A stretch of 64,000 nt of DNA from Cryomorphaceae bacterium (GTDB lineage Bacteria > Bacteroidota > Bacteroidia > Flavobacteriales_D > Crocinitomicaceae): NCBI GenBank assembly GCA_027485415.1, contig JAIXRC010000031.1, forward strand, positions 4,084-68,083, given 5' to 3'. The translations under genes and the position numbers were made by a program. Below the pieces are notes generated by a model. That model was not told where the DNA came from, did not search any database, and saw only the letters and a list, made by a program, of their open reading frames with translations. Shown piece by piece: positions 1 to 64,000 of the stretch. Each line of letters opens with the position of its first letter. The first letter of the stretch is position 1.

Positions 1-20
1 CGCTTGGTGGTGGAGTGATC

Positions 21-1961
21 TTAATCCATCACGAGCATAGGTAAGATGAATTCCTGCCCTGATGTGGTTGAAATTTTTACGAAAAAATAACCCTTTCCGA
101 AGTCTGCTTTCACGGGAACATCTAACGCCACAACGTTCATATATTGAACCCTTCCCTGCATATCATAAATGGAAATTTTTTCAATATTTTCGGGATTTGA
201 CACCTGAAAAACAGCGTTCGACCTTACGGGATTTGGAAGCACATTAAACTGGTTTAAATCACCATTTTGTGCTAAACCCACTTGTGAAAAAACTACCTCT
301 TCTGCACCCATCTCATAGGCTGGGCCTAATGGGAGTGAATGCCAAAAATAATCCATGAAACTGCCAATGCCGAACGTGGTCAACAAATCTAAGCCTTGGT
401 TAATAGCAGGTGAATTTGAAGTAAGGCGATAACTCATAAGGGATTCTGTTGGATTTGGATACAAAATAGGTGCAGGGTTCCATAAATTGGTTAACTGTGG
501 ATTGGATACTATGCCATAATCATTATTCAACCATTTTTCACAATAATTCCCGGCGGTACGGAAAGAAGCCAATGAGTTATAAGAACCTCCATAAAAAAAC
601 TCCGGTGTTTGACCATTGGACCAATACAGGTTATTGATAAATCTTGGTTCATCGCCTAAAAAGGTCGAGGGAACATGAATCAAAGGTAATCCATCAGTAA
701 TGAACTGGTTGTTGTAGCATTGAATCCCTGCCATGGTGCTACCGTAATCGGTCATCTGAAACGCTCCAAACGTAGGATAGTTATTCGTGTTGGAGGAAGA
801 GGTTATGACCGTATTGTTATGAAATGTGAGTCCCCACCATTCCGTTCCAGGTGCGGTAAAAAGGGTAACCGAACTGTTGTTGGTCCTGGCATCGTTTACG
901 CTAAAATTGTAACGTACAGTGTTGTTTCCCCAAGGACGCGCGCCCGGAAAATTTCCTAACAAAATTCCCGCACCATCGTTGTCATGCGAGTAATTGTATT
1001 GCAATACGGAGTTGGTTGTTCCACCGTCCAAATCAAAACCTAAACCATCACACCCATTTCCAGAACCCGATTTATTGTGATGGCTTTCATTGAACTGAAT
1101 GGTGACATTATTCGCTGCATAAACCCAAATGCCTCCAGGACCACCGCAAGCAGTATTCAGGCTTCCGGTGTTGTAAACCACACAACGCTCAATCAACGCT
1201 GAGTCGATTTGGGATAAAACAATACCACTGCCTTTATGAGAATTAGCTGAATACCCGGTAATATCATGAACCTTGGTATGTTTGATCTGGAAACCGTAAT
1301 GTTGGTAGTTGGTAGAATTTTGCGTATCGTAGGCGATGCTCACAATCCCATTTTCGCGGCAATCATGAACCGTACAAGAATCAATTTTCACATTTCGAAA
1401 ACCGGAATTGACCGATGCTGACCAATTCGAGTAGAAACGAATTCCACAATATCCAAATCCTGAAACCTCAATATTATTTAGCTGAATATTTCTAAGATAA
1501 CCCGTCGGTAAGTCGGTGTAGAATAAAACCCCGTCACTGTTCGATGCCATTGCAACACCTGGTCCTTGAAATATCAAATTTTTCAAAATAAATCCTTGGG
1601 TGTTGGTCGCTTTGAAACCGCATTTTGCCGTAGTAAGGGTTTGAATTGTAGCAATTCCATTCCCATAGGAACCAATAAAAAGTGGGTTATTTGGATTATT
1701 TGCATCCAACGCATCGAATTCGAGGTTACCGGTGTAACTGAAATTACCCTCAAAAAGAAGGGAGTCACCTGGAGAAAAGACAAAATTATTAACTGACGAA
1801 ATTAAGTTCCACGCGCTGTTAGGACTTAAACCATTGGTATTGTTCCCATTCGGACTGACATAATAGGTAGTGCTATGCGCTTCAAAAGAAGCTACAAAAC
1901 AAAACATCATCAGCCAAATTTTATCGAATCTGAAGTAGTTTTTCCGTCGATTGTTTTCCAT
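21..1961 (-). CDS. Secreted right-handed parallel beta-helix (pectate-lyase fold) protein with T9SS type A C-terminal sorting domain
   Basis: 646-aa ORF. Signal-like N-terminus (IWLMMFCFVASFEAHS). Serial PbH1-like turns (LRNIQLNNIEVSGFGYCGIRF, FRNVKIDSCTVHDCRENGIVS, NVTIQFNESHHN, NSVLQYNYSHDNDGAGILL). C-terminus LPNPVRSNAVFQV...GYFFVKISTTSGQ fits the Por/T9SS CTD pattern. Confidence 0.75.
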   Translation of the reverse strand: MENNRRKNYFRFDKIWLMMFCFVASFEAHSTTYYVSPNGNNTNGLSPNSAWNLISSVNNFVFSPGDSLLFEGNFSYTGNLEFDALDANNPNNPLFIGSYGNGIATIQTLTTAKCGFKATNTQGFILKNLIFQGPGVAMASNSDGVLFYTDLPTGYLRNIQLNNIEVSGFGYCGIRFYSNWSASVNSGFRNVKIDSCTVHDCRENGIVSIAYDTQNSTNYQHYGFQIKHTKVHDITGYSANSHKGSGIVLSQIDSALIERCVVYNTGSLNTACGGPGGIWVYAANNVTIQFNESHHNKSGSGNGCDGLGFDLDGGTTNSVLQYNYSHDNDGAGILLGNFPGARPWGNNTVRYNFSVNDARTNNSSVTLFTAPGTEWWGLTFHNNTVITSSSNTNNYPTFGAFQMTDYGSTMAGIQCYNNQFITDGLPLIHVPSTFLGDEPRFINNLYWSNGQTPEFFYGGSYNSLASFRTAGNYCEKWLNNDYGIVSNPQLTNLWNPAPILYPNPTESLMSYRLTSNSPAINQGLDLLTTFGIGSFMDYFWHSLPLGPAYEMGAEEVVFSQVGLAQNGDLNQFNVLPNPVRSNAVFQVSNPENIEKISIYDMQGRVQYMNVVALDVPVKADFGKGYFFVKISTTSGQEFILPMLVMD

Positions 1962-3462
1962 TTGAAATTTTTAATAAATAATTTCCTGCTTGAATGTTGG
2001 AGTTTAAATCATATGTCAAAATCGCTTCGGTTTGCTCCGCCTCAAATACCTTCTGGCCATTCAAATCGAATAAGGTAATAGTTGCTGGAATACTCCCTTT
2101 AGAAATGTCCAAGGTAAATGATCCAGATGCTGGATTGGGGTAAATTTCAACATTGCCGAATGATGTTTCGTTCAATTTTGCTCCTTGTGGCTCATTGAAT
2201 ATTTCAAATAGCCCTTGAGCGTACCAACGCGCTAAATAGTCATTTGGATGAAGGGAATTGGCCGTGCAATGATTGGCACCTTTGCGCTGATAAATCGTGT
2301 CGCTCATGGCGGTCATATCGAAAACCACGGTACCTACCGTATCCAAATTCATCATGGCTGCTCTAAACCCGTACATATCCATTGCACCGTTCGCAGGAGC
2401 CCCCATTCCGTTCACATCCGGCAACATGTTCGAAATTAAAATAAACTCTACGTCAGGGTTATGGGTTTTCATTTTATTCATTGCTGATTGCAAGCTGTTC
2501 ATAAATGCTGCAGTGGATGTTCCCCAAATATCGTTCATTCCCATATCGATGATCACCAAGTCTGGGTTATTGGGGTTCACCAACGGCTCACAATAATTAT
2601 CGACCCATGCAATCGTCTTACCGCCACAAGAACTGTTGAGCATGCTGGTATTATTTCCAAAAACTTGATTGAGTTTTGTGCCAAGCATATCGATGTAACT
2701 GTGCATGTAGGGGACATTGGCTTGAAAATTATTCGGATCACCTATAAAACCGCTCACGTTCAAACCACAGGTTATCGACATGCCTATTGCCTGAATGGTC
2801 AACGGCAATTGGTTATTCAATTTGGCCATAGTCTTAGGTAATTGTTGTCCACGATAGGTGAAATTGTTGTTGGAATTCCAATTGGATCGATTGGGAATAT
2901 ACGTTACATTGGTCCATGAACTGTGCTGTTTATTTTCCAATCCACTGCCAAAGGTAGTGGTAACCGATGCGGATACATTCGGACTCATCTGAGTTATGAT
3001 ATTTCCATTCAGCTGATAATCGACTCCCGGAGTAAAAGATGTATTGTAATTGTAGTTTTTCACTGAAATGATTTGGGCTGGTTCAAACATTAAATTAGCA
3101 CTTGAACCTACTCCATCCAACAATATTAATTCGTTGTATATGGTATCACAATTCCAAAACGGATCCATATAGCGGTTAAAATTTATCTGAGGCATGTTGT
3201 TTCCATAATGTGGAAACTCATAATATCCGCCGGCGACTGGCGAAACCAATACCCACGCCGCAAGTGCGGGAGAACATGACCATGATGCTTCAGCCGCAGG
3301 TACCACCAATAATGGATTGCACTGTGCATCGTAGAAAGTACAGTTGCCGCCGGCATAATACACCGTATTTGGATTGGCTGCAACAGCGCCAACCGGGGGA
3401 GGACATTGAGAATGAATGGCGGAATAGCAGCAAAATACGAAGAATAGTTTAAGCAATTTCAT
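1921..3462 (-). CDS. SGNH/GDSL-like hydrolase with T9SS type A C-terminal sorting domain
   Basis: 513-aa ORF with signal peptide (LFFVFCCYSAIHSQ). SGNH-like blocks: GMSITCG, IIDMGMNDIW (GxND) and SLHPNDYL near the end of the catalytic part. C-terminal IYPNPASGSFTLDIS...GNYLLKISNGKQ is a T9SS CTD. Confidence 0.65.
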   Translation of the reverse strand: MKLLKLFFVFCCYSAIHSQCPPPVGAVAANPNTVYYAGGNCTFYDAQCNPLLVVPAAEASWSCSPALAAWVLVSPVAGGYYEFPHYGNNMPQINFNRYMDPFWNCDTIYNELILLDGVGSSANLMFEPAQIISVKNYNYNTSFTPGVDYQLNGNIITQMSPNVSASVTTTFGSGLENKQHSSWTNVTYIPNRSNWNSNNNFTYRGQQLPKTMAKLNNQLPLTIQAIGMSITCGLNVSGFIGDPNNFQANVPYMHSYIDMLGTKLNQVFGNNTSMLNSSCGGKTIAWVDNYCEPLVNPNNPDLVIIDMGMNDIWGTSTAAFMNSLQSAMNKMKTHNPDVEFILISNMLPDVNGMGAPANGAMDMYGFRAAMMNLDTVGTVVFDMTAMSDTIYQRKGANHCTANSLHPNDYLARWYAQGLFEIFNEPQGAKLNETSFGNVEIYPNPASGSFTLDISKGSIPATITLFDLNGQKVFEAEQTEAILTYDLNSNIQAGNYLLKISNGKQSTEKLLQIR

Positions 3463-3774
3463 AAATAGAATAAGTTATTTACCTTAAAAATAACCGATAA
3501 ATTTCTAATTATCAATTCATTATTTAGAAAGTAACAATAACATAATATCATGGACGGCGATAAGATCTACCCTATCGTTTTTACTCCTCGGTCTTCGTTC
3601 AAAGACTCAATAATTCATTCCAAAGGCCCATAAAGGAATACCATTGAGGTAACGTTTATTATATAATCCTTCCTTGATTATACAAAATGCACAAGCAATT
3701 GAGCAATATATTCTAAAAATGCTCAACGAAAAGTGCAAAATGAATATCTTAAAAAGTATTATTCATGGTCCTGT

Positions 3775-3902
3775 ACTACTTCACGCGGTTAAAAGCCATC
3801 GCTTTCAGCATCCAATTCGGCAGGAATTTACCGGGTTGACGGTTTTTCAAGTTGAGGTACCATCCGATTTTTTTAATCACCGGAACTTTGTGGGTTTCCA
3901 CG
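3775..3902 (-). pseudogene. Displaced, diverged copy of the last ~40 codons plus stop of the VOC-family gene at 4635..5693
   Basis: Translates in frame to ETHKVPVIKKIGWYLNLKNRQPGKFLPNWMLKAMAFNRVK*. The intact gene ends ETHKVPVIKKLGWYINLKNRPVGKFLPKWMLKAMAFNRVK*. The first 40 nt (actacttcacgcggttaaaagccatcgctttcagcatcca) are identical to 4634..4673. No upstream coding continuation. Confidence 0.85.
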
Positions 3903-4032
3903 ATACTCTTCAAAAAAAGTATAAAATGAATTCTGAAAGACCTTTTTATTGACATGTCCAACCTATGAATTTCAAAAGCTACATTGAGCCGCTTAACAAC
4001 TTCAATAAAAATTATTTAATTTAGTTGTTACT

Positions 4033-4263
4033 ATGAAACATGCAATAGAACGAATTACCATCAATCCAGAAATTTGCCATGGAAAACCCTGTGTAAGAGG
4101 AATGAGATGGCCAGTTGAAGTTATTTTAGATTTAATGGGTTCTGGAATGACCCAAGAGGAAATATTGGAGGATCATCCTGAATTGGAAAAGGAGGACCTT
4201 TTGGCTTGTTTTAATTTCGCAAAATTATTTATGTCCGGGCATACCATAAAATACGTTGCTTAG
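4033..4263 (+). CDS. DUF433-family putative antitoxin
   Basis: 76-aa ORF. INPEICHGKPCVRGMRWPVEVILDLMGSGMTQEEILEDHPELEKEDLLACFNFA matches the DUF433 (COG2442) consensus. Its stop is 2 nt before the partner gene. Confidence 0.85.
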   Translation: MKHAIERITINPEICHGKPCVRGMRWPVEVILDLMGSGMTQEEILEDHPELEKEDLLACFNFAKLFMSGHTIKYVA

Positions 4264-4265
4264 CA

Positions 4266-4628
4266 ATGAAGGTTCTTTGCGATGTTCATATTTCGTATAA
4301 CGTGGTACGACTTTTAAACATGAACCAAATAGAATCCATTCACGTTAATGATATTTTAGATGGTTGGTCTACTAAAGACAGAGATATTGCACTCTTTGCG
4401 GACGCTAATGATTTCATAGTCTTCACAAAGGATGCAGATTTTCGAAATTCTCATTTTTTATCCCAAACACCTAAAAAATTAATAAAATTGAGTTTAGGAA
4501 ATATTTCAACGAAAGACCTACTATCCATCCTTACAGAAAACTTAGAGCATTTGCGAAAAATTTGCTTCAACGATTGTTTTATCGTGGAAATAAATCCCAA
4601 TCTAATAAGCTATATAATCCAGGAGTAG
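4266..4628 (+). CDS. DUF5615-family PIN-like putative toxin
   Basis: 120-aa ORF. MKVLCDVHIS...STKDRDIALFADANDFIVFTKDADF resembles the DUF5615/Mut7-C-like PIN fold proteins that pair with DUF433 genes. Tight two-gene arrangement. Confidence 0.8.
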   Translation: MKVLCDVHISYNVVRLLNMNQIESIHVNDILDGWSTKDRDIALFADANDFIVFTKDADFRNSHFLSQTPKKLIKLSLGNISTKDLLSILTENLEHLRKICFNDCFIVEINPNLISYIIQE

Positions 4629-4634
4629 CACTAA

Positions 4635-5693
4635 CTACTTCACGCGGTTAAAAGCCATCGCTTTCAGCATCCATTTGGGAAGGAACTTACCTACTGGGCG
4701 ATTTTTTAGATTAATATACCAACCCAGTTTTTTGATTACAGGTACTTTGTGGGTTTCAACAAATTCGATCCATGCGCCGTCGGGGTCTTCGATGTAGGAG
4801 AATCTACCGCCAGCCTCACCCATATCAAAGGTATCAGAGCTATCTACGGTAAATGGAAAGCCTGCCTTTTCGCAACGTGCTTTTAATTCATCCATTCCCT
4901 GGATATCAAAACACAAATGGATAAAGCCCCAATCTCCCCAAAAACGGTTTTCAAAAATGCGTCGAACGTCGGTGCGGTCCATGGATTGCACCAATTCAAT
5001 GGAGGTGGGTCCCAGCAATTTTGCAAAAGGACCTTTTCTCGCTTCGCGGTGGATTAACTTAACCCGACGAAAGGTTCCTTGCGATAGTGGAGCGAAATCC
5101 TCGAAAGAACCCGTTACATCGTAGACCACCGTTTCATAACCTAGGACGTCACGGTATAACTTCAGCGATTGTTCAATCGACGAAACTCCGATGATGCTCC
5201 CGGCAACACCTCCGCAATGTGAGGGATGTCCTGTGGACGTGAACCAACCGGAACCTTCAACAATTTGGAAGGGATTTCCGTTGGGATCCTCCACAAAATA
5301 GCTTAAAGAACCGTCGGGTGCGGTGGCCAGTGTACCCAAAATTTTCGCCCCTTGTTGCACCATGTAGTTGTAGGAAGCGCGCACATCGCGCGATTTGATT
5401 TTGCAAGAAAAAAGACCTAAGTCACCCAACTGCACTTCGAAGGTTGGTTTTTCGGTATTTCGGCTGGTGTATTGCCAGATTTCAAAGCCTCCTCCACCGT
5501 CCATGCTCAGGGCAAGGGTAGCCGTGCGCGCTTGCACTTTATCGCCTGTATACTGAATCATTAAAGGTGCTTCAGCCGCTTCTTCGAAAATGCGAACGTC
5601 GACGCCAAACATGGTACGATACCAGCTCCAAATCGCTTGAACATCGGGAACACCAATGCCCATCTGTTGAATACCGCAAATTATAGGTTCCAT
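4635..5693 (-). CDS. VOC (glyoxalase/bleomycin-resistance/dioxygenase) family protein, two-module
   Basis: 352-aa ORF. Repeated beta-alpha-beta-beta-beta style modules with FEIWQ, FVEDPNGNPFQIVE and YIEDPDGAWIEFVE motifs typical of VOC proteins. Confidence 0.8.
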   Translation of the reverse strand: MEPIICGIQQMGIGVPDVQAIWSWYRTMFGVDVRIFEEAAEAPLMIQYTGDKVQARTATLALSMDGGGGFEIWQYTSRNTEKPTFEVQLGDLGLFSCKIKSRDVRASYNYMVQQGAKILGTLATAPDGSLSYFVEDPNGNPFQIVEGSGWFTSTGHPSHCGGVAGSIIGVSSIEQSLKLYRDVLGYETVVYDVTGSFEDFAPLSQGTFRRVKLIHREARKGPFAKLLGPTSIELVQSMDRTDVRRIFENRFWGDWGFIHLCFDIQGMDELKARCEKAGFPFTVDSSDTFDMGEAGGRFSYIEDPDGAWIEFVETHKVPVIKKLGWYINLKNRPVGKFLPKWMLKAMAFNRVK

Positions 5694-5706
5694 TCCAACT
5701 TTTTTA

Positions 5707-5714
5707 CAAAGGTA
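5707..5714 (-). promoter_or_regulatory. Bacteroidota -7 promoter motif (TAccTTTG on the minus strand) upstream of the VOC gene
   Basis: The plus strand reads caaaggta, 14 nt from the ATG at 5693. Matches the TAnnTTTG consensus described for Bacteroides/Flavobacterium sigma-A promoters. Confidence 0.5.
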
Positions 5715-5720
5715 ATTTTT

Positions 5721-8012
5721 CTAGCGAACTGCTCGTTCATTGAACAGCACATAGCCAAAACTCAGCTGAAAATTCCACGGTGTTGTCACCAAAGGAAAAT
5801 AATTCACGGAAGCCCTAAGGGGCCCCAATGGCGTAAAGTACAGCAAACTTGCCGAGCCTAAAAAACTGTTGGCCTGAAAAGGTTTTGCGTACGTAATAGA
5901 ACCATCGCTCAATTTTTCTAGCACCACAAAAGGCTGGTAATAATAGGCATCGATACGTGCTTCAAAGGATTTCACCAAGGGAAACACCGCATTCAATCCC
6001 AAACAAACGAATTGAGGCGAACGGTATTCCTTAAAAAAATACGTTTCCAAATCTGGAATTATATTCAAGGTAGGCATTGAGAGCAAAGAGGCCGTGTAAT
6101 TGGCAAACAATGACTGCGAATTCAACATAGCTTTTCCATGAAACCCAAAATGCAATCGAGGCAGTGTCAAAAAATAATATTGTCCTTCGACATTGAGGTT
6201 TAACCAATCGTGCTGTTTACGGACGGTTGAGTCAAATTGCGCGGTGGTGCCAGGAATACTCGTTTCTAACGCGGATAAAAATTTTGCCTTGAAGGTAAAA
6301 AAGTGGCCTTCATTGGCAAATTGCTTTCGATTTAACGCATTGTCCGTGATTTCATACGAAACCAGGTTTCCCTTTAAAAAAGTAACATCCGTGGTATCTG
6401 TGCTCAGGAAGTTCATGGTTTGATAGTAATCGTCTTCCAAGGAAAACAATCGCACATCGAGTTCGCCGCGGGAATTCGTTAAGAGTGGGTGCTTTAACTT
6501 CAGCCCGAAGTACATTTCATTTTGGACGAGAAAAGACGGTTTTACGTCTTCAAAAAACGTAGCATAACTTCGGTAGTAATCCCATCGATTCATCGTAAAG
6601 TAGGCATTTGCGCTAACAGGAAAAACACCCGGAAAATCTAAATTCAATTCCGTCCTCACGGAGCCGTAGAACTTCCCAAAATAGGACTCTGCATGAAGGG
6701 AGCTAGCCACCTTACCGAGGTGGCGATAGGTTAAACCAAGATATCCTGTATTTACAGGACGCGAGGATAAATGCCCGCCAATGCCCAATTTGAAGGGTTT
6801 TGACGTGCGCACGTTGAGCTTCAAATTATACGTGCTGTCGGGTTTCATGTTGAAACGAGGAAAAATAAAATCCACCTGCTCGGCGGCATAGAGCTTGTAA
6901 TACCGATCTTCCAATTGACTCCAATTCATAGGTTTATTTTGGCGTCTACCAATCAAGGATCGACTCACGTATTGATCGATGGAAGCAGTCTTGCTGGCAG
7001 AAAGGATCGAAGTAATGAGCAGGGAATCTACCGACTGACGAAGGCGGTTCCTGCGCCCAGCAAGCGCCTTGCTATTGCTCGTATCTGAAACCTGCAATTT
7101 TATGGAGTCGATCAACTGGAGCGTATGAAGATATCCAGCTTCGATGGCTTTTTTGGCCTCTGAAAAACTAAAGGTGCCCACGTTCACTTTTGGTTCAATA
7201 ACGATGCCTTCACGGCAAGGTAAGGCATAGTTGGTGGGGAAGCGCGTGAGTTGGTCCAGCAAACCCAGAAAATCTTGTTCATCACTCACCTCCGTATTGG
7301 CGGAAACATTGCTACCTATAATATAATCTGGGTGAAACGTTTGATACATGACGTCCACCGGGAAATTATTGTACAACCCGCCGTCGAAATAAATTAGGCT
7401 ATCAATTTTTATCGGGTTTAAATACAGTGGATAAGTCATCGAGGCGCGCACCGCAGCGTTCAAATCTCCCGAAGCGAAGGTCACGGATTTTTTATGCTTA
7501 ACGTCGCTGGCAACACAACGAAAAGGAACCAACAATGAATCAAAATTACCTCCTACTTTGGCACCGGTTTGTCCCATCAACCTCAACATTTCGAAATCTA
7601 GGGCTGTGGGTTGTACCAAATTCATTGGTAAAGAGCTGTTCAATAAAGATTTAAAGGAAAAGGGGACCGACACCATAGAGGCATCGGGATATTTCTCCCG
7701 ATAAAGGTACCTTCTCCCTGTTGGTATAATACCATTGGACATCCGTTGGAATTTCTCCGATGTGACCAAAGCTTCCATTTCCCTTGGACTTAGGCCACAG
7801 GCATACATGGATCCAACCAAGGCCCCTGCAGACGTACCGCAAATATAATCGATAGGAATATGATGCTCCTCCAGGGCTTTTAAAACGCCAATATGCACTA
7901 ATCCCGTTGCTCCACCGCCACTAAGCACGACTCCCACTTTCTTTTGACTGAAAACAGCTTTGGAACAGAGACTGCAAAAAAACACAAGAAAAAGGATGCT
8001 TTTACCCTTCAA
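5721..8012 (-). CDS. Patatin-like phospholipase with C-terminal outer-membrane beta-barrel-like region
   Basis: 763-aa ORF with signal peptide. Oxyanion motif VLSGGGATG, nucleophile elbow GTSAGA (GxSxG) and DGG catalytic Asp motif (YFDGGLYNNFP). The long C-terminal half is rich in alternating aromatic beta-strand patterns and ends in F-rich strands. Confidence 0.85.
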   Translation of the reverse strand: MKGKSILFLVFFCSLCSKAVFSQKKVGVVLSGGGATGLVHIGVLKALEEHHIPIDYICGTSAGALVGSMYACGLSPREMEALVTSEKFQRMSNGIIPTGRRYLYREKYPDASMVSVPFSFKSLLNSSLPMNLVQPTALDFEMLRLMGQTGAKVGGNFDSLLVPFRCVASDVKHKKSVTFASGDLNAAVRASMTYPLYLNPIKIDSLIYFDGGLYNNFPVDVMYQTFHPDYIIGSNVSANTEVSDEQDFLGLLDQLTRFPTNYALPCREGIVIEPKVNVGTFSFSEAKKAIEAGYLHTLQLIDSIKLQVSDTSNSKALAGRRNRLRQSVDSLLITSILSASKTASIDQYVSRSLIGRRQNKPMNWSQLEDRYYKLYAAEQVDFIFPRFNMKPDSTYNLKLNVRTSKPFKLGIGGHLSSRPVNTGYLGLTYRHLGKVASSLHAESYFGKFYGSVRTELNLDFPGVFPVSANAYFTMNRWDYYRSYATFFEDVKPSFLVQNEMYFGLKLKHPLLTNSRGELDVRLFSLEDDYYQTMNFLSTDTTDVTFLKGNLVSYEITDNALNRKQFANEGHFFTFKAKFLSALETSIPGTTAQFDSTVRKQHDWLNLNVEGQYYFLTLPRLHFGFHGKAMLNSQSLFANYTASLLSMPTLNIIPDLETYFFKEYRSPQFVCLGLNAVFPLVKSFEARIDAYYYQPFVVLEKLSDGSITYAKPFQANSFLGSASLLYFTPLGPLRASVNYFPLVTTPWNFQLSFGYVLFNERAVR

Positions 8013-8023
8013 AGTTTGTTCAT

Positions 8024-9220
8024 TTGCACAAAAATACGCGCAATTTTAAGCCCATGAACCCAAAGCCAACAGAAAGTCATAATAATTTAACAATTACCCT
8101 TAAATGTTTTTACGGTTTCGAAGAAGTGCTAAAGGAAGAATTAGAGGAGCTCGGATATCAAAACGTGACCACAGGAAACCGGGCAGTCTTGCTCAAAGGA
8201 ACATGGAAGGACGTTTACTTCCTGAACCTTTACAGCCGTTGCGCTATCAGCGTTTTGGTGGAGATTACACGATTTACTTTTCGCAACGAAAAGGATTTGT
8301 ACGATGCCTCCTTAAGCGTAAATTGGTCGAAATTATTCCACGAATCGAATACGTTTGTAGTACGTGGTGCCATTCAAACCAAGAAAGTTCGCAACACCCA
8401 TTATCCATTTTTACTGGTAAAGGATGGGATCGTTGACCATTTTCGTGAAAACAACAAAGAGCGTCCGTCGATTGACACCAAACATCCAAAAATTGTGATT
8501 GACCTTTACCTCAACGATAAAGAAGGTGTTATTTCGATTAACACCAGCGGTTTACCGCTTTTTCAACGAGGATATCGCACATCTACTGGAATTGCTCCTA
8601 TCAACGAAGTTGTTGCTGCCTCTTTAATTCGACTTTCGGGATGGGACCGAAAGCAAGCCTTTTACGACCCGTTTTGCGGTTCAGGCACCTTACTGATCGA
8701 GGCCGCTCTTCTGGCAACGGGCGTTCCGTCGAACATTGAACGAACGCATTATGCCTTTAAAAACCTGGCAAATTTCAATGCAGATATTTGGGAAGAATTG
8801 TATCAAGGAGCTCCAAGAATAATACGGTCGCTTCCTTGCAAAATCGGCGGTTCGGATATTTCCGATGAGATGGTACTCAAAGCACGTCGCAACCTCAGAG
8901 GATTTTCTTTTGGCCGCTTTATCGAGATTAATTCCCAAGACTTCCAGGAGGTAACAACCAATGATTCCATTGAATTTATCCTAACCAACCCACCTTACGA
9001 CGAGCGCATGGAATTAACGGATGAAACCCTTTACCAGCGACTGGGGACTTGGATGAAACACACGCAACAGGGCGTACCTATTTGGATTATCAGCAGCAAT
9101 GCGGATGGATGGAATGCCATTGGCTTAAAGCCAAGCAAAAAATTCGAGGTTTTTAACGGCGATTTGAAGTGCAGTTTCCGCCGCTACGACACCTACGATT
9201 CTTTGACTAGCGCTCGCTGA
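8024..9220 (+). CDS. THUMP-domain class I SAM-dependent RNA methyltransferase (UPF0020/RlmL-like)
   Basis: 398-aa ORF. N-terminal THUMP-like region, SAM motif DPFCGSGTLLIEAA and catalytic NPPYDERM motif. The true start may be the Met at 8054. Confidence 0.8.
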   Translation: MHKNTRNFKPMNPKPTESHNNLTITLKCFYGFEEVLKEELEELGYQNVTTGNRAVLLKGTWKDVYFLNLYSRCAISVLVEITRFTFRNEKDLYDASLSVNWSKLFHESNTFVVRGAIQTKKVRNTHYPFLLVKDGIVDHFRENNKERPSIDTKHPKIVIDLYLNDKEGVISINTSGLPLFQRGYRTSTGIAPINEVVAASLIRLSGWDRKQAFYDPFCGSGTLLIEAALLATGVPSNIERTHYAFKNLANFNADIWEELYQGAPRIIRSLPCKIGGSDISDEMVLKARRNLRGFSFGRFIEINSQDFQEVTTNDSIEFILTNPPYDERMELTDETLYQRLGTWMKHTQQGVPIWIISSNADGWNAIGLKPSKKFEVFNGDLKCSFRRYDTYDSLTSAR

Positions 9221-10493
9221 TTGGAACGTAATTTCGGTTCGTTGCCCCAACGTAAATCTGACGAGGACGTCCGATGGGTTCTTTGTTTTCGGTCATTTCT
9301 TTCCACTGAGCGATCCATCCTGGTAAGCGACCCAAAGCAAACATTACCGTAAACATATCAGTTGGGATTCCGATTGCTTTGTAGATGATCCCTGAATAAA
9401 AATCAACGTTTGGATACAAATTACGTGCTTTGAAATATTCATCCTCTAAAGCCACTTTTTCTAATTTCTTCGCAATGTCCAACAAAGGATCGTTCACCCC
9501 TAATTTGGAGAGCACGTCGTCACAAGCCTTTTTAATGATGGTAGCCCTCGGGTCGAAATTTTTGTATACGCGGTGACCAAAGCCCATTAAACGGAACGGA
9601 TCTTCTTTGTCTTTTGCTTTGGCAACCCACTTGTCGACATCTCCACCATCTGCAGCGATTTGCTCTAACATTTCTATAACTTCTTGGTTCGCTCCACCGT
9701 GCAATGGTCCCCAAAGGGCTGAAATACCAGCAGAAACCGTTGAATAAAGGTTAGCATTCGAAGAACCTACAATTCGAACTGTAGATGTGGAACAGTTTTG
9801 TTCATGATCCGCATGTAGAATTAACAAGGTATTCAAGGCCGAAACAATCACTGGATCAACGGAATACTCTTCCGTTGGCATGGCAAACATCATGTACAAG
9901 AAATTTTTCACGTAATCGTAATCGTTTCTCGGGTACATGAAAGGGTGACTCGTCGAGTTCTTGTAGGACCAAGCCGCAAGCGTCGGTAATTTCGCAATTA
10001 ATCGGTGAACGGTGAGATTCTTTTTCTCAGCACTACGGTTAGGATCCAATGATTCAGGATAAAACGTTGAGAGCGAGGAAATCATGGAGGAAAGAACTCC
10101 CATTGGATGAGCTTTCGCTGGGTATGCCTCAAAGAAACGCTTCATGTCCTCATGGACCAAGGTATGCTTTTTAATGCTGTTTTCGAAAGCATCCAATTCG
10201 CTTTGTTTTGGTAAATCTCCATAAATCAACAAATACGCAACTTCCAAGAAAGTCGCTTTTTCCGCCAATTGTTCGATAGGATATCCTCGGTAATGTAAAA
10301 TCCCTTCTTCACCGTCCAAAAACGTGATAGCACTTTTTGTAGCGCCCGTATTCTTGTAACCAGTATCAAGGGTTACGTAGCCCGATAAATCCCTCAATTT
10401 TGAGATATCAATGGCTTTTTCATTTTCTGTTCCTACAACTACGGGAAGTTCGTATACTTTACCGTCTAATTCGATTTTGGCAGTTTCGCTCAT
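9207..10493 (-). CDS. gltA: Citrate synthase
   Basis: 428-aa ORF with the citrate synthase signature GFGHRVYKNFDPR, plus HADHEQNCSTSTVR and LHGGANQ motifs. Confidence 0.95.
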   Translation of the reverse strand: MSETAKIELDGKVYELPVVVGTENEKAIDISKLRDLSGYVTLDTGYKNTGATKSAITFLDGEEGILHYRGYPIEQLAEKATFLEVAYLLIYGDLPKQSELDAFENSIKKHTLVHEDMKRFFEAYPAKAHPMGVLSSMISSLSTFYPESLDPNRSAEKKNLTVHRLIAKLPTLAAWSYKNSTSHPFMYPRNDYDYVKNFLYMMFAMPTEEYSVDPVIVSALNTLLILHADHEQNCSTSTVRIVGSSNANLYSTVSAGISALWGPLHGGANQEVIEMLEQIAADGGDVDKWVAKAKDKEDPFRLMGFGHRVYKNFDPRATIIKKACDDVLSKLGVNDPLLDIAKKLEKVALEDEYFKARNLYPNVDFYSGIIYKAIGIPTDMFTVMFALGRLPGWIAQWKEMTENKEPIGRPRQIYVGATNRNYVPISER

Positions 10494-10606
10494 GTTTTTT
10501 TTCTAGTTCAAAAATTTGTCCGCCTAATTTAGTGAAGAAATTTGGGATGCACCTATAAATTAAAGTAAAAGCATCACTTTTTTTTTCCCTCGGCCCTTGA
10601 GGCTCG

Positions 10607-12769
10607 TTACAAATTCTTTAAAATATAATCGTACATCATTGAAAATAAGTGATTTCGGGTGTTTCCGCCATAAATTCCATGATTTTTATTCGGATAGGCA
10701 AAAAAGTCAAATTGTTTATTCGCTTTTACCAAGGCTGTAACCATGTTCGCACTGTTTTGAAAATGCACGTTATCGTCCGCCATTCCATGAATCAATAGAA
10801 ACTTACCTGTCAACTTATCCACGTGGTTGATCGGAGAATTATCGTCGTAACCTTTCGGGTTTTCTTGAGGAGTTCTCATAAATCGCTCCGTGTAAATGTT
10901 GTCATAATACCTCCAATTTGTCACGGGAGCAACTGCAATGCCCATTTTGAAGACGTCAGCCCCTTTGGTCATGGCCAAAGAGGACATGAACCCACCGTAA
11001 CTCCAACCCATTATGCCTATGCGATTCGCATCAACATAAGGTAGCTTTTGAAAATATTTTGCCGCTCCAATGAAATCCTCCACTTCTAATTTTCCCAACT
11101 GCAAATAGGTTGCTTTCTTGAATCCCGCACCACGGTACTGCGTTCCCCTCGGATCCACACTGACCACGATATATCCTTTCGAAGCAAGGAGTTGATGAAA
11201 CATGAAATCGTTACCATCCCATTGGTTCGTAACCTCGTTGTGCCCAGGACCGCCATAAACATTCATGTAAACAGGGTATTCGTTGGACTGATCAAAATAA
11301 GGAGGTAGGATTACGGAGGCGTTCAACTTAACCCCATTGACCTCTAAGGTTTGAAAGGTTTTCTTGCTCAAATTCAGCTTAGATAATTTGGATTTTAAGT
11401 CATTATTATCCTCTAATAATTTAATGAGTTTTCCTTCTCCATCGTACAGCGAATAAACAGGAGGAGTATTCGCTTCGGAAAATACGCCCACATAATATTT
11501 CATTCCTTGGGTAAAGTTCGCATCCGTCCAACCTTCCATGGGCGATAAAACCTTGACTTCTTTTGAGGGAATATGGATGCGGCAAAGTACTTTTGAAATT
11601 CCAGACTGTCCGGAGCGGGTATAATAAAAGTGGGCCCCGTCTTGACTCACCCCATAGGCATCGATTATGTCCAATTCACCACTGGTGATGGAGTTAAAGT
11701 TGCCGGTGTAATCCAAAGCATATAATTGATTGTACCCTGATTTTTCAGAGGTTAAGTAGAAACCTTCTCCTTTGGGCATAAAATGCAACGCTTCGTTGAC
11801 ATCCACATAGGAGGAGCTAACATCGGTATAAAGTATCGAATGAAGCGGTTTCTTTCCACTAAAATCTACCATGTGGTATGTGAGGCTATCTTGATGGCGG
11901 TTCATGGTCTGAAGAATCAATCGATTGGATACGTTGGACCATTGAATCCGAGGGATGTATTCGTAAAATCCAAGGTTTATAGCATTGATTTTTTTAGGAT
12001 TGGATACGTTGACCCAATGAGCGCTTACTTTTGAATTTTCCTCCCCCGCTTTGGGATACTTGAATTCATAGCGATCCGGATATAATTCACCGTACATATC
12101 CATGCCAAATTCTTTTACTTTCTTTTCCACAAACTTTAAAAAAGCCAAGTACTTCGAATCAGGCGACCAACTGTAGGCTTTGGTAATGGAAAATTCTTCT
12201 TCATAAACCCAATCCGTGGTACCGTTAATGATTTTATTGCGCTTTCCATCGGTTGTAATTGGCGTAATTTTTTGGGACGCAATATCTTTTACGTACAAAT
12301 CATTCTTGTAGATGAACGATACTTTTTTGCCATCGGGAGAATATTCGGCTAAGGTTTGCGGGCTGTATTCCTCCGATAAAGGTTCCAAGGATCGGGAGTC
12401 CAAGTCGTATAGAAAAAAAACGGCGCTGTAACTTCTTCGATAAATGGGAGTAATCGATGTCATAAGGAGGATCTTTCGTTCGGACTCATCAAAACGGTAA
12501 TCCTCGACAGCGAACTCTTTTCCTCGATACTTGAGATCCTTCGCTTTAAGAAGGATTATAGGAGCCTCGTTTGGCTTTGAAATGTAGGATAGGGTTAAGT
12601 TTCCATCTTGGTCCAATTGCGTGTAACGATCCCCGTCTTTTAGAGTATTGAAACCGTCCACCCCTAAGGAGCGGTATTCAAATTTTTTCCAAATTTTTTC
12701 AACCGTAATTTCTTGAGCAAAAACCGGCACAGAAAGAAGAAAAATCGCAAGGATCTTAATGTATCTCAT
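10607..12769 (-). CDS. Dipeptidyl-peptidase IV (S9B prolyl oligopeptidase family)
   Basis: 720-aa ORF with signal peptide. N-terminal DPP-IV beta-propeller region (DWVYEEEF). Catalytic GWSYGG serine motif, HGMADDNVH (Asp) and NKNHGI (His). Confidence 0.9.
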   Translation of the reverse strand: MRYIKILAIFLLSVPVFAQEITVEKIWKKFEYRSLGVDGFNTLKDGDRYTQLDQDGNLTLSYISKPNEAPIILLKAKDLKYRGKEFAVEDYRFDESERKILLMTSITPIYRRSYSAVFFLYDLDSRSLEPLSEEYSPQTLAEYSPDGKKVSFIYKNDLYVKDIASQKITPITTDGKRNKIINGTTDWVYEEEFSITKAYSWSPDSKYLAFLKFVEKKVKEFGMDMYGELYPDRYEFKYPKAGEENSKVSAHWVNVSNPKKINAINLGFYEYIPRIQWSNVSNRLILQTMNRHQDSLTYHMVDFSGKKPLHSILYTDVSSSYVDVNEALHFMPKGEGFYLTSEKSGYNQLYALDYTGNFNSITSGELDIIDAYGVSQDGAHFYYTRSGQSGISKVLCRIHIPSKEVKVLSPMEGWTDANFTQGMKYYVGVFSEANTPPVYSLYDGEGKLIKLLEDNNDLKSKLSKLNLSKKTFQTLEVNGVKLNASVILPPYFDQSNEYPVYMNVYGGPGHNEVTNQWDGNDFMFHQLLASKGYIVVSVDPRGTQYRGAGFKKATYLQLGKLEVEDFIGAAKYFQKLPYVDANRIGIMGWSYGGFMSSLAMTKGADVFKMGIAVAPVTNWRYYDNIYTERFMRTPQENPKGYDDNSPINHVDKLTGKFLLIHGMADDNVHFQNSANMVTALVKANKQFDFFAYPNKNHGIYGGNTRNHLFSMMYDYILKNL

Positions 12770-12866
12770 GGTAAAATTTTCTTGCTAAAATAGCATTTTT
12801 ACCAAGATTGTTGAAATTAACGTTAAGGTAACCTACTGAAGAAGACTTTATTCCAAAAATTCCCAT

Positions 12867-12874
12867 TATTTTTG
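12867..12874 (+). promoter_or_regulatory. Bacteroidota -7 promoter motif TAttTTTG upstream of the LTD gene
   Basis: Exact TAnnTTTG match, 16 nt upstream of the ATG at 12891. Confidence 0.5.
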
Positions 12875-12890
12875 TTCAAAATTTGAATGC

Positions 12891-13949
12891 ATGAAACAAC
12901 TTTTTACCTTATTTCTCCTCTGTGCAACGGCTATTGCCACTGCGCAAAGCAATTGTTCTGATCTATTCATTTCTGAATACGTTGAAGGTTGGTCTAACAA
13001 TAAAGCCCTTGAGATTTATAACCCAACGAACCAGCCCATTAACTTGAGTGGTTATTTTGTTGTACGATATTCCAACGGTTCTTCCTCTGCAACCGTCGCC
13101 AACGCAGTACAATTGTCTGGAACAATAGGTGCTCACGATGTTTACGTTGCAGTGCTTGAAAAATTAGATACTGCTGGAACAGGTCAAGAGGCTCCTATTT
13201 GGGATTCGTTGCAAGTAAAGGCTGACGGATTTTATTGCCCTGTTTATAATACTTCGAATGCCTTTTATTGGAATGGCAACGATGCCGTGGTGCTTGCAAA
13301 GGGAACCTTACCTGCGAACCCTTCTGCCGTTATCAGCCCTGCAAACGTTCCTGGCTTTGCCTTGGTGGACATTTTCGGGAAAATTGGTGAAAACCCTGCC
13401 AACTCCACAGGTTCATCTGCCGGAAACGACGGAGCTTGGTCCACCACCTTTCCATACAACAACGGTCAAGGCGTATTGGTAACCAAAGACCACTCCATGT
13501 TACGCAAAGGCAGCATTCAAAAAGGCGTAACAACGCAGGTTGCGTTTTTCGACCCCTTGTTAGAATGGGATACCATTCCAGCGGTGATTGTTCGCTTAGA
13601 TCAAAACGGAGATACGCTTTTTGGGCAGAGCGGAAATCCAATTCTTGATGGTAATTGGAACTCGCTTGGAACGCATGAATGCCAATGCAATCCTGCCTCT
13701 ACTCAAACCCTTGAAGATATAAATTACTCGATTTATCCTAATCCTTCCTCCGGCACGTTCTACATTAACAATGCTACCGCGGTCAAAAGGCTTCAAGTAT
13801 TGGATATTTTCGGTAAAACGATTCTAACCAAGGAAGTTCATAAACAAAAAACAATTTCCGTCGATATCGATGAGCCAAGGGGAGTGTATTTCATGAAAAT
13901 CACCACCAAGGATGGTCATACCGACACTCGAAAAATCATTATTCGATAA
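12891..13949 (+). CDS. Lamin-tail-domain (LTD) protein with T9SS type A sorting domain
   Basis: 352-aa ORF with signal peptide. CSDLFISEYVEGWSNNKALEIYNPTNQPINLSGY is the LTD motif seen at the N-terminus of ExeM/NucH-type extracellular nucleases. C-terminal IYPNPSSGTFYI...GVYFMKITTKDGH is a T9SS CTD. Confidence 0.8.
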   Translation: MKQLFTLFLLCATAIATAQSNCSDLFISEYVEGWSNNKALEIYNPTNQPINLSGYFVVRYSNGSSSATVANAVQLSGTIGAHDVYVAVLEKLDTAGTGQEAPIWDSLQVKADGFYCPVYNTSNAFYWNGNDAVVLAKGTLPANPSAVISPANVPGFALVDIFGKIGENPANSTGSSAGNDGAWSTTFPYNNGQGVLVTKDHSMLRKGSIQKGVTTQVAFFDPLLEWDTIPAVIVRLDQNGDTLFGQSGNPILDGNWNSLGTHECQCNPASTQTLEDINYSIYPNPSSGTFYINNATAVKRLQVLDIFGKTILTKEVHKQKTISVDIDEPRGVYFMKITTKDGHTDTRKIIIR

Positions 13950-13956
13950 CTTACAT

Positions 13957-13981
13957 TCCCGCTAAGGCGGGATTTTTTTTT
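13957..13981 (+). terminator. Rho-independent terminator-like hairpin after the LTD gene
   Basis: cccgc-taag-gcggg stem-loop followed by a run of nine T. Lies 4 nt before the next start codon, so read-through is likely partial. Confidence 0.6.
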
Positions 13982-13984
13982 ACC

Positions 13985-16729
13985 ATGCGCTTACCATTTA
14001 TCCTAACGATTGTCTTATTTGGCCATTCGTTACTTGCACAAAAAGGTCAATTATCTGGGGTTATTTCCGAAGGGGCCTCCGGGCAAACTGTTGGCGGGGC
14101 CAAAATCGAGGTTAAATCAAGAAATACGGGCGCCGTAGTAAATCGCATGCTCTCCGAAAACAACGGTTCATACACGGTTCAGAACCTTCCCTATGGCGAT
14201 TATCGCATCACGGTTACGATGATTTCATTCGATACCGTTGTGCGAGACTTTAAACTGAACAAAGCGGAACTGGTGCTTAACCTCAACATGGCTGGAAGCC
14301 TAGAATTTGATGAAGTCAGGGTAATTGGTAACATCGTAAAGGACGGTCCAGTTCCCATTGCCGTTACGAAAATAAGCACCAAAAAAATACAAGAAGAATT
14401 AGGTTCAAGGGATTTGCCGATGTTGTTGAATGGAACAGCAGGCGTTTATGCCACCCAGTCAGGCGGTGGTGACGGTGACGCGCGCATCAATGTTCGGGGA
14501 TTTGACCAGCGCAACGTGGGAGTTATGATCGATGGAGTTCCTGTGAACGACATGGAAAACGGTTGGGTTTATTGGTCGAATTGGTTTGGTCTGGATGCCA
14601 TCACTTCTACCATGCAAGTTCAGCGAGGATTAGGTGCCACGAAAATTGCCATGCCCTCCGTCGGTGGTACCATCAACATCCTCACCCAAGGAATTGGCAA
14701 CAAAAAAGGAGGAAGTTTAAAGCAAGAATACGGTACCGGCAACATGATGCGAACGACTGCCTCTTACAACACAGGCATACTGAAAGGAGGATGGGGACTA
14801 ACCGCGGCACTCTCTTACAAGCAAGCAACAGGATGGGTGGAAGGAACACCCAGCCAAGGCTTTTTCGGTTATCTAAAAGTCTCGAAACAATTTGACCAAC
14901 ATTTACTCACCCTTTCCGCTTTTGCTGCTCCACAACAACACGGACAGCGTTCCTTTAGGCAACCCATTCAATACTGGAGCGAGGAAGAAGCACGGAACAA
15001 TGGAGCAACCATCGACACGAATGCAATTTTCAGTGATATGGGCCTACGCTACAACCAGCACTGGGGTTATAGAACCGTCAACGGAAAGGAAGAAGTCGTT
15101 TCTGAGCGCTTGAACTATTACAACAAACCGCAATTCACCCTGAAAGATTTTTGGAAGGTCAGTAAGAAATTGTCTATTTCGAACCTTGCTTATGCCTCCA
15201 TTGGACGTGGTGGAGGAACAGCGTTATTCAACTCATCGGCGATCATTCGTGACTCCAATAATTTGATTGATTGGGACACCATGACTTATTTCAACCAATA
15301 CAACCCGCTCTTTGGCACCCCCAACATCGACGCTCAATATTCTCCCACCGAAATTAAAAGTTCGCAAATCCTGTTATCCAGCGTGAACAACCACTTTTGG
15401 GTGGGATATTTAGGTCAAGTGAATTATGAGGTCAAGAAAGGATTCGAGTTTTCTGCCGGATTGGACGCTCGTTATTACCGAGGGTCGCATTATCAGGAAG
15501 TGAAGGATTTACTTGGTGGCGACTACTATGTCGATTTATCGGATAAAAATGCGGCAAGTCCCATGAAGCGTGTGGGAGATAAAATCGCGAAGAATCTGTT
15601 CAACGCAAACCGCGATGGCTTAGTGTCTTGGTTCGGGGCATTTTCTCAAGTTTCCTATGAATCCAAAACCGTAAGTGCCTTCGTAAACATAACAGGAATC
15701 GGAAATGGTTATCAAGGAATTGACTATTTCCAAAAACGCGAACTAAATCTTGGAGATACCATTCTACAATTTGGTTACGGCGATACGATTACCTATAACG
15801 GTCAAACCTACCACAGCTATTCTGAAGGTGTAGATTACGTAAAGACTCCGTGGAAATTCATCCCCGGCTTTACCTTTAAAGAGGGAGTATGCGTGAAGCT
15901 TAGCGAATTTTCAAGTGTGTTTTTAAACGTAGGTTATTTGAACCGTACTCCGATGTTTTCCAATGTAATTGACAATAATTACAACAAGTTTTTTGGGGTG
16001 ATTAACAATGAGAAAATCTTAGCAATCGAACAAGGTTTTTCCTATGCATCTCGTACTTTCGGTGTCAATATCAATGCCTATGCGACCAACTGGAAAAACA
16101 AACCATTTCCATATGGTGTAGCCGTTCCAGATCCAAATGACCCTACGGAAACCATTCGTGTAAACATCAACGGCATGGATGCCATCCACTTGGGAGGAGA
16201 AATAGACGTCGCATGGGAAATTCACAAAAAAGTTTCCACGGAATTCATGTTCTCGATGGGTGACTGGTACTGGAATTCATCAAAAACAATCGTCATACCT
16301 CAGTACGATTCCCTCGAATACACCTTCAACGCGGAAGGTGTTGGTGTAGGAGATGCCGCTCAAACAGCTCTCTCGGCAACGGTGCGTTATGAGCCCATCA
16401 AAAACCTGTATTTCAAAGGTCAGTTTCAGTATTTCGACCGCTATTTTTCCGATTTCAATCCCTTCTCGCTGCAAGGAGTTAACGGAGGACGGCAATCTTG
16501 GATCATGCCTTCGTATTCCTTGGTTAATTTTTACGCAGGATACCGGTTCAAAATTGGCGAAGACGCTTTAAACCTTTCCGCCAACATCATTAACCTATTG
16601 AACACCGTGTTTATCTCGGACGCTACGAATAACAACAACGGCAACAATCAGAACTTTGACGCAACTTCCGCTTCGGTCATGTTTGGTCAGGGCTTGCGAT
16701 TTAATGTATCTTTATCCTATCAATTTTAA
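13985..16729 (+). CDS. TonB-dependent receptor with N-terminal carboxypeptidase-regulatory-like domain (no SusD partner)
   Basis: 914-aa ORF with signal peptide. CarbopepD_reg-like region (GVISEGASGQTVGGAKIEVKS...YGDYRITV). Plug-like region (RVIGN...INVRGFDQRNVGVMIDGVPVND). Long beta-barrel ending in the terminal aromatic LSYQF. Confidence 0.85.
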   Translation: MRLPFILTIVLFGHSLLAQKGQLSGVISEGASGQTVGGAKIEVKSRNTGAVVNRMLSENNGSYTVQNLPYGDYRITVTMISFDTVVRDFKLNKAELVLNLNMAGSLEFDEVRVIGNIVKDGPVPIAVTKISTKKIQEELGSRDLPMLLNGTAGVYATQSGGGDGDARINVRGFDQRNVGVMIDGVPVNDMENGWVYWSNWFGLDAITSTMQVQRGLGATKIAMPSVGGTINILTQGIGNKKGGSLKQEYGTGNMMRTTASYNTGILKGGWGLTAALSYKQATGWVEGTPSQGFFGYLKVSKQFDQHLLTLSAFAAPQQHGQRSFRQPIQYWSEEEARNNGATIDTNAIFSDMGLRYNQHWGYRTVNGKEEVVSERLNYYNKPQFTLKDFWKVSKKLSISNLAYASIGRGGGTALFNSSAIIRDSNNLIDWDTMTYFNQYNPLFGTPNIDAQYSPTEIKSSQILLSSVNNHFWVGYLGQVNYEVKKGFEFSAGLDARYYRGSHYQEVKDLLGGDYYVDLSDKNAASPMKRVGDKIAKNLFNANRDGLVSWFGAFSQVSYESKTVSAFVNITGIGNGYQGIDYFQKRELNLGDTILQFGYGDTITYNGQTYHSYSEGVDYVKTPWKFIPGFTFKEGVCVKLSEFSSVFLNVGYLNRTPMFSNVIDNNYNKFFGVINNEKILAIEQGFSYASRTFGVNINAYATNWKNKPFPYGVAVPDPNDPTETIRVNINGMDAIHLGGEIDVAWEIHKKVSTEFMFSMGDWYWNSSKTIVIPQYDSLEYTFNAEGVGVGDAAQTALSATVRYEPIKNLYFKGQFQYFDRYFSDFNPFSLQGVNGGRQSWIMPSYSLVNFYAGYRFKIGEDALNLSANIINLLNTVFISDATNNNNGNNQNFDATSASVMFGQGLRFNVSLSYQF

Positions 16730-16731
16730 GT

Positions 16732-18999
16732 ATGAAACGAATTTTTACCCTCCTTGGAATCGCCACTAGCTTCGCATTTTCCTCTCAAACCATTCAGCAA
16801 GTGCGCAACATGTCCGTAGGAGCAACCGTTACCGTTCGAGGTGTGGTTTCTAACGGATCTGAACTCGGTGCCATTCGCTACCTGCAAGACGGAACGGCGG
16901 GAATTGCCTGCTACGGAAATAATTTGAGCAGTTTAACCACCGGTGACTCGGTTACGGCTACAGGGGTTTTGTTTGACTTCAGCGGATTATTGGAACTGTC
17001 TCCTACCAACAGTTTCACCGACCATGGCCCTGTTACTCCAAACGTACCTCAAGTCATTCCGATTACCAGTGCGGGGGAAGCATTGGAATCTCAACTGATT
17101 CGCATCGAGAACGTAACGTTTGTTCAAAGTGGAAATTTTGCAGGAGGCAACAGCACGGTACAAATCACCAACGGTGCAAACACCTTGGACGTTCGAATCA
17201 ACGGATCCACCAACATTGACGGAACCGCAATACCTGCAGGACCGGTAACGATTACGGGCCTAATGGGTCAGTTCAACGCGAACTATCAGGTTGTTCCGCG
17301 CAGTTTGGCAGACATTGTTCCTTACGTTGCACCTGCACGCGAAATCAATGTGAAAATCAACGGAACCACCGCTTTGAATAATACAACTTATGTTATCGGT
17401 AATACCGCTAACAATGTCATCACCATCGAAAACAGCGGGGTACAAACACTTACGGTAACAGGAACCTCCATTACAGGTGCCAATGCTGCCGATTACACTA
17501 CCAACCTGAATGCGACCACCGTTGCTGGATTGGGTTCCGGTAATTTTACCCTAACCTTTGCTCCTACTGGAAATGGTACACGCACTGCTACCCTAAGCAT
17601 CGCCAACGATGACAGCGATGAGAATCCTTACGTTATTACTTTATCGGCCGTTGGCCTTGACAACCTGGCCACGGAGCCTACCACAAATGCGAGCAACCTT
17701 ACCTTTTCCAACCTGCAAGCGTATACCTTAACCGGTGCCTACAATGCCGGAAACGGTGCGGAGAAATACTTGGTACTGTGGTCGAAAAACGGACCTGTTT
17801 CCGGATCCCCGATGGACGGAACTTCCTACCAGCGTGGAGATATCATTGGAAACGCAAAAGTAGCCTACAGCGGTAGCTCAACTACCTTTGTTCCTCGAGG
17901 TGTTCGTGCCAATCAACCGTACCACTTTGCCGTTTATGCATTCAACGGACCTGCGGGATTTGAAAACTATAAAACGACCAACCCAGCCATAGGAAATACC
18001 ACAACCACCGGCTTAAATGTTGGCAATTATTATGCGGGAATCAATGCACAAAGCCCCACTTTTTTAGGCGACCTATCGGCCTTAATTAACCCCCACACCT
18101 TCATCAGTTACTTCAATTATAAGCAAACCGTGATGAATCAATTTGAGGTTTCGGATACCACCAACGGTCAATCCTATGTGACTTGCGTTTATACCGGAGA
18201 AAACAAAGTATTTAATGACCCTTTCGATTGGAGCGCAGCCGGTTATTCTCGTGAACATACGTACTGTCACTCATGGATGCCAACCTTTCCTTGCGATAAT
18301 CCGGAAGAACCGGAATATACGGACCAACACAACCTCTACCCTACCAACTTGGCCAATGCCAACTCCTACCGAAGCAACCTACCCTTATTGGAGATCACTG
18401 GGAATGTACTATTTACGTTTCTCGAAGGAAGCGTTGGATATAACGGAAATCAAATGTGCTATGAGCCCAGAGATGCCCAAAAAGGAAATGCAGCCCGATC
18501 GATTTTTTACCAAGCGACCTGTTACAACGGCCAAAATGGATTGAATTGGAGTTTACCTGCCTACCAAGATCAAGAATCTTTGAAAAATTGGCACTTCAAC
18601 GATTTGCCGGATTCCTATGAAATTGCCCGTCAAGAATACATATTCAGCGTTCAAGGAAACCGAAATCCTTACATTGATTCGGTAGAATTCGTTTGCCATG
18701 TCAACTTTGCGAACATGAGTTATTTAGCAGAAAATTGCAACGTAGGTATCGAGGAACAATTGGCAGCGAACTTTTCGGTGTTTCCGGTTCCTAGCCGAAA
18801 CCAGGTCTTTGCACAGGTGAATAACACGAACATTACCGCTTACAGCGTAACAGACCTAAGCGGAAGGGTCATCATGGAATCTTCGAACCTCGAATTGCCG
18901 GTTTTAATCCTTAACGGGGCTCAACTGAACGCCGGAAAGTACCTACTTAGCGTTCAGACTCCTTTTGGAGTCGCTAAAAAAAGCTTTGTAATCGAATAA
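16732..18999 (+). CDS. Extracellular endonuclease I family nuclease with N-terminal OB-like and Ig-like modules and T9SS type A sorting domain
   Basis: 755-aa ORF. Endonuclease I motifs: YSREHTYCHSWMP, TDQHNLYPTNLANANSYRSNLP, KGNAARSIFYQ and QGNRNPYIDS. C-terminal FSVFPVPSRNQVFAQV...GKYLLSVQTPFG is a CTD. Starts 2 nt after the receptor stop. Confidence 0.85.
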   Translation: MKRIFTLLGIATSFAFSSQTIQQVRNMSVGATVTVRGVVSNGSELGAIRYLQDGTAGIACYGNNLSSLTTGDSVTATGVLFDFSGLLELSPTNSFTDHGPVTPNVPQVIPITSAGEALESQLIRIENVTFVQSGNFAGGNSTVQITNGANTLDVRINGSTNIDGTAIPAGPVTITGLMGQFNANYQVVPRSLADIVPYVAPAREINVKINGTTALNNTTYVIGNTANNVITIENSGVQTLTVTGTSITGANAADYTTNLNATTVAGLGSGNFTLTFAPTGNGTRTATLSIANDDSDENPYVITLSAVGLDNLATEPTTNASNLTFSNLQAYTLTGAYNAGNGAEKYLVLWSKNGPVSGSPMDGTSYQRGDIIGNAKVAYSGSSTTFVPRGVRANQPYHFAVYAFNGPAGFENYKTTNPAIGNTTTTGLNVGNYYAGINAQSPTFLGDLSALINPHTFISYFNYKQTVMNQFEVSDTTNGQSYVTCVYTGENKVFNDPFDWSAAGYSREHTYCHSWMPTFPCDNPEEPEYTDQHNLYPTNLANANSYRSNLPLLEITGNVLFTFLEGSVGYNGNQMCYEPRDAQKGNAARSIFYQATCYNGQNGLNWSLPAYQDQESLKNWHFNDLPDSYEIARQEYIFSVQGNRNPYIDSVEFVCHVNFANMSYLAENCNVGIEEQLAANFSVFPVPSRNQVFAQVNNTNITAYSVTDLSGRVIMESSNLELPVLILNGAQLNAGKYLLSVQTPFGVAKKSFVIE

Positions 19000-19703
19000 T
19001 GCGTTTGGTTTTGTTGGCAATTGGGTTGTTCGTGATTGGAGCATGCTCCCACAACATCAGTTTGCACAGCGGAACCAAAAACATGGGTTTAGATCAAAGC
19101 TATGCTTCGAAAGTGGAGATAAGTTCTATGATTCAACCCTATTCCGACAGTTTAAGTGCTGAAATGGGAGAGGTCATCGGCCGAGCCGATACGAGCTTTG
19201 ACTTGGCCTACCCCAACTCGAATTTAATGAATTGGGCGGCAGACGCATTACTGCAACAGGAAACGCAAGCCGTAAAAATGCGAGAACCGGTGGTAGTACT
19301 TCTCAATGCCGGAGGGCTCAGATCAAGCATCAACCGCGGAGAGATTACCGTGGGAGATCTCTACAAGCTCATGCCCTTCGACAATGTGGTGGCTTGGGTT
19401 CGCTTGCCCGTGGAACGAATTTCCGAAATAGAAAAGAACCTGAGCCAACAGGCGAAAGGCGTTGCCTTATCCAATGCGCGCTTTGAAAAAGGCAAGCTAA
19501 CGGTAAGCAACTTGTTACCAGAGCATACCCACATAACCTTCATCACCTCGGATTACCTAGCCTTTGGTGGCGACAAAATGACCTTTTTCCTGCAACCGGA
19601 GTCAGTGAATATTAGCAGACGTAACATGCGGGACGTATTCATTCAAGCGGTGAAACAGCAGGGAACCCTTACAAATCGAACCGAAAAACGCTACATTCCA
19701 TGA
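18999..19703 (+). CDS. 5'-nucleotidase C-terminal (substrate-binding) domain lipoprotein
   Basis: 234-aa ORF. Lipobox-like LFVIGAC. LLNAGGLRSSINRGEITVGDLYKLMPFDNVV and TSDYLAFGGD match the UshA-type C-terminal domain. The ATG overlaps the preceding TAA (TAATG). Confidence 0.75.
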   Translation: MRLVLLAIGLFVIGACSHNISLHSGTKNMGLDQSYASKVEISSMIQPYSDSLSAEMGEVIGRADTSFDLAYPNSNLMNWAADALLQQETQAVKMREPVVVLLNAGGLRSSINRGEITVGDLYKLMPFDNVVAWVRLPVERISEIEKNLSQQAKGVALSNARFEKGKLTVSNLLPEHTHITFITSDYLAFGGDKMTFFLQPESVNISRRNMRDVFIQAVKQQGTLTNRTEKRYIP

Positions 19704-20596
19704 ACCGCAGGCGATTTTTAGGAACCACAGGACTGGCGACCTTGGGCGTTTTAAGCGGAAGCTTGGACCTTCGGGCTCAAACCTTGGCAAAGGGTAAAAA
19801 ACTAACCATCCTCCACACCAACGATACGCATTCGAACATCGATCCATTTCCCATGTCGCATGCGAAGTACCCTGGAATGGGTGGCGTAGCCAAAAGAGCT
19901 GCGTTGATTGAAAAAATCCGCGCAGAAGAGGAACACGTGTTGTTGTTGGATTCCGGTGACATCTTTCAAGGAACGCCTTACTTCAACAAATACCATGGTG
20001 TACTCGAAATGAAACTCATGAGCGCCATGCAATACGATGCTGCGACCATGGGCAACCACGATTTTGACATCGGATTAGATGGGTTTAAAAAGGCACAGCA
20101 ACATGCCAATTTTCCCTTTCTATGCAGCAACTACGATTTTAAGAATACGCTCCTCGAAGGCGCAACACTGCCTCATTTAATCGTGAAGAAAGGTGGGCTT
20201 CGGATTGGATTATTTGGCATTGGAGTTAACCTTGAGGGATTAGCAGGAAAGGCTAATTACGGAGGAATGAACTACCTCGACCCCGTTCAAGTAGCCAACG
20301 ATACAGCGAAGTACCTGAAAGAAAAAAACTGTGATCTCATCGTATGCTTATCGCATTTAGGCTTTGAATATGCTTCGAATCAAATATCGGATAAGGTATT
20401 GGCATCCCAAAGCAGCAATATACACTTCATTTTAGGGGGACATACCCACACCTTCTTAGAAAAGCCCTTGCTTACAGAAAACCGCGATAAAAAGCCGGTA
20501 TTAATCAACCAAACAGGATGGGCAGGCTTATTCCTTGGAAGGATCGATATTGATTTTCAAAAAGCTATTTTCAGCCATGAAATGATGGTCGTTTAA
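19700..20596 (+). CDS. Metallophosphoesterase (5'-nucleotidase N-terminal catalytic domain) with Tat-type signal
   Basis: 298-aa ORF. Twin-arginine leader MNRRRFLGTTGLATLGV. Calcineurin-like motifs ILHTNDTHS, DSGDIFQGT, GNHDFD and GGHTH. ATGA overlap with the upstream gene. Confidence 0.85.
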   Translation: MNRRRFLGTTGLATLGVLSGSLDLRAQTLAKGKKLTILHTNDTHSNIDPFPMSHAKYPGMGGVAKRAALIEKIRAEEEHVLLLDSGDIFQGTPYFNKYHGVLEMKLMSAMQYDAATMGNHDFDIGLDGFKKAQQHANFPFLCSNYDFKNTLLEGATLPHLIVKKGGLRIGLFGIGVNLEGLAGKANYGGMNYLDPVQVANDTAKYLKEKNCDLIVCLSHLGFEYASNQISDKVLASQSSNIHFILGGHTHTFLEKPLLTENRDKKPVLINQTGWAGLFLGRIDIDFQKAIFSHEMMVV

Positions 20597-20605
20597 GGGA
20601 GTTGT

Positions 20606-21535
20606 TTATTTTTCAACTTTTTGAAAATCGTTTATTTCGTCAACATTTAACTCCATTTTGCCTTTACGATTAATGCGCGGCAGTATTGGTTCAAATTTTG
20701 CATCCATTATAAGGTCTTTATATGTGTAGGAATGTCTTGAATGCACGGTTTGTTCATAGGTATCATTAATCGACTTGATAAAAACCATGATCTCCACGTC
20801 ATTCTTTTCATAATCTTCCAAAGAAAAACCGAAAAGAGGACTTTCACTATGTATTGGATGAACAATCGTCCAAGTTAACGCGAGAAAACTAATTTTCCGA
20901 AGTTCTAAATCCAAGGGAATAAACACCCTTTTACCCGATTCCCAATCGATCATCGATAATATAACTTGTGCTTCCGCCTCAATTAGTTCGTTCTGCTTTG
21001 GATTGGTGATACGAAACATCAATCCTTTCAACGTTTTGTAGGGAGAAATCAGAACGTTGCGGCTGTACATCAGAAAACTTCGAGGCCTTGAAAAACGCGC
21101 ATACAAAATCCCCGTGGCTAGCGCAAAGCCCATTAAACCTAAGGCAGCCTCAACTGTTGCTAAGGCTCCCGCAATATTGCCTTTAGGAAAAATATGACCA
21201 TACCCAACCGTGGTTAAGGTTTGAGCGCTAAAGAAAAACAACTGCATGAAATCATTGAAGGGAGTTGAGGTTTGGACATTCCCAAAATGATCAATGCCTA
21301 TCCAATAGTAAAGGCTTGCAAATAGAAGGTTTATCAGTAAAAAACCGAGTATTACCAATATTAAAAACTTGGTGCGAGGCATCGTAATTAAGGCATGATA
21401 TCCATCGAAATTTTGCCAAAATTTTCGGCCTTTTCGCCGGACATTCACTGAACCATCGTTGTTAATATATCGAGAATTGGTGGCGTAGTTTTTCGTTCCA
21501 AAACCTATTTCGTCCGTCGATTTATCCTTTTCCAT
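20606..21535 (-). CDS. Inward-rectifier-type potassium channel (KirBac-like)
   Basis: 309-aa ORF. Two TM helices flank the selectivity filter TTVGYGH. A cytoplasmic Ig-like Kir C-terminal domain follows. Confidence 0.85.
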   Translation of the reverse strand: MEKDKSTDEIGFGTKNYATNSRYINNDGSVNVRRKGRKFWQNFDGYHALITMPRTKFLILVILGFLLINLLFASLYYWIGIDHFGNVQTSTPFNDFMQLFFFSAQTLTTVGYGHIFPKGNIAGALATVEAALGLMGFALATGILYARFSRPRSFLMYSRNVLISPYKTLKGLMFRITNPKQNELIEAEAQVILSMIDWESGKRVFIPLDLELRKISFLALTWTIVHPIHSESPLFGFSLEDYEKNDVEIMVFIKSINDTYEQTVHSRHSYTYKDLIMDAKFEPILPRINRKGKMELNVDEINDFQKVEK

Positions 21536-21673
21536 GCCTTAAAAATAATGGATTTTACGGAGTCTGAACGGTTCCAAACAAAACAACATTAATTCAAAAA
21601 AAGTACCCGGTTAAACTTCCGTTAAATGTCGAATTGAGATCCCACTCATGGCATTTTAAAAGGATAAAGTCCC

Positions 21674-21681
21674 TAATTTTG
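21674..21681 (+). promoter_or_regulatory. Bacteroidota -7 promoter motif TAatTTTG upstream of phoD
   Basis: Exact TAnnTTTG match, 20 nt upstream of the TTG start at 21702. Confidence 0.45.
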
Positions 21682-21701
21682 ATACAACAAACCTACTCAC
21701 C

Positions 21702-23507
21702 TTGAAAATCAAACTCTTAGCCGCAACCACGCTTATTCTTTTGGGCCAATTTAAGGCTCAGACCAGCGTTACCCCTCAAGAGTGCATCGCACCGTTTTAC
21801 CATGGCGTGGCCTCAGGCGACCCCTTGAGCGATCGCGTAATTATCTGGACACGGGTTACTCCAGTGGATTATGGCCAAACATTAACCGGTACCTACCAGG
21901 TAGCCACTGATGATCAATTTACCAATGTGGTGGCCAACGGTAGTTTTAGTACGGATTCCACCAAAGACTTTACCGTAAAAATCGATGTAACAGGACTTAA
22001 TCCCAACACCTTTTACTACTACGAATTCGAACACAACGGGGCCTACAGTTTGGTCGGAAGAACCAAAACACTGCCCCTTGGAAATGTAAGTAATATGCGC
22101 CTTGCTGTCGTTTCTTGTGCCAGTTTAGAATCTGGGTATTTTAATTCCTACGATGCCATTGCTCAGCGCAACGATGTGGATGCAGTGCTCATGCTTGGCG
22201 ATTACATCTACGAATACGAAAGCCAAGGATTTGGCCCAAATGCCAATGTGGATCGAACATGGGAGCCCGCCGTTGAGATAACAGAACTGAACGAATACCG
22301 TTTGAGGTATAATTCGTACCGATTGGATTATGCCTTACGCAAATTACACCAAAACTTTCCGTGGATCTGCATTTGGGATGACCACGAAACAGCGAACGAT
22401 GCTTACACCGGGGGTGCGGGAAACCACCAAGGCAACGAAGGCCCGTGGAACCAACGCATGGAAGCAGGGAAACGCGCCTATTTTGAATGGATTCCCATTC
22501 GACCGAAAGCTCCGGGAAACCAGGAGATTTTTAGGACCTTTGAACTGGGGGACCTTGCCAAAATCATCATGCTCGATACGCGTTTGGAGGGAAGGGAAGA
22601 ACAACTGGGCGCGAACGATCCGAACTTTACAGACACGAGCAGAACCCTATTGGGAACACCGCAATTGAATTGGTTTAAAAACGAACTGAGTACCACGACC
22701 CAGCCATGGAAAATCATAGGAAATCAAGTCATGATAGGAGCCGTTGAAATTTTAGGAACCCCCATTAATACCGACTCTTGGGACGGTTATCCAGCAGAAA
22801 GGCAGAAATTGTTCGACCACCTTTCGACCAACAACATCGACAATACGGTCGTGCTAACTGGCGACATTCATACCAGCTGGGCTTTGGACCTGAAAAATGG
22901 GAATATTCCGGTAGGAGTTGAAATGGTCACACCCAGTGTTACTTCACCGGGATCACCGATTAACTTATCCGCTTTAATAACCGTTCAAAATCCGCACATC
23001 AAATACGTAGAACTCACCAAAAAAGGGTTCATTTTGGTGGATATCACGCCTCAACAAGTTCAGGGCGATTGGTATAATGTCAATACCATTGATCAAATGG
23101 ATGCTTCCAACAGCTGCGTTAAATCCTACGTTACGAATGCGGGCAGCAATGTGCTAACCTTAGCCAATGTCCCAGCAACAGGTCATGGCGCGTTTCCGCA
23201 AGCCCTTGCAGGTCCTTGCAACCGATTCTATGTTGGTTTGAATGAAGCACCCAAAGGCGTAATTTTGGGCTTGTATCCTAACCCAAGTGCCGACTTGATT
23301 AAACTGCAAACGCATCAGATTCCGCTCGAAACAATTTACGCTGTTGCATCGGATGGAACTCGGATTCCTCTTCAACATGCCACAAGCACTTGGGAAAACG
23401 GCACCACCATCACCTCGGTAGATATTCGTTCACTGATGCCAGGAAATTATTTCTTGGTTTTTGGGAGTGACACGAATCGTCATACTCTACCCATCATTAA
23501 ACAGTAA
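21702..23507 (+). CDS. phoD: Alkaline phosphatase D with T9SS type A sorting domain
   Basis: 601-aa ORF (TTG start per ORF track). PhoD N-terminal signature FYHGVASGDPLSDRVIIWTRV. Metallophosphatase core (GDYIYE, WDDHE, VVLTGDIHTSW). C-terminal LYPNPSADLIKL...GNYFLVFGSD is a CTD. Confidence 0.9.
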   Translation: MKIKLLAATTLILLGQFKAQTSVTPQECIAPFYHGVASGDPLSDRVIIWTRVTPVDYGQTLTGTYQVATDDQFTNVVANGSFSTDSTKDFTVKIDVTGLNPNTFYYYEFEHNGAYSLVGRTKTLPLGNVSNMRLAVVSCASLESGYFNSYDAIAQRNDVDAVLMLGDYIYEYESQGFGPNANVDRTWEPAVEITELNEYRLRYNSYRLDYALRKLHQNFPWICIWDDHETANDAYTGGAGNHQGNEGPWNQRMEAGKRAYFEWIPIRPKAPGNQEIFRTFELGDLAKIIMLDTRLEGREEQLGANDPNFTDTSRTLLGTPQLNWFKNELSTTTQPWKIIGNQVMIGAVEILGTPINTDSWDGYPAERQKLFDHLSTNNIDNTVVLTGDIHTSWALDLKNGNIPVGVEMVTPSVTSPGSPINLSALITVQNPHIKYVELTKKGFILVDITPQQVQGDWYNVNTIDQMDASNSCVKSYVTNAGSNVLTLANVPATGHGAFPQALAGPCNRFYVGLNEAPKGVILGLYPNPSADLIKLQTHQIPLETIYAVASDGTRIPLQHATSTWENGTTITSVDIRSLMPGNYFLVFGSDTNRHTLPIIKQ

Positions 23508-23510
23508 AGA

Positions 23511-26500
23511 ATGCAACGGTTCATTGCTGTTTTGTTCCTTTGTTATGTCGGATATTTTTACTGCCAACTACCATGTGGAGGAAGCACCTTTACCTTAACC
23601 AACTCCCAATTGGGTACCGTGTCTTCCAATGTCAGCAGCTACACCTATTCAATGGCAACCTTCAACATGCCGTTCAACGTATTCGTTCAAAAAACTTCGG
23701 GAAACGGGCCTAATTTTTACCCGTACGGCGCCAACTCACTTTGGGTAGGAAAGGACAACAACGTGAACTTGGATTCTGTCGTGGTGGAAATCACGTTTAC
23801 GGGTGAAGTATACGGAGTTATGTTGGATTTCGGGGCCATCAACAACAATGTTGACGGAGAAGAACAAATTCAACGGATTTATCCTAAATTATCCAACGGA
23901 CAACTGCTGACCCAAGGGGTAACATACACCTACCAACCCGGTGTACCCAGTGGTACTGTTGGTGGAACCTATTTTGTCAACAGTTCGAAAACCATTAGAG
24001 CCTATTCGGGAAATGCAGACGATGGACGGTTGATTATTTCGGCATCCACGCCTTTCAAAAAAATCCGTTTCACCCAACGTGAAATCAGTGCTTTGAGCGT
24101 ATCTGGTCCCAATGGCATTTTGGTAAAACGCATTTCCTATTGTCCGGTCATTCCCGACATTGCCGTTTCGGTACAAAATATTAACCAATCCATGAATTCC
24201 ACGTCATCGTTCGGTACCGTAGGAATTGGAAATAGCGTTACAAAAACCTTTCAAATCTCAAACCAAGGAACGGGTAACTTAACCCTTAACTCATTTAATC
24301 TCACCAACGGAGTCCACTGGCAAATCTTGAACAATCCAAGCCTAACCGTTGCTCCATTGGATACCGTTTTCCTAAATGTAGCCTTCGCACCCACCGCTTC
24401 GGGGAATTTAAGCGACCAAATAACCTTCACATCCAACGATTGGAACGAAGCCAGTTACCCCATCAATCTAAGTGGAATCGGCGTTGCATCTCAGCTGCAA
24501 CTGCAACACCTGGGACAAAGCATTCCCGCCTCAGGGACCATTAACGTCGACAGCACCTTGTTGGGAACTTCCTTAACGGATTCGGTTTATTTGTTCAACA
24601 ACGGACTGGGCACTTTAGCTATTAACGGAGTGCAAATTTCTGGCTCCTCCTTTGCGTGGGTTCCTTCGGTCATGCCCATCAGCCTTGCCCCCGGCAGCGG
24701 TCAATACCTTCATTTTACTTTTACCCCTACAGCGGGAGGTCCTTTAACGGGGTCTCTTCAACTGCAATCCAACGATCCAAACAGTCCGCAGTCTTGGGTA
24801 TTGAACGGTTATGGAATCAATCCCTTTGCTGCAACCCCAGAAATACAAGTAATTTATAATTCTTCGGATTTTGCCAACGGAGCGGTATTAAATTTTGGAG
24901 GGTGTACGGCTGGCAACACGCTCACCCTTCCGATTACGATCAAAAACATCGGCCTTGCAAACCTCCTATTGTCCAATCCCCAAAGCTCGAGTGCCATGTT
25001 CTCTTTTGGAAGCTCTATTGCAGGTACATTGGCCCCCGGTGCATCGATCAATACCACCGTGCAATTTACGCCAAGTATTATTGGCCTAACGAATGGAACT
25101 CTTTATTTTACGACCAATGACCTGGATGAGAATCCCTTTGTTTTGCACTTGGTGGGAACAGGAATGGCACCAAACCTGAGCAATTGTCAGGGTTGTAACC
25201 ATCTCAAAGTCAATTCTAATCCTATGCACAAAGCTGAATGGGTGGATAACCTTCCGATTTTGGAGTGGCAACACGAGGAAGGTAAGGGTATCGCTTATTA
25301 CAAAGTTGAACTTTGGAAAATCAGCAATGCAAACAATACGGAAGTTGCAGTGGCCATAAACGGAAACCTCATCAATACCGTTAACGCACCGAATTCTGTG
25401 AGCCATGCAAAGTTGGTAGTAACTATACCTCTACTCTACAAAACCTTGTACAGCTGGCGTGTGACGGCTTTTACTACAAACCACCTCCCTTTGGCCTGTT
25501 TCAAGCGCCAATTTACCACCATTCCAAAACCTAATCCTTTGCCCTTAACTTGTTCGGGGGTGCCCGCTGGCGTAGATCCCTTCGGAACCAAATTAGGTGC
25601 AGTCAACAACGTACCTGTTTATAAAAACGGTGGGTGCGAAAACGGAATTTACAATAAATCAAGTACGTTGATCAGTAGCCAAAGCGGCTGGACTTACGGG
25701 TGGCAATGTGTGGAATTACCTGCTCGGTATTACTTTACGCGGTACCGTATCAATATTCAAGGGGGCAACGGCAAGGATTACTTTGATGTTACAGGAAACC
25801 GAAAAGGATTGCGGCAAATGACCAATGGACTTACAACTTCTGCACCAAAACCCGAGGACATGATTACGTTCATGCGAGCTGATCCAACTTCAGCCGGACA
25901 TGTCTCGGTAGTTAAAAACGTTAGTCCCTCCATAAGCCTTAACGTTGCCAATTATACCATAAAAACATTCCAACAAAATTGGGGGAGCAATGTCGCGCAG
26001 CATTTGAATTATTCCATTGCACTAAAATTCCAAGCTGGAAAATGGAAAGCGACCAGTACCTACCCTACCACGAGAGGTTGGGTTCGAGCGGTGCCTGAAA
26101 TTGTAACTCCCGGATCAACGAACAGCATACCAACCATTAGCACTACCACGCCCACCTTCACATGGATCAAGCATAATAATATCAAAGGATATAATGTTCG
26201 TTTGTACCGCCTTAACGGCACATGCTACCAACAGGTTGGAAATACGATCAGCATCACAGGAAACCAAATCAACGGGCTTGGATTCCCTGCATTAACGCCC
26301 GGTGCAACCTACAAATGGACCGTAGAAAATATATACTACAACGTGGCCCCCATTGTTTTTAATCAGAGTACGAGCATCTCCAGTTCTGCGGTAAAATCCG
26401 TATTAAGCGACAATTACTATTTCAAAGTAAGCGCCAGTGCTCAAGGGGGCAATGTTGGTCCGGTTGCTGTTAGCGGTGGTGCGGTGGCAAATCTCTTCCT

Positions 26501-27830
26501 ACAGAGCGTTGCATCGCCCCTCAACGGTACCTCGATTTTCATTAAAAACCACAACGATTGGGTATACCTCGACGAAACCCATGGAAACGGAGCCACTGAC
26601 ATATTGCAGGAATTTTCTCCAAAAATAGGTGATTCAATCGCCCTCATCCGGCCAGGTTTTTATCCGATGACCTACGCATTGAGCAGCACCAATATTGCGG
26701 ACAAAATGAAGGTTCCAATGATTGAGCAGTCCCCTGCCATCAAATTTTCAGTGAGCCATGAACATCGATTGGGTCAGACCTTATTAAAAATTGAAGGCGC
26801 CCATTGGAAAGGCTTTCGCATGGCACAAGAGGGTGACTTCAGCTCAGAAATTTGGCCTTCGAATACGCTTGAAATTCCCGTTCGCTTGAATCCTGGCATG
26901 AACTATTTTCAGTTCTTGGTTTTCAACGACCATGACACCCTTTTAATCTCCGACAAATGGTTATTTACCGATCCGAATAATCCCACTCGAAAAATTCAAT
27001 TGGTGAATCGCAACAACCATGAAGTCAGCATATACATCGATGGGGATTACTACCAACACGTAAGTGCCAACACCTTGCTTACATTACCTGAAGGGGCCTA
27101 CACTTTAACCCTAACATCGCCGGGATACAAGCTTGTACGTTTTATAGTGGAAAGCGACACCTTATTGGTGTATCAACCAGAGCTTCTCCCAAGTGAACGC
27201 ATCGATACGGTGTTCGAATCGAACCCAGCGACGGCTCATTACCTCGGGGCGGGATTGAGCTTTCACTCCTCAGCAAAAGAAAACGTGAACCTTCGCATTA
27301 CCGAAGTTGCTGAAATCGTTGAACTCAATCCCTGGAGCGAAGTCCTTGAAATCTCAACAAACCCGTGTTGCTGGGATGCTGCTTGGTTCATAGACAAATG
27401 CCAACAACCTGAACGCCTTGCCTTGTGGGTTTCAGATGGGGTTCATACCAAGGTTTTGGAGTCCGAAGCTTGGGGAGATAGCATTGTGTATGATCCTGAA
27501 TATCAAATTCTAAAATTGAAGCATTGGTCGGCTTCGTGGAAGGTAGCCTTGATTACCTCACCAAGGAATTCCATGAATGGATTGAGTTCAAATTTCTCTG
27601 TACTTCCGAATCCCAGTTCTGGCGAAAAGGTGGTGATAGCGCAAGGTTTAGGCTTAGCAACGTGTTGGTTCAGAGCCATCGATGGGACAGGAAAACTGGT
27701 GGTTTCCGAACAACTTACCTTCGACATGGGAGCAACTACCCTGAACCTGCAAGGACTTTCACCGGGTGCTTACGTATTTCAATTTGAAACTTCCCAAGGG
27801 ACTGAACAGCTTAGATTTGTTCGTCAGTAG
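23511..27830 (+). CDS. Very large T9SS cargo protein with ASH/HYDIN-like Ig repeats and an internal CHAP (cysteine/histidine peptidoglycan amidase-peptidase) domain
   Basis: 1439-aa ORF starting 3 nt after the phoD stop. About four repeats of the type FGTVGIGNSVTKTFQISNQGTGNLTL...ITFTSND. CHAP-like core GWQCVELPARYYF...PKPEDMITF...SAGHVSVVKNV...FQQNWG around nt 25600-26100. C-terminal FSVLPNPSSGEKVV...GAYVFQFETSQG is a CTD. Confidence 0.75.
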   Translation: MQRFIAVLFLCYVGYFYCQLPCGGSTFTLTNSQLGTVSSNVSSYTYSMATFNMPFNVFVQKTSGNGPNFYPYGANSLWVGKDNNVNLDSVVVEITFTGEVYGVMLDFGAINNNVDGEEQIQRIYPKLSNGQLLTQGVTYTYQPGVPSGTVGGTYFVNSSKTIRAYSGNADDGRLIISASTPFKKIRFTQREISALSVSGPNGILVKRISYCPVIPDIAVSVQNINQSMNSTSSFGTVGIGNSVTKTFQISNQGTGNLTLNSFNLTNGVHWQILNNPSLTVAPLDTVFLNVAFAPTASGNLSDQITFTSNDWNEASYPINLSGIGVASQLQLQHLGQSIPASGTINVDSTLLGTSLTDSVYLFNNGLGTLAINGVQISGSSFAWVPSVMPISLAPGSGQYLHFTFTPTAGGPLTGSLQLQSNDPNSPQSWVLNGYGINPFAATPEIQVIYNSSDFANGAVLNFGGCTAGNTLTLPITIKNIGLANLLLSNPQSSSAMFSFGSSIAGTLAPGASINTTVQFTPSIIGLTNGTLYFTTNDLDENPFVLHLVGTGMAPNLSNCQGCNHLKVNSNPMHKAEWVDNLPILEWQHEEGKGIAYYKVELWKISNANNTEVAVAINGNLINTVNAPNSVSHAKLVVTIPLLYKTLYSWRVTAFTTNHLPLACFKRQFTTIPKPNPLPLTCSGVPAGVDPFGTKLGAVNNVPVYKNGGCENGIYNKSSTLISSQSGWTYGWQCVELPARYYFTRYRINIQGGNGKDYFDVTGNRKGLRQMTNGLTTSAPKPEDMITFMRADPTSAGHVSVVKNVSPSISLNVANYTIKTFQQNWGSNVAQHLNYSIALKFQAGKWKATSTYPTTRGWVRAVPEIVTPGSTNSIPTISTTTPTFTWIKHNNIKGYNVRLYRLNGTCYQQVGNTISITGNQINGLGFPALTPGATYKWTVENIYYNVAPIVFNQSTSISSSAVKSVLSDNYYFKVSASAQGGNVGPVAVSGGAVANLFLQSVASPLNGTSIFIKNHNDWVYLDETHGNGATDILQEFSPKIGDSIALIRPGFYPMTYALSSTNIADKMKVPMIEQSPAIKFSVSHEHRLGQTLLKIEGAHWKGFRMAQEGDFSSEIWPSNTLEIPVRLNPGMNYFQFLVFNDHDTLLISDKWLFTDPNNPTRKIQLVNRNNHEVSIYIDGDYYQHVSANTLLTLPEGAYTLTLTSPGYKLVRFIVESDTLLVYQPELLPSERIDTVFESNPATAHYLGAGLSFHSSAKENVNLRITEVAEIVELNPWSEVLEISTNPCCWDAAWFIDKCQQPERLALWVSDGVHTKVLESEAWGDSIVYDPEYQILKLKHWSASWKVALITSPRNSMNGLSSNFSVLPNPSSGEKVVIAQGLGLATCWFRAIDGTGKLVVSEQLTFDMGATTLNLQGLSPGAYVFQFETSQGTEQLRFVRQ

Positions 27831-28035
27831 GGATAATGAGTTGGTCCATCAAACATTGGAGAGCTTAGAATACCGAGTATTCCGGCAGAAGGGCCGATTG
27901 TGTGCGAAATCACCTCAAATCCAATTACTCCATCCAATGCGATGGGTAAAATCATCCATTTGGATATTCGTACCCTACCATTTCGGCCCAATGGGATAAA
28001 TGAAAATTTACATAGAACGATAAATTTTACGAATA

Positions 28036-28064
28036 TAAAAAAAGGGAGCTAGGCTCCCCTTTTC
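28036..28064. terminator. Bidirectional terminator-like hairpin between convergent genes
   Basis: aaaaaaagggagc-tag-gctcccctttt: a GC stem flanked by an A-run on one side and a T-run on the other. Located between the convergent genes ending at 27830 and 28085. Confidence 0.55.
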
Positions 28065-28084
28065 AATATCCGATTAAAAGTTCT

Positions 28085-29569
28085 TTAAAGCTTTACAAAT
28101 CGAACTCTGGCTGAACCTACTTGCAATAAATAAGATCCGGCCTTCAAATATGATATATTCGTTGATCCATTCGTTAGAGTGGTCGATTGAATTAAATTAC
28201 CAGACAAATCAAATAGCTTAAATTCACTATCGTGAGCTACTCCTCCAACGGTCAGTTGATCAGCGCTTGGATTAGGATAAACATAGAATTGATTATTGTT
28301 AATCGTGCTGATACCATTTACACAATCAACATCCTCGGAAATTACAATTTCAGTTGATGAAAATGCAGTACATCCGCTGAGGTTCGTTTTACTTTGAGTG
28401 TAAACTCCAGGCGAAGTGACGTTAAACGTTGAAGCGTTGGCACCATTAATTTCTTGACCGTTCAAATACCACTGTAGGGAACCTCCATTCGCTCCTTGTA
28501 ACGTAATCGTATCTCCAGGACACCACAGTGAGTCTCCATTTTGGATTGTAATGTTCACACTTGGCATGGCGTAAGCACTCACATTAATTTCCTCACTCCA
28601 CATGTAGGTTGGTGTTAATGTATTATTTAATGTCACCAAACAACGGTAGGTTCCTGCCGTATTTACCGTTATTGATGGAGCATTACCAAACGGAATCATT
28701 TGACCATTAAAATACCACTCATAAGAAGTACTATCCCAGATACATGAAAGCACTAACGAATCACCGGGACAAAATCCAGTATTTTCGTCGTTGGACAATA
28801 ACTTAATTATCGAAAGATCCATGATACTGTTAAAAGAATCATCATATTGAGTAAGTGTTACCAGGGTTGTATCGGTTACATACATTTCACCTCCATATGC
28901 GGAAATAAGCATGGTATTGGATGCAGCGTCGTAAAACGCACCGTGTAATTCATCATCTACTAACAAGGGACCATAAGAACTAACGGTTTCTGTATTGGTA
29001 GTTAAATCATAAATGTACAGTGCATTCGGATTAAACCCTTCATAGATGTACAATGAATTGTTATTCGGATTGTATTCCATAGCGCGTGAATCGGTAACAG
29101 CAGATTGTCCCACAAAAACCTCCGAGCTGTCTTGCGGATTATATCTCCAAATTTGTCCAGCAATAGCACCATTATTTCCATTACCACCAATCAGATAAAT
29201 TGACCCATCGGCTGCCATATCACCCGAATTGTAAAAATTATTGGTTAAATCAACCACTAGGGTGTATGCCCCTGTAGTTGGGTCTACTTCAAAGAGGTTT
29301 CTATCACCTTGAATCCCCCCGTTGGCATTAAAATCAGAAAAAAGTGCCCAAATCTTACCTGAATTAGGATCCTGAAAAATAACATGGCCATTTCCGCCGG
29401 CCACATTACTAATATTTTCATTAGATGTTAGGTACGTGGAATCGTTTTTAAAGAAATCTAAGGATGCAATTGAAGAGATTCCAATTAGACGAAAACTGGT
29501 GGTATCCTGAGCAAGGATGTTGGTAGTTATGCAAAGTACAAATAAACAGAATGCGGTAATTTTTTTCAT
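28085..29569 (-). CDS. Secreted beta-propeller/Ig-like repeat protein with T9SS type A sorting domain
   Basis: 494-aa ORF with signal peptide. Two Ig-like modules with CPGDSLVLSC...YEWYFNGQ and CPGDTITLQG...LQWYLNGQEINGA. C-terminal VYPNPSADQLTV...GSYLLQVGSARV is a CTD. Confidence 0.65.
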   Translation of the reverse strand: MKKITAFCLFVLCITTNILAQDTTSFRLIGISSIASLDFFKNDSTYLTSNENISNVAGGNGHVIFQDPNSGKIWALFSDFNANGGIQGDRNLFEVDPTTGAYTLVVDLTNNFYNSGDMAADGSIYLIGGNGNNGAIAGQIWRYNPQDSSEVFVGQSAVTDSRAMEYNPNNNSLYIYEGFNPNALYIYDLTTNTETVSSYGPLLVDDELHGAFYDAASNTMLISAYGGEMYVTDTTLVTLTQYDDSFNSIMDLSIIKLLSNDENTGFCPGDSLVLSCIWDSTSYEWYFNGQMIPFGNAPSITVNTAGTYRCLVTLNNTLTPTYMWSEEINVSAYAMPSVNITIQNGDSLWCPGDTITLQGANGGSLQWYLNGQEINGANASTFNVTSPGVYTQSKTNLSGCTAFSSTEIVISEDVDCVNGISTINNNQFYVYPNPSADQLTVGGVAHDSEFKLFDLSGNLIQSTTLTNGSTNISYLKAGSYLLQVGSARVRFVKL

Positions 29570-29591
29570 TAGTTTGTTTTAAATTATTTCA

Positions 29592-29599
29592 CAAAGGTA
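29592..29599 (-). promoter_or_regulatory. Bacteroidota -7 promoter motif (TAccTTTG on the minus strand)
   Basis: The plus strand reads caaaggta, 22 nt from the ATG at 29569. Confidence 0.45.
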
Positions 29600-29758
29600 C
29601 TATTAATAACCTCACAAATACGGTATCAACAGAATAGCACAAATAACTTAAGTAAAACCAACTGACTTAATTTCAGTCGATGAAAATCCTTTTAATGCAA
29701 CCAACTCATTGCCAATACAATCCGAATCCTTCGGAAAAACTTATAACATGAGTGACTT

Positions 29759-30283
29759 TTAATAAAACAAGGTTTTCTTTCCCTTTTGATTACCGTGATA
29801 TTCCGCCTTATTCGATTTTTCCGTTCCCATGGCCCAAATGACATTCAAGGGACCGCCGCTCTTCGTTAACTCCGTGAAATCGAAGTCTTCTTCGTCGCCA
29901 GTGGCTATCGCTCTTACCATCTCAAAGGACCGCCGTCCATCCTCCATGGCCTCAGATTGGATCCTCCAATGTTGGAGTGCATCCCGTTTTGGCGGTGCAT
30001 AACCCGTAAGTACCGCGTCATACGGACGTAAATCGACGAACGCTTCCTTCCATGCGGGAACCATGCATACGTCTACCCCACGTTGCATTCTCTGGGCATT
30101 AAATCCCAACGCAAACCACGCATTCGCGGGGCCTTCCAACCTCAGATAAACGCTGTCCGAGAGGGTCAACTGAATTCCCACCCATTGCTTGGTCAAGGTA
30201 TCCCCGAAGTTTTGGCGAACCGTTCTCTGCGCATTTGCTTGAACTCCCAATACCAACGTTAAAACAAAGACCTCGAACCGCAT
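29759..30283 (-). CDS. Secreted single DOMON-like domain protein
   Basis: 174-aa ORF with signal peptide. WFALGFNAQRMQRGVDVCMV...VLTGYAPPKRDALQHWRI...VIWAMG...YHG parallels the N-terminal domain of the adjacent 556-aa protein and fits the DOMON/DoH pattern. Confidence 0.6.
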   Translation of the reverse strand: MRFEVFVLTLVLGVQANAQRTVRQNFGDTLTKQWVGIQLTLSDSVYLRLEGPANAWFALGFNAQRMQRGVDVCMVPAWKEAFVDLRPYDAVLTGYAPPKRDALQHWRIQSEAMEDGRRSFEMVRAIATGDEEDFDFTELTKSGGPLNVIWAMGTEKSNKAEYHGNQKGKKTLFY

Positions 30284-30284
30284 G

Positions 30285-31955
30285 CTACTCCGTTACTAAA
30301 ATTTTAATCGCTTTTCGTGTACTTCTCAGTATGTACATTCCTGGAGTCACATCCATTCTTATGCGAAGGGTTGAAGGCTCTACCGCCAAAACTAAACGAC
30401 CGTTGTAATCCCACAAATTCCAATGACCTTCAGGTAAAATCATTTCAGATCCACGCTGCACCAAGGTAGGTATTGCTAAAGGCGCTCCGTTTTCGTCAAG
30501 CGAACCTGTAAATACGGTCAAATTTACCGTCACCGTACTGTCGCAACCGTTCACGGTTGTCAAATTTTGCGTGTATACACCGCTTTGCACATAGGTTTGA
30601 TTGTTCCACACAAAACTTCCGGTTACCGTGGTATCAAAACTCACCGTGAAAGAAGGATCAAGGGTAAAATCGATATTTATCGTTGAATCACATCCCAAAG
30701 CTGAAGGCAAAACCTGTTGATAAACTCCGGTTTGGGAATAGGTAATTCCATTCAGTGTAAACGGACTGCATTGAGCAAGGGTCAAGTTCGTTGATGAATT
30801 GCTGAGGATGGTTAATTGCAGCGTCACCAAGGAGTCGCAACCCCCAGCTGTCGTTCCTTGATAGGTGTAGGATCCACTGCTGGTATAAGCCTGATTGTTC
30901 CAGATAAAGGTATCGCATGCGGTTTGTTGAATGAAAGCATTGTAGGCAGGATTAATGGTTACCGTATGGGTAGCCGAAGGTCCTTGTCCGCATTGATTCG
31001 AAGCATTGACTGTTACCGTCATGGAATTCATGCCTGGGAGGATGGGATAGGCAACGGTGGGCTGTACCGTGGTTGTTTGTACCCCTTGTTGGGACCAATT
31101 GTAGTTGGTGGCTCCGTTAACAATGCTTGCATTGAACGTGATGGTATTGCTATTGCTGCAGACACTCGCAGGTGCGTTGACAAAGGCAGGAGCCTGAGCA
31201 GGCGCGTTGATTAGGGTGACCGTTACTGCAAGCCGATTTTGCGATTCAAGGCCTCCCACAGTCTGAGATGCATGGTAGGTGGTTCCGTTGACTAAAGGAG
31301 TCGCAACCGCCAAAGGACTTCCCCCCGAAGCGTTGGCATACCATTGAATGTTTGACCCAACCGCTACTAATTGAGCAACCGTTGCACCGGCACAAAAGGT
31401 TTGATTTGCTGATCCTGTGGGTGGAGGGGTTACAGGTACTAGGGTCAAGGTAGCCGTGGTTATACCGCGATTGGTGTTACCATGGTAGGCATAGTTGAAG
31501 GAATTGGTGTTGGCACGAGCCCAAATCAAGGAAAGGGTTCCTGGGGCTGCCGTAAAGGTATAATCGTTGGGGTCGCCGGTACTCAAAGCCCGCGTTGCTA
31601 TTACGGTTCGCACACCGCCCGCAACTTGGTCCGAAGTAATCGTCCAATTTTGTTGTGCGTCAGTTGCAGGGGCAGAATAACCCGTAAGGTTGGCATCAAA
31701 ATTTGTTAACGCTCCAGCCGAATGCACCCCAACCACATCGGTACCCGCCGCCATGGACGAAGCATTAAAACCTAGGGCAAACCAACGAGTTGACGGTCCT
31801 GTTAAGGTAAGCGTAACGTTGGGACCAATGTCCAATTTTGCCGTCATGGCCAAACCAGCGGTTGAAGATAAGTTAACTGTTCCAGTAGTGTAGGTTTGGG
31901 CACCAAGGGTACCGAGAACCATTAAAAACAAAAGTAGCAGTTTATTCTTTTTCAT
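30285..31955 (-). CDS. DOMON-like domain plus Ig-like and Cys-containing repeat protein with degenerate T9SS sorting domain
   Basis: 556-aa ORF. N-terminal RWFALGFNASSMAAGTDVVGV...NLTGYSAPATDAQQNWTI...LIWARAN..YHG. An FCAGATVAQL...IQWYANASGG module. Three ~40-aa repeats ending GGCDSLVTLQLTI, LGCDSTINIDFTL and NGCDSTVTVNLTV. CTD-like tail (GMYILRSTRKAIKILV). Confidence 0.65.
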   Translation of the reverse strand: MKKNKLLLLFLMVLGTLGAQTYTTGTVNLSSTAGLAMTAKLDIGPNVTLTLTGPSTRWFALGFNASSMAAGTDVVGVHSAGALTNFDANLTGYSAPATDAQQNWTITSDQVAGGVRTVIATRALSTGDPNDYTFTAAPGTLSLIWARANTNSFNYAYHGNTNRGITTATLTLVPVTPPPTGSANQTFCAGATVAQLVAVGSNIQWYANASGGSPLAVATPLVNGTTYHASQTVGGLESQNRLAVTVTLINAPAQAPAFVNAPASVCSNSNTITFNASIVNGATNYNWSQQGVQTTTVQPTVAYPILPGMNSMTVTVNASNQCGQGPSATHTVTINPAYNAFIQQTACDTFIWNNQAYTSSGSYTYQGTTAGGCDSLVTLQLTILSNSSTNLTLAQCSPFTLNGITYSQTGVYQQVLPSALGCDSTINIDFTLDPSFTVSFDTTVTGSFVWNNQTYVQSGVYTQNLTTVNGCDSTVTVNLTVFTGSLDENGAPLAIPTLVQRGSEMILPEGHWNLWDYNGRLVLAVEPSTLRIRMDVTPGMYILRSTRKAIKILVTE

Positions 31956-32472
31956 ACTTCTTAAATTGTTGGCTGAGTTGTTCGTCTTTGTAGAACTTGA
32001 GCAAATCCCGCAGCGTTCTTCCTTTGGGATCGGGAATTGATGTGTCTGCTTTGTAATGCAGTAATCGTTCTACCATCGCATAGCGTTTGAGGCTCATGGC
32101 CATGTGCAAGGGCGTTCCAAACTGGGCAAACTGGCAGGTGTCATTGGGCGAGTAACCCAAGGCCAAGGTATAGTCCAACATTTCCAAGTTGTCTTTGAAG
32201 ATCATGCCGTAGATGGCCGATCCTTCTGCAGCGCAATAGGTAACATCGGCTCCCCGGGTAATCAAGTACTTCGCTACTTCATTATTTCCCCGATAACAGG
32301 CCAAAATGAAGGGGGTTATTCCTCGGTCCGACAAACGGTTGACCGAAGCTGAGTCTTTATCCAAACAAGCCTTCATTTGTTCAACGGTACCGGTTCTTGC
32401 CAATTCATGGACGTCTTGCCCAAAAAACCAAGCGTTCATCGATACAAAAAATACAACTGCTAAATTTTTCAT
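31942..32472 (-). CDS. Secreted/periplasmic ankyrin-repeat protein
   Basis: 176-aa ORF with signal peptide. Ankyrin consensus stretches GITPFILACYRGNNEVAKYLITRGADV and GTPLHMAMSLKRYAMVERLLHYKAD. 14-nt overlap with the downstream DOMON gene. Confidence 0.85.
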   Translation of the reverse strand: MKNLAVVFFVSMNAWFFGQDVHELARTGTVEQMKACLDKDSASVNRLSDRGITPFILACYRGNNEVAKYLITRGADVTYCAAEGSAIYGMIFKDNLEMLDYTLALGYSPNDTCQFAQFGTPLHMAMSLKRYAMVERLLHYKADTSIPDPKGRTLRDLLKFYKDEQLSQQFKKYEKE

Positions 32473-32523
32473 CTTACTGATTATAAAAATAACCCTTTAA
32501 AGGGAATAAAAGTTCATTTATTA

Positions 32524-35500
32524 CTAACGTTTTAGATGAAAAAATACATGTCCCTGTTGTTCATCGTTGCCCAATCCTGTCAAACGGTATTTCATGAAAT
32601 ACACCCCTTCCAAAGCTTCGTTACCGTTAGCGGTGGTGCCGTCCCACGATTGATTCAACTGGTTCAATACGGCCATTACTTCGCCCCAACGATTAACAAT
32701 AACCGCTTCTTGGGTTAAAGCGTTAATCGATTGAATACCATACGTATCGTTTTGACCGTCGCCGTTCGGCGTAAAGACATTGGGAATGAAAATTTCGATA
32801 TTCCCGCATGGTACAATGGTCACCGTAACCAAGTCGCTTGCTATGCAGCCGTTGGCATCCGTCACCGTATTATCCACCGTAGACGATACCATTGGTGCAG
32901 CCCAGTAACTAGAGGTCCCCGTACTTCCCATCCAAGCATAGGTATAGGGCGCCGTACCCCCCGAAGCAGAGGCCGTCAGTTGCACGGAATCACCCGAACA
33001 AATTTGAACGTCGGCAATGGAATTTAATGTCAATGAAGGCGGTTCTGTAACCGTTACGTTGAGGGAATTTTGACAGCCATTGGCATCCGTTGCGGTAACC
33101 GTGTATTGTCCAGCAGCTAATCCGCTGAAAAGCCCCGAGGCTTGCGAGGGTCCGTTGTTCAAGCTGTATTGGTAAGGAGGCGTTGAACCGCCCGCACTTG
33201 CTTGAATGGAACCGTTGGAGGCACCAAAACACAAGGCTGGTGTTAGGACAGGATTGTTCAACACCGGTCCGCCCAAGGTTGGGACATTGATTTGCAAGGT
33301 ACTGGTGCAGCCGTTGGCTAAATCGGTTACCACCACTGTATAATTTCCACCGGCGAGGTTTTGAATGCTCGCGGAAGATCCTGCGTTGGGATTCCAAGCG
33401 TAGGAATAATTTCCACTGCCACCGCTCACGGAAATTTCAATGGCTCCAGTAGAACTTCCACAATCCGTTCCCGTAACGTTTAAAGTATTCACTTGAATTT
33501 GCGGTGGTGAGCTTATCACCAAGGTGGTGTCGCCCGTACAAAGGTTCGCATCGGTGACAGTGACCGTGTAGGTACCGGCCGCAAGACCCGTTTGTGAAGC
33601 CCCTGAAAGATTGCCAGGCATCCATTGATAGGTATAAGGAGCCGTTCCGCCCGAGGCGCTAACATTCGCCGAACCATCGGTCAGTCCAAAACAGGTTGCG
33701 TTAACGATATTTGAAGGAGTCAGGGTAATGCTAGGGCAAGGGTTTGGATTGCACGGCGCCAAATTGGCGAGGGTGAATACCTGAACGGAACCTCCAGCAT
33801 CGGTGACTTGAACCTGGGCCACGCCGTTGGGAGCAACCGCATTGTTGCCGTTGGCAAAATTGACCCATTGTGCCGGTGAATTGCACGAATTAACCGGGGT
33901 TAGTCCGTTCAAACACTGTCCAAAAAACCAAGTGTAACCGCAATTCTGACATTCGGTTTGGTTGGTAATGGGCGTATTTTGCGCTGCTTGGTAATAGGCC
34001 CACGTGTAAGGCGCCACTCCCCCACTCACCGTAATCGAACCGTTTGCTTCAACACAGGCGGTCAACCCTTGGCAAGGACTCACCACAATACTTACCGACT
34101 CCGAACCGCACGCCAAGGTGTAGGTGATGGTTTGGTTGCCCACTCCGGCATTGGCAGGGGTAAACACACCAGCAGCCGATACGCCTGGACCGCTCCAAGT
34201 TCCACCCGGTGTGGCTGCAGATAATTGAATGGGGGCATCGGTGATGCATACGTTTTGCACAGGGCAAATTGAGGCATCGCAACAGTTGGTCGACAAAGGT
34301 GCACATGCGGCTGCGGCAAAGGTTTGTACGTACCCCGTTCTAACATTGCTCGAGGACGTTCCGGTACTTCCCACCGCGACGATATCTCCTCCGTTCAGGA
34401 CATGCACGTCGTACACTTTAAAATTCGTGGGATAGGCTGCCAGCTGAACGAGGTTGGCATCGTATTTCACAACGCCCGTGGAGGAACCAACATACACGTT
34501 GCCACAGTTATCGAGGTCCAATCCGCTGTTGGCTACCGAAAAGTCACCAAGTGCCGACGTATTGGCCCCACCCGGAATGGGACTGGTGGTGACGATGGCA
34601 CCGGTTTGCAAGTTGCGCTTTGCGACATTCGTGCCGTTTTGCGTGTAGTAAAAGGCATTATTGGCTTTGATGGCACAGATGCCCGCGTTGTCGTAGCGGT
34701 AATTTTCGCATTTATAGCCCAAATCGTAGCCGTTGTCAATTTTGTAGAAAAGGGGGTTTCCACCGCAAGCGTTTAAATTTTGGTTGATTGCTCCCACCGT
34801 ATCTTGGGTCATGAAATAGTATTTCCCATTGGGCGAAGCACAAATAGCGCGAACCTCTTGAACCGAAGGCGGAATCCCGAAAGTGCTGCCTTGGGCGACG
34901 TCCTGGCTCGCAGTGACATTTCCTGAATTTACATCGATATCGTAAATGGATGCTGTTAAGGTTAAAGCAGAACCTCCAGTACCTCCCACTACCAATTTTG
35001 ATTGGTCGCAATTGAACGAAATGCTCCAAAACTCATCGTTGCTCAAGAAACCGCCTGGATTCGGGTTGTCCCACACCAGCGTTCCCGAAGTGTTGATTTT
35101 TTGAATGGCGGCCACGGAACCGGCCGTAATGTAGGAATTCCCAAGATTGTCCACGGCCAAGGTTCCCAACCAAACGTTGGAGGTATCATAAGGCGTATTG
35201 TAGGTCCATTGGAGATTTCCAGCAGAATTATACTTCAACAATTGAAGGGGCATGACCCCACCGATGGCGTAAATATTTCCTGCAGCGTCTTTGTCGCATT
35301 CCCAAACGCAATCCCAGTTCGAATTAAAACTTGGCAATTGAGTCCAAGGATCAATGATCAAGGTTTGTGAGGCGTCGTACTCCCCCACCGAGAATCCCAT
35401 AGTTCGCGCGTTAAAGAGTTTAAACGACGATGGAATGGTGGCATTGTCTGCCCATTCGTAAAACGAAATCGGGGCGTGATCCACCCATGTTCCGAACATG

Positions 35501-36132
35501 GTTTCAACGGTCAATTCTTGGTTGACGAGCGCTAAGTCGCGGTCGAACAATAGTTGAAAGCTGCCAGGATCTGCGTTGGGATGCACCGTTAAGGCGTATT
35601 TTAATCCCGAGGATGGGTGGATGGAATAATGCATATCAATGCCTGGAACGAGGTTCTTGTATACGATTTGCTCGAAACCGCGGATTTGACTTTTGTTTTG
35701 ATAGGTTCCGTCGCTTGACTTGAACGTATAACTGAAATAGGCTTGCTGGGGATTTATTCCTTCGATGGAGGTAGGATTAGACGCGAGGAAGGACGCATTG
35801 ATCTCATCGTATTGGTAACGATACTTCCCGATGGTTCGTTCCCATTGTTTGTGGTCCTGCAACGATTGAATTGTTGGCAATACACTGCGGTCTTTGTTGG
35901 ATGATTTTTCAGCATCCATGAAATAGTATTTGATGCCTTTTTCCCCGAAAAACACTTTGGCTTTACCGAAGTCGGCTGCATACTTGATGGGACCGGTTTG
36001 TTCGTTTTGATAGGCATCGAACTGTCCAAGGTTTTCAATAAAACACTTGGGTCGCTCGTAGGATTTTATCCAAGGGCTTTGTCCCAAAACAAGTTGCACG
36101 CCAAAGAGAAAAAAGCATAAAATCGAACGCAT
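32524..36132 (-). CDS. Large SprB-repeat/beta-propeller adhesin with T9SS type B (gliding-motility-associated, CHU_C) C-terminal domain
   Basis: 1202-aa ORF. SBBP-like beta-propeller repeats (DAAGNIYAIGG, DNLGNSYITAG, DNCGNVYVGSS). At least four SprB-type repeats (CFGLTDGSANVSASGGTAPYTYQW..., CGSSTGAIEISVSGGSGNYSYAW..., CFGASNGSIQASAGGSTPPYQYSL...). C-terminal IPNVFTPNGDGQNDTYGI...GVYFMKY is the type B sorting domain. Confidence 0.85.
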   Translation of the reverse strand: MRSILCFFLFGVQLVLGQSPWIKSYERPKCFIENLGQFDAYQNEQTGPIKYAADFGKAKVFFGEKGIKYYFMDAEKSSNKDRSVLPTIQSLQDHKQWERTIGKYRYQYDEINASFLASNPTSIEGINPQQAYFSYTFKSSDGTYQNKSQIRGFEQIVYKNLVPGIDMHYSIHPSSGLKYALTVHPNADPGSFQLLFDRDLALVNQELTVETMFGTWVDHAPISFYEWADNATIPSSFKLFNARTMGFSVGEYDASQTLIIDPWTQLPSFNSNWDCVWECDKDAAGNIYAIGGVMPLQLLKYNSAGNLQWTYNTPYDTSNVWLGTLAVDNLGNSYITAGSVAAIQKINTSGTLVWDNPNPGGFLSNDEFWSISFNCDQSKLVVGGTGGSALTLTASIYDIDVNSGNVTASQDVAQGSTFGIPPSVQEVRAICASPNGKYYFMTQDTVGAINQNLNACGGNPLFYKIDNGYDLGYKCENYRYDNAGICAIKANNAFYYTQNGTNVAKRNLQTGAIVTTSPIPGGANTSALGDFSVANSGLDLDNCGNVYVGSSTGVVKYDANLVQLAAYPTNFKVYDVHVLNGGDIVAVGSTGTSSSNVRTGYVQTFAAAACAPLSTNCCDASICPVQNVCITDAPIQLSAATPGGTWSGPGVSAAGVFTPANAGVGNQTITYTLACGSESVSIVVSPCQGLTACVEANGSITVSGGVAPYTWAYYQAAQNTPITNQTECQNCGYTWFFGQCLNGLTPVNSCNSPAQWVNFANGNNAVAPNGVAQVQVTDAGGSVQVFTLANLAPCNPNPCPSITLTPSNIVNATCFGLTDGSANVSASGGTAPYTYQWMPGNLSGASQTGLAAGTYTVTVTDANLCTGDTTLVISSPPQIQVNTLNVTGTDCGSSTGAIEISVSGGSGNYSYAWNPNAGSSASIQNLAGGNYTVVVTDLANGCTSTLQINVPTLGGPVLNNPVLTPALCFGASNGSIQASAGGSTPPYQYSLNNGPSQASGLFSGLAAGQYTVTATDANGCQNSLNVTVTEPPSLTLNSIADVQICSGDSVQLTASASGGTAPYTYAWMGSTGTSSYWAAPMVSSTVDNTVTDANGCIASDLVTVTIVPCGNIEIFIPNVFTPNGDGQNDTYGIQSINALTQEAVIVNRWGEVMAVLNQLNQSWDGTTANGNEALEGVYFMKYRLTGLGNDEQQGHVFFHLKR

Positions 36133-36184
36133 GATGTAGGGCTATGAGTTTATAGCCCCTAAGTTAACAATAGTTTAATAATCG

Positions 36185-36192
36185 TATCTTTG
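36185..36192 (+). promoter_or_regulatory. Bacteroidota -7 promoter motif TAtcTTTG upstream of the CotH gene
   Basis: Exact TAnnTTTG match, 16 nt upstream of the ATG at 36209. Confidence 0.5.
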
Positions 36193-36208
36193 TAGTAAAG
36201 GGCTTTTC

Positions 36209-39200
36209 ATGAAAAAAAACTACCGGTTCCTACTTCTACTGTGTGTGTTGTTTATAACGCATCGCACCTTGGCTCAATGTCCTGCGGGTGAATGGCCTTT
36301 AGAAATTACCATTGTACCGGACAGCTATCCCAATGAAACGACGTGGAACCTCTTTTCGAACGGGACTGAAATTGCCCAAGGAACCTACCTTAGTGACACC
36401 GTTTGCGTGGACAGCAGTTCGTGCATGCGCTTCGACATTCATGACAGTTACGGCGACGGAATCTGCTGTGGTTATGGGCTTGGTTCGTACGTTATTACCT
36501 TGAACGGAAATCAAGTGGCTTCGGGAGGTGAATTCGCTACCATTGCCTCGCATTCGTTCAATTGCGGCCCTGGAACGATATGTGAGAACCCACTGAACGC
36601 CAATTTAGGGCTTAATACCTCTCCTAACGGTCAAAGGTTTTTTGAATTTACCCCCGATTCAACGGGAATTTATTCGTTCAGCACCTGCGGAATTACCACC
36701 TGCGATACCCGATTATGGATTTACAACACCTGTCAAAACGTAGATTACAGCGGCTCAAGCAATGGGGCCATGTACTACAACGACAACAACCTTAACTGCG
36801 GAGAACAAGCGGATCTAGAAGTACTCTTGGCTGCGGGAGTCCCTTACATTGTCCGAATTGACTACGGTCAAAATTTAGGAAACGTTCAAACTTTCTCCTG
36901 CACAGGAAGTCCGCAAACGTTTACGGCACCAACTTCTGGAAATTTCACTGTTGAGGCATGGGGTGCACAAGGAGGAGACGACGGTCAAACCGGCGCCAAG
37001 GGGGGCTATTCCAAAGGAACAAAATACCTGAATGCGGGTGAAACCTTGTCCATCTACGTTGGCGGCGAAGGGGCGAATTGCGCTGCGGCTGGCGGCGGTG
37101 GATGGAACGGTGGAGGTAATGCCGGGGACGTAGGTTGCTCCGGCGGCGGTGGCGGTGCCAGCGACGTGCGATATGGAGGCAACGCCTTAGGTGATCGCAT
37201 TTTAGTAGCCGGAGGCGGTGGCGGCACGGGTTGCTGCGGAACCCCTGCTGGCGAAGGTGGAGGACTTTCAGGCATCAACGGCAGCGGATTGGGAGGAACC
37301 CAAAATGCCGGAGGAGCGGGTCAAGGTGCTGGAAGCCTCGGTCAGGGCGGACATAAGTCAGGCGATGGCGGAGGTGGTGGTGGTGGATATTACGGCGGTG
37401 GCGCATCCTATAACGACGATGGCGGCGGTGGTGGCTCTTCATACATTGGCGGGGTAATGAATGGCGTAACGATCGCTGGAAATGCAACTATGCCCAATCT
37501 CAACGGTGGAACAATGACCGGGAATACGGGGAACGGATGGGTAAGAGTCAGCTGGGCGGATACGGCATGTGCCGGAAATATTCCCTTCATGATCACCTAC
37601 GTTGGAGCCATGAGCAGTGTGTTACCCATTGTGAAATTGACCACTTTAAACACACCCATCAATAACAATGTGAAAGTTCCCGTGAAGATGGAAATCATTG
37701 ACCATGGGCTGGGGCAATTGAATTACAGCAACGATACGATCTACTCCTACGAAGGAAACATTCTGGCGGAGTGGCAAGGATTCACGGGTCCAGGGTATCC
37801 GAAAAAAAACTACGACTTTGATTTGATCGATGCCGCTGGGAACAAAATCGACACCTCCCTAATGGGTTTACCTGCCGAGAACGATTGGATTTTCAAGGCT
37901 GAGTATTTGGATAACACCCTCCTAAAAAACAGCGTTGCCTATTATTTTTCGCGAAAAATGGGACGCTACGCTCCTCGAACCAAGCATTGTGAAATCTTCC
38001 TCGACGGAAACTATATAGGAGTGTACACGCTTACCGAAAAAGTCAAACGCGATAAGGATCGATTGGATATTGCAAAAATGACCTCAACCGACACGGTTGG
38101 TAGCGCCCTAACCGGAGGCTATATTATTGAAATGAACATCAACGGAGCTCCCGCTGCCTGGAATTCCGCGTATCCTCCTATTAACAATGCTACGTCCCCT
38201 CATGCGGTTGAATTTAAATACGTTTATCCCAAAGCAGACAGCATTTTACCTGTGCAAGGAAATTACATTAAAACGTTTGTTGATTCGTTTGAAAATGCCT
38301 TGAACGGTGTGAATTTCACCAACGATTCCCTCGGTTACCGTGCTTGGATTGACGTGAGCACCTTCATTGACTTTTTGATTGTTAACGAATTCTCGATGAA
38401 CTACGACAGCTATGGGCGCAGTACATACATGTACAAGGAAAAAGATACCGATGGAGGGAAATTGTGCATTGGTCCGCCGTGGGATTATGACCGCGCTATG
38501 GCCTCTCCCCCTACCTCGGGATGGGTATGGCAGAACTGCCATCCGTATTGGCCCTTCCCTTTTTGGTGGTCGAAAATGTACACCGACAGCGTTTACCGGC
38601 ATGAACTGGCCTGCCGCTGGTTTAGCCTACGGGAAAATGAACTTTCGAACGGGAATTTCATGGCCTTTATCGACAGCACTGCGAACTTGTTATACCAAGG
38701 ACCCGCTGAGCGAAATTTTGCCATTTGGCAGTCGTTAAATGGAGTACCTTACCCCCAGCAAGTGCTTAATTTGAAGCTATTCATGTACCAACGCCTTACA
38801 TGGATCGACGAGACCTTAACGCCTTTTGGCGCGGAATTACCCCTCGTTCAAATTCCTGAGGACACCACGGTTTGTGTGGGAATCACCTATACCGCTCCCT
38901 TCAACCCTTTATACAGTTATAACTGGAAACCCGGACCGGAAACTCCGGAAATCACCTTAACGAATCCGGGGCCCTATGTCCTTGAGGTCAGCGATGCCTT
39001 TGGTTGCGAGCGCAATCTTCCCATGAACGTTGGAATTTCGGCACCTGACACCACCTTCAACCACCTCCATGTCGACGCAGAATATGTTTTTGCAGGAAAT
39101 AACGGCAACAGCAGCCAATACCTATGGGATTTTGGAGATCAAACGCTGTGGGGGAATGGACAGCAAGTATCGCACGTGTATGCGGTTCCCGGCATTTACA

Positions 39201-39514
39201 CGGTAGAAATGAACGTTACCGATACTTTGGGGTGTATTGGAAAATCGTCGCAGACACTTCAGATTACTGAGGGCAGCATACAAGTGGGAATTCAACCCAA
39301 CCCTTTCCAAAGCAATCCAACCGTTGTGCATAATTTGCCGAGCGATAAAGCCTTCAACTTTATACTTTATGATGCGGCTGGGAGAAAACTCCAAGCATAT
39401 GATTCTCCCGCATCACCCTTTACCCTTGAAACCCGGGGCATGGCCCAAGGCACCTATTGGTTGAAGTGTGTTTTTGAAGGGGAAACCATTACTCAAAGTT
39501 TGATCCGTTTATAA
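36209..39514 (+). CDS. Multidomain T9SS cargo: Cys-rich GDGICC module, PPC-like domain, glycine-rich (ALK/LTK-type Gly_rich) domain, CotH kinase-like domain, PKD domain, T9SS CTD
   Basis: 1101-aa ORF. YPNETTWNL...FDIHDSYGDGICCGYGLGSY module. FSCTGSPQTFTAPTSGNFTVEAWGAQGG...LSIYVGGEG followed by long GGGG tracts (Gly_rich pattern). CotH-like IFLDGNYIGVYTLTEKVKRDKDRLDI...GPPWDYDRA. PKD-like YLWDFGDQ...HVYAVPGIYTVEMNVTD. C-terminal IQPNPFQSNPTV...GTYWLKCVFEGE is a CTD. Confidence 0.8.
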   Translation: MKKNYRFLLLLCVLFITHRTLAQCPAGEWPLEITIVPDSYPNETTWNLFSNGTEIAQGTYLSDTVCVDSSSCMRFDIHDSYGDGICCGYGLGSYVITLNGNQVASGGEFATIASHSFNCGPGTICENPLNANLGLNTSPNGQRFFEFTPDSTGIYSFSTCGITTCDTRLWIYNTCQNVDYSGSSNGAMYYNDNNLNCGEQADLEVLLAAGVPYIVRIDYGQNLGNVQTFSCTGSPQTFTAPTSGNFTVEAWGAQGGDDGQTGAKGGYSKGTKYLNAGETLSIYVGGEGANCAAAGGGGWNGGGNAGDVGCSGGGGGASDVRYGGNALGDRILVAGGGGGTGCCGTPAGEGGGLSGINGSGLGGTQNAGGAGQGAGSLGQGGHKSGDGGGGGGGYYGGGASYNDDGGGGGSSYIGGVMNGVTIAGNATMPNLNGGTMTGNTGNGWVRVSWADTACAGNIPFMITYVGAMSSVLPIVKLTTLNTPINNNVKVPVKMEIIDHGLGQLNYSNDTIYSYEGNILAEWQGFTGPGYPKKNYDFDLIDAAGNKIDTSLMGLPAENDWIFKAEYLDNTLLKNSVAYYFSRKMGRYAPRTKHCEIFLDGNYIGVYTLTEKVKRDKDRLDIAKMTSTDTVGSALTGGYIIEMNINGAPAAWNSAYPPINNATSPHAVEFKYVYPKADSILPVQGNYIKTFVDSFENALNGVNFTNDSLGYRAWIDVSTFIDFLIVNEFSMNYDSYGRSTYMYKEKDTDGGKLCIGPPWDYDRAMASPPTSGWVWQNCHPYWPFPFWWSKMYTDSVYRHELACRWFSLRENELSNGNFMAFIDSTANLLYQGPAERNFAIWQSLNGVPYPQQVLNLKLFMYQRLTWIDETLTPFGAELPLVQIPEDTTVCVGITYTAPFNPLYSYNWKPGPETPEITLTNPGPYVLEVSDAFGCERNLPMNVGISAPDTTFNHLHVDAEYVFAGNNGNSSQYLWDFGDQTLWGNGQQVSHVYAVPGIYTVEMNVTDTLGCIGKSSQTLQITEGSIQVGIQPNPFQSNPTVVHNLPSDKAFNFILYDAAGRKLQAYDSPASPFTLETRGMAQGTYWLKCVFEGETITQSLIRL

Positions 39515-39515
39515 A

Positions 39516-39917
39516 ATGACCATCTTCCTCGATTTCGACGGCACCGTGGTGGAACACCATTATCCTGCGATTGGCGCGGAAAACCCCCATGCCCTGCGCG
39601 TAATTCGTGCCTTGCAAGATCAAGGGCACTCCGTCATTCTGAATACTTACCGAGCAGACCTCAGCGATGGAAGTTTGGAGGAATCTTTGGCCTATTTGAA
39701 CGATCCCGTGCGGAACTTGCTGCCGATTACGGAACATACTCCTTTAAAAGTACATCCAGGCCCTTTTGATTTGAACGAAGCGATGCGGTTTAATAAGGTG
39801 TTCTTGGACGACATTGCCGAGAATATTCCGCTGATTCCGAACCGAGTATTGGACCATGGCCTGATGGTGGATTGGGTTAGCGTGGAGCTGGAATTACAGA
39901 AATTTGGGCTTCTGTAA
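39516..39917 (+). CDS. Small HAD-like hypothetical protein
   Basis: 133-aa ORF starting 1 nt after the CotH stop. The N-terminal IFLDFDGTVVEH resembles HAD motif I (DxDxT). Otherwise unrecognised. Confidence 0.5.
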   Translation: MTIFLDFDGTVVEHHYPAIGAENPHALRVIRALQDQGHSVILNTYRADLSDGSLEESLAYLNDPVRNLLPITEHTPLKVHPGPFDLNEAMRFNKVFLDDIAENIPLIPNRVLDHGLMVDWVSVELELQKFGLL

Positions 39918-39977
39918 AACTTTTCAACATGTTAACATCTCGTAGCTCTTAGCGGCACTTCGAAAATCAATCTTGGG

Positions 39978-39985
39978 TACTTTTG
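39978..39985 (+). promoter_or_regulatory. Bacteroidota -7 promoter motif TActTTTG
   Basis: Exact TAnnTTTG match, 16 nt upstream of the ATG at 40002. Confidence 0.5.
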
Positions 39986-40001
39986 AAGGAATCCCTACTT
40001 C

Positions 40002-40448
40002 ATGCCATTTACGCTTCGCCCTTTAAATTCGTTAGATGATGCTGTGCGCCATTTCATTCAGGAACTGGACCTCAACATGGTGGAAAAATTACTCAGGCCC
40101 ATTCCGGAGGATGAACCCGGGGAATTGGATGAATTTCTAAGGCGATTGGAAAGGGCCTTCGGTTATTTCAAAGACCAAGGCGATACCCACCTGAACGTAA
40201 TTCAAGGAAAATGCACCAAGTGTTTCCCAAAATCCAAGGGCTTTTACTTTGTGGGAAACCGCAGTAAGGCGCACATGCACATACTCTTTCATCGCAACGA
40301 TAGCGGGCATCTCAATGTGTTCGAATGTACCAAATTCAAAACATCCTTTTCGTATAAAGAACCGGGAAAACGGGTATATTTAGAGGATTTGTCTTTCCGA
40401 ATTATAACCTTAGGTGAGGTCAAGGATGACGACGATGTTCCTTTTTAA
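40002..40448 (+). CDS. Hypothetical protein
   Basis: 148-aa ORF with a properly spaced promoter motif. No family recognised. Acidic C-terminus (KDDDDVPF). Confidence 0.5.
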   Translation: MPFTLRPLNSLDDAVRHFIQELDLNMVEKLLRPIPEDEPGELDEFLRRLERAFGYFKDQGDTHLNVIQGKCTKCFPKSKGFYFVGNRSKAHMHILFHRNDSGHLNVFECTKFKTSFSYKEPGKRVYLEDLSFRIITLGEVKDDDDVPF

Positions 40449-40450
40449 AT

Positions 40451-40894
40451 CTAAGTGAAGTACACCAAAATAAAGGCAGCGGCTAAAAGGCCTACCAAGT
40501 GGTAAGAAGCGTCGATAAGGAAAAGACGCCATGTTCTCCCTTGAAAGGCAACTTTGTGCAAATCTTGAGGAATATAAAAACCAATCCATGTGAATACCCC
40601 ACTCATGAGGGCAGCTTGCGGCTTGGTCACAAAGGAATTAACCATTCCCCATGTTTTTGGGTCCCATGCTTGAATGTTATGGGTAAAAACAAAGGCCATC
40701 AAAAAGCAACCGACGCCGCTCAAAAACAATGATAACAGCATTTGATAGGCGGTAATTTCCTTGGTTTCATCTACCCCAATTTCCTTTCGCCAGGCCTTGG
40801 CGAAAAGGAGGGAATACCAAACAAAACCAACCAAAAAATTCGCTAAAGCCGCTAAAGCAATTGCGCCAAAATTCAACTGAATGTTAGGTTCCAT
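40451..40894 (-). CDS. DUF1761-family membrane protein
   Basis: The ORF track gives 40451..40912. A TAnnTTTG motif at 40910..40917 overlaps that start, so I favour the Met at 40894 (MEPNIQ...), which is 16 nt from the motif. ALAALANFLVGFVWYSLLFAKAWRKEIG is the typical DUF1761 N-terminus. Four hydrophobic helices. Confidence 0.7.
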   Translation of the reverse strand: MEPNIQLNFGAIALAALANFLVGFVWYSLLFAKAWRKEIGVDETKEITAYQMLLSLFLSGVGCFLMAFVFTHNIQAWDPKTWGMVNSFVTKPQAALMSGVFTWIGFYIPQDLHKVAFQGRTWRLFLIDASYHLVGLLAAAFILVYFT

Positions 40895-40909
40895 AGAAAT
40901 ATTTTTAAT

Positions 40910-40917
40910 CAAAAATA
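40910..40917 (-). promoter_or_regulatory. Bacteroidota -7 promoter motif (TAttTTTG on the minus strand) for the DUF1761 gene
   Basis: The plus strand reads caaaaata, 16 nt from the ATG at 40894. Confidence 0.45.
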
Positions 40918-40932
40918 ACCCTTTTTAAGAAT

Positions 40933-41652
40933 TTACAGACTATTTCCCCGAGCCCTGTCGTTGGTTGTCAAATACACATAGAACCCCAAGGTAAACACCG
41001 CAAAAGAACTGAACACGTGCCATAAGAAATGGGTTCCTTGAGGCATCCACGGAAAAGGATTGGGTGTGGGGTAATCCAACACGCGACAGGTCAACGAGAG
41101 CAGCAATAATAGCAATGAACTAACATACCACCCCGCATGACGCCAGCGGTTGCGGTACAAATCGATGATGACCGGCACCAAAAAAGCCGCACCCGAGAAA
41201 AAATACCCCACGCTGGGCGATGAAATGTGCACCACGCTTTTCAAGAGCATTACGGCTGAAATTCCCACGGCATAAAATCCAAACACCACCAGGATTGCTA
41301 GCCACAGGCGCCTCACTACACGGTTCCAAAAGAAAATGGACAACGACAAGGACATCAAGGCTGCAGGAAGCCAATCCAACACTAAAAATGCGTTCGACGA
41401 TCGAAAGGCATGGAACAAGGTGGAGCCCAAGCCGTTGAGAAAAAGCAAGGGAAGCAAAGCCACCAAAAAGCCGTGCTTACGATACGAACCGCGAAGGTAC
41501 CAAAGCCAAAAAACAACTGGAATGAAGAAAAATAACGAACTGTAGGCGTTCCACGGTTCACGTATTACGTGGTCGTGCACAAACTCATTGTACATGGGAC
41601 CGCGGTCAAAAATCACCGCTTGTCGTTTCGCTAATTCGAGGGAATCAATCAT
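40933..41652 (-). CDS. Seven-TM ceramidase-like (alkaline ceramidase/PAQR-type) membrane hydrolase
   Basis: 239-aa ORF with about 7 hydrophobic helices. [12 protein letters not shown] resembles the EP-N-x-SN motif of Pfam Ceramidase. Candidate metal ligands GSTLFHAF and GTHFLWHVF (H-x3-H in the last helix). ATGA-type 4-nt overlap with the upstream gene. Confidence 0.55.
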
Positions 41653-42512
41653 GTGTTTGGAATTTTAAGCACTTGACCGATTTGTATTCTATCAGAACGC
41701 AAGCCATTGATTTCCTTAATTTTGACCACATTCGTGTGGTATTTTCGCGCAATGCTGGACAAAGTTTCACCGGATTTTACGCGGTGCCTATGCAGCGTAT
41801 TTGGGTGAACTTCAGTAACATGGTTGGGTGAAATTTGTGCCCCTTGTTGCGGTTCAACGAGGTCATAAGCTTCCAAGGATACGGAAGAACAAATTTTGGG
41901 ATCCGCGTATTTGAAAAAATGTTGCTGAATATTGACGATACGGCAAAAAGAATCTAGAGGGTTGCCTTTCCAATCAAAGCACTGTACGACATCGTCGTTG
42001 AACTCGAGTACTTTTACGGGCTCTAAACCTGCATAATTACGGTGCATGGTTGGTAACTGTTTTTCCACGGCAACACGACCACCGCCTGCAGAGCCTCGGC
42101 TGTTCACTTTCACGTAACATTTTCCGTCGTTGCTGGGTCCCACCACCGCCACCCAATGAACGGTCAACAACTTTGGGTTGATTTGAATGTACAGCTGTTT
42201 GAGGTCGGAATAATAGCCCTTCAAACGAATTTGACGAAGTCCTTCGTTGATTTTATCGTTGAGGTAGCCTCCAAATTTATCCATGCGACGGGAATGGAAC
42301 GAATGCAGCGCGTCGTACACGTAGGGAACTCCAAGGGCGCAGTAGGAATCGCAGATGACTTCGTCATGCTCACCGAGCTTCAAGGTATCAGGGTTGATGA
42401 GGTGAAAAGCAGGAACCGAGAGCCTCTGTAACACGATGGAATCCATGCTCACCCCTTGAGCGAAAAAGGATCCAAAAAAGGCTAAGAAAATGCAAACACT
42501 CAACTCCCTCAT
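41649..42512 (-). CDS. Secreted protein with C-terminal LysM peptidoglycan-binding domain
   Basis: 287-aa ORF with signal peptide. C-terminal [43 protein letters not shown] is a canonical LysM. The N-terminal ~230 aa are unrecognised. Confidence 0.75.
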
Positions 42513-45500
42513 TTCTTTTTCTTTTTCTTTACCATGGATATCTTATAATTTTCAAGATCACCGTCCACCTTAAGGTAGAGGTATTTTGCATTTTTTTCTT
42601 CAACAATCACCTCTTCTTCGCTTGCACGGTCTTTTGTTCGATTTTTGAACAATTTATTCTTTGCTACCTCCTTGATCATTACCCATGGAATACCAACTTG
42701 GTAGTTCATGGGCATATTACCAGAAATGGACTGTTCTCCTGAAATCTTAAGAAAACCAAGGCTCGAACAAATGACCATTTCAGGAATGGACAATTTTCCA
42801 TGCTTTAGGAGGAAGACATTTGTAAGGGTATCGAATTTCACGTTGCTCACTTCCTTATCCTCAAAATAGGAACCTAAATCGAGCAAAGGCGCATAATTTT
42901 GCAAACGACCTTGGGTTACTTGAACATCAATTTCCAAATCTGAATCATCCAATTTTGGAATGAAATCTGCGTGCAAGTGAATTTTGCCTTTCAAAGTTCC
43001 TTCGGCATATCCGTGAAGATTTTCTGAGATTAAGTGGTCTTGGCCAAAGTTATCGAACTTGACCATAAACTTGTCCAGGTTTAGATGGTGTATGGCAATA
43101 TTCGGTGCAAAATAAATATGATTTTTATCCCTTCCACTGAAGGTTCCGGAACCCGACAGCGACCCTTCAGCGGCAGTTACCTTAAACCGCTGAACTTCGA
43201 TATGATGATCGTCGAAACAATGAGCCTCGAGGTGTAAATCTTTCAAATCATACGGTGAATAGATAAAATGTCCTACAACAATTTTCAAATCTACATTGGG
43301 AAAGGCGTAGTCGTACAATGAAAAAACTTTATCGTGTTGAGCGCCCTGAACGGAGGATGGTTTGGAAACTCCAGAGAGCAAGGCATCTAAATTTAAATGC
43401 TTGGATTTCCACTCGAGTTTACTTCGATGTTTTGCATTGGTTAAGTGATAGTTGCCGTGCAATTCTACATCGGAGTTGCCAATATTCCCCTTTAAATGCT
43501 GAAACGATATCAAATCCTTATCGTAATCCAGGATTCCCGAAAAATGGTGTAAGGCTAAGGGGTGGGATTTCAATTTACCACTCAACTTATCCAGGTTTAA
43601 GCTTGCCGCCTTGAACGTACCATGGTTAAACGACACCGATGCATGGCCCACGAAATCAAAATTGGAAAGTTCCTCTTGACGATAGGCCTCGGGAAGATGA
43701 TTAACCCCTCCATAACTCAAAAGTTCCTTAAAAATCAAATGTTTGGAGTGGAGCGCCAACTGAACATCGGCTTTACCGTTTATTTCCGGTTGAAACCAAT
43801 AGTCATAGTGATGAAATTTACCGCTCATGCTAAAATCGGAATGGTCGAGTTCGCCTCGAAAAGCTTTTAACGTCAGGTCCAGGTCATCGATCATTAATTG
43901 GAGGCGTACGTTTTTAAAGTGGTGCGGGTAGTTTTGAAATTTACCAGAAGCCTCGATGATTTCGAAATACCCTTGGGGTAAATACTTTGATTCGGTGAAA
44001 GACTTCGCTGAGGACTTAAAATTCAACAACAACTTAAGGTCTTTGACTTGGTCGTTAAGGAGGGCTTTTCCTTGATCGTCTTGCAGTATCTTGGAAAAGT
44101 CCAAAAACTTCGCATTCAAATTAAGCCTTACATCAACCGGAGTAGAACTGTGATGAATCATCGCTGGCAAATCGGATAGTGTTCCGGAAATTTGAACCTC
44201 AGAATTTCCCAATTGAAAGGAAAGATTTTCCAAATCTACTTGATGACCTTTTGACCTTGCCAACAAATTTAAATGCGTAATCGGATAGGGTAATTGATCA
44301 AACTTACCGTGCAGATCGGAAATTTTCAGTTCCGACCGATAGGAATCGCGAAACCTTTGCAGAACCCGTTCTGGATGTTCAAGATCCACCATGTCATGAA
44401 AATGCATGTTGATTATGACCTTTCCGCCAACATCTTTAAGGGCACTTGATTGACTGAATTTGGATAAAAAATCCAAATCCAGATCTGCAGAAACGTCCAT
44501 TTTAATTTCGGGTGTTTTGAAATTCTTGATCCAAATATCCCCTTGAAATTTCCCGATTTCTGGTTTCAATTGAATGTTCCTCACGTAAAAAAGCGACGTT
44601 GAATCGCTGCAGGAAGCCCCATTGGTAAAATACCCTTCGAATCCAATGGCCTTAATTTTTTTATCATTATTCTCATTTCGGATAAGTCCTTCGGAGCAAC
44701 CAAAACGCACATCAATGCTGGGATTGTTTCCGTGGAGCGTTTTCCCCTTTACCGCTGCATTAAAATAAATTTTACCCTTATTATCAAATCCGTTCAAGGC
44801 TTCAAGGTACTCTTGGGGTGCAAAGGAAAGAAACAGGTTAAAATCCGGTTTTTGCCCTTTTAGTTTCATATCAACCTTAAAATCGCCTTTGCACTCCACG
44901 TTACCCTGTAGTTCCAAGGTTGTTTTTTCGAGCCTAACTTGAGTTTTTTTCAAGGAAAGCAAACTGGTTGATTTGTCAAAAAGCAAGGAACTATTTATGC
45001 TGCAATGTTTGTTGCTGAAAAAAGTACTGTCCTTGCCTTGAAGAACGCTCAAGACGAAATCCGTGTTAACATCCCATCCTACGTTTTGATCATTGGTTGT
45101 GAACTTGGACTCAAGTTTCTCGATCATGGCATCTACTTTCAGTTGAGATTTTTCATCCAAATGGGAAAGATCAACCTGTTCAAGAACAATGCTGTTGAGA
45201 TCGAGGTGAAGGTCTTCCTTAACTTTCTCCGGGGGAATTTTGGAAGCCAAGGCTCGCTCAATGTTCAAGGAACCGTCGGCATGCTGCTTACTATCAATGT
45301 GGCCCCCTTTCAATTTTATCCGTTTGACGGTGTAGTTACCGCTGAGTAAATCCAAAAGGTTAAAACCTACATATGCATCCTTAACATGGACGAGGCAATC
45401 GGCTTTAGCCTCTTTGGATTCATATACCTTAAGGTCTTCGAGGTCCACCGAAACGTAGGGAAAATTCTCAAACAAGGCGATATGACTTCCGCCAATGGAA

Positions 45501-45733
45501 ACTTTTCCATTCAAGTCTTGATTAGCTTTTTCTATGGCCAATTGCACATAATAATCCTGATTCCAATAAACGACAGCAATTAGGATGCTGAAAAGGAGAA
45601 GGGGTAAGGCTACCAGAAAAAAAAGAACACGTTTGACCCATTTATTTTTGAGCCATCGGAAAGAATGTCTAATCCATGAGCGCATGCGTGTTGTAGATTC
45701 TTTGGATAAATAACTTAGTAAAGTTAGGGACAA
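42509..45733 (-). CDS. AsmA-family (AsmA/TamB-like) envelope protein
   Basis: 1074-aa ORF. A single N-terminal TM anchor ([22 protein letters not shown]) is followed by a long repetitive beta-rich region, as in AsmA-like bridge proteins. Lys-rich tail. Confidence 0.7.
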
Positions 45734-45791
45734 AACACGTGCCGTGACAACAGAAAATGAAGAAGATTTTGAAACTGTAAAAAAAAACCTT

Positions 45792-45799
45792 TACTTTTG
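45792..45799 (+). promoter_or_regulatory. Bacteroidota promoter (-7 TActTTTG with an upstream TTTG about 20 nt away) ahead of tRNA-Asp
   Basis: Exact TAnnTTTG at 45792..45799. TTTG at 45768..45771 gives -33-like spacing. The tRNA begins about 69 nt downstream. Confidence 0.5.
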
Positions 45800-45867
45800 T
45801 ATCCGCTTTGCGAAACACACGTTGTTCGAATGCCGCTGTTGCGGCAGTCAGGAATGGTAGAATAAAC

Positions 45868-45941
45868 GGTTTGGTAGTTCAGTTGGTTAGAATACCTGCC
45901 TGTCACGCAGGGGGTCGCGGGTTCGAGTCCCGTCCAGACCG
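45868..45941 (+). tRNA. tRNA-Asp (anticodon GTC)
   Basis: Full cloverleaf read by eye: acceptor GGTTTGG/CCAGACC, D arm GTTC..GAAT, anticodon stem CCTGC/GCAGG with loop CTGTCAC, T arm GCGGG-TTCGAGT-CCCGT. CCA is not encoded. Confidence 0.95.
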
Positions 45942-45952
45942 CGAAAGCGATG

Positions 45953-45982
45953 CCCTTCACACGAAAGTGTGGAGGGTTTTTT
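45953..45982 (+). terminator. Rho-independent terminator after tRNA-Asp
   Basis: cccttcacac-gaaa-gtgtggaggg: a 10-bp stem (one G-U pair) followed by TTTTTT. Confidence 0.7.
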
Positions 45983-46316
45983 CGTTTTAGCGCATGGGAG
46001 TTTACTCCAACATGCGTAAAATGGAAAAACCTGAACGAGGCAAAGACGAGGAAGGGCATCGCCTTCGCAAGGCCCACCCCTTGGGTCCACCGACTGGAAG
46101 GAGGTATTCCCAAAGACTTTTTATTGAGATTTTCGTTTTAGCGCATGGGAGTTTACTCCAACATGCGTAAAATGGAAAAACCTGAACGAGGCAAAGCCGA
46201 GGAAGGGCATCGCCTTCTCAAGGCCCACCCCTTGGGTCCACCGACTGGAAGGAGGTATTCCCGAAGACTTTTTATTGAAATTTTCGTTTTAGCGCATGGG
46301 CGTTTGCTCCAACATG
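45979..46316. repeat. Tandem repeat, 151-bp unit, about 2.2 copies
   Basis: The units start at 45979, 46130 and 46281 (ttttcgttttagcgcatggg...). Copies 1 and 2 differ at only about 4 positions. Copy 3 is truncated after ...ccaacatg. Each unit carries the hairpin cgcatgggagt-tt-actcc(aa)catgcg and a smaller gaagg-gcatcg-ccttc hairpin. Confidence 0.9.
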
Positions 46317-46343
46317 AATTCTCTGCTTTGGCAAATGATTCAA

Positions 46344-46375
46344 CTCTGGGTGCGGGTTTAAACCCGCACCCAGAG
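46344..46375. terminator. Perfect 15-bp-arm palindrome downstream of the steroid-5-alpha-reductase-like gene (putative terminator)
   Basis: ctctgggtgcgggtt-ta-aacccgcacccagag, 9 nt beyond the stop at 46385. There is no clear U-tract on either strand, so the terminator function is inferred only. Confidence 0.45.
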
Positions 46376-46384
46376 GAAGAACTT

Positions 46385-47140
46385 CTACCAAATCCCAGGA
46401 ATCACCGCTTTGCGGTCCTTTGGATATTCCGGGAATTTTTCCTTGTACCATCGGTGATGCGATATGGCCCGAGGAACCACATTAGCAAAGGTCCAAATAG
46501 CAAAGACCAAGCCCGGTAAACTCCAAGTTAGGATGCCAAAGCCCACCCATTCAATGACCTCACCCAATAAATTCGGACACGATACCCAACGAAACAAGCC
46601 GCCCATGGGGATTTTATAGCCCGTTTCTCCCGGCTTGCGCAGGTTGATCAAAATGGCGTCCGAGTGCCAATTAATGGCCATTCCGGTGAAAAAGACAACC
46701 ATCCCAAGAATAAACCGTGGATCAGTGAGCCATTCCATGCTGTACTCCGCGAAATTTCCAAAATAATACCCCATGAAAAATCCGTTCATGGTATTGAAGA
46801 GCATGGCCGAAACCATGATGATGACTGGCATTTTCTTGCCCTTCGTTTTTAAGCGCAAGGGAAAGATGATTGAACGGTTGAAATAATGAAACACAAAAAG
46901 CCCCACCATGATGCCGCTCACCGCGTTCAAAGACTTCTCCCCCGCCCACAAAAAGTACGCTAGAATCACCAACACAAAAACCTCCATGATGAACCATCCC
47001 CAGCGGTTGTCGACCATGGGGCCCCAACGCTCGTTGGAATGCCGTCCGTAGGGTGCGGTGGTTTTGAACAAATATAGAAACGTGATGATGCCTATGGCGA
47101 TCCAAGCCCAAGAAATCCACTCAAACGTTGATGATGTCAT
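46385..47140 (-). CDS. 3-oxo-5-alpha-steroid 4-dehydrogenase (steroid 5-alpha-reductase) family membrane protein
   Basis: 251-aa polytopic ORF. The C-terminal GGLFRWVSCPNLLGEVIEWVGF...PRAISHHRWYKEKFPEYPKDRKAVIPGIW matches the SRD5A family signature. Confidence 0.85.
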   Translation of the reverse strand: MTSSTFEWISWAWIAIGIITFLYLFKTTAPYGRHSNERWGPMVDNRWGWFIMEVFVLVILAYFLWAGEKSLNAVSGIMVGLFVFHYFNRSIIFPLRLKTKGKKMPVIIMVSAMLFNTMNGFFMGYYFGNFAEYSMEWLTDPRFILGMVVFFTGMAINWHSDAILINLRKPGETGYKIPMGGLFRWVSCPNLLGEVIEWVGFGILTWSLPGLVFAIWTFANVVPRAISHHRWYKEKFPEYPKDRKAVIPGIW

Positions 47141-47144
47141 ATCG

Positions 47145-48128
47145 TTAATTTTTTATGTATCCGTTTGCCTTAAACCATTCCACTAAATCTGCTACCGTTT
47201 CCTTGAAGGGTCGCGGATTATGCTGCAGTTCAAGCCGTGCCTTTTCGTGGCTGATCATGGGACTTCCGTGCAGCAATATTTCGATCGATTCGATCGTGTA
47301 CAGCGGCGCTTTTCCCGTAAACCACGACTGCAGCTTCACAAAAGGAAGGCCTGCTTTCACCACCCACACAGGAACGTTCGCTACCCGGATTTTACTTCCT
47401 TTCACTTCGCTCACGATGCCCACGATATCTTTCATCGTGTAGTATTTTCCCGACAACAGGTAGTTCTCACCCACGCGTCCCATGGTCAAGGCGTTGCAAA
47501 TAGAACTGGCCACATCGCGCACATCTACCCAGTCGTAACCTCCGGCGAACATGGCAGGAATTTTCCCAAGGTAAATGTCCAGGATGGCTTTTCCCTGAAG
47601 CGAAAGCTTGTTCTCTGGCGCCCCGGTAACCGAGGTGGGGTTAACAATCACGGCGGGAAGCCCCATTTTCACAAACTCCAAAACGGTAAGCTGACCGTCG
47701 CGCTTGCTTTGGTCGTAGGCAAAGGCGGTGTTGTCCACAAAGTTCCGTGACTCGTCAAGGACTTGATCTTGGGGAAGGGGATCGTAAGCGTGGATGGATG
47801 AAATGTGCACCACGCGTTGAATCTTGAGGTCAAGCGCGGTTTGCATGACATTGCGCACTCCGTCCACATTCACCTTGCGCACAAGACCGTTTTGACCTCC
47901 GTTGATGGAGATTATGGCAGCGGAATGAATGAGGGCATCGCAACCTTCCAGCAAGGACTCCATGGCCGCCCGGTCGTTGACATCACCTTTTACGTATTCG
48001 ATATTGTTTTTCTCAAAATAAGCGATGTCGTGAAAACCCAAGGCACGCACCCCATGGCCTCTGCGGCGCAATTCTTCGATGAGGGCGACGCCGACGTGAC
48101 CGCTGGCTCCGGTAATGGCAACTTTCAT
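47145..48128 (-). CDS. NAD(P)-dependent epimerase/dehydratase-type SDR (3-beta-HSD/dihydroflavonol-reductase-like)
   Basis: The ORF track gives 47145..48146. The TAnnTTTG motif at 48144..48151 overlaps that start, so I favour the Met at 48128 (MKVAITGASGHVG, a Rossmann GxxGxxG). Catalytic YDQSK (YxxxK). 4 nt upstream of the reductase gene. Confidence 0.85.
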   Translation of the reverse strand: MKVAITGASGHVGVALIEELRRRGHGVRALGFHDIAYFEKNNIEYVKGDVNDRAAMESLLEGCDALIHSAAIISINGGQNGLVRKVNVDGVRNVMQTALDLKIQRVVHISSIHAYDPLPQDQVLDESRNFVDNTAFAYDQSKRDGQLTVLEFVKMGLPAVIVNPTSVTGAPENKLSLQGKAILDIYLGKIPAMFAGGYDWVDVRDVASSICNALTMGRVGENYLLSGKYYTMKDIVGIVSEVKGSKIRVANVPVWVVKAGLPFVKLQSWFTGKAPLYTIESIEILLHGSPMISHEKARLELQHNPRPFKETVADLVEWFKANGYIKN

Positions 48129-48143
48129 GGTTATAATTTGCCT

Positions 48144-48151
48144 CAAAAGTA
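48144..48151 (-). promoter_or_regulatory. Bacteroidota -7 promoter motif (TActTTTG on the minus strand) for the SDR/5-alpha-reductase operon
   Basis: The plus strand reads caaaagta, 16 nt from the ATG at 48128. Confidence 0.5.
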
Positions 48152-48265
48152 GAAAAATAATTGGGCATTAGGCGTAGTTCTTAAAACGGAACTCAAAGCT
48201 TAAAAAAATACCTTTTTAATCAGTACATTTCGGAGTCCTTTGCATTTGATGATAAGAAAAATATT

Positions 48266-48514
48266 ATGACAAACCTCAGAAAAACCATGGCACTTTTCGT
48301 TATCGCGGGTTTTTGTATTTTGGCCCCTTCTTGCGATATCAAAAAAACAGACAGTTCCGGCGGAACTTATATAAAACCATCTGTTAACTATAAGGGTCAA
48401 ACACGCAAAGGGTACATTCGAAGAAAAGTAAGTACCGACAAAAACGCTCTCAAAAACCAAAATAGGTCGCGGTATTATTACCGCACGAAAGGAAAGTATC
48501 GCAGGAGGAAGTAA
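48266..48514 (+). CDS. Small, very basic putative lipoprotein
   Basis: 82-aa ORF. Lipobox-like ILAPSC after a hydrophobic stretch. The C-terminal half is Arg/Lys/Tyr-rich (RSRYYYRTKGKYRRRK). It overlaps a 113-aa antisense ORF that lacks any recognisable feature. Confidence 0.45.
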   Translation: MTNLRKTMALFVIAGFCILAPSCDIKKTDSSGGTYIKPSVNYKGQTRKGYIRRKVSTDKNALKNQNRSRYYYRTKGKYRRRK

Positions 48515-48805
48515 TTGCATTGTTTTTTTGGAATCCCTCACAGCGGGTTTAAGCCCTCCAACCTCACATCACCCTTGGCCAAGCGTAAAAAATAATACCG
48601 CTGAAAGGCAACCTTTTGACCATCTAATTCGATAAGTATAGCATACTCCAACATTTCACGAACGCACAATTCTTACAAGCATTTGACATGCGGCTTTACC
48701 CACTTGAACGGTTTTACAGAACCTTGGGCATTGCTGCACGCTGCGAAAGCGAACGCGGAATATTGATTAAACCCTCCACCGTAACCCCCAAAATTCCAAT
48801 AGCCT

Positions 48806-49342
48806 ATGCACCAAGCTACGATTAAGCGCCCAAGTCCTGAAGAAATAAATACAAACACTCAACTTCTAAAGACGTTTGAGAAGCTCTTCTCGTCAAAAAA
48901 CTACTATGGAATCATGGATCTTTTTCACCGTGAAGGGTCTTATTTCGATCGCTTTACTTATCCTGTCCTGATGCCATATTTCTTCGCAATTCTCCAATCG
49001 CGCATGGGGCTTATGAACGTTACCGGTCCTTTCTCCAAGGTAATCCATGAACGGCAAAGTTTGTACGACCACATTTGTATTGGAATTAATCACGGATTTT
49101 CCACCGATTATCAACCTGGACAAGTGGTAGTAGAGTTCCGCTTTGGGGTTATTGACCCCTTTTGCCATGAGGAGCAAGATCCTAGCATAACCCTGTTGAA
49201 GAAATTAGGTGAACCGGCGGATAGGAAAATCGCAGAAGCCGTATTCCGCTTTGCGTTAACGTTCAAAGACGGTAAGATTTTTACCCTCCGACATCCTAAG
49301 AAATATGCTGAAAATCTTGACCGTTTTTTGGAAGAAAATTAA
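48806..49342 (+). CDS. Hypothetical protein
   Basis: 178-aa ORF. No recognised motif. Start uncertain. Confidence 0.45.
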   Translation: MHQATIKRPSPEEINTNTQLLKTFEKLFSSKNYYGIMDLFHREGSYFDRFTYPVLMPYFFAILQSRMGLMNVTGPFSKVIHERQSLYDHICIGINHGFSTDYQPGQVVVEFRFGVIDPFCHEEQDPSITLLKKLGEPADRKIAEAVFRFALTFKDGKIFTLRHPKKYAENLDRFLEEN

Positions 49343-49558
49343 TTCCAACCATGTGCATAGCCATGCCATAAATTGCCAATCAAAGCGACCCGAAATTTAG
49401 GCTTGTGCAGGCCAAAACATCCCTTAAAAACAAGAGTTTTAATCGAACTTTGGAAAGGTTCTTCCTAAGATTTGGGATCAGAATATAACTCGTAAAATCC
49501 AGTTCGGAACTTGATTAATTTTTTGACCTTGGGATTTCCCATCAAACCAAGATCAATG

Positions 49559-49966
49559 TCATTCAATTTTACTATTACTAAAATCTATCCCATCACATGT
49601 AAATAAAAAGTAATCCTCGTTGACACCCTCCAAGAAAACACTGTCATAACCACCCTCCTCGTTTAATGTTACAAAAGCTGCTATGCAAATGCTTGAGTCA
49701 ACCGTGCTTAAAAAATTATCAAATATTGGAGTATTATTCTTCTTATTTACTGTTGGTAACGCTTCTTTAAAATTATATCCCAATACTCTAAGATGTTCCT
49801 TTATAGCGTCCGACTTGTTGTCAAACGACCTGATATACATTGCGTATATGTTCGGGTTTTCTACAGTAAACTTCTCATAATCTTTTGAAACTAAGAAATA
49901 ATTCGACTGGGCAAATGACAAATGTGCTACCATAGCACAAACTGCCGAAACAATTGTTTTTTTCAT
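49559..49966 (-). CDS. Hypothetical secreted protein
   Basis: 135-aa ORF with signal peptide (AVCAMVAHLSFAQ). AT-rich gene. No family recognised. Confidence 0.5.
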   Translation of the reverse strand: MKKTIVSAVCAMVAHLSFAQSNYFLVSKDYEKFTVENPNIYAMYIRSFDNKSDAIKEHLRVLGYNFKEALPTVNKKNNTPIFDNFLSTVDSSICIAAFVTLNEEGGYDSVFLEGVNEDYFLFTCDGIDFSNSKIE

Positions 49967-50019
49967 CGTTTAAAGGTTCATATTAAGGTGAATTAATAAT
50001 TTATCGATTAGGTTTAAGC

Positions 50020-51072
50020 CTAATTTTTCTTATACAAGATGTTGAAATAGAAAGATTCTCCTTCGTCTACCGGTTTGGTATTTGGCTTTCCTATCTCCAC
50101 CGTGAATTTTCCATTGAAAAACATAGCGTCTGCGAATTTCGGAAAGTTCTTTTCGAAAGAGGAAGCCACAAACCGATACTTTACCGGCTGTCCATTCACC
50201 AGCATGTTGTCGCAAATGAAGGTGTACGGCGATAATTTATTGGCATTCAACCGCTTTCCATATAATTCAAAAAAGATGTAGTTTTGAGCACTCAGCACCA
50301 AGGTGTCGCCGGGAAAAGCCAGGGATCCGCAAATGTGGTTTTTTTTGGTTTGATGATCATAAACAACCATTTCAACAAAAGTATGCATCGCAGAGTCTAC
50401 AAAGACCGTTCGGTTCGTTTTTCGCAAAGTGAAGGTGTACTTCCCCTTCTTCCAATTCAAGGAATTGCGCACTGATACAAAATCACCCTCATATCCACTG
50501 CTTTCGCAGACCCCTCCTTCCGCTTTCAACAAGGCATCTTCGGAACGGCTTCCCCACCGTGAAAAAATCATGGACCTTCCTAAAAGCTTGAATGGTCCAG
50601 CGTTTTCATTGTTTTCCACAGCGTTATAACCGCCACACTGGGTTTGAATTCCTCCGTAAAATTGCGTGCCGTTGATTTCAGCGGTTCCAAAGGGTGCAAT
50701 GTACAGTTGAACGCTGTCAGGAATATCCGACAAGATATTCACATCGATCGAAAAGGTTTCCATTTCATAGGATTCTTCAAACCATATGTTCAAATCAATC
50801 ATGTGCCACGGTGGCGTCATGATAAAATCGCCCAAAAAACGGTTGTCCTGAAAATAACCTGTTCGACGCTTTCCATTCGCTAAAAACTGGGTTCCAATTC
50901 CGCTCATGGTGCCTGATTCTATTTGTCCAAAATAGGAGTTTCCGTCGCTTAACTTCAGCAAGCCTATTGAAGGAGTGGGTTCCATCGGGTTTTCTTCTTG
51001 GGACTTTACCCTGATCCATGAAAATGTCAGGATTAACAGCAATAAATAACGGTTTAAAAAAATAGCTTTCAT
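50020..51072 (-). CDS. Secreted protein with MORN-like repeats and a DUF3472-like C-terminal domain
   Basis: 350-aa ORF with signal peptide. YFGQIESGTMSGIGTQFLANGKRRTGYFQDNRFLG is MORN-like. FYGGIQTQ...GRSMIFSRWGS resembles the DUF3472 core. This is a weak assignment from memory. Confidence 0.5.
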   Translation of the reverse strand: MKAIFLNRYLLLLILTFSWIRVKSQEENPMEPTPSIGLLKLSDGNSYFGQIESGTMSGIGTQFLANGKRRTGYFQDNRFLGDFIMTPPWHMIDLNIWFEESYEMETFSIDVNILSDIPDSVQLYIAPFGTAEINGTQFYGGIQTQCGGYNAVENNENAGPFKLLGRSMIFSRWGSRSEDALLKAEGGVCESSGYEGDFVSVRNSLNWKKGKYTFTLRKTNRTVFVDSAMHTFVEMVVYDHQTKKNHICGSLAFPGDTLVLSAQNYIFFELYGKRLNANKLSPYTFICDNMLVNGQPVKYRFVASSFEKNFPKFADAMFFNGKFTVEIGKPNTKPVDEGESFYFNILYKKN

Positions 51073-51371
51073 GATTTCTAGTGTTAAAAAAGTGAATGTT
51101 TGGTTTTAAATAGGGGGCAAATAATTACCCACAGTTTACTACATGATTTAGACGTCTTATCATTTCCATAGGTTTTGAGCCTTTCGGCGGTTAAACATCA
51201 ACATCCTTCTGCAATGATCACGCATGTTATTTTGAGCGGCGCCCCTCATCATTTTTCCACCGTGCCTTGCCAGGCCGGTTGGCATCTGCGATCACAGATC
51301 TTCTGGATGATTACGGATAGATAACGGCGGTAGGTTCAACGGTTACAATAAACCAGCAATGCGCTATTTTA

Positions 51372-53360
51372 CTAACCGATCGATGATCGACGACGGCTAT
51401 TGTATAGTCGCGACATGAGCACTACATGTGGAAAACTCAAGGCTGCAAGGAAAACGAATACTTGACCCCAGGTAAAGGGTGCGAAAATTCCAACAACCGC
51501 AAAAAGTAGGATGGCACCGAGTGTAAAAGGCAAGGCCTTAAACCAAAGTTTAAAAGACGGTTTTGCAAGTACATTTTTTAAGGTAATCCAACCGTAAAGG
51601 CTATGTTGGAAAACAAAAAAAATGGCAAATGCCGGAATTAAAGGTACCGCCGCAAGTACGATTAAAGCCAGAATACTTGCCGCCATGGCGCGGTTTCTTG
51701 TGAGCAACAGAAACATTAATCCTCCACCAATTATCCAAGCCCAAACCATCCTTTTATCCATAAAATTCACGGGTAATTCAACCTGCATTTCCGCAAGAAC
51801 CTGACGGGTTTCGCTCCAATGACTCAACAATAACCCTCCTAAAAAATAAGATCCCCAAAGCAAGGATATTCCTTTAGTTTTCAAACGCCAATGGACCACA
51901 TCCGTTTGTCCAAAATGCCACACAGAATAGAGAAGAAATACAAGTAATCCGAGCCATGAACTCCAATGAAATAAGCCATATATGGCAAGCCCCAAAAACA
52001 AATAGACCGAAGCGTACACGGCAATATTCCTTCCCGAGGGTTTCTCGAGAACATGCAAATGATCCAAGGCCCCATGGGGTATGCCTAGAATAAGCAGCCA
52101 AAGTCCAATTATAGCATAGGCAAACGGCATTAAATCAAGTAAATTGAATAGTAACGCAAGCACTGAAGCCAAAAGAAACGGAGAGCTTACTTTTAACAAG
52201 GCTAACACCCTCCACCCTAAATCTTTGAATGCAGCCGTTACGAAAGTCCCAATCGGGAGACTGGAAAATATTTTCAAATCATCGGATAATTTAGTTCGTT
52301 CATCCAGAAAATCAAAAACTTGCTTGGCAGAATTTTTTGCAAAAAGCCGTGTAAAAATAATGCGACCTTGTTCGGGTCTATCCCTTAATATCTGAAGCAA
52401 CAATCGGTCATAATAGGAAAATCTCTTAGAGGCGCTCTTTTCCATTGGAATCGCTCGTTTAAGGGATTGAACCGTGTTTTTAGCGTGAGTCAAGGAGCGT
52501 TCGAAGGAATATCCCGTACTTGGTTTCAGCTTTCCCGCTCGTTCCCCGGTATTGATCCATAGTTGTCCTATTCCTTGTTCCACCGTTTTTCCAATAAACA
52601 TGGGAATCGCTCCCTGTTCCTTATCCTCAATCTCATATTGAATGCCCCGCTTCAACAAATAGGATCGCAATTGAGCATCCGCCTTATCCGCCGACATGAG
52701 GTGTTCCCCGAACCGAGTAATTTCGACCAACGCATGATGCTCACTTAGAGGAAGTACATACATAAATTGAGTCGCATCTTCCTGTTCAACCTCAAAGTCC
52801 ATCATGGTAAAACAAGATGGATCGAAAACAGGATTTGGGCATTTCACTTGCCATCCATAAAAACTTTGATAAAGGCGGGCTTCATGTCTTCCGGGTGCGG
52901 AATAACTGGGCGGCCGGTTATCGAACACTGTCTGAACTTTAATTTCTTGATTACCTATGGAAATAATGCCATGTTCACCGTCGGTGCGCGCATCACAGGA
53001 ATACCCTGTCAACACATAATTAACCTGCTCACGGTTTAATAATTCCTGAGCACGCACGTTAAGCACTGCTCCAGGAATTCGATAATATTTCATCGAATCC
53101 AAGGCTTGTTTGCCATTTCCTACCGTAACACTTGACCAAGCATGCGAAACCATGGGGGCAAGAAATCCAGAATCCATTTCCGTAGGATTCATCCAAAAAC
53201 AAAACGTACGATCGTTTTTCTCCTTTTCATGAGGCTCAATAACCAGGATTTTTTTTCCTTTTAGCAGGCCTTCTTCCTCCAACTGCATGAGCATTAATGC
53301 ATTACCACACCCCATACCGATGAAAGCAAAATCGTAGTAAGAAGCTAGAACAGCATCCAT
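51372..53360 (-). CDS. Fusion protein: lycopene cyclase (CrtY-like, FAD-binding) N-terminal domain plus Brp/Blh-family beta-carotene 15,15'-dioxygenase C-terminal membrane domain
   Basis: 662-aa ORF. N-terminal dinucleotide fold YDFAFIGMGCGNALML and a ~380-aa soluble lycopene_cycl-like region. The C-terminal ~275 aa are polytopic, with the four Blh His motifs: GIPHGALDH, VWHFGQTD, LSHWSE/FVFQHSLYGW and LSFPHVVLM. Confidence 0.8.
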   Translation of the reverse strand: MDAVLASYYDFAFIGMGCGNALMLMQLEEEGLLKGKKILVIEPHEKEKNDRTFCFWMNPTEMDSGFLAPMVSHAWSSVTVGNGKQALDSMKYYRIPGAVLNVRAQELLNREQVNYVLTGYSCDARTDGEHGIISIGNQEIKVQTVFDNRPPSYSAPGRHEARLYQSFYGWQVKCPNPVFDPSCFTMMDFEVEQEDATQFMYVLPLSEHHALVEITRFGEHLMSADKADAQLRSYLLKRGIQYEIEDKEQGAIPMFIGKTVEQGIGQLWINTGERAGKLKPSTGYSFERSLTHAKNTVQSLKRAIPMEKSASKRFSYYDRLLLQILRDRPEQGRIIFTRLFAKNSAKQVFDFLDERTKLSDDLKIFSSLPIGTFVTAAFKDLGWRVLALLKVSSPFLLASVLALLFNLLDLMPFAYAIIGLWLLILGIPHGALDHLHVLEKPSGRNIAVYASVYLFLGLAIYGLFHWSSWLGLLVFLLYSVWHFGQTDVVHWRLKTKGISLLWGSYFLGGLLLSHWSETRQVLAEMQVELPVNFMDKRMVWAWIIGGGLMFLLLTRNRAMAASILALIVLAAVPLIPAFAIFFVFQHSLYGWITLKNVLAKPSFKLWFKALPFTLGAILLFAVVGIFAPFTWGQVFVFLAALSFPHVVLMSRLYNSRRRSSIG

Positions 53361-53594
53361 GAGGGTCAGGCGAATTTAAATAGTAGTATCCTTATAAACC
53401 CATAAAAAGCGGATTTGTTTGTAGCCTTCCGTGTAACCAAAACCAACAACAACATTATAGGGTTGTATTTCGAACCTTAAATGGTACCAACCGAGTGAAG
53501 ACACCACGGTGGTAAAAACGATACGGACTGCCTCAGTCAAAATCAACGTTGGTCTCCAAGGATTACGAAATGCACAGGAGTTACTTAACGTTTA

Positions 53595-53966
53595 ATGTTT
53601 ATTTGTATGAAAAAACAAGTGATTGTTTGGTTAAAAAACGGCATGATTGCCAAAATGAATGCGTCGTGCATTGCTGCGAGTACCCATCAAGTCTACTTCC
53701 CAAGTACCGAATTCGATTTGCCTTTACTCATCGAAGTAAAACATCAGGGTCTCACCACCCTATTGGATTTGAGCGAATTTAACGACTGCGTAGTGCTTCA
53801 GTTTGGAGAAGACCGTTATTTTACGGGTGCCACGTATTGTCAAAACCGCAACACCGGATCCTTTATGATTCAATCCCAGGCAAAGTTCATTCTACTCATG
53901 CCACTCCCTCTTCCCTTTCCGCTGGAAGAAACCGAGGAAATCATGATTAAACCCATCGAAGCATGA
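53595..53966 (+). CDS. Hypothetical protein
   Basis: 123-aa ORF (start may be the MKKQ at 53610). Its stop overlaps the next start (ATGA). Confidence 0.4.
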   Translation: MFICMKKQVIVWLKNGMIAKMNASCIAASTHQVYFPSTEFDLPLLIEVKHQGLTTLLDLSEFNDCVVLQFGEDRYFTGATYCQNRNTGSFMIQSQAKFILLMPLPLPFPLEETEEIMIKPIEA

Positions 53967-54364
53967 GTTCGCACGACGTATTACCCCTGAGTGATGAAAA
54001 ACGCGCTCAGGGGTTTGGAACCTTTCCTTATGTGATTTTGCGGGTTACCGGAGGGGTATATATGCAGTTCCCCATTCATTTTTATGAAGAAAAAAATCCC
54101 GAGAAACCAGGCTTGCGCGTTCGAGTGGATTCCTTATCGAATGAGAAACAAAATTTCGGCAACCTTTTCAATGTGGTCAGGCAATTTCACAAGCAAATCA
54201 ATCCGGTAGAAGCGAAAACATTTAAACTATGTTTAGTACTTGCACCCTTTGTGGCCTATTTTTTTGAGGACAATGCATTCACCTTTTCAGATGAAATACC
54301 AGAAGGCGGGAGTTTAATGAACTCAGAGCACCAAATAATTGCGATGAATTCCCCTCATTTCTGA
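53963..54364 (+). CDS. Hypothetical protein
   Basis: 133-aa ORF, translationally coupled to the preceding ORF. No family recognised. Confidence 0.45.
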   Translation: MSSHDVLPLSDEKRAQGFGTFPYVILRVTGGVYMQFPIHFYEEKNPEKPGLRVRVDSLSNEKQNFGNLFNVVRQFHKQINPVEAKTFKLCLVLAPFVAYFFEDNAFTFSDEIPEGGSLMNSEHQIIAMNSPHF

Positions 54365-54418
54365 CGAAAAGCCGTGCCGAAAAAGTAACCAAGCACCACT
54401 CGGTTCGTTCATAGGTGC

Positions 54419-55714
54419 ATGAAACTAAAGCTTACCGCAATTGTTGGCCTTTTCGTCTTAGGATTGAGGGCTCAATCGTATGAAATCCTCGAACATAAAC
54501 ATCCAATTAACATTGTTGAACTCCCGCAGCTCAACACCCAAGAGCGGGAATGCAACATTAGCTTATTGCCCAACGGAAACTCCCTCTTTTTCATGAGTAC
54601 CCGTGCTATGCGCGGCGGTTTAGGAGGCAACGGCGATATTTTTCAAAGCGACTTCGTAAACGGCGTTTGGCAGGCTCCGGTGGCCTTGGGTTCCATCAAC
54701 ACAGCATCCGGTGAAGACGAGCCTACCTTCAGCAGCGACGGCACGGAGATGTATTATCAAAGTTGGTCCGGCGATTGGAAGTCGATGGGAGGACCTTATT
54801 ACCGTGCAGAAAAACGCAAAGGATCTTGGGTAAAAACCGGGAGCATCGGGAGCAATATCAGTCGGTTTTTCAACCTGCAATCCCAGGCCAACTTTGGTTA
54901 CGGAACCGATGGAATGGCTGTTTCCGCCGACGGGAAATTGTTCATCGTCGCCTGCGGACCAGATTACGATGGCCCAATGGACTTATATTACAGCGTTAAA
55001 AACGACCAAGGCTGGACTTTTCCACAGCTTTTAGGGGTTTCAACCACCGGCGATGAACGTTCCGTCTTTATAGCCGCCGATAACCGTACCATTTATTTTA
55101 GCAGCGATGGAATGGGAGGTTTTGGAGGCTTAGACATCTTTAAAGTACGCATTGAAGAGAACGGAAAACTCGGAGATCCTATTAACATTGGGGCACCGTT
55201 CAACACCCCTGAAGATGACATGGGATTCGTGGCTTCAGCCGACGGTAAATCGGCGTTTTTCATCCGCAACCTCGACATCTATTTCGCCGATATCTCGGCC
55301 TTAACGGAAAAAATCAAACCCATCACATCCACCCAGACCCTAGAGAAAGCACCGGAAACACCAATAGAAACCGACCCTACCCCCAACGAAGCCCCGCGTC
55401 CAAAACCCTTAACGGTTTTCTTCAACCACGACGCAGATCAACCCATCGCACAAGAACTACAAAAATTGCAGGACTTCAACCCCAATGGTCGTACATTACT
55501 CGTGCAAGGTTATTGCGATTCCGATGGGAACGAAGCCTACAACATAGATCTGGCAAAACGGCGTTGTGAAACGGTGAAAAATGCCTTAATTCGCCTTGGA
55601 ATAGCCAGCGAGTTTATAGAAATTCGAGTTCACGGTGAAAGTAATCCCGCCGCGACGAACGCAACCGAAAAAGGAAAAGCGGCAAACCGGAGGGTAATAG
55701 TTTCCGTTAATTAA
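54419..55714 (+). CDS. OmpA-family protein with TolB-like (WD40-like beta-propeller) repeats
   Basis: 431-aa ORF with signal peptide. Repeated SxDG..xYF motifs (FSSDGTEMYY, VSADGKLFIV, AADNRTIYFSSDG, SADGKSAFF). C-terminal OmpA_C domain (GYCDSDGNEAYNIDLAKRRCETV...NRRVIVSV). Confidence 0.85.
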   Translation: MKLKLTAIVGLFVLGLRAQSYEILEHKHPINIVELPQLNTQERECNISLLPNGNSLFFMSTRAMRGGLGGNGDIFQSDFVNGVWQAPVALGSINTASGEDEPTFSSDGTEMYYQSWSGDWKSMGGPYYRAEKRKGSWVKTGSIGSNISRFFNLQSQANFGYGTDGMAVSADGKLFIVACGPDYDGPMDLYYSVKNDQGWTFPQLLGVSTTGDERSVFIAADNRTIYFSSDGMGGFGGLDIFKVRIEENGKLGDPINIGAPFNTPEDDMGFVASADGKSAFFIRNLDIYFADISALTEKIKPITSTQTLEKAPETPIETDPTPNEAPRPKPLTVFFNHDADQPIAQELQKLQDFNPNGRTLLVQGYCDSDGNEAYNIDLAKRRCETVKNALIRLGIASEFIEIRVHGESNPAATNATEKGKAANRRVIVSVN

Positions 55715-55832
55715 CCCAAATTGGTCATTCCGAAACTACCCTTACCTTTCGAGTGGTGTTTTCGGAGTATTCTGTTTGGTATTTTTTATATTTTGCCACA
55801 ATTTCTGTTTTTTTTGAAGATAAAAATATGGT

Positions 55833-56525
55833 ATGATGAAAAAAATCGAAAATGCAATAACCGATTATATTAAGAGCAGAATTTCAGAAAGTAATTTTAG
55901 TTCGGAATTTTCTCCTAATAATCTTGGACATATTTATTATCAGAAATTACGTCCATTTAATGATTTTCGTAATGCTCAGTTGGTAAATCTTTTTGTAAAA
56001 GAAGGTCAGTATGTGTTTAAAGGAAATAGTTTAGCTGAAATAACTTTTGGAGGAAGTTTAATAAGGATATTTGCTGAAAATTCAGGGATTATTCATATTG
56101 TTACGCCCCTTGGCTCAAATCTTAGTATTGGTGATTGTTTGTTTCATATTTATAGTGATAACAATTCTTGCATTTCAGATTTAATAGAATGGAGAAAGTT
56201 CTCTTCAAAATTAATTTACAATTTAACTACATTAAAATACTTTATTCTTTTTGTTTGTTTTCATATTTTAATCACTTATGGGGTTTTTCTTTTGCCTTAT
56301 ACAATTCGAGGTTTTGCTTTTCTAATCTATTTTGTGATAACTGTTTTAATTAGTCTTTATCTTGTTCTAATCATGAAATACTGTAATGCGTCCCCATATG
56401 AGCAGCAATATATGATGGATCATGCAGTTGATAATACAAATTTTCAAATTCGGTTCACTGTTTTGGCAATCTTTGTTACTTTATTTTACTTTGGTTTGGA
56501 GATGGCAATACTTAATTTTTTTTGA
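55833..56525 (+). CDS. Hypothetical membrane protein on the AT-rich island (lipoyl/biotinyl-like barrel plus ~3 TM helices)
   Basis: 230-aa ORF. LFVKEGQYVFKGNSLAEITFGGSLIRIFAENSGIIHIVTPLGSNLSIGDCLFHIY resembles a biotin-lipoyl-like hammerhead. The C-terminal half is strongly hydrophobic. Composition is very different from the neighbours: one 60-nt line at 56221 has only 10 G/C. Confidence 0.5.
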   Translation: MMKKIENAITDYIKSRISESNFSSEFSPNNLGHIYYQKLRPFNDFRNAQLVNLFVKEGQYVFKGNSLAEITFGGSLIRIFAENSGIIHIVTPLGSNLSIGDCLFHIYSDNNSCISDLIEWRKFSSKLIYNLTTLKYFILFVCFHILITYGVFLLPYTIRGFAFLIYFVITVLISLYLVLIMKYCNASPYEQQYMMDHAVDNTNFQIRFTVLAIFVTLFYFGLEMAILNFF

Positions 56526-56670
56526 AGTGAATTATCTTTAAGATTAAAATCAGTTTAAAAAGGCTTAAGTAGAATTAATTGAGTTACATTTTTCGAATAA
56601 TTTAGAAAAATATTATTGATAAGAAGAATTTTATGAATAATTATCTGAAAAAGTATTCTAGTTATTTCTT

Positions 56671-56713
56671 AGGTTTTGGTGCCCCTTTCATGGGAAGATC
56701 TTTCACCACAATG
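56671..56713 (-). pseudogene. 43-nt fragment homologous to the internal part of the yjdM/phnA gene (58119..58161)
   Basis: aggttttggtgcccctttcatgggaagatctttcaccacaatg versus ggctttgggtgctcctttcaccggaagatctttcaccacaatg. 37/43 positions are identical and the last 21 nt are identical. Same orientation as the intact gene. Confidence 0.8.
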
Positions 56714-56880
56714 CCTTAATTCGCCTTGGAATAGCCAACGAGCTTATAGAAATTCGAATTCACGGCAAAAGCAATCCTGCCGCTACGAACGCAACCGAAA
56801 AAGGAAAAGCGGCAAACCGGAGGGTAATAGTTTCCGTTAATTAGCCCAAATAACTCATTCCGAAACTAACCATACCTTCC
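56711..56880 (+). pseudogene. Diverged direct copy of the 3' end of the ompA-family gene plus downstream spacer (copy of 55581..55750)
   Basis: About 170 nt with about 15 mismatches. In the coding part there are 4 synonymous and 4 conservative replacement differences (S>N, F>L, V>I, E>K). A 60-nt block (acgaacgcaaccgaaaaaggaaaagcggcaaaccggagggtaatagtttccgttaatta) is identical. Confidence 0.85.
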
Positions 56881-57940
56881 TAACAGAACCGTCCGAAAAA
56901 CGCTCAAAAATCACTTGATTATGGGTCGATTGCACCTGATTTCCAAAAATATCAAACCGACCCAATAGCATTGGAGCCATAGATTCCGGAAAATCAAGAC
57001 CTAAACTTGGTGAATACCTCCAATGTTCCGTCAGGCGCTGATTCGCTTCGTCTATACCCGTGACATAATCCATGGCATCTTGGCTTGTTAAACAAACGCC
57101 ACCGCGTCTGCCAACGGATGGAACACCCGGAAGCGCTATCCATGCGTTACTGGGCTCATCAAATTTCCAGAGGTCGTTGTGTGAATTTCCTAAACTATCG
57201 ATTCCAAAGGAGGCATAAACGCCATCATTTAACGCAAATAAGGCGGCGTGACTGCGTCCTAGGCTCGGAAATGCGGGCAAGGAGTCCCATTGATTTGAGG
57301 TAGGATCGAACGCATAAAAACCGTGTTGAAATTGATTGTGCTCATCCCGACCAAACAACAAATATCCTTTCCCGTTGTACGAACAAGCTGAAGCCCGCCA
57401 AAAGGAACCAAACGGAAAAGCAGCTTCTTGGTTCCATCCTGAATTCAAAGGATCAAAGGTCCACACCTCATCCGTGGCAGCGCCTCCAAGATGCTTACCG
57501 CCCATGAGATACAATCGATTGTTCAAAACGAAGGAGGCCGACCCAGAACGACCAAATGAAGGTAAACTGTCTTCCAGGAACCAAACATCAGCAGACGGAT
57601 CATAGCGCCAGAGGTCGTTTAAATATTCGGTTCCATTATATCCACCGAATATATAACCGGAAGCGTTTAGGGTAAACCCAGAGGCATATTGTCGTTCAGC
57701 ACCTGAGGGAAGTGGTGCTGTGTTTACCCATTGATTCGTTGCGCTTTGATAACGATAAAAATCAGCCAAGGCAGACCACCACGGACTCAACCCTGTTCCA
57801 ACATATAAATCTCCGTCAATAACAAATCCTGTAGCATCATCGCGTTCAACTCCCGGAAATGAGGGGAGCATTTGCCAATCCTGAGCAATCACACAAGTCG
57901 AACACCAAAACATTAAAAGGTATGACTGTATTTTTTTCAT
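56855..57940 (-). CDS. Secreted Kelch-repeat beta-propeller protein
   Basis: 361-aa ORF with signal peptide. Repeated Kelch signatures (GGYNGTEYLNDLWRYDP, GGKHLGGAATDEVWTFDP, FGRDEHNQFQHGFYAFDP, NDLWKFD). Confidence 0.8.
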   Translation of the reverse strand: MKKIQSYLLMFWCSTCVIAQDWQMLPSFPGVERDDATGFVIDGDLYVGTGLSPWWSALADFYRYQSATNQWVNTAPLPSGAERQYASGFTLNASGYIFGGYNGTEYLNDLWRYDPSADVWFLEDSLPSFGRSGSASFVLNNRLYLMGGKHLGGAATDEVWTFDPLNSGWNQEAAFPFGSFWRASACSYNGKGYLLFGRDEHNQFQHGFYAFDPTSNQWDSLPAFPSLGRSHAALFALNDGVYASFGIDSLGNSHNDLWKFDEPSNAWIALPGVPSVGRRGGVCLTSQDAMDYVTGIDEANQRLTEHWRYSPSLGLDFPESMAPMLLGRFDIFGNQVQSTHNQVIFERFSDGSVRKVWLVSE

Positions 57941-57998
57941 GCATTTGGTATCGTTAATCGATCGATTTTATTGCCTTTGCACTAAATGAAATGGAGGT

Positions 57999-58340
57999 CT
58001 AAGCCTTTTTTACAAATTCTGACTTCAGCGCCATGGCACCGAATCCTTCGATTTTGCAATCAATGTTGTGATCACCATCGGTTAATCGAATGTTTTTTAC
58101 TTTAGTTCCAGCCTTAACGGCTTTGGGTGCTCCTTTCACCGGAAGATCTTTCACCACAATGACAGCATCCCCATTCTGTAACCGTGTTCCATTGGCATCA
58201 ATGACCATGAATTCATCGGTATCCGCCTCCTCGGTTAGCGTCCATTCAAAGGAACACTCTGGGCAGGTATATTGATTTTCTCCGCTTTCATATCCGTATG
58301 GACATTGACACGATGGACACTCTTTCATTTCTTCACTCAT
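57999..58340 (-). CDS. yjdM: Zinc-ribbon protein YjdM/PhnA
   Basis: 113-aa ORF. N-terminal CPSC...CPEC zinc ribbon and the conserved C-terminal domain VIDANGTRLQNGDAVIVVKDLPVKG...IRLTDGDHNIDCKIEGFGAMALKSEFVKK. Confidence 0.9.
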   Translation of the reverse strand: MSEEMKECPSCQCPYGYESGENQYTCPECSFEWTLTEEADTDEFMVIDANGTRLQNGDAVIVVKDLPVKGAPKAVKAGTKVKNIRLTDGDHNIDCKIEGFGAMALKSEFVKKA

Positions 58341-58374
58341 AATCTATCTATTCGTTTATTCAATTCAATTTGCT

Positions 58375-58788
58375 TCAACCCCACGATTCATCCGTATAAA
58401 AAACGGTTCCTTTGAATAAAGCAACCACCTGATCCTTCTGGTTTTTTACTTCTACCTCAAACCTCCCCACGGTTTTTCCCCGACTTAATTCTTTGCAATG
58501 CGCGGTTAAAATATCTCCTAAAACCGCTTTTTTGACATGGGAAATCGCTGTTTCAATGCTCATGGCCACCTTTCCGTGGGCATTGGCTGCAAAGGCCATA
58601 GCTGAGTCGGACAAGGAATAGGTAATTCCTCCATGCGCAATGCTAAATCCGTTGACCATGGATGGCTTTACGTGCAAGCGAACAGAACAAAATCCTGCCC
58701 CCAAATCCAAGATTTCCATGCCCAATTCTTTGCTAAACGCATCCTCTCCCCACATGCGTTCAACGATTTGTTGCGGTGTTAATTTCAT
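58375..58788 (-). CDS. PaaI-family hotdog-fold thioesterase
   Basis: The ORF track extends to 58857. I favour the Met at 58788 (MKLTPQQIVERMW...), which forms an ATGA overlap with the upstream MBL gene stop. NGFSIAHGGITYSLSDSAMAFAA is the PaaI/4HBT-type motif. Confidence 0.8.
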   Translation of the reverse strand: MKLTPQQIVERMWGEDAFSKELGMEILDLGAGFCSVRLHVKPSMVNGFSIAHGGITYSLSDSAMAFAANAHGKVAMSIETAISHVKKAVLGDILTAHCKELSRGKTVGRFEVEVKNQKDQVVALFKGTVFYTDESWG

Positions 58789-59639
58789 CCTAAATCGGCC
58801 AATGAAAACGTCGAGTCCAAGCGAATACCGCGTTCTGTATTCGCCAAGGTACAACACTGATTTACGCTATCATGTTCGAGAAACAGAACGTATTGTTTCT
58901 CCACCGCTTCCTGTAAAAACCGCTCTTTCTCCACAAGGGTTTGCAAAGGTCGGGTATCATACCCCATCACATAAGGAAGCGGGATGTGTCCAACGCTCGG
59001 CAATAAATCGGCCATAAAAACGACCGTTCGTCCTTTATAATGAAGATGGGGAATCATCATGCTTTCCGTATGGCCATCTACGAACAACATATCGATGCCC
59101 GGAAACACATTTTTGGTAAAATCTCCGGTTCGTTCGATGAACTTGAGTTGACCGCTTTCTTGAATTGGCAGAATATTCTCCGATAGAAATGATGCTTTTT
59201 CCCGAGGGTTTGGCTGTGTTGCCCATGCCCAATGCTGTTCATTGCTCCAATAGGTAGCATTTTTAAAAACAGGACGATAGCCGTTTTTCGTATCGTTCCA
59301 GGCAATTGCTCCGCCGCAATGGTCGAAATGCAAATGCGTTAATACGACGTCAGTGATATCGTCGGGATGGAATCCAAGATGGTTCAAGCTCGAGAAAAGA
59401 TTGGCCTCCCCATGTAAAAAATAATGCGAAAAAAACTTTTCACTTTGCTTGTCTCCGATACCGCAATCTATCAAAATTAAGCGAGGACCATCTTCGATGA
59501 GCAGACAACGTAAAGCCCAAGAACACATGTTATTGTCATCGGCAGGATTGGTTTTTTGCCAAAGGGATTTGGGTACCACACCAAACATTGCGCCCCCATC
59601 CAATTTGAAAAACCCTGTTTCGATTACGTGAAATTTCAT
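58785..59639 (-). CDS. MBL-fold metallo-hydrolase
   Basis: 284-aa ORF with the beta-lactamase-fold metal motif THLHFDHCGG and a downstream DGHTES. Confidence 0.85.
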   Translation of the reverse strand: MKFHVIETGFFKLDGGAMFGVVPKSLWQKTNPADDNNMCSWALRCLLIEDGPRLILIDCGIGDKQSEKFFSHYFLHGEANLFSSLNHLGFHPDDITDVVLTHLHFDHCGGAIAWNDTKNGYRPVFKNATYWSNEQHWAWATQPNPREKASFLSENILPIQESGQLKFIERTGDFTKNVFPGIDMLFVDGHTESMMIPHLHYKGRTVVFMADLLPSVGHIPLPYVMGYDTRPLQTLVEKERFLQEAVEKQYVLFLEHDSVNQCCTLANTERGIRLDSTFSLADLG

Positions 59640-60133
59640 AGCTTATTTTTAGCGCTAACCTTTGCTTTTATGGTCAATACCGTCACACCAGGATCTGTAT
59701 TACTAATAACGGTAACGGATTTATGTTCTATTCCCAGCTGGTTTTCTTTTGGATGAAAAGTTACCTTAATTTTCTCTCGTCCTCCCGGAGGTATAGGATT
59801 CTTATTCCAATTCGGAACAGTGCACCCACAGGAAGTTTTAACATCATAAATCAGCAAAGGTTTTTCTCCCGTATTTTCAAATTCGAAGGATGTGGTGTAG
59901 TCCGCATCTGCCATAATGTTGCCGTAATCGTGTTCTAAACGTTCAAAGGTTATTCGGCTGAACGATTTTCTGCGCTCCTCCTCTTCAACATCGACCGATT
60001 TCAATTCCTTTTGCATTTCCTTTCGATTCTCTTCCGTAGCGACAATCGATTGAGCCTTGACCTTTTCAGGTTCTTTCGAACTGCATGCCGTAAGCAACAC
60101 AGCAAAAATTAAAGGAGGTAAACTGGTCTTCAT
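59636..60133 (-). CDS. DUF1573-domain lipoprotein
   Basis: 165-aa ORF. Lipobox LLTACS. FEFENTGEKPLLIYDVKTSCGCTVP is the DUF1573 signature. 4-nt overlap with the MBL gene. Confidence 0.8.
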   Translation of the reverse strand: MKTSLPPLIFAVLLTACSSKEPEKVKAQSIVATEENRKEMQKELKSVDVEEEERRKSFSRITFERLEHDYGNIMADADYTTSFEFENTGEKPLLIYDVKTSCGCTVPNWNKNPIPPGGREKIKVTFHPKENQLGIEHKSVTVISNTDPGVTVLTIKAKVSAKNKL

Positions 60134-60201
60134 ACAGAGGCTAAATATAACAAAAAATCCCGCAGGAGTTCACCGACGGGACTTCTAAAAGGGCGTTTTA
60201 G

Positions 60202-60276
<75 letters not shown>

Positions 60277-60288
60277 GTTTTAGGGGCA

Positions 60289-60296
60289 CAAAGGTA
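60289..60296 (-). promoter_or_regulatory. Bacteroidota -7 promoter motif (TAccTTTG on the minus strand) for tRNA-His
   Basis: The plus strand reads caaaggta, 13 nt from the tRNA 5' end. Confidence 0.5.
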
Positions 60297-60335
60297 TAAT
60301 AATTTTTTATTTTTTCAACGGAAACAAAAGCCTTT

Positions 60336-63017
60336 TTGCCTTTAACGAAGGGTTTCAAATACTTCTGCACAAATTTCGTTTACTTTTGTCTTGTGAGATT
60401 GCTATTCTTTACACTCCTTCTGAGCCTCTCCTGGAGCATTTTGTCCCAACGCCCTATGATGGAAGGCTATTGCCTCGATCAAAAAAGAAACCCGCTTCCC
60501 GGGGTTCGGGTTACCGCTCTCAACGATCGAAGTAACACCTTTTTGACCGATAGTAAAGGCCGGTATCAAATTTTGGCCAACTACAACGATTCACTTCATC
60601 TAGAATATTCCTTGGATTCCATTACCTTGATTCGGCATTTTTACATCGATAACCGCTTATTTCAGCCAAAACTAGCCGATGTAGTTATCAACCTAAAGGA
60701 ATTCTCGACCGTGGTGGTTCAACGGATCAAAGAAGACCCCTTCAACTTGATTGAACTACCTAAAATCGATCTATCGCAAATGATTTCGGTGGAAAAGTAC
60801 CTCACCCTTACTCAGCCCGCAACCTCAAATAACGAACTCACTTCGAACTACAACGTGCGCGGAGGCAATTACGACGAAAACCTGGTATACGTTAATGGAT
60901 TTCTGGTGTATCGTCCTTTCCTTACCCGTTCTGGACAACAAGAAGGCATGAGTTTTATCCATTCTGCCCTCGTAGAATCCGTTAAGTTTTCCGCAGGGGG
61001 TTTTGATGCGCAATACGGCGATCGCTTAAGTTCGGTCCTGGATATCACCTACAAAAACCCGACAACCTTTAAAAGTTCCATTGCCTTGGGACTTTTGAGC
61101 GAAGAAGGCCATGTAGAAGGGAGTTTAGGAAAACGCTTTACCTATCTTGCAGGAGCACGTTACCGAGCCAACGGATACTTGCTCAACTCGTTGCCCACCA
61201 AAGGTGCGTACAATCCTGTATTCAGCGATGGCCAGTTTTTGAGCACCTTTTCCTTCAATGAGAAACTCAGTTGGTCCATACTAGCCCATTATTCATCCAA
61301 CAACTACCGTTTTGCTCCCCAAACCTCGAATACCGATTTCGGTACCGCCAATGAGGCGTATTCCTTCCGCATTTATTTCGACGGACAAGAAAGCACCCGC
61401 TTCCAAACCGGTATGGTAGGCACCAAACTGCACTATACCCCCAGTAAAAAAACGAACCTTGACTTTTTCCTGACCGCATTTCAATCCGATGAACGAGAGT
61501 ACTTTGATATTCAAGGGCAATACTACATCAATGAATTGGAAACCGACCCATCAAAAGAAGAGTACGGGGATTCTATAGCCGTATTAGGGATTGGAACCTT
61601 TCTGAACCATGCCCGCAACCGCCTTAATGCTCAAATCGTTAATGCGTACCACGAGGGCTCCCACTTTTTCAAAGCCGATTACCTTGATTTTTACCAAACG
61701 CGTTTTGTTGTCTCGCAAATCAAATGGGGACTGGGCTACGAATTGGACCAATTTACCGACGTATTAAGCGAATGGAAAATGATTGATTCAGCTGGCTACA
61801 GCGTACCACAAGGCTCCCCCAACGAGGTTGAACTTTTCGAAACGATTAAAAGCAACCTCAACCTGGTAAACCACAAAGCAACCGGTTATTTCCAATGGAA
61901 TTACAGCCAATCGAAAAAACGTTTTCAAGAACGCATAAGCTTAACGCAAAAAATTAAGAAAAACGGGGTAAAACAGAAAATTACGGTAACCGAAACCTTG
62001 CGTGAAAGCACATCCAAATGGGCTTTTTCCTTAGGGCTAAGGTCTGGTTACACCAGCGTAAATCAAGAGTTTTACCTCACCCCAAGGGCTTCAATAAGTT
62101 ATTTTCCACGTGCTTATATGGTTAAAAACAACCGCGTTGTACGCAGAAATTTAAGTTATCGCTTGGCCGCAGGCACTTACTATCAACCGCCGTTTTACCG
62201 GGAATTCAGAACCTACAATGGCAATTTGAATACGCAGGTTCAATCCCAAAAATCACTGCATTTGGTAATGGGAACCGACCTCTATTTTAACCTATGGAAT
62301 CGCGAAAAGCCCTTCAAGTTTTCGGGAGAAATATTTTATAAATACCTCTGGGATGTCAATCCCTATGAAATTGAAAACGTTCGTACAAGGTATTATGCCA
62401 ATAACGACGCTGTCGCTTATGCCACAGGTTTGGACTTTAATGTACATGGTGAATTTGTTCCCGGCATTGAGTCCTTTTTCAAAGTTGGAATAATGCAAAC
62501 CCGAGAAAACTTGCGCTATGATTCCTACAAAGAATACTACAATGCGGCAGGTGAAAAAATCATTTTTGGTTACAGCCAAGACCAGGTCGTCGTTGACAGT
62601 GCTACTTTTTTCCCTGGCTTCATTCCAAGACCTACCGACCAATTATTGACCGTGGGTGCCTTGGTGCAAGACCGTATGCCGGGGTTTGAAAATTTCACAG
62701 TTCAAATGGGACTGCAATACGGCGCTCCTTTGCCCTATGGCCCCCCCGGTTTAGACCGATACCGCGACACCTTAAGGATGAAAGCTTATTTCAGAGTGGA
62801 TTTGGGATTGAGCTACAATTTGGTTACCAAGAAAAACAACTGGTGGAAAAAGCATGTACCAGAATCCATGATTTCTCTCGAAATTTTCAATTTATTGGGC
62901 GTAAATAATGTTTTATCGAAGCAGTGGATTCAAGACGTTGAAGGGAAATATTACAGCATACCCAATTACCTTACACAACGGCGCATCAATTTAAAATTCA
63001 TCTGCCGATTTAACTAG
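60336..63017 (+). CDS. TonB-dependent receptor-like outer-membrane protein (CarbopepD_reg-like N-terminus plus plug plus barrel)
   Basis: 893-aa ORF per the track. The real start is probably the GTG at 60393. GYCLDQKRNPLPGVRVTAL...KGRYQI is carboxypeptidase-regulatory-like. YNVRGGNYDENLVYVNGFLVYRPF is plug-like. A long beta-barrel ends in the aromatic FICRFN. Confidence 0.75.
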   Translation: MPLTKGFKYFCTNFVYFCLVRLLFFTLLLSLSWSILSQRPMMEGYCLDQKRNPLPGVRVTALNDRSNTFLTDSKGRYQILANYNDSLHLEYSLDSITLIRHFYIDNRLFQPKLADVVINLKEFSTVVVQRIKEDPFNLIELPKIDLSQMISVEKYLTLTQPATSNNELTSNYNVRGGNYDENLVYVNGFLVYRPFLTRSGQQEGMSFIHSALVESVKFSAGGFDAQYGDRLSSVLDITYKNPTTFKSSIALGLLSEEGHVEGSLGKRFTYLAGARYRANGYLLNSLPTKGAYNPVFSDGQFLSTFSFNEKLSWSILAHYSSNNYRFAPQTSNTDFGTANEAYSFRIYFDGQESTRFQTGMVGTKLHYTPSKKTNLDFFLTAFQSDEREYFDIQGQYYINELETDPSKEEYGDSIAVLGIGTFLNHARNRLNAQIVNAYHEGSHFFKADYLDFYQTRFVVSQIKWGLGYELDQFTDVLSEWKMIDSAGYSVPQGSPNEVELFETIKSNLNLVNHKATGYFQWNYSQSKKRFQERISLTQKIKKNGVKQKITVTETLRESTSKWAFSLGLRSGYTSVNQEFYLTPRASISYFPRAYMVKNNRVVRRNLSYRLAAGTYYQPPFYREFRTYNGNLNTQVQSQKSLHLVMGTDLYFNLWNREKPFKFSGEIFYKYLWDVNPYEIENVRTRYYANNDAVAYATGLDFNVHGEFVPGIESFFKVGIMQTRENLRYDSYKEYYNAAGEKIIFGYSQDQVVVDSATFFPGFIPRPTDQLLTVGALVQDRMPGFENFTVQMGLQYGAPLPYGPPGLDRYRDTLRMKAYFRVDLGLSYNLVTKKNNWWKKHVPESMISLEIFNLLGVNNVLSKQWIQDVEGKYYSIPNYLTQRRINLKFICRFN
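60381..60388 (+). promoter_or_regulatory. Bacteroidota -7 promoter motif TActTTTG immediately upstream of the receptor gene
   Basis: Exact TAnnTTTG match, only 4 nt before the GTG at 60393 that opens the signal peptide (VRLLFFTLLLSLSWSILSQ). This suggests a leaderless or near-leaderless transcript. Confidence 0.4.
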
Positions 63018-63681
63018 CGGCAAACAAGAACTTATTCGGCGAAATCAACTGGGTTTTTACCGCATACATGACAATTCCAGCGGTATTTTTAACCCCCAAC
63101 TTATTTAATATATTTTTTCGGTGGGTATTAACCGTGTGCTTGCTGAGGAACAACATGTCGGCGATTTGATCATTGGTATAGCCTTCTGCAATAAGTACAA
63201 TTATTTCATTTTCACGATCGGTCATAACCAAAGGATCACAGGTTAAGGCCCCTGCATCTAAATCATCTGGATTGAGGTTCGCTTTATTGATAGTTTCTAA
63301 AATTTTACCGCAAAAGAACTTATTGCCCGAGGCTGTTTCGTTCACGGCATCAGCAATTTCACTCAGGCTACAATCCTTTTTTATATAGCTCATGATTCCA
63401 CCTCGAAGCGCATCAACCAGCGTCTGAGCAGATTGTAAATAAGTAAGTCCTATAAAGCGCAAATCAGCATTGATTCGTAGGTTAGAAGCTATGTCGTTGA
63501 TATCAAAACCCGGGGCAGTGTAGTCGATGATCACTAAGGCCTTACCGATGGTTGCAGCTACCTGTTGCAACTCTTCCGAATTTTCAACCTCAATTAACTC
63601 CTTCACACGCTCATGTCCGGATAGAGTGGTCCGAAGTCCCGCACGCAATAACTCGTTACTATCTGCAATAATTACCTTCAC
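63010..63681 (-). CDS. NarL/FixJ-type response regulator (receiver plus LuxR HTH)
   Basis: 223-aa ORF (GTG start). The receiver has the phospho-acceptor context LVIIDYT, a conserved T (FIGLTY) and K (SYIKKD). C-terminal LuxR HTH: LTDRENEIIVLIAEGYTNDQIADMLFLSKHTVNTHRKNILNKLGV. Its 3' end overlaps the convergent receptor gene by 8 nt. Confidence 0.85.
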   Translation of the reverse strand: MKVIIADSNELLRAGLRTTLSGHERVKELIEVENSEELQQVAATIGKALVIIDYTAPGFDINDIASNLRINADLRFIGLTYLQSAQTLVDALRGGIMSYIKKDCSLSEIADAVNETASGNKFFCGKILETINKANLNPDDLDAGALTCDPLVMTDRENEIIVLIAEGYTNDQIADMLFLSKHTVNTHRKNILNKLGVKNTAGIVMYAVKTQLISPNKFLFAAS

Positions 63682-63701
63682 TTATTTAGAATGGTTTTAA
63701 A

Positions 63702-63709
63702 CAAAGATA
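63702..63709 (-). promoter_or_regulatory. Bacteroidota -7 promoter motif (TAtcTTTG on the minus strand) for the response regulator
   Basis: The plus strand reads caaagata, 20 nt from the GTG start at 63681. Confidence 0.45.
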
Positions 63710-63796
63710 CATCACCCAAGCGAACGCTCCCTATAAAAAGTAAAAAAAAATCAACAAGCTATTCACAGGGGATTTAATTGGGTCATCAATTGCGAC

Positions 63797-63804
63797 TATC
63801 TTTG
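63797..63804 (+). promoter_or_regulatory. Bacteroidota -7 promoter motif TAtcTTTG just upstream of the tsaC-like gene
   Basis: Exact TAnnTTTG match, only 4 nt before the ATG at 63809. It would imply a leaderless mRNA, hence the low confidence. Confidence 0.3.
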
Positions 63805-63808
63805 CAGC

Positions 63809-64000
63809 ATGACCACGGGCATTACGCAAGATATTTCAAAAGTCGCAACCGCACTTCAACAAGGCCTTGCTGTAGGGATTCCCACAGAAACGGTATACGG
63901 TTTAGCCGCCAACGGATTGAACGAAGATGCCATTGCCTCGATCTTTTCGATTAAAGGTCGCCCAACGAGCAATCCGCTCATTTTGCATTTTTTCAGCCTC
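63809..64000 (+). CDS. L-threonylcarbamoyladenylate synthase (TsaC/Sua5/YrdC family), 5' partial at the window edge
   Basis: Not in the ORF track because it runs off the window. ATG at 63809, and the frame is open to 64000. MTTGITQDISKVATALQQGLAVGIPTETVYGLAANGLNEDAIASIFSIKGRPTSNPLILHF carries the YrdC motifs PTETVYGLAAN and KGRPxxNPLI. Confidence 0.8.
   Translation, partial: MTTGITQDISKVATALQQGLAVGIPTETVYGLAANGLNEDAIASIFSIKGRPTSNPLILHFFSL

Follow-up and report, generated by a model that had tools for sequence, protein, structure and literature searches.

A five-gene locus around a receptor and a secreted nuclease

What process does a TonB-dependent receptor serve when, in a freshwater Crocinitomicaceae-like Bacteroidota bacterium, its gene lies between those of an LTD protein and a nuclease fusion, and how far does the gene unit around it extend? 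The original prediction for this part of the window (the whole 64,000-nt stretch of DNA analysed) was of a six-gene nucleic-acid locus organized like a polysaccharide utilization locus (PUL). All six ORFs were present where predicted and carried the domains claimed (Pfam, NCBIfam), and the PUL-like reading held for the non-SusC receptor, the secreted nuclease and the periplasmic 5'-nucleotidase but not for the six-gene extent, which included PhoD. Positions 12891–20596 constitute a five-gene unit encoding the LTD protein, the TonB-dependent receptor, a DUF5689–endonuclease I fusion and a 5'-nucleotidase split over two genes. The three tight junctions that had been predicted were confirmed: a 2-nt gap between the receptor and nuclease-fusion genes (16729/16732), a TAATG overlap between the fusion and the 5_nucleotid_C gene (18997–19001) and an ATGA overlap between the latter and the Metallophos gene (19700–19703), with comparably tight spacing in relatives. 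Gene order, for which a comparison with relatives had been proposed, proved widely conserved across related loci and is therefore more than chance. Three of 4 runs yielded RNA-library contigs over the LTD gene, and contigs also bridged the LTD gene, the hairpin that follows it and the receptor (X17, 13631–14139), the nuclease and 5_nucleotid_C genes (X17, 18301–19387, 0 differences) and the 5_nucleotid_C and Metallophos genes (an X18 contig); these are assembled contigs only, which give no expression ranking and may include DNA carry-over.

We consider the unit at 12891–20596 to be probably a single-copy, T9SS-adapted relative of DdbCD-type DNA-utilization loci, serving surface capture, cutting, import and dephosphorylation of DNA. 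It is most likely an environmental variant of the DNA-utilization loci that were reported in 2025 from gut Bacteroides.

A tandem OB fold joined to a predicted nuclease

The DUF5689–endonuclease I fusion (16732–18999, + strand) is a T9SS cargo of 755 amino acids with a signal peptide (Pfam, NCBIfam). No other gene of the genome carries DUF5689 or Endonuclease_1. The protein matches DUF5689 (PF18942) with 51.6 bits against a cut-off of 28.6, choice-of-anchor D, Endonuclease_1 with 72 bits and a T9SS CTD. The N-terminal module, earlier called OB-like, was identified as a DUF5689 member with a tandem OB fold (16786–17331, + strand; residues 19–200), and its homologues match profile positions 26–217. 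The top Foldseek matches of its structure model (pLDDT 94, pTM 0.87) were HIN-200 structures with dsDNA (5z7d, E = 1e-4; 8i6k, TM-score 0.42; 4jbm, TM-score 0.44, E = 1.3e-3), the similarity to HIN being modest by TM-score (0.37–0.44); further matches were to Teb1, RPA and POT1, and each half scored Z 11–12 against nucleic-acid OB folds. OB folds bind ligands besides DNA too. By analogy, we propose that residues 19–200 form the DNA-binding and receptor-docking part, an analogue of DdbD and SusD that is here fused to the nuclease.

A choice-of-anchor D/ASH Ig-like spacer domain (17374–17622, + strand; residues 215–297; Pfam, NCBIfam) leads to the endonuclease I catalytic region (18232–18681, + strand; residues 501–650) and a T9SS type A CTD (18778–18996, + strand; residues 683–754; TIGR04183, 26 bits, cut-off 23). 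The motif residues of the catalytic region (R507-E508-H509, D531, N544, K584-G585, A588-R589 and Q641/N643-R644-N645-P646/D649) were invariant in 36/36 homologues. The region aligned to Vvn (1OUP, E = 1.3e-4), with N544 falling on the Asn of 1OUP 'EVNGDRSN', and E508-H509 and N544 supply the EH...N that we take, from the Vvn literature, to be the catalytic motif of the beta-beta-alpha-metal site. With this motif present, the domain is predicted to be a nuclease.

A receptor outside the SusC family and a stand-alone LTD protein

The receptor (13985–16729, + strand; 914 amino acids) comprises a signal peptide, a CarboxypepD_reg extension (residues 23–113; PF13620, 42.5 bits, cut-off 32.3), a TonB-box-like DEVRVIG (109–115), a Plug domain (123–228; PF07715, 50.7 bits) and a barrel (Pfam, NCBIfam). 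Its NCBIfam matches at E ≤ 0.01 did not include a SusC-family model; receptor models for haem, B12 and siderophores matched its plug region only weakly, well short of their cut-offs. None of the 11 proteins encoded between 8024 and 27830 had a SusD-family Pfam match. The earlier description of the receptor as SusD-less overlooks its candidate partner, the SusD-analogue DUF5689 module. At least 601 relatives of the receptor were found in genome contigs, the best 80 of which contained no Bacteroides or Riemerella record, and a match at E ≤ 1e-80 was present in 84/401 evenly drawn Bacteroidota genomes. Among distant relatives (25–32% identity), type I phosphodiesterase/nucleotide pyrophosphatase genes adjoined the receptor in 5 of 18 loci examined, neighbours that indicate phosphoester substrates.

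The LTD–CTD protein (12891–13949, + strand; 352 amino acids) consists of a signal peptide, a lamin-tail Ig-like domain (approximately residues 19–230; PF00932, 53 bits) and a T9SS type A CTD (281–352; Pfam, NCBIfam), with conserved residues C22/H262/C264/C266. Its structure model (pLDDT 90.4) contained the Ig-like domain and the CTD and nothing else; the N-terminal part matched lamin A/C Ig folds and the CTD resembled those of T9SS substrates in structures of the SprA translocon (TMt 0.75–0.80). The match to the ExeM model NF033680 (61 bits, cut-off 1300; E = 4e-17) covered model positions 13–121 only. The proposal that the LTD protein and the nuclease are a split ExeM was not borne out as a recent event: a stand-alone LTD gene lay upstream of the receptor in 70/72 loci by a strict test, the other two having an LTD match further upstream. 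The LTD protein may be a third surface part that the system cannot do without, holding substrate perhaps as SusE/F do.

A predicted promoter box (TATTTTTG, 12867–12874, + strand) lies 24 nt before the LTD ATG and fits the Bacteroidota −7 promoter element TAnnTTTG; equivalent boxes occur at −26/−27 in two related loci, L051 and L045. Farther upstream, GATTGTTGAAATTAAC (12806–12821) and GGTAACC (12827–12833) form a candidate regulator site (12806–12833, + strand), should the locus be regulated. In right-aligned spacers of 18 loci this block was common to the closest relative locus, L051, the remaining spacer being divergent, and a genome-wide scan for it gave no informative pattern. Of the region's hairpins, the most terminator-like (13957–13981, + strand) lies in the 35-nt spacer between the LTD and receptor genes. 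It is a stem-loop of 6 pairs (5 G-C) with a loop of 4 (13957–13972; dG −11.5 kcal/mol) followed by T9, which ends 3 nt before the receptor ATG. The hairpin is a conserved feature, with structured spacers (z < −2) between the LTD and receptor genes in 41/52 loci as against 5/20 receptor-to-nuclease spacers. We propose that, acting as an attenuator or a leaky terminator, it fixes the ratio of LTD protein to receptor, and in the latter capacity it may allow the LTD protein to exceed the receptor.

A conserved triad and a lineage-specific nucleotidase

The triad of LTD, receptor and DUF5689–nuclease genes recurs in 80 related loci, and a DUF5689/nuclease partner lay downstream of the receptor in 60/60. 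All 33 Pfam-scanned loci outside the Crocinitomicaceae-type group had a T9SS-CTD nuclease encoded in the downstream position, with endonuclease I in 14 and a PLD-type domain (PLDc_2) in 19. Since the scaffold stays constant while the nuclease module is exchanged, selection appears to be for nucleic-acid cleavage. Proteins combining DUF5017 with DUF5689 were encoded by extra genes in loci L068 and L084.

The 5'-nucleotidase is divided between a lipoprotein carrying the C-terminal, substrate-binding domain (5_nucleotid_C; 18999–19703, + strand; 234 amino acids), with a lipobox IGAC at residues 13–16, no acidic residues after the Cys and GGLR at 105, and a separate Tat-signal protein carrying the N-terminal metallophosphatase domain (Metallophos; 19700–20596, + strand; 298 amino acids), with a Tat motif RRRFLG at residues 3–8 and NDTHS at 41, DSGD at 84, GNHDFD at 118 and GGHTH at 246. 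TatC is encoded in the genome. UshA-type 5'-nucleotidases have the same metallophosphatase domain, with DxH/GD/GNH(D/E)/GHxH motifs, and the same 5_nucleotid_C domain but in one chain, whereas here two genes, C-domain first as in 18/19 related loci, specify separate export routes, through a lipoprotein signal for the C-domain and a Tat signal for the metallophosphatase. The pair is a lineage-specific addition of the Crocinitomicaceae-type group, occurring in 18/19 of its loci and 0/31 others; its absence from all 31 means that it was not part of the ancestral system. In relatives outside this group, the genes beyond the triad were unrelated housekeeping genes.

Relation to DNA utilization and natural transformation

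In B. thetaiotaomicron, ddbABCDEF is a DNA-utilization locus (Sharan et al., PNAS 2025, PMC12478041; bioRxiv 10.1101/2025.03.18.642099) whose DUF5689-family protein, DdbD, binds substrate as the transporter's partner in the published model. In both loci, a DUF5689 gene comes immediately after that of a TonB-dependent transporter, nucleases for secretion are encoded as well and the logic is PUL-like; the DUF5689 modules of both have a fold like that of HIN/p202 DNA binders. The domain architecture, the Pfam assignment and the fold make membership of the DdbCD type probable: a receptor with a plug and an N-terminal extension, DdbC-like at the level of architecture, is followed by a DUF5689 gene whose product has a HIN-like fold (at modest TM-scores) and a predicted secreted nuclease. 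The present locus differs in the fusion of DUF5689 to endonuclease I, in surface proteins that are both T9SS cargo with CTDs and not lipoproteins, in the stand-alone LTD protein before the receptor, in the appended split periplasmic 5'-nucleotidase and in its freshwater Crocinitomicaceae-like host, as opposed to gut Bacteroidales. The word 'lamin' occurs in neither version of Sharan et al. DNA served B. thetaiotaomicron poorly as its sole source of C, N or P, so 'scavenging for growth' is not established even in the model system.

With SusC/SusD PULs and Flavobacterium PusCD (PMC8115612), the locus shares a surface binder, a surface hydrolase, TonB-dependent import, a periplasmic hydrolase and a receptor with a CarboxypepD_reg N-terminal extension, but it has no SusC-family model and no SusD-family gene, and the partner is a tandem OB fold instead of a TPR-like SusD. 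ExeM/NucH and F. johnsoniae EndA1/EndA2, the latter with an endonuclease I catalytic domain, also bring LTD and nuclease jointly to extracellular DNA, in one polypeptide and with no dedicated receptor described, whereas here the LTD protein is a separate cargo and the nuclease is joined to DUF5689. Two precedents favour the DNA-utilization reading: LTD + endonuclease I exonucleases of F. johnsoniae are induced by phosphate depletion (Lidbury et al.), and Wasmund et al. describe Bacteroidota that possess extracellular nucleases together with periplasmic nucleotidases as degraders of DNA in sediments.

Natural transformation was absent from the original prediction, although it is the shown function of the Riemerella homologues. 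In R. anatipestifer, the CarboxypepD_reg outer-membrane protein RA0C_RS04915 and the adjacent DUF5689 + DUF5017 protein RA0C_RS04920 are reported to be essential for transformation (PMC8459023), TonB mutants are reported to transform poorly (PMC8383284), and Sharan et al. (PMC12478041) argue for a common ancestry of DNA utilization and transformation. Riemerella also belongs to the order Flavobacteriales, and there as here a CarboxypepD_reg outer-membrane protein adjoins a DUF5689 protein. The triad could accordingly be the outer-membrane DNA-uptake step of transformation: the OB module would capture DNA, the tethered nuclease would trim or single-strand it, the receptor would pass long DNA to a ComEA-like protein and ComEC for recombination, and the nucleotidases would merely clear the degraded strand. 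The genome does encode ComEC, DprA and a 295-aa ORF with a C-terminal HHH_3 (ComEA-like), but all three also match most control genomes, including non-competent ones such as B. thetaiotaomicron, and are therefore non-discriminating; no competence gene lies within the 64-kb window. As described in PMC8459023, RA0C_RS04920 has DUF5017 and no nuclease domain, whereas the window's DUF5689 protein has no match to DUF5017 (PF16409), is fused to a nuclease and has nucleotidases encoded downstream. A non-specific endonuclease fused to a DNA-binding module and coupled to periplasmic nucleotidases suggests that incoming DNA is destroyed, not preserved. We consider a role in transformation unlikely, but it is the strongest of the alternatives.

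PhoD and phosphate

Still less probable is a six-gene phosphate-starvation pipeline that ends in PhoD, has a partner-less receptor, uses the LTD protein as DNA binder and has a split ExeM as its LTD/nuclease pair. PhoD, with a T9SS CTD (21702–23507, + strand; TTG start), does lie 1.1 kb downstream, as it also does in the related locus L029; the LTD region matches the N terminus of the ExeM model; and Table 1 of Lidbury et al. lists LTD + endonuclease I exonucleases of F. johnsoniae as induced by phosphate depletion. However, PhoD has its own upstream region and is separated from the nucleotidase genes by a Kir-type channel gene (20606–21535, − strand; IRK, IRK_C) that is divergent from PhoD, as described earlier, but converges, across a 9-nt gap, on the nucleotidase gene. 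A 1439-aa choice-of-anchor-D/CHAP/CTD gene (23511–27830) follows PhoD after 3 nt, and also travels with it in L029, so PhoD looks like a separate unit. In the 47 related loci with room for such neighbours, PhoD adjoined in 1 and Kir in 0, making PhoD an incidental neighbour. The DUF5689 module as candidate receptor partner and the stand-alone LTD gene (70/72 loci) likewise argue against this pipeline. A literature search found no Pho box for Bacteroidota; this genome yielded no PhoU match, and its only PstS-like match lies within an exbD/tonB cluster.

A non-nutritional role on extracellular nucleic acid, such as remodelling of an eDNA biofilm matrix or escape from DNA traps, with the receptor importing something else, is highly improbable: a B. 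thetaiotaomicron ddbF homologue was reportedly first described as a DNase needed for biofilms to form in a bile-dependent way (PMC8851478), but such a role leaves unexplained why receptor, DNA-binding module and nuclease are strictly linked (60/60 loci), as well as the coupled periplasmic nucleotidases.

A model for DNA capture and import

For a DdbCD-type DNA-utilization locus, we propose the following route. The T9SS would export the LTD protein and the DUF5689–endonuclease I fusion, which would be anchored on or near the cell surface. The tandem-OB, HIN-like module would bind DNA while seated at the mouth of the receptor, by analogy with DdbD and SusD, and the tethered endonuclease I domain would reduce the captured nucleic acid to short pieces with a 5'-phosphate. 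These pieces, the species that we infer to be imported, would be taken in by the TonB-energized receptor. The route calls for a step from oligonucleotide to mononucleotide, for which the locus encodes no enzyme, a point against it. In the periplasm the Tat-exported dimetal catalytic domain and the lipoprotein substrate-binding domain would free phosphate and nucleosides for uptake.

A broader reading is possible, if doubtful: that T9SS-bearing Bacteroidota in general take in DNA across the outer membrane by means of the triad, a three-part complex in which a surface-tethered tandem-OB 'hand' and an exchangeable nuclease (endonuclease I or PLD) feed single strands or oligonucleotides through the barrel and the LTD protein is an obligatory subunit made in stoichiometric excess, as set by the conserved leaky terminator. 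The same machine would then be used for feeding and for competence alike, and the genes downstream of it, here the nucleotidases, would decide the fate of the DNA.

Gene content of the locus

Re-derivation of the coordinates, with Pfam and NCBIfam annotation, bore out the ORFs, strands and junctions of the original prediction. The first gene encodes an LTD protein bearing a C-terminal sorting domain (CTD) of the type IX secretion system (T9SS; 12891–13949, +). It is followed by a TonB-dependent receptor of 914 aa that has a Plug domain and, at its N terminus, a CarboxypepD_reg extension (13985–16729, +), and then by a protein that joins DUF5689, choice-of-anchor D, Endonuclease_1 and a T9SS CTD (16732–18999, +; DUF5689 at 51.6 bits against a Pfam cut-off of 28.6). 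A 5_nucleotid_C-domain protein with the lipobox IGAC (18999–19703, +) and a metallophosphatase (19700–20596, +), in which motif reading revealed the Tat motif RRRFLG, complete the run. The genome encodes TatC, and its DUF5689 and Endonuclease_1 genes are each unique.

Vvn (1OUP; E 1.3e-4) can be aligned with the endonuclease I domain, in which R507-E508-H509, D531, N544, K584-G585, A588-R589, Q641, N643-R644-N645-P646 and D649 are unchanged in 36 of 36 homologues. The metallophosphatase retains NDTHS, DSGD, GNHDFD and GGHTH, and the separate C-domain GGLR, which we take to be the motifs of UshA-family nucleotidases. In this split 5′-nucleotidase the C-domain gene comes first, the two halves pair lipoprotein export with Tat export, and the overlap between their genes is also present in relatives. 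No enzyme of the locus could be assigned to the step from oligonucleotide to mononucleotide.

A conserved three-gene unit

The receptor was matched in all 24 other genomes of the genus. A wider scan, using one genome per species, matched at least 601 relatives, of which the 80 best were kept; these came from Crocinitomicaceae, other Flavobacteriales, Saprospiraceae, Bacteroidales, Lentimicrobiaceae and Prolixibacteraceae MAGs, with no Bacteroides or Riemerella record among the 80. Neighbours were counted by tblastn with the window's proteins in loci with room for the gene. Immediately ahead of the receptor, 70 of 72 loci have an LTD gene (in L072 and L084 the match is slightly further upstream); immediately after it, 60 of 60 have a DUF5689/nuclease gene. 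The 5′-nucleotidase pair is found in 18 of 19 Crocinitomicaceae-type loci, L039 being the exception, versus 0 of 31 others.

Pfam scans of 33 loci outside the Crocinitomicaceae-type group identified the downstream protein as a 700–860-aa T9SS-CTD nuclease in every case, of the endonuclease I type in 14 and with a double PLDc_2 (Nuc-type) domain in 19; the upstream protein was LTD plus CTD in all 32 of these loci with upstream sequence. Flanking the three genes are housekeeping genes unrelated to them (Mfd, IF-2, PNPase and others). Conservation of the triad amid such flanks indicates, from gene order, that the selected unit is LTD-CTD, receptor and DUF5689-nuclease-CTD, and the swapping of the nuclease on a constant scaffold provides strong comparative evidence that nucleic-acid cutting is the point of the arrangement. 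Examined as the original prediction proposed, conservation of the gene order held for the triad and, in Crocinitomicaceae-type loci, for the nucleotidase pair, but not for PhoD, as discussed below.

Several related loci vary on this plan. In L084 (Bacteroidales UBA5342), three successive endonuclease I proteins, one fused to an EEP domain, follow the fusion gene; at the same position L096 has an S1/P1 nuclease, and L067 and L068 a separate endonuclease I. An upstream DUF5017+DUF5689+CTD protein (with LTD in L068), reminiscent of the Riemerella partner described below, is likewise encoded in L068 and L084. At L155 (G205:C1) the order is changed to DUF5689-PLD nuclease, LTD and receptor, then a sigma-54-dependent response regulator, a possible lead to regulation. 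A second receptor paralogue of around 800 aa, with about 40% identity and the first ~100 residues missing, occurs in same-genus genomes (G020:C24, G023:C56, G003:C82 and G137:C8) and is absent from the window's own genome.

Among 401 evenly drawn Bacteroidota genomes, 84 contain a receptor relative at E ≤ 1e-80, and an LTD neighbour was present in only 7 of the 30 best loci of this draw, the window's genome counted. Distant relatives (25–32% identity) lie in other contexts, with a type I phosphodiesterase/nucleotide pyrophosphatase adjoining in 5 of 18 examined. In these five loci (L145 and L156–L159, from G218, G375, G290, G119 and G423, respectively) a PF01663 protein of ~400–430 aa follows a receptor relative of 29–32% identity, a small ferredoxin is often next, and a second CarboxypepD_reg barrel lies nearby in two; they may represent a sister system for phosphoester uptake. 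Unannotated proteins beside two other distant relatives (L144, 554 aa; L146, 543 aa) showed no similarity to the tandem-OB profile (hhalign probability 0.3 and 0.1).

The fusion protein carries a predicted DNA-binding module

Residues 19–205 of the 16732–18999 product, modelled from a 43-homologue alignment, form two OB barrels (pLDDT 94, pTM 0.87). In a Foldseek search of the PDB, the top matches were dsDNA-bound HIN-200 domains (p204, 5z7d, E 1e-4; MNDA, 8i6k; p202, 4jbm, TM 0.44), followed by Teb1, RPA and POT1, and an independent search gave each half Z-scores of 11–12 against nucleic-acid-binding OB folds. TM-scores against HIN domains are modest (0.37–0.44), as expected if the two barrels sit at another angle. 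Complex prediction of receptor residues 115–914 with the tandem-OB module gave 0.00 twice with the mark at 0.32 and, run without controls, weighs neither way.

These features match published systems. According to Sharan et al. (2025; PMC12478041), Bacteroides thetaiotaomicron needs ddbABCDEF, arranged like a polysaccharide utilisation locus, to deplete exogenous DNA; its TonB-dependent transporter is DdbC, and the adjoining gene encodes DdbD, a DUF5689 protein predicted to fold like the dsDNA-binding domain of p202 (4JBM). At the level of predicted structure, the argument made for DdbD is reproduced by the window protein. The description of the receptor as 'SusD-less' therefore needs qualification: it is not SusC-type, and no SusC-family model was among its NCBIfam hits, but a candidate partner of another fold, DUF5689, is present. 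Siderophore, haem or B12 identities were rejected: they gained only weak plug-region matches, far under the NCBIfam family cut-offs, and are also opposed by the constant nuclease context.

We favour, with moderate confidence, the view that 12891–20596 is a T9SS-adapted, DdbCD-type DNA-utilisation locus. The tandem OB of the fusion protein would capture DNA, the tethered endonuclease would cut it, the receptor would import the pieces in a TonB-driven manner, and these would be dephosphorylated in the periplasm. B. thetaiotaomicron reportedly made poor use of DNA as its only C, N or P source (Sharan et al. 2025), which counts against a simple feeding role. The receptor could instead take up DNA for natural transformation, as in Riemerella anatipestifer, in which the adjacent RA0C_RS04915 (a CarboxypepD_reg outer-membrane protein) and RA0C_RS04920 (DUF5689 plus DUF5017) are described as essential for this process by Huang et al. 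(2021; PMC8459023). The genome encodes ComEC, DprA and a ComEA-like protein, but so do non-competent control genomes, and we regard transformation, the main rival reading, as rather unlikely, albeit compatible with DNA utilisation.

The LTD partner and the hairpin that follows its gene

The LTD protein was modelled confidently (pLDDT 90.4) as an Ig-like domain plus a CTD resembling those of T9SS substrates in SprA translocon structures (TMt 0.75–0.80); no enzyme fold was found in the model. Across 58 aligned sequences C22, H262, C264 and C266 show little or no variation and could constitute a metal site or disulfides. In the same alignment, the LTD partner proteins have an H-x-C-x-C motif immediately ahead of the CTD linker.

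The region's strongest terminator-like hairpin (13957–13972, then T9; dG -11.5 kcal/mol) lies in the 35 nt that separate the LTD and receptor genes. A structured spacer at this junction occurs in 41 of 52 loci (z < -2; median z -3.56) versus 5 of 20 for the receptor-to-nuclease spacer (median z -0.13), and a cruder test found a hairpin plus a run of at least five T in 32 of 66. Hairpin sequences vary between lineages, indicating that structure is what is kept. In the window the element stops 3 nt ahead of the receptor ATG, leaving no space for a promoter between them, so the receptor must be transcribed by read-through or from a start inside the LTD gene. A sigma-70 promoter scan (14 sites versus 19.5 in shuffles) is uninformative for this phylum.

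Public sequencing runs place the organism in fresh water. Each of 13 DNA runs from 11 studies contains at least half of the sampled words (one further run, a possible source, was set aside); all are labelled freshwater or lake water except one plain 'metagenome'. Six RNA runs contain 0.15–0.27 of these words. Contigs of four RNA libraries (X15–X18) were compared with the locus, a comparison that speaks to presence rather than level and in which DNA carry-over is possible. Contigs from X15, X17 and X18 cover the LTD gene, among them one from X18 spanning 12923–13953 with 2 differences. One X17 contig (13631–14139) runs across the LTD stop codon and the hairpin into the start of the receptor gene, and another (18301–19387, 0 differences) joins the nuclease and nucleotidase C-domain genes; an X18 contig joins the two nucleotidase genes, and X16 covers part of the receptor. 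In most runs no contig lies over large parts of the receptor or the 5′ two-thirds of the nuclease gene, although such contigs cannot show absence or level.

PhoD and phosphate control

The original prediction extended the locus to six genes under Pho control, ending with a PhoD with a CTD (21702–23507, +; TTG start). PhoD adjoins just 1 of 47 related loci (L029); because it is not conserved with the locus, we consider this version improbable. A phosphorus link itself draws support from F. johnsoniae, in which phosphate depletion is reported to induce LTD+endonuclease I nucleases (PMC8115612). No Bacteroidota Pho box emerged from the literature searched, to judge from titles and the openings of abstracts; a search of the genome (completeness 100) found no PhoU-family gene; and scans for a conserved upstream block and GTTAA-type direct repeats yielded nothing interpretable. 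The sole PBP_like_2 (PstS-like) match in the genome lies in an exbD/tonB-like cluster (C122:57350–60489), where a proline-rich TonB-like gene and two small ExbD-like ORFs, named by reading translations, precede it.

The PhoD neighbourhood has features of its own. A Kir-type channel gene (IRK, IRK_C, Ion_trans_2; 20606–21535, −), present in 0 of 47 related loci, sits between the gene for the nucleotidase and that for PhoD, which has a Sec-type signal without a twin arginine. Upstream of PhoD, the direct repeat GGTTAAACTTCCGTTAAA (window 21609–21626) could be a response-regulator site; its pattern, GGTTAAA-N4-6-GTTAAA, has only two copies in the 3.39-Mb genome, the second at C35:16808. Beginning 3 nt after PhoD and extending to 27830, a gene encodes a protein of 1439 aa that combines three choice-of-anchor D domains with CHAP, PEGA and a CTD, and the pair stays together in L029. 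The window also encodes a 1101-aa protein combining a CotH kinase domain, an ALK/LTK glycine-rich domain and PKD (36209–39514, +), and a retinal-synthesis fusion of lycopene cyclase to beta-carotene 15,15′-dioxygenase (51372–53360, −).

A probable environmental build of a DNA-intake system

The central idea of the original prediction has already been published for gut Bacteroidales (Sharan et al. 2025). Here the putative binding module is fused to the nuclease and exported by the T9SS, the LTD partner with its hairpin is constant, the nuclease is exchangeable and a split nucleotidase is appended; these are the new points. 'Lamin', 'endonuclease' and 'T9SS' or 'type IX' each occur 0 times in both versions of Sharan et al., supplements aside; the available portion of Wasmund et al. 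describes Bacteroidota DNA degraders with TonB unmentioned; and we found no literature combining LTD, TonB-dependent, nuclease and Bacteroidetes. Within the literature searched, DUF5689 is named in just three papers. The kind of system is therefore known and the variant undescribed in the literature searched, with the supplements of Sharan et al. potentially bearing on its distribution.

Lakes and sediments store large amounts of phosphorus, nitrogen and genes as extracellular DNA, with Bacteroidota ranking among the chief consumers of this DNA. To our knowledge, the only characterised outer-membrane DNA route in this phylum is DdbCD with its Riemerella counterparts, from gut and bird-pathogen strains. 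On the reading we favour, the locus shows the same DNA-intake principle built in secretion-system-bearing environmental lineages, with a putative binding module fused to an exchangeable nuclease, a conserved LTD partner whose gene is followed by a conserved hairpin and, in a single freshwater family, an added periplasmic nucleotidase made in two pieces. It offers concrete, testable parts for the question of what passes these receptors, and helps to frame the question of whether a common gate serves both feeding and transformation.

Follow-up and report, generated by a model that had tools for sequence, protein, structure and literature searches.

An AT-rich island between duplicated ompA tails in a freshwater Flavobacteriales species, possibly gained by homology-anchored insertion-duplication

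Introduction

When recombination was assayed in E. coli with homology on one side only, single crossovers of molecules that had recircularised accounted for 56 of 60 events, and those that were sequenced had duplications of 109-950 bp at the homologous locus (PMC3240628). Displacement of a native gene end by an integrating element is exemplified by the work of Hill et al. 1989 on icd and icdC, as it is cited in PMC13626634. CIMEs are att-flanked remnants of integrative elements that lack an integrase (PMC5704250). Here we analyse a 64,000-nucleotide stretch of DNA (the window) in which the end of an ompA-family gene is duplicated around a short AT-rich island, and we compare this locus with these systems.

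Results

The duplicated ompA end forms a direct repeat of 169 nt with 14 mismatches (92% identity), which takes in the stop codon with the 44 codons before it and 34 nt of spacer after it, or about 37 nt of spacer on the slightly longer span of the earlier note (Table 1). The left ends of the two copies share an identical 28-33 nt, and the first 33 nt of the repeat are the longest run of perfect identity between donor and native alleles. Eight coding differences separate the copies, four synonymous and four replacements (S>N, F>L, V>I, E>K), the split counted in the earlier note; the stop codon also differs (TAA>TAG). In this strain copy 2 does not differ from copy 1 over the distal 59 nt that precede the stop codon; if copy 1 is imported, this identity requires later conversion or allelic replacement. 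Directly to the left of copy 2 stands an interior piece of phnA (p'), in the same orientation as its match in the intact gene. The two agree at 37 of 43 positions, the final 21 nt being identical, and at 36 of 40 over the core (56674-56713 against 58122-58161), where the number of mismatches to phnA varies from 2 to 4 with the strain. This match is beyond chance: 100 shuffles of the window gave no match with two mismatches allowed. The two pieces are fused at AATG, which is common to phnA (CACAATGACAG) and ompA (AAAAATGCCTT), and the junction reads CACCACAATG followed by CCTTAAT. The alignments reproduce the repeat, the phnA piece and the AATG fusion described in the earlier note, and its view of the locus as an acquisition scar, with a permuted junction joining the end of one segment to the start of another, is supported.

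Table 1. Features of the ompA locus and of the parallel glyoxalase scar, in window positions
Feature	Positions	Strand	Remarks
Displaced native glyoxalase/VOC tail	3775..3901	-	127 nt including stop codon; parallel scar
Low-GC cassette	3902..4633	+	Toxin-antitoxin pair: DUF433 (4033-4263), DUF5615/PIN-like (4266-4628)
Functional glyoxalase gene tail	4634..4760	-	Gene at 4635-5693
Functional ompA-family gene	54419..55714	+	431 aa; PD40 repeat and OmpA domain; identical protein on many metagenome contigs
Repeat copy 1	55580..55748	+	ompA tail read as imported; last 44 codons (ending NRRVIVSVN), stop codon, 3' spacer
Probable ompA terminator	55716..55795	+	Hairpin 55716-55779, then U-run
AT-rich segment between repeats	55752..56670		GC 0.26; first ~45 nt within probable ompA terminator
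Cargo ORF	55833..56525	+	230 aa; orphan membrane-protein family
phnA/yjdM interior remnant (p')	56671..56713	+	Homologous to 58119-58161, phnA codons ~60-74
AATG microhomology	56710..56713	+	Illegitimate phnA/ompA junction
Repeat copy 2	56710..56878	+	ompA tail identified as native, displaced; pseudogene fragment
Kelch-repeat gene	56855..57940	-	361 aa; convergent to ompA; overlaps repeat copy 2 by its final ~8 codons
Intact phnA/yjdM gene	57999..58340	-	113 aa; p' is homologous to its segment 58119-58161

The hairpin of the probable ompA terminator reaches from the end of the repeat ~30 nt into the insert, and its predicted stability of -23 kcal/mol (z = -3.65) was reached by none of 200 shuffles; the equivalent region of copy 2 does not fold. 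Relatives without the Kelch gene likewise conserve the 34-37 nt past the ompA stop codon, which are probably part of this terminator. Their presence in the repeat is no proof that the donor had a Kelch gene. The Kelch gene itself is highly polymorphic between strains.

As the earlier note had stated, the DNA between the repeats (about 920 nt) is AT-rich, with a GC content well below that of the window (0.44), and contains a single ORF, whose GC3 is 0.20 against 0.40-0.51 in the neighbouring genes. The segment is nearly invariant across strains. No terminal inverted repeats were found in the insert, no tRNA adjacent to it and no Rfam family within the AT-rich segment, and no recombinase or integrase is encoded in the island. 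The cargo protein has a beta-rich N-terminal region followed by three hydrophobic helices (131-152, 156-185 and 202-229), in a model that is poor overall; the N-terminal region gives a weak biotin/lipoyl-like match (Biotin_lipoyl, E = 3e-4, below the curated cut-off). The database search proposed in the earlier note returned only 2 relatives among 5.8 billion proteins and 6 among 1.8 billion, and these few homologues sit on contigs of 25-30% GC. The only diverged homologue with genomic context (P0002, 81% identity) has a different neighbourhood. The ORF matched no defence family, plasmid or phage genome, and its sole match to phage families (PHROG) is non-significant (E = 0.037). The insert as a whole, about 1.1 kb, is mostly foreign AT-rich DNA with one orphan membrane-protein gene.

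At least 15 metagenome assemblies, independent of one another and all of a single freshwater Flavobacteriales species, contain the whole structure, and the island strains (at least 15 samples) are 96.9-100% identical across the region. Both junctions recur on contigs from different assemblers, and contigs of up to 212 kb span the structure. The empty site predicted in the earlier note, with ompA followed by the Kelch gene, was found without island both within the species, in L019, where the two genes lie 11 nt apart, and in the outgroup L004, where the order is ompA-Kelch-phnA. L019, a Logan contig, is the only in-species island-free haplotype on hand; its state could be a secondary loss instead of ancestral. 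In L003, Kelch and phnA deletions at the locus have left phnA remnants.

The two ompA tails differ in their affinities. Copy 2 of strain L016 encodes exactly the C-terminus of L019 ompA (NRRVVISLE), and its DNA differs from L019 at one repeat column and a few downstream-spacer positions. Because of this exact correspondence, copy 2 can be identified, on sequence grounds, as the native ompA tail, displaced from its gene, in agreement with the proposal of the earlier note that it was once a functional allele. In most strains the distal part of copy 2 is of the V-type, as in L019; copy 1 has an X-type end, and the two alleles co-circulate. A T at repeat column 34 (55613) is fixed in copy 1 of all island strains, where the native alleles of L019 and four outgroups have C, and T57, T63 and C69 are further island-linked substitutions. 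Copy 1 carries 4 substitutions in the 36 nt directly past the boundary, whereas the upstream 1.6 kb of ompA shows only 3 fixed differences from L019. Since these clustered, island-linked substitutions start at most 34 nt past the repeat boundary, the copy 1 tail probably came with the island and would be of foreign origin, as would the probable terminator. In L016, copy 1 shares T39 and A47 with the outgroups L001 and L003. On its left the imported tract begins somewhere within 55397-55613; the 184 nt upstream of the repeat boundary hold one fixed difference, which is the background rate, and ompA has no donor-type SNP tract there. The even split of coding differences is composite: one replacement and three synonymous changes are allelic differences between donor and native tails, while copy 2 later decayed by three G>A replacements and one synonymous change.

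A parallel scar is found elsewhere in the window, at a glyoxalase/VOC gene. The displaced tail matches, at 98.5% identity, the end of the gene and the next 6 nt of flank in the closest relative, L040. The functional tail lies within a ~270-nt tract nearly identical to L039, a lineage whose divergence in the other parts of the gene is 30%: for every 50 columns, mismatches to L039 number 0-2 within gene columns 751-1020 and 8-26 in the rest. This donor-type tract begins ~180 nt upstream of the 127-nt duplication, a position that a simple circle crossover does not predict. A third scar of like architecture (up133) is present in the relative L001. The three scars lie in three unrelated target genes and share no core sequence.

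Discussion

The likeliest origin of the ompA structure, which we favour tentatively and at a little under an even chance, is a homology-anchored insertion-duplication from a related donor without an insert-encoded recombinase, by single crossover of a recircularised donor fragment. The donor would be a related Flavobacteriales lineage in which its own ompA was followed by the AT-rich foreign gene and then by a phnA remnant. The imported block of 1130 bp would have comprised the donor ompA tail (the last ~44 codons with the X-type end), the terminator, the cargo gene and 43 nt of phnA. It would have entered the recipient ompA through a homologous left join, located in the first 33 nt of the repeat or a short way upstream of them, and an illegitimate right join at the 4-nt AATG overlap. 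In such a Campbell-type event the chromosome would have crossed over once with the 1.13-kb fragment, its ends joined at AATG. The outcome would be an intact ompA ending in the donor tail and terminator, a native tail moved 1.13 kb downstream as a dead fragment, and intact Kelch and phnA genes. The donor gene arrangement and the circular intermediate are what we infer from this architecture, as are the dependence on host recombination and the route of DNA delivery.

Insertion from a related donor is argued for by the empty sites, the native character of copy 2, the island-linked substitutions of copy 1 and the AATG joint. Insertion-duplication is further suggested by the non-random phnA piece together with the phnA remnants that arise at this locus (L003), by the lack of an integrase, terminal inverted repeats or an adjacent tRNA, by the low GC of the contigs that carry cargo homologues, and by the E. 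coli precedent (PMC3240628) and the two further scars. A donor genome carrying ompA, the island and the phnA remnant was not found. No circular form was seen, the lone loop-like contig (L017) owing its shape to a shared de Bruijn node of 33 nt.

The same ompA product, AATG microhomology included, would arise from the same donor without a circle if a break or free end at 55579/55580 invaded the diverged donor ompA, if synthesis copied the donor tail, terminator, cargo and part of the phnA remnant, and if AATG joining closed the event. Such a one-ended homologous invasion closed by microhomology end-joining (homology-facilitated illegitimate recombination or a variant of double-strand-break repair) alone explains the glyoxalase scar in one step, with its donor tract upstream of the duplication, and is favoured there; it would also cover all three scars with one mechanism. 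However, ompA lacks the corresponding upstream tract, the E. coli duplications came overwhelmingly from circle crossovers and not from true one-ended events (PMC3240628), transformed single-stranded DNA cannot duplicate a target on one duplex, so that sister chromatids are needed (PMC3784515), and one break end must escape degradation. For ompA we regard this route as possible, if rather unlikely. The earlier note had offered a Campbell-type circle or a tandem duplication; the circle stands beside one-ended invasion, and the tandem duplication is disfavoured. An in-situ duplication of ompA3'-Kelch-phnA' via AATG, with foreign DNA later replacing the first Kelch and the 3' part of phnA, would leave a phnA/ompA junction of just this type, would offer a redundant copy as a neutral target for replacement, and fits the 59 nt shared by both copies in this strain. 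But copy 1 concentrates its substitutions and its X-type end next to the island while upstream ompA stays close to L019 and copy 2 is the native allele; tail and island would have come jointly from another lineage, two extra short crossovers would be needed, and a two-Kelch intermediate is seen in no relative. We consider this history very improbable.

The term 'recombinase-free' in the earlier note holds for the island itself; for the event it would be an extrapolation, as a tyrosine or serine recombinase could have acted in trans on a decayed or cis-mobilisable, CIME-like element bringing a surrogate 3' end. The architecture of icd, e14 and icdC, with a displaced native 3' fragment at the far end, matches (PMC13626634), CIMEs do lack integrases (PMC5704250), and the identical left ends of the repeats could serve as an att core. 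Against this stand the lack of an island recombinase, the far end made of a fragment of the neighbouring phnA gene, which points to a chromosomal origin, the scars in unrelated genes without a common core, the glyoxalase donor sequence upstream of the repeat, which site-specific exchange cannot produce, and a cargo without phage or plasmid relatives. Such an integration thus appears improbable. An assembly artefact, in which strain haplotypes were concatenated into a false structure, might be suspected from the apparently metagenomic source, all matching loci coming from metagenome assemblies or MAGs, and from the co-circulating X and V alleles; it is hardly credible given the same junctions in at least 15 samples (MEGAHIT, SPAdes, JGI pipelines, Logan), the long contigs across the structure and the unitigs that span each junction.

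If insertion-duplication is the correct reading, the locus cleanly illustrates, in a natural setting, a known way of gaining genes without a dedicated recombinase, and is no new kind of element. Like CIMEs, it is a small insert without integrase between direct repeats that include a target gene 3' end. Unlike CIMEs, which have att sites of a known integrase family as their repeats and usually lie at tRNA or conserved gene ends common to many elements (PMC5704250), the ompA island has no identified att family or partner element, and the parallel glyoxalase scar shows homologous, not site-specific, exchange. As with e14 and phage 21 at icd, with its icdC pseudogene, the end of the functional gene is imported with mostly silent or conservative differences, and tail-to-tail recombination can restore the native allele (PMC13626634). 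In contrast to e14, a prophage of 15 kb that encodes its own integrase and has a defined att core (PMC13626634), the ompA insert is 1.1 kb long, carries one orphan gene and no recombinase, and ends in a fragment of a neighbouring chromosomal gene. The closest counterparts of the locus are events measured in E. coli, Acinetobacter and S. pneumoniae, namely Campbell-type insertion-duplication as well as homology-facilitated illegitimate recombination (PMC3240628; PMC3784515). With these it shares a one-sided homologous anchor, an illegitimate joint at a microhomology of a few bases and the absence of an element-encoded recombinase; about 110-170 bp are duplicated here, against the experimental 109-950 bp. 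Unlike those experiments, the event is natural and, with a single island-free haplotype known, close to fixation in an uncultured species from the wild; the donor would be a diverged relative with a tail about 5-10% different, and the foreign AT-rich cargo gene is bordered by debris of the donor chromosome, the phnA remnant.

The tail of ompA is duplicated on either side of an AT-rich insert

The earlier note had described a recurrence of the 3' end of the ompA-family gene beyond an AT-rich segment, next to a fragment of phnA, and realignment bore out both. The tail that ends the functional gene (copy 1) and its downstream counterpart (copy 2) are 92% identical over 169 nt, with 14 mismatches, and each comprises the last 44 ompA codons with their stop and 34 nt of the spacer that follows (the repeat ends about 34-37 nt past the stop). 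The 43-nt piece immediately left of copy 2 agrees with the interior of phnA/yjdM at 37 of 43 positions in the same orientation. It maps to about codons 60-74 of this minus-strand gene and its terminal 21 nt are identical. This 21-mer occurs exactly twice in the window, and no match was obtained in 100 dinucleotide-preserving shuffles with 2 mismatches allowed. The phnA-ompA junction joins CACCACAATG to CCTTAAT, and the microhomology AATG at the joint is present in both parents. The insert has a GC content of 0.26 against 0.44 for the window, and the GC3 of its ORF is 0.20 against 0.40-0.51 in neighbouring genes. The neighbours carry the identities first assigned to them: a PD40 and OmpA protein, a Kelch-repeat protein and YjdM/PhnA. 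The direct duplication around the island measures 169 nt in the strain of the window and 116 nt in strains carrying the V-type allele, one of two C-terminal ompA alleles (V and X) described below.

Two regions also scored above the gathering threshold as SAM-I/IV riboswitches; the plus-strand match lies just upstream of two small ORFs, annotated without function, that precede ompA.

Features of the ompA and glyoxalase regions and other elements of the window
Feature	Coordinates	Strand	Remarks
Glyoxalase, displaced tail	3775-3901	-	127 nt, 81% identity to functional tail
Glyoxalase-scar cassette, DUF433	4033-4263		toxin-antitoxin pair with next; cassette ~730 nt, 33% GC
Glyoxalase-scar cassette, DUF5615/PIN-like	4266-4628		
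Glyoxalase/VOC gene, functional	4635-5693	-	last 127 nt at 4634-4760
tRNA-Asp	45868-45942		
Tandem repeat	45979-46316		151-nt unit, ~2.2 copies, 97-100% identity
SAM-I/IV riboswitch	51218-51315	-	
SAM-I/IV riboswitch	53460-53554	+	
Two small ORFs	53595-54364		
ompA tail, copy 1	55580-55748		end of functional gene
Hairpin	55716-55779		U-run to 55795
AT-rich insert (island)	55752-56670		
Cargo ORF	55833-56525	+	230 aa
phnA/yjdM piece	56671-56713		
AATG microhomology	56710-56713		
ompA tail, copy 2	56710-56878		
phnA/yjdM parent segment	58119-58161		

Content of the insert

The sole ORF of the insert encodes a membrane protein with three hydrophobic helices at its C-terminal side and a weak biotin/lipoyl-like match below the Pfam cut-off; its AlphaFold model is poor (pLDDT 49.5). 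Relatives amounted to 2 clusters among 5.8 billion proteins and 6 matches among 1.8 billion representatives, and those that could be read sit in contigs of 25-30% GC. One homologue of 81% identity (P0002) has a gene list that describes a different neighbourhood; a metagenome scan seeded with it returned unrelated lipoyl-domain matches only, and a scan of viral contigs returned nothing. The cargo protein matched no PADLOC defence family, gave a single non-significant PHROGs match (E = 0.037) and had no tblastn match in phages and plasmids. The ORF contains no recombinase domain, and no Rfam family was found in the insert. A search for terminal inverted repeats with a target-site duplication returned only low-complexity AT matches, none of them at the ends, and no tRNA or tmRNA adjoins the insert, the nearest tRNAs being at 45868 and 60201. 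The lack of terminal inverted repeats and of an adjoining tRNA led us to reject a transposon or MITE and a tRNA-linked island. The distant tRNA-Asp is itself followed, 37 nt past its end, by the tandem repeat listed in the table.

A hairpin with a U-run (-23 kcal/mol, z = -3.65) is formed jointly by the repeat end and the initial 30 nt of the insert. It is the probable ompA terminator, although a simple terminator scan missed it; a sigma-70 promoter scan was uninformative. In copy 2, the 34-37 nt past the ompA stop overlap the last 8 Kelch codons. The corresponding motif of copy 1, TCATTCCGAAAC...CCTTTCG, was considered as the remnant of a donor Kelch gene and rejected as proof of one: it also lies 3' of ompA in three related MAG loci that lack Kelch (L002, L003 and L005), and it forms part of the strong hairpin and U-run. 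As it is conserved in these relatives, it does not demonstrate a donor Kelch gene. At 1711-1760 of L003, Kelch and phnA are missing and an interior phnA remnant of ~42 nt (GAAGATCTTTCACCACAATGACTG...) is flanked by the ompA terminator region on one side and the thioesterase gene on the other, overlapping the phnA segment kept beside the island in the window. L003 thus exemplifies lineages that have lost Kelch and most of phnA by deletion and kept an overlapping phnA remnant. The imported block would start at about 55580-55613, end at 56713 and comprise a donor ompA tail, the probable terminator, the cargo gene and a phnA remnant.

Distribution among strains and island-free sites

The exact cargo protein was found in 40 blocks of the public collection, with an identical neighbourhood every time, and queries with the proteins of ompA, phnA and Kelch gave the same picture. 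Both junctions recur in contigs of at least 15 samples built by different assemblers, which rules out an assembly artefact; the longest contig spanning the whole structure measures 212 kb. Over 54400-58400, island-bearing contigs are 96.9-100% identical to the window. By segment, divergence from the window is 0-0.1% for the island (1.2% in L016, the most divergent strain, with a genome background of ~1.5%), 0-0.5% for ompA (1.5% in L016), 1.5-7.5% for phnA and 0-8.5% for Kelch. These values indicate that the insertion took place before the sampled strains diversified. The right flank, with Kelch and phnA, is a local hotspot of allelic exchange or replacement. Kelch lengths vary as well (345, 352 or 361 aa when 56882-58340 is compared with the island-bearing contigs L006-L016).

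The expected island-free arrangement, ompA followed directly by Kelch, was found within the species in L019, with an 11-nt gap, and in the outgroup L004. The in-species evidence consists of one Logan contig, L019 (sample ERR2681673), and a look-up with the Kelch protein found no further in-species island-free haplotype. A mis-traversal of the repeat was considered as the origin of L019. The tail of this contig departs from all sampled copy 2 sequences at repeat column 108 and in the Kelch-proximal spacer (columns are numbered from the left end of the repeat, column 34 being 55613), and the contig runs unbroken through the 33-nt shared node; these observations counter a mis-traversal and argue that the island-free path is dominant in that sample. 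L019 may represent the ancestral state or a secondary loss in which the two repeats recombined, and either fits the model. The interval between ompA and the thioesterase gene is highly variable among the five related MAG loci (OmpA identity 71-84%; five gene contents): it is empty in L002 and L005, holds the ~42-nt phnA remnant alone in L003 and phnA alone in L001, and contains Kelch and phnA in L004.

The displaced tail is native and the functional tail probably imported

Polarity was read by aligning both copies with L019 and the outgroups. A divergent V-type end encoding ...ATNTTEKGKAANRRVVISLE* closes copy 2 in most strains; it is the allele of the island-free L019, and the translation of L016 copy 2 is exactly the L019 C-terminus. 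Copy 1 has the X-type end ...ATNATEKGKAANRRVIVSVN* in all island strains. Just past its left boundary, every island strain has T34 and most have T57, T63 and C69, against C, C, C and T at columns 34, 57, 63 and 69 in L019 and four outgroups; T57, T63, C69 and the X-type end are confined to island-bearing copy 1. The copy 1 of L016 additionally has T39 and A47, common to outgroups L001 and L003. Upstream, fixed differences between island strains and L019 number 3 in 1.6 kb (54166, 54844 and 55396). The clustered changes of copy 1 and the sparse upstream differences place the start of the foreign tract between 55397 and 55613, contiguous with the island. This alignment shows copy 2 to be the native ompA tail, displaced, and indicates that copy 1 is an imported tail that arrived joined to the island.

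The coding differences between the copies do split into 4 synonymous and 4 replacement changes, as first tallied, and they fall into two classes. One replacement (F/L) and 3 synonymous changes distinguish donor from native functional alleles. The other 3 replacements, all G>A (S>N, V>I and E>K), and 1 synonymous change occur in copy 2 alone, though not in that of L016, and represent decay of this fragment after its displacement. In the strain of the window and its closest relatives (L006, L007, L021, L024 and L025), copy 2 is X-type in its distal part, where 59 nt are identical to copy 1, and a different Kelch-tail allele accompanies it. This indicates a later allelic replacement or conversion at the hotspot.

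Two further scars

A second scar of this type lies in the window at a glyoxalase/VOC gene, where a duplicated tail flanks the toxin-antitoxin cassette. In L040, the closest relative (94% protein identity), the gene end and downstream flank match the displaced copy at 98.5% over 134 nt. The functional gene is a mosaic: columns 1-750 are L040-like (6% divergent), columns 751-1020 are nearly identical to L039 (0-2 mismatches per 50), a lineage ~30% divergent elsewhere in the gene, and the last 37 nt are of native type. The C-terminus of the functional copy is identical to that of P0010 (42 of 42 residues) and that of the displaced copy to P0008 at 41 of 42. These matches indicate that, as at ompA, the functional copy ends in foreign sequence and the displaced copy is the native tail. 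The donor-type tract is ~270 nt long and sets in ~180 nt upstream of the duplicated segment.

The third scar was found in L001, where the last 194 nt, through the stop, of up133, a small gene upstream of ompA, are duplicated (7338-7531 and 9327-9520, 94% identity). The copies enclose an insert of 1.8 kb with ~32% GC, which carries two ORFs of 125 and 384 aa on the minus strand, neither of which had a family match. The window is the empty site for this insertion; with the window as outgroup, the sites split 6 against 5, too evenly to polarise the two copies. In both polarisable scars, ompA and glyoxalase, foreign sequence ends the functional gene and the native tail is the one displaced. No piece resembling the phnA remnant, with its permuted junction, was found at the glyoxalase and up133 scars. 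The three scars occur in ~110 kb of unique sequence, at unrelated target genes, with no shared core and with varying cargo orientation.

Mode of insertion

The left join at ompA is homologous, the longest perfect identity between donor and native sequence being repeat columns 1-33, and the right join places the phnA interior before ompA column 1 through the 4-nt microhomology. The structure reads as an insertion-duplication with a homologous left join and a microhomology right join. A donor fragment might have been recircularised at AATG and then have entered the chromosome by one crossover. The Campbell-type integration proposed earlier accounts exactly for this product; a one-ended invasion, in which a free end copies the diverged donor tail and the cargo and is rejoined by microhomology, gives the same product. 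The two routes are not separable at ompA because informative sites are absent between 55547 and 55612. One-ended invasion finds support at the glyoxalase scar, where the donor tract starts upstream of the duplication, and circle integration has precedent in E. coli one-sided-homology assays, in which single crossover of a circle was the majority (56 of 60) and sequenced duplications measured 109-950 bp, compared with 169 and 116 nt at ompA (PMC3240628). A circular or tandem form might have been read from L017, an island-bearing Logan contig (DRR333367, 1162 nt) that spans ompA tail, island, phnA piece and ompA tail and has 30-nt identical ends and a period of ~1132 nt. A chromosomal de Bruijn loop suffices to explain it, because the repeats share their first 33 nt (assembler k = 31) and copy 2 lacks the X segment in that strain.

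A tandem duplication arising purely in situ, the other option of the earlier note, is disfavoured: the ompA tail and the island are jointly foreign, and the copies are not of one resident descent, as copy 2 is native in type and copy 1 carries a foreign allele with clustered changes that adjoin the island. Less probably, a recombinase supplied in trans would have produced an e14/icd-icdC or CIME pattern (PMC13626634, PMC5704250). As in such site-specific elements, the 3' end of the target gene is replaced by element-borne sequence, and the identical 28-33 nt at the repeat starts are compatible with an att core, without being diagnostic of one. Yet the insert holds no integrase and its cargo has no phage or plasmid relatives, its far end is chromosomal debris, and the exchange at the glyoxalase scar is homologous rather than site-specific, with the donor tract reaching ~180 nt upstream of the repeat. 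A diversity-generating retroelement was also considered and rejected: the single gene located between the repeats, the island ORF, has no reverse transcriptase domain, and the mismatches are mixed in all three repeat pairs rather than adenine-specific.

Discussion

Insertion-duplication at ompA silently exchanges ~20 C-terminal residues in a protein of the OmpA family together with its terminator; the last 44 codons are replaced, with differences in the last 33. The gain of orphan genes and toxin-antitoxin genes in genomes poor in mobile elements is usually inferred from presence and absence alone. Here the readable junctions give the foreign tail, the start of the homologous exchange, the 4 closing bases and the appearance of the site without the insert. 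They also suggest what to search for: low-GC DNA between two copies of a gene tail, of which the functional one matches a more distant lineage than the remainder of the gene does. Such a signature could be used to measure the frequency of this route in wild populations.

That three scars were found hints at a general route rather than a single accident, and systematic recombinase-free gene gain in this clade is a possibility based on these three cases. It is an unlikely extension that, in streamlined freshwater Flavobacteriales, small low-GC cassettes, among them an orphan membrane gene and a toxin-antitoxin pair, habitually travel on the 3' tails of conserved genes, integrate by host homologous recombination and one microhomology join, and possibly excise and re-integrate. 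If true, these would be 'homology-addressed cassettes' without a recombinase of their own, and the displaced tails would be countable fossils that also name the donors.

The ompA scar shares its anatomy with icd/e14/icdC but has no prophage or integrase. Its mechanism is that of laboratory insertion-duplication, or homology-facilitated illegitimate recombination, and it provides a natural counterpart to one-sided-homology recombination in the laboratory. It is a natural case of a known kind of event, with unusually legible junctions, and its strengths are a population-level empty site, clear polarity and recurrence.
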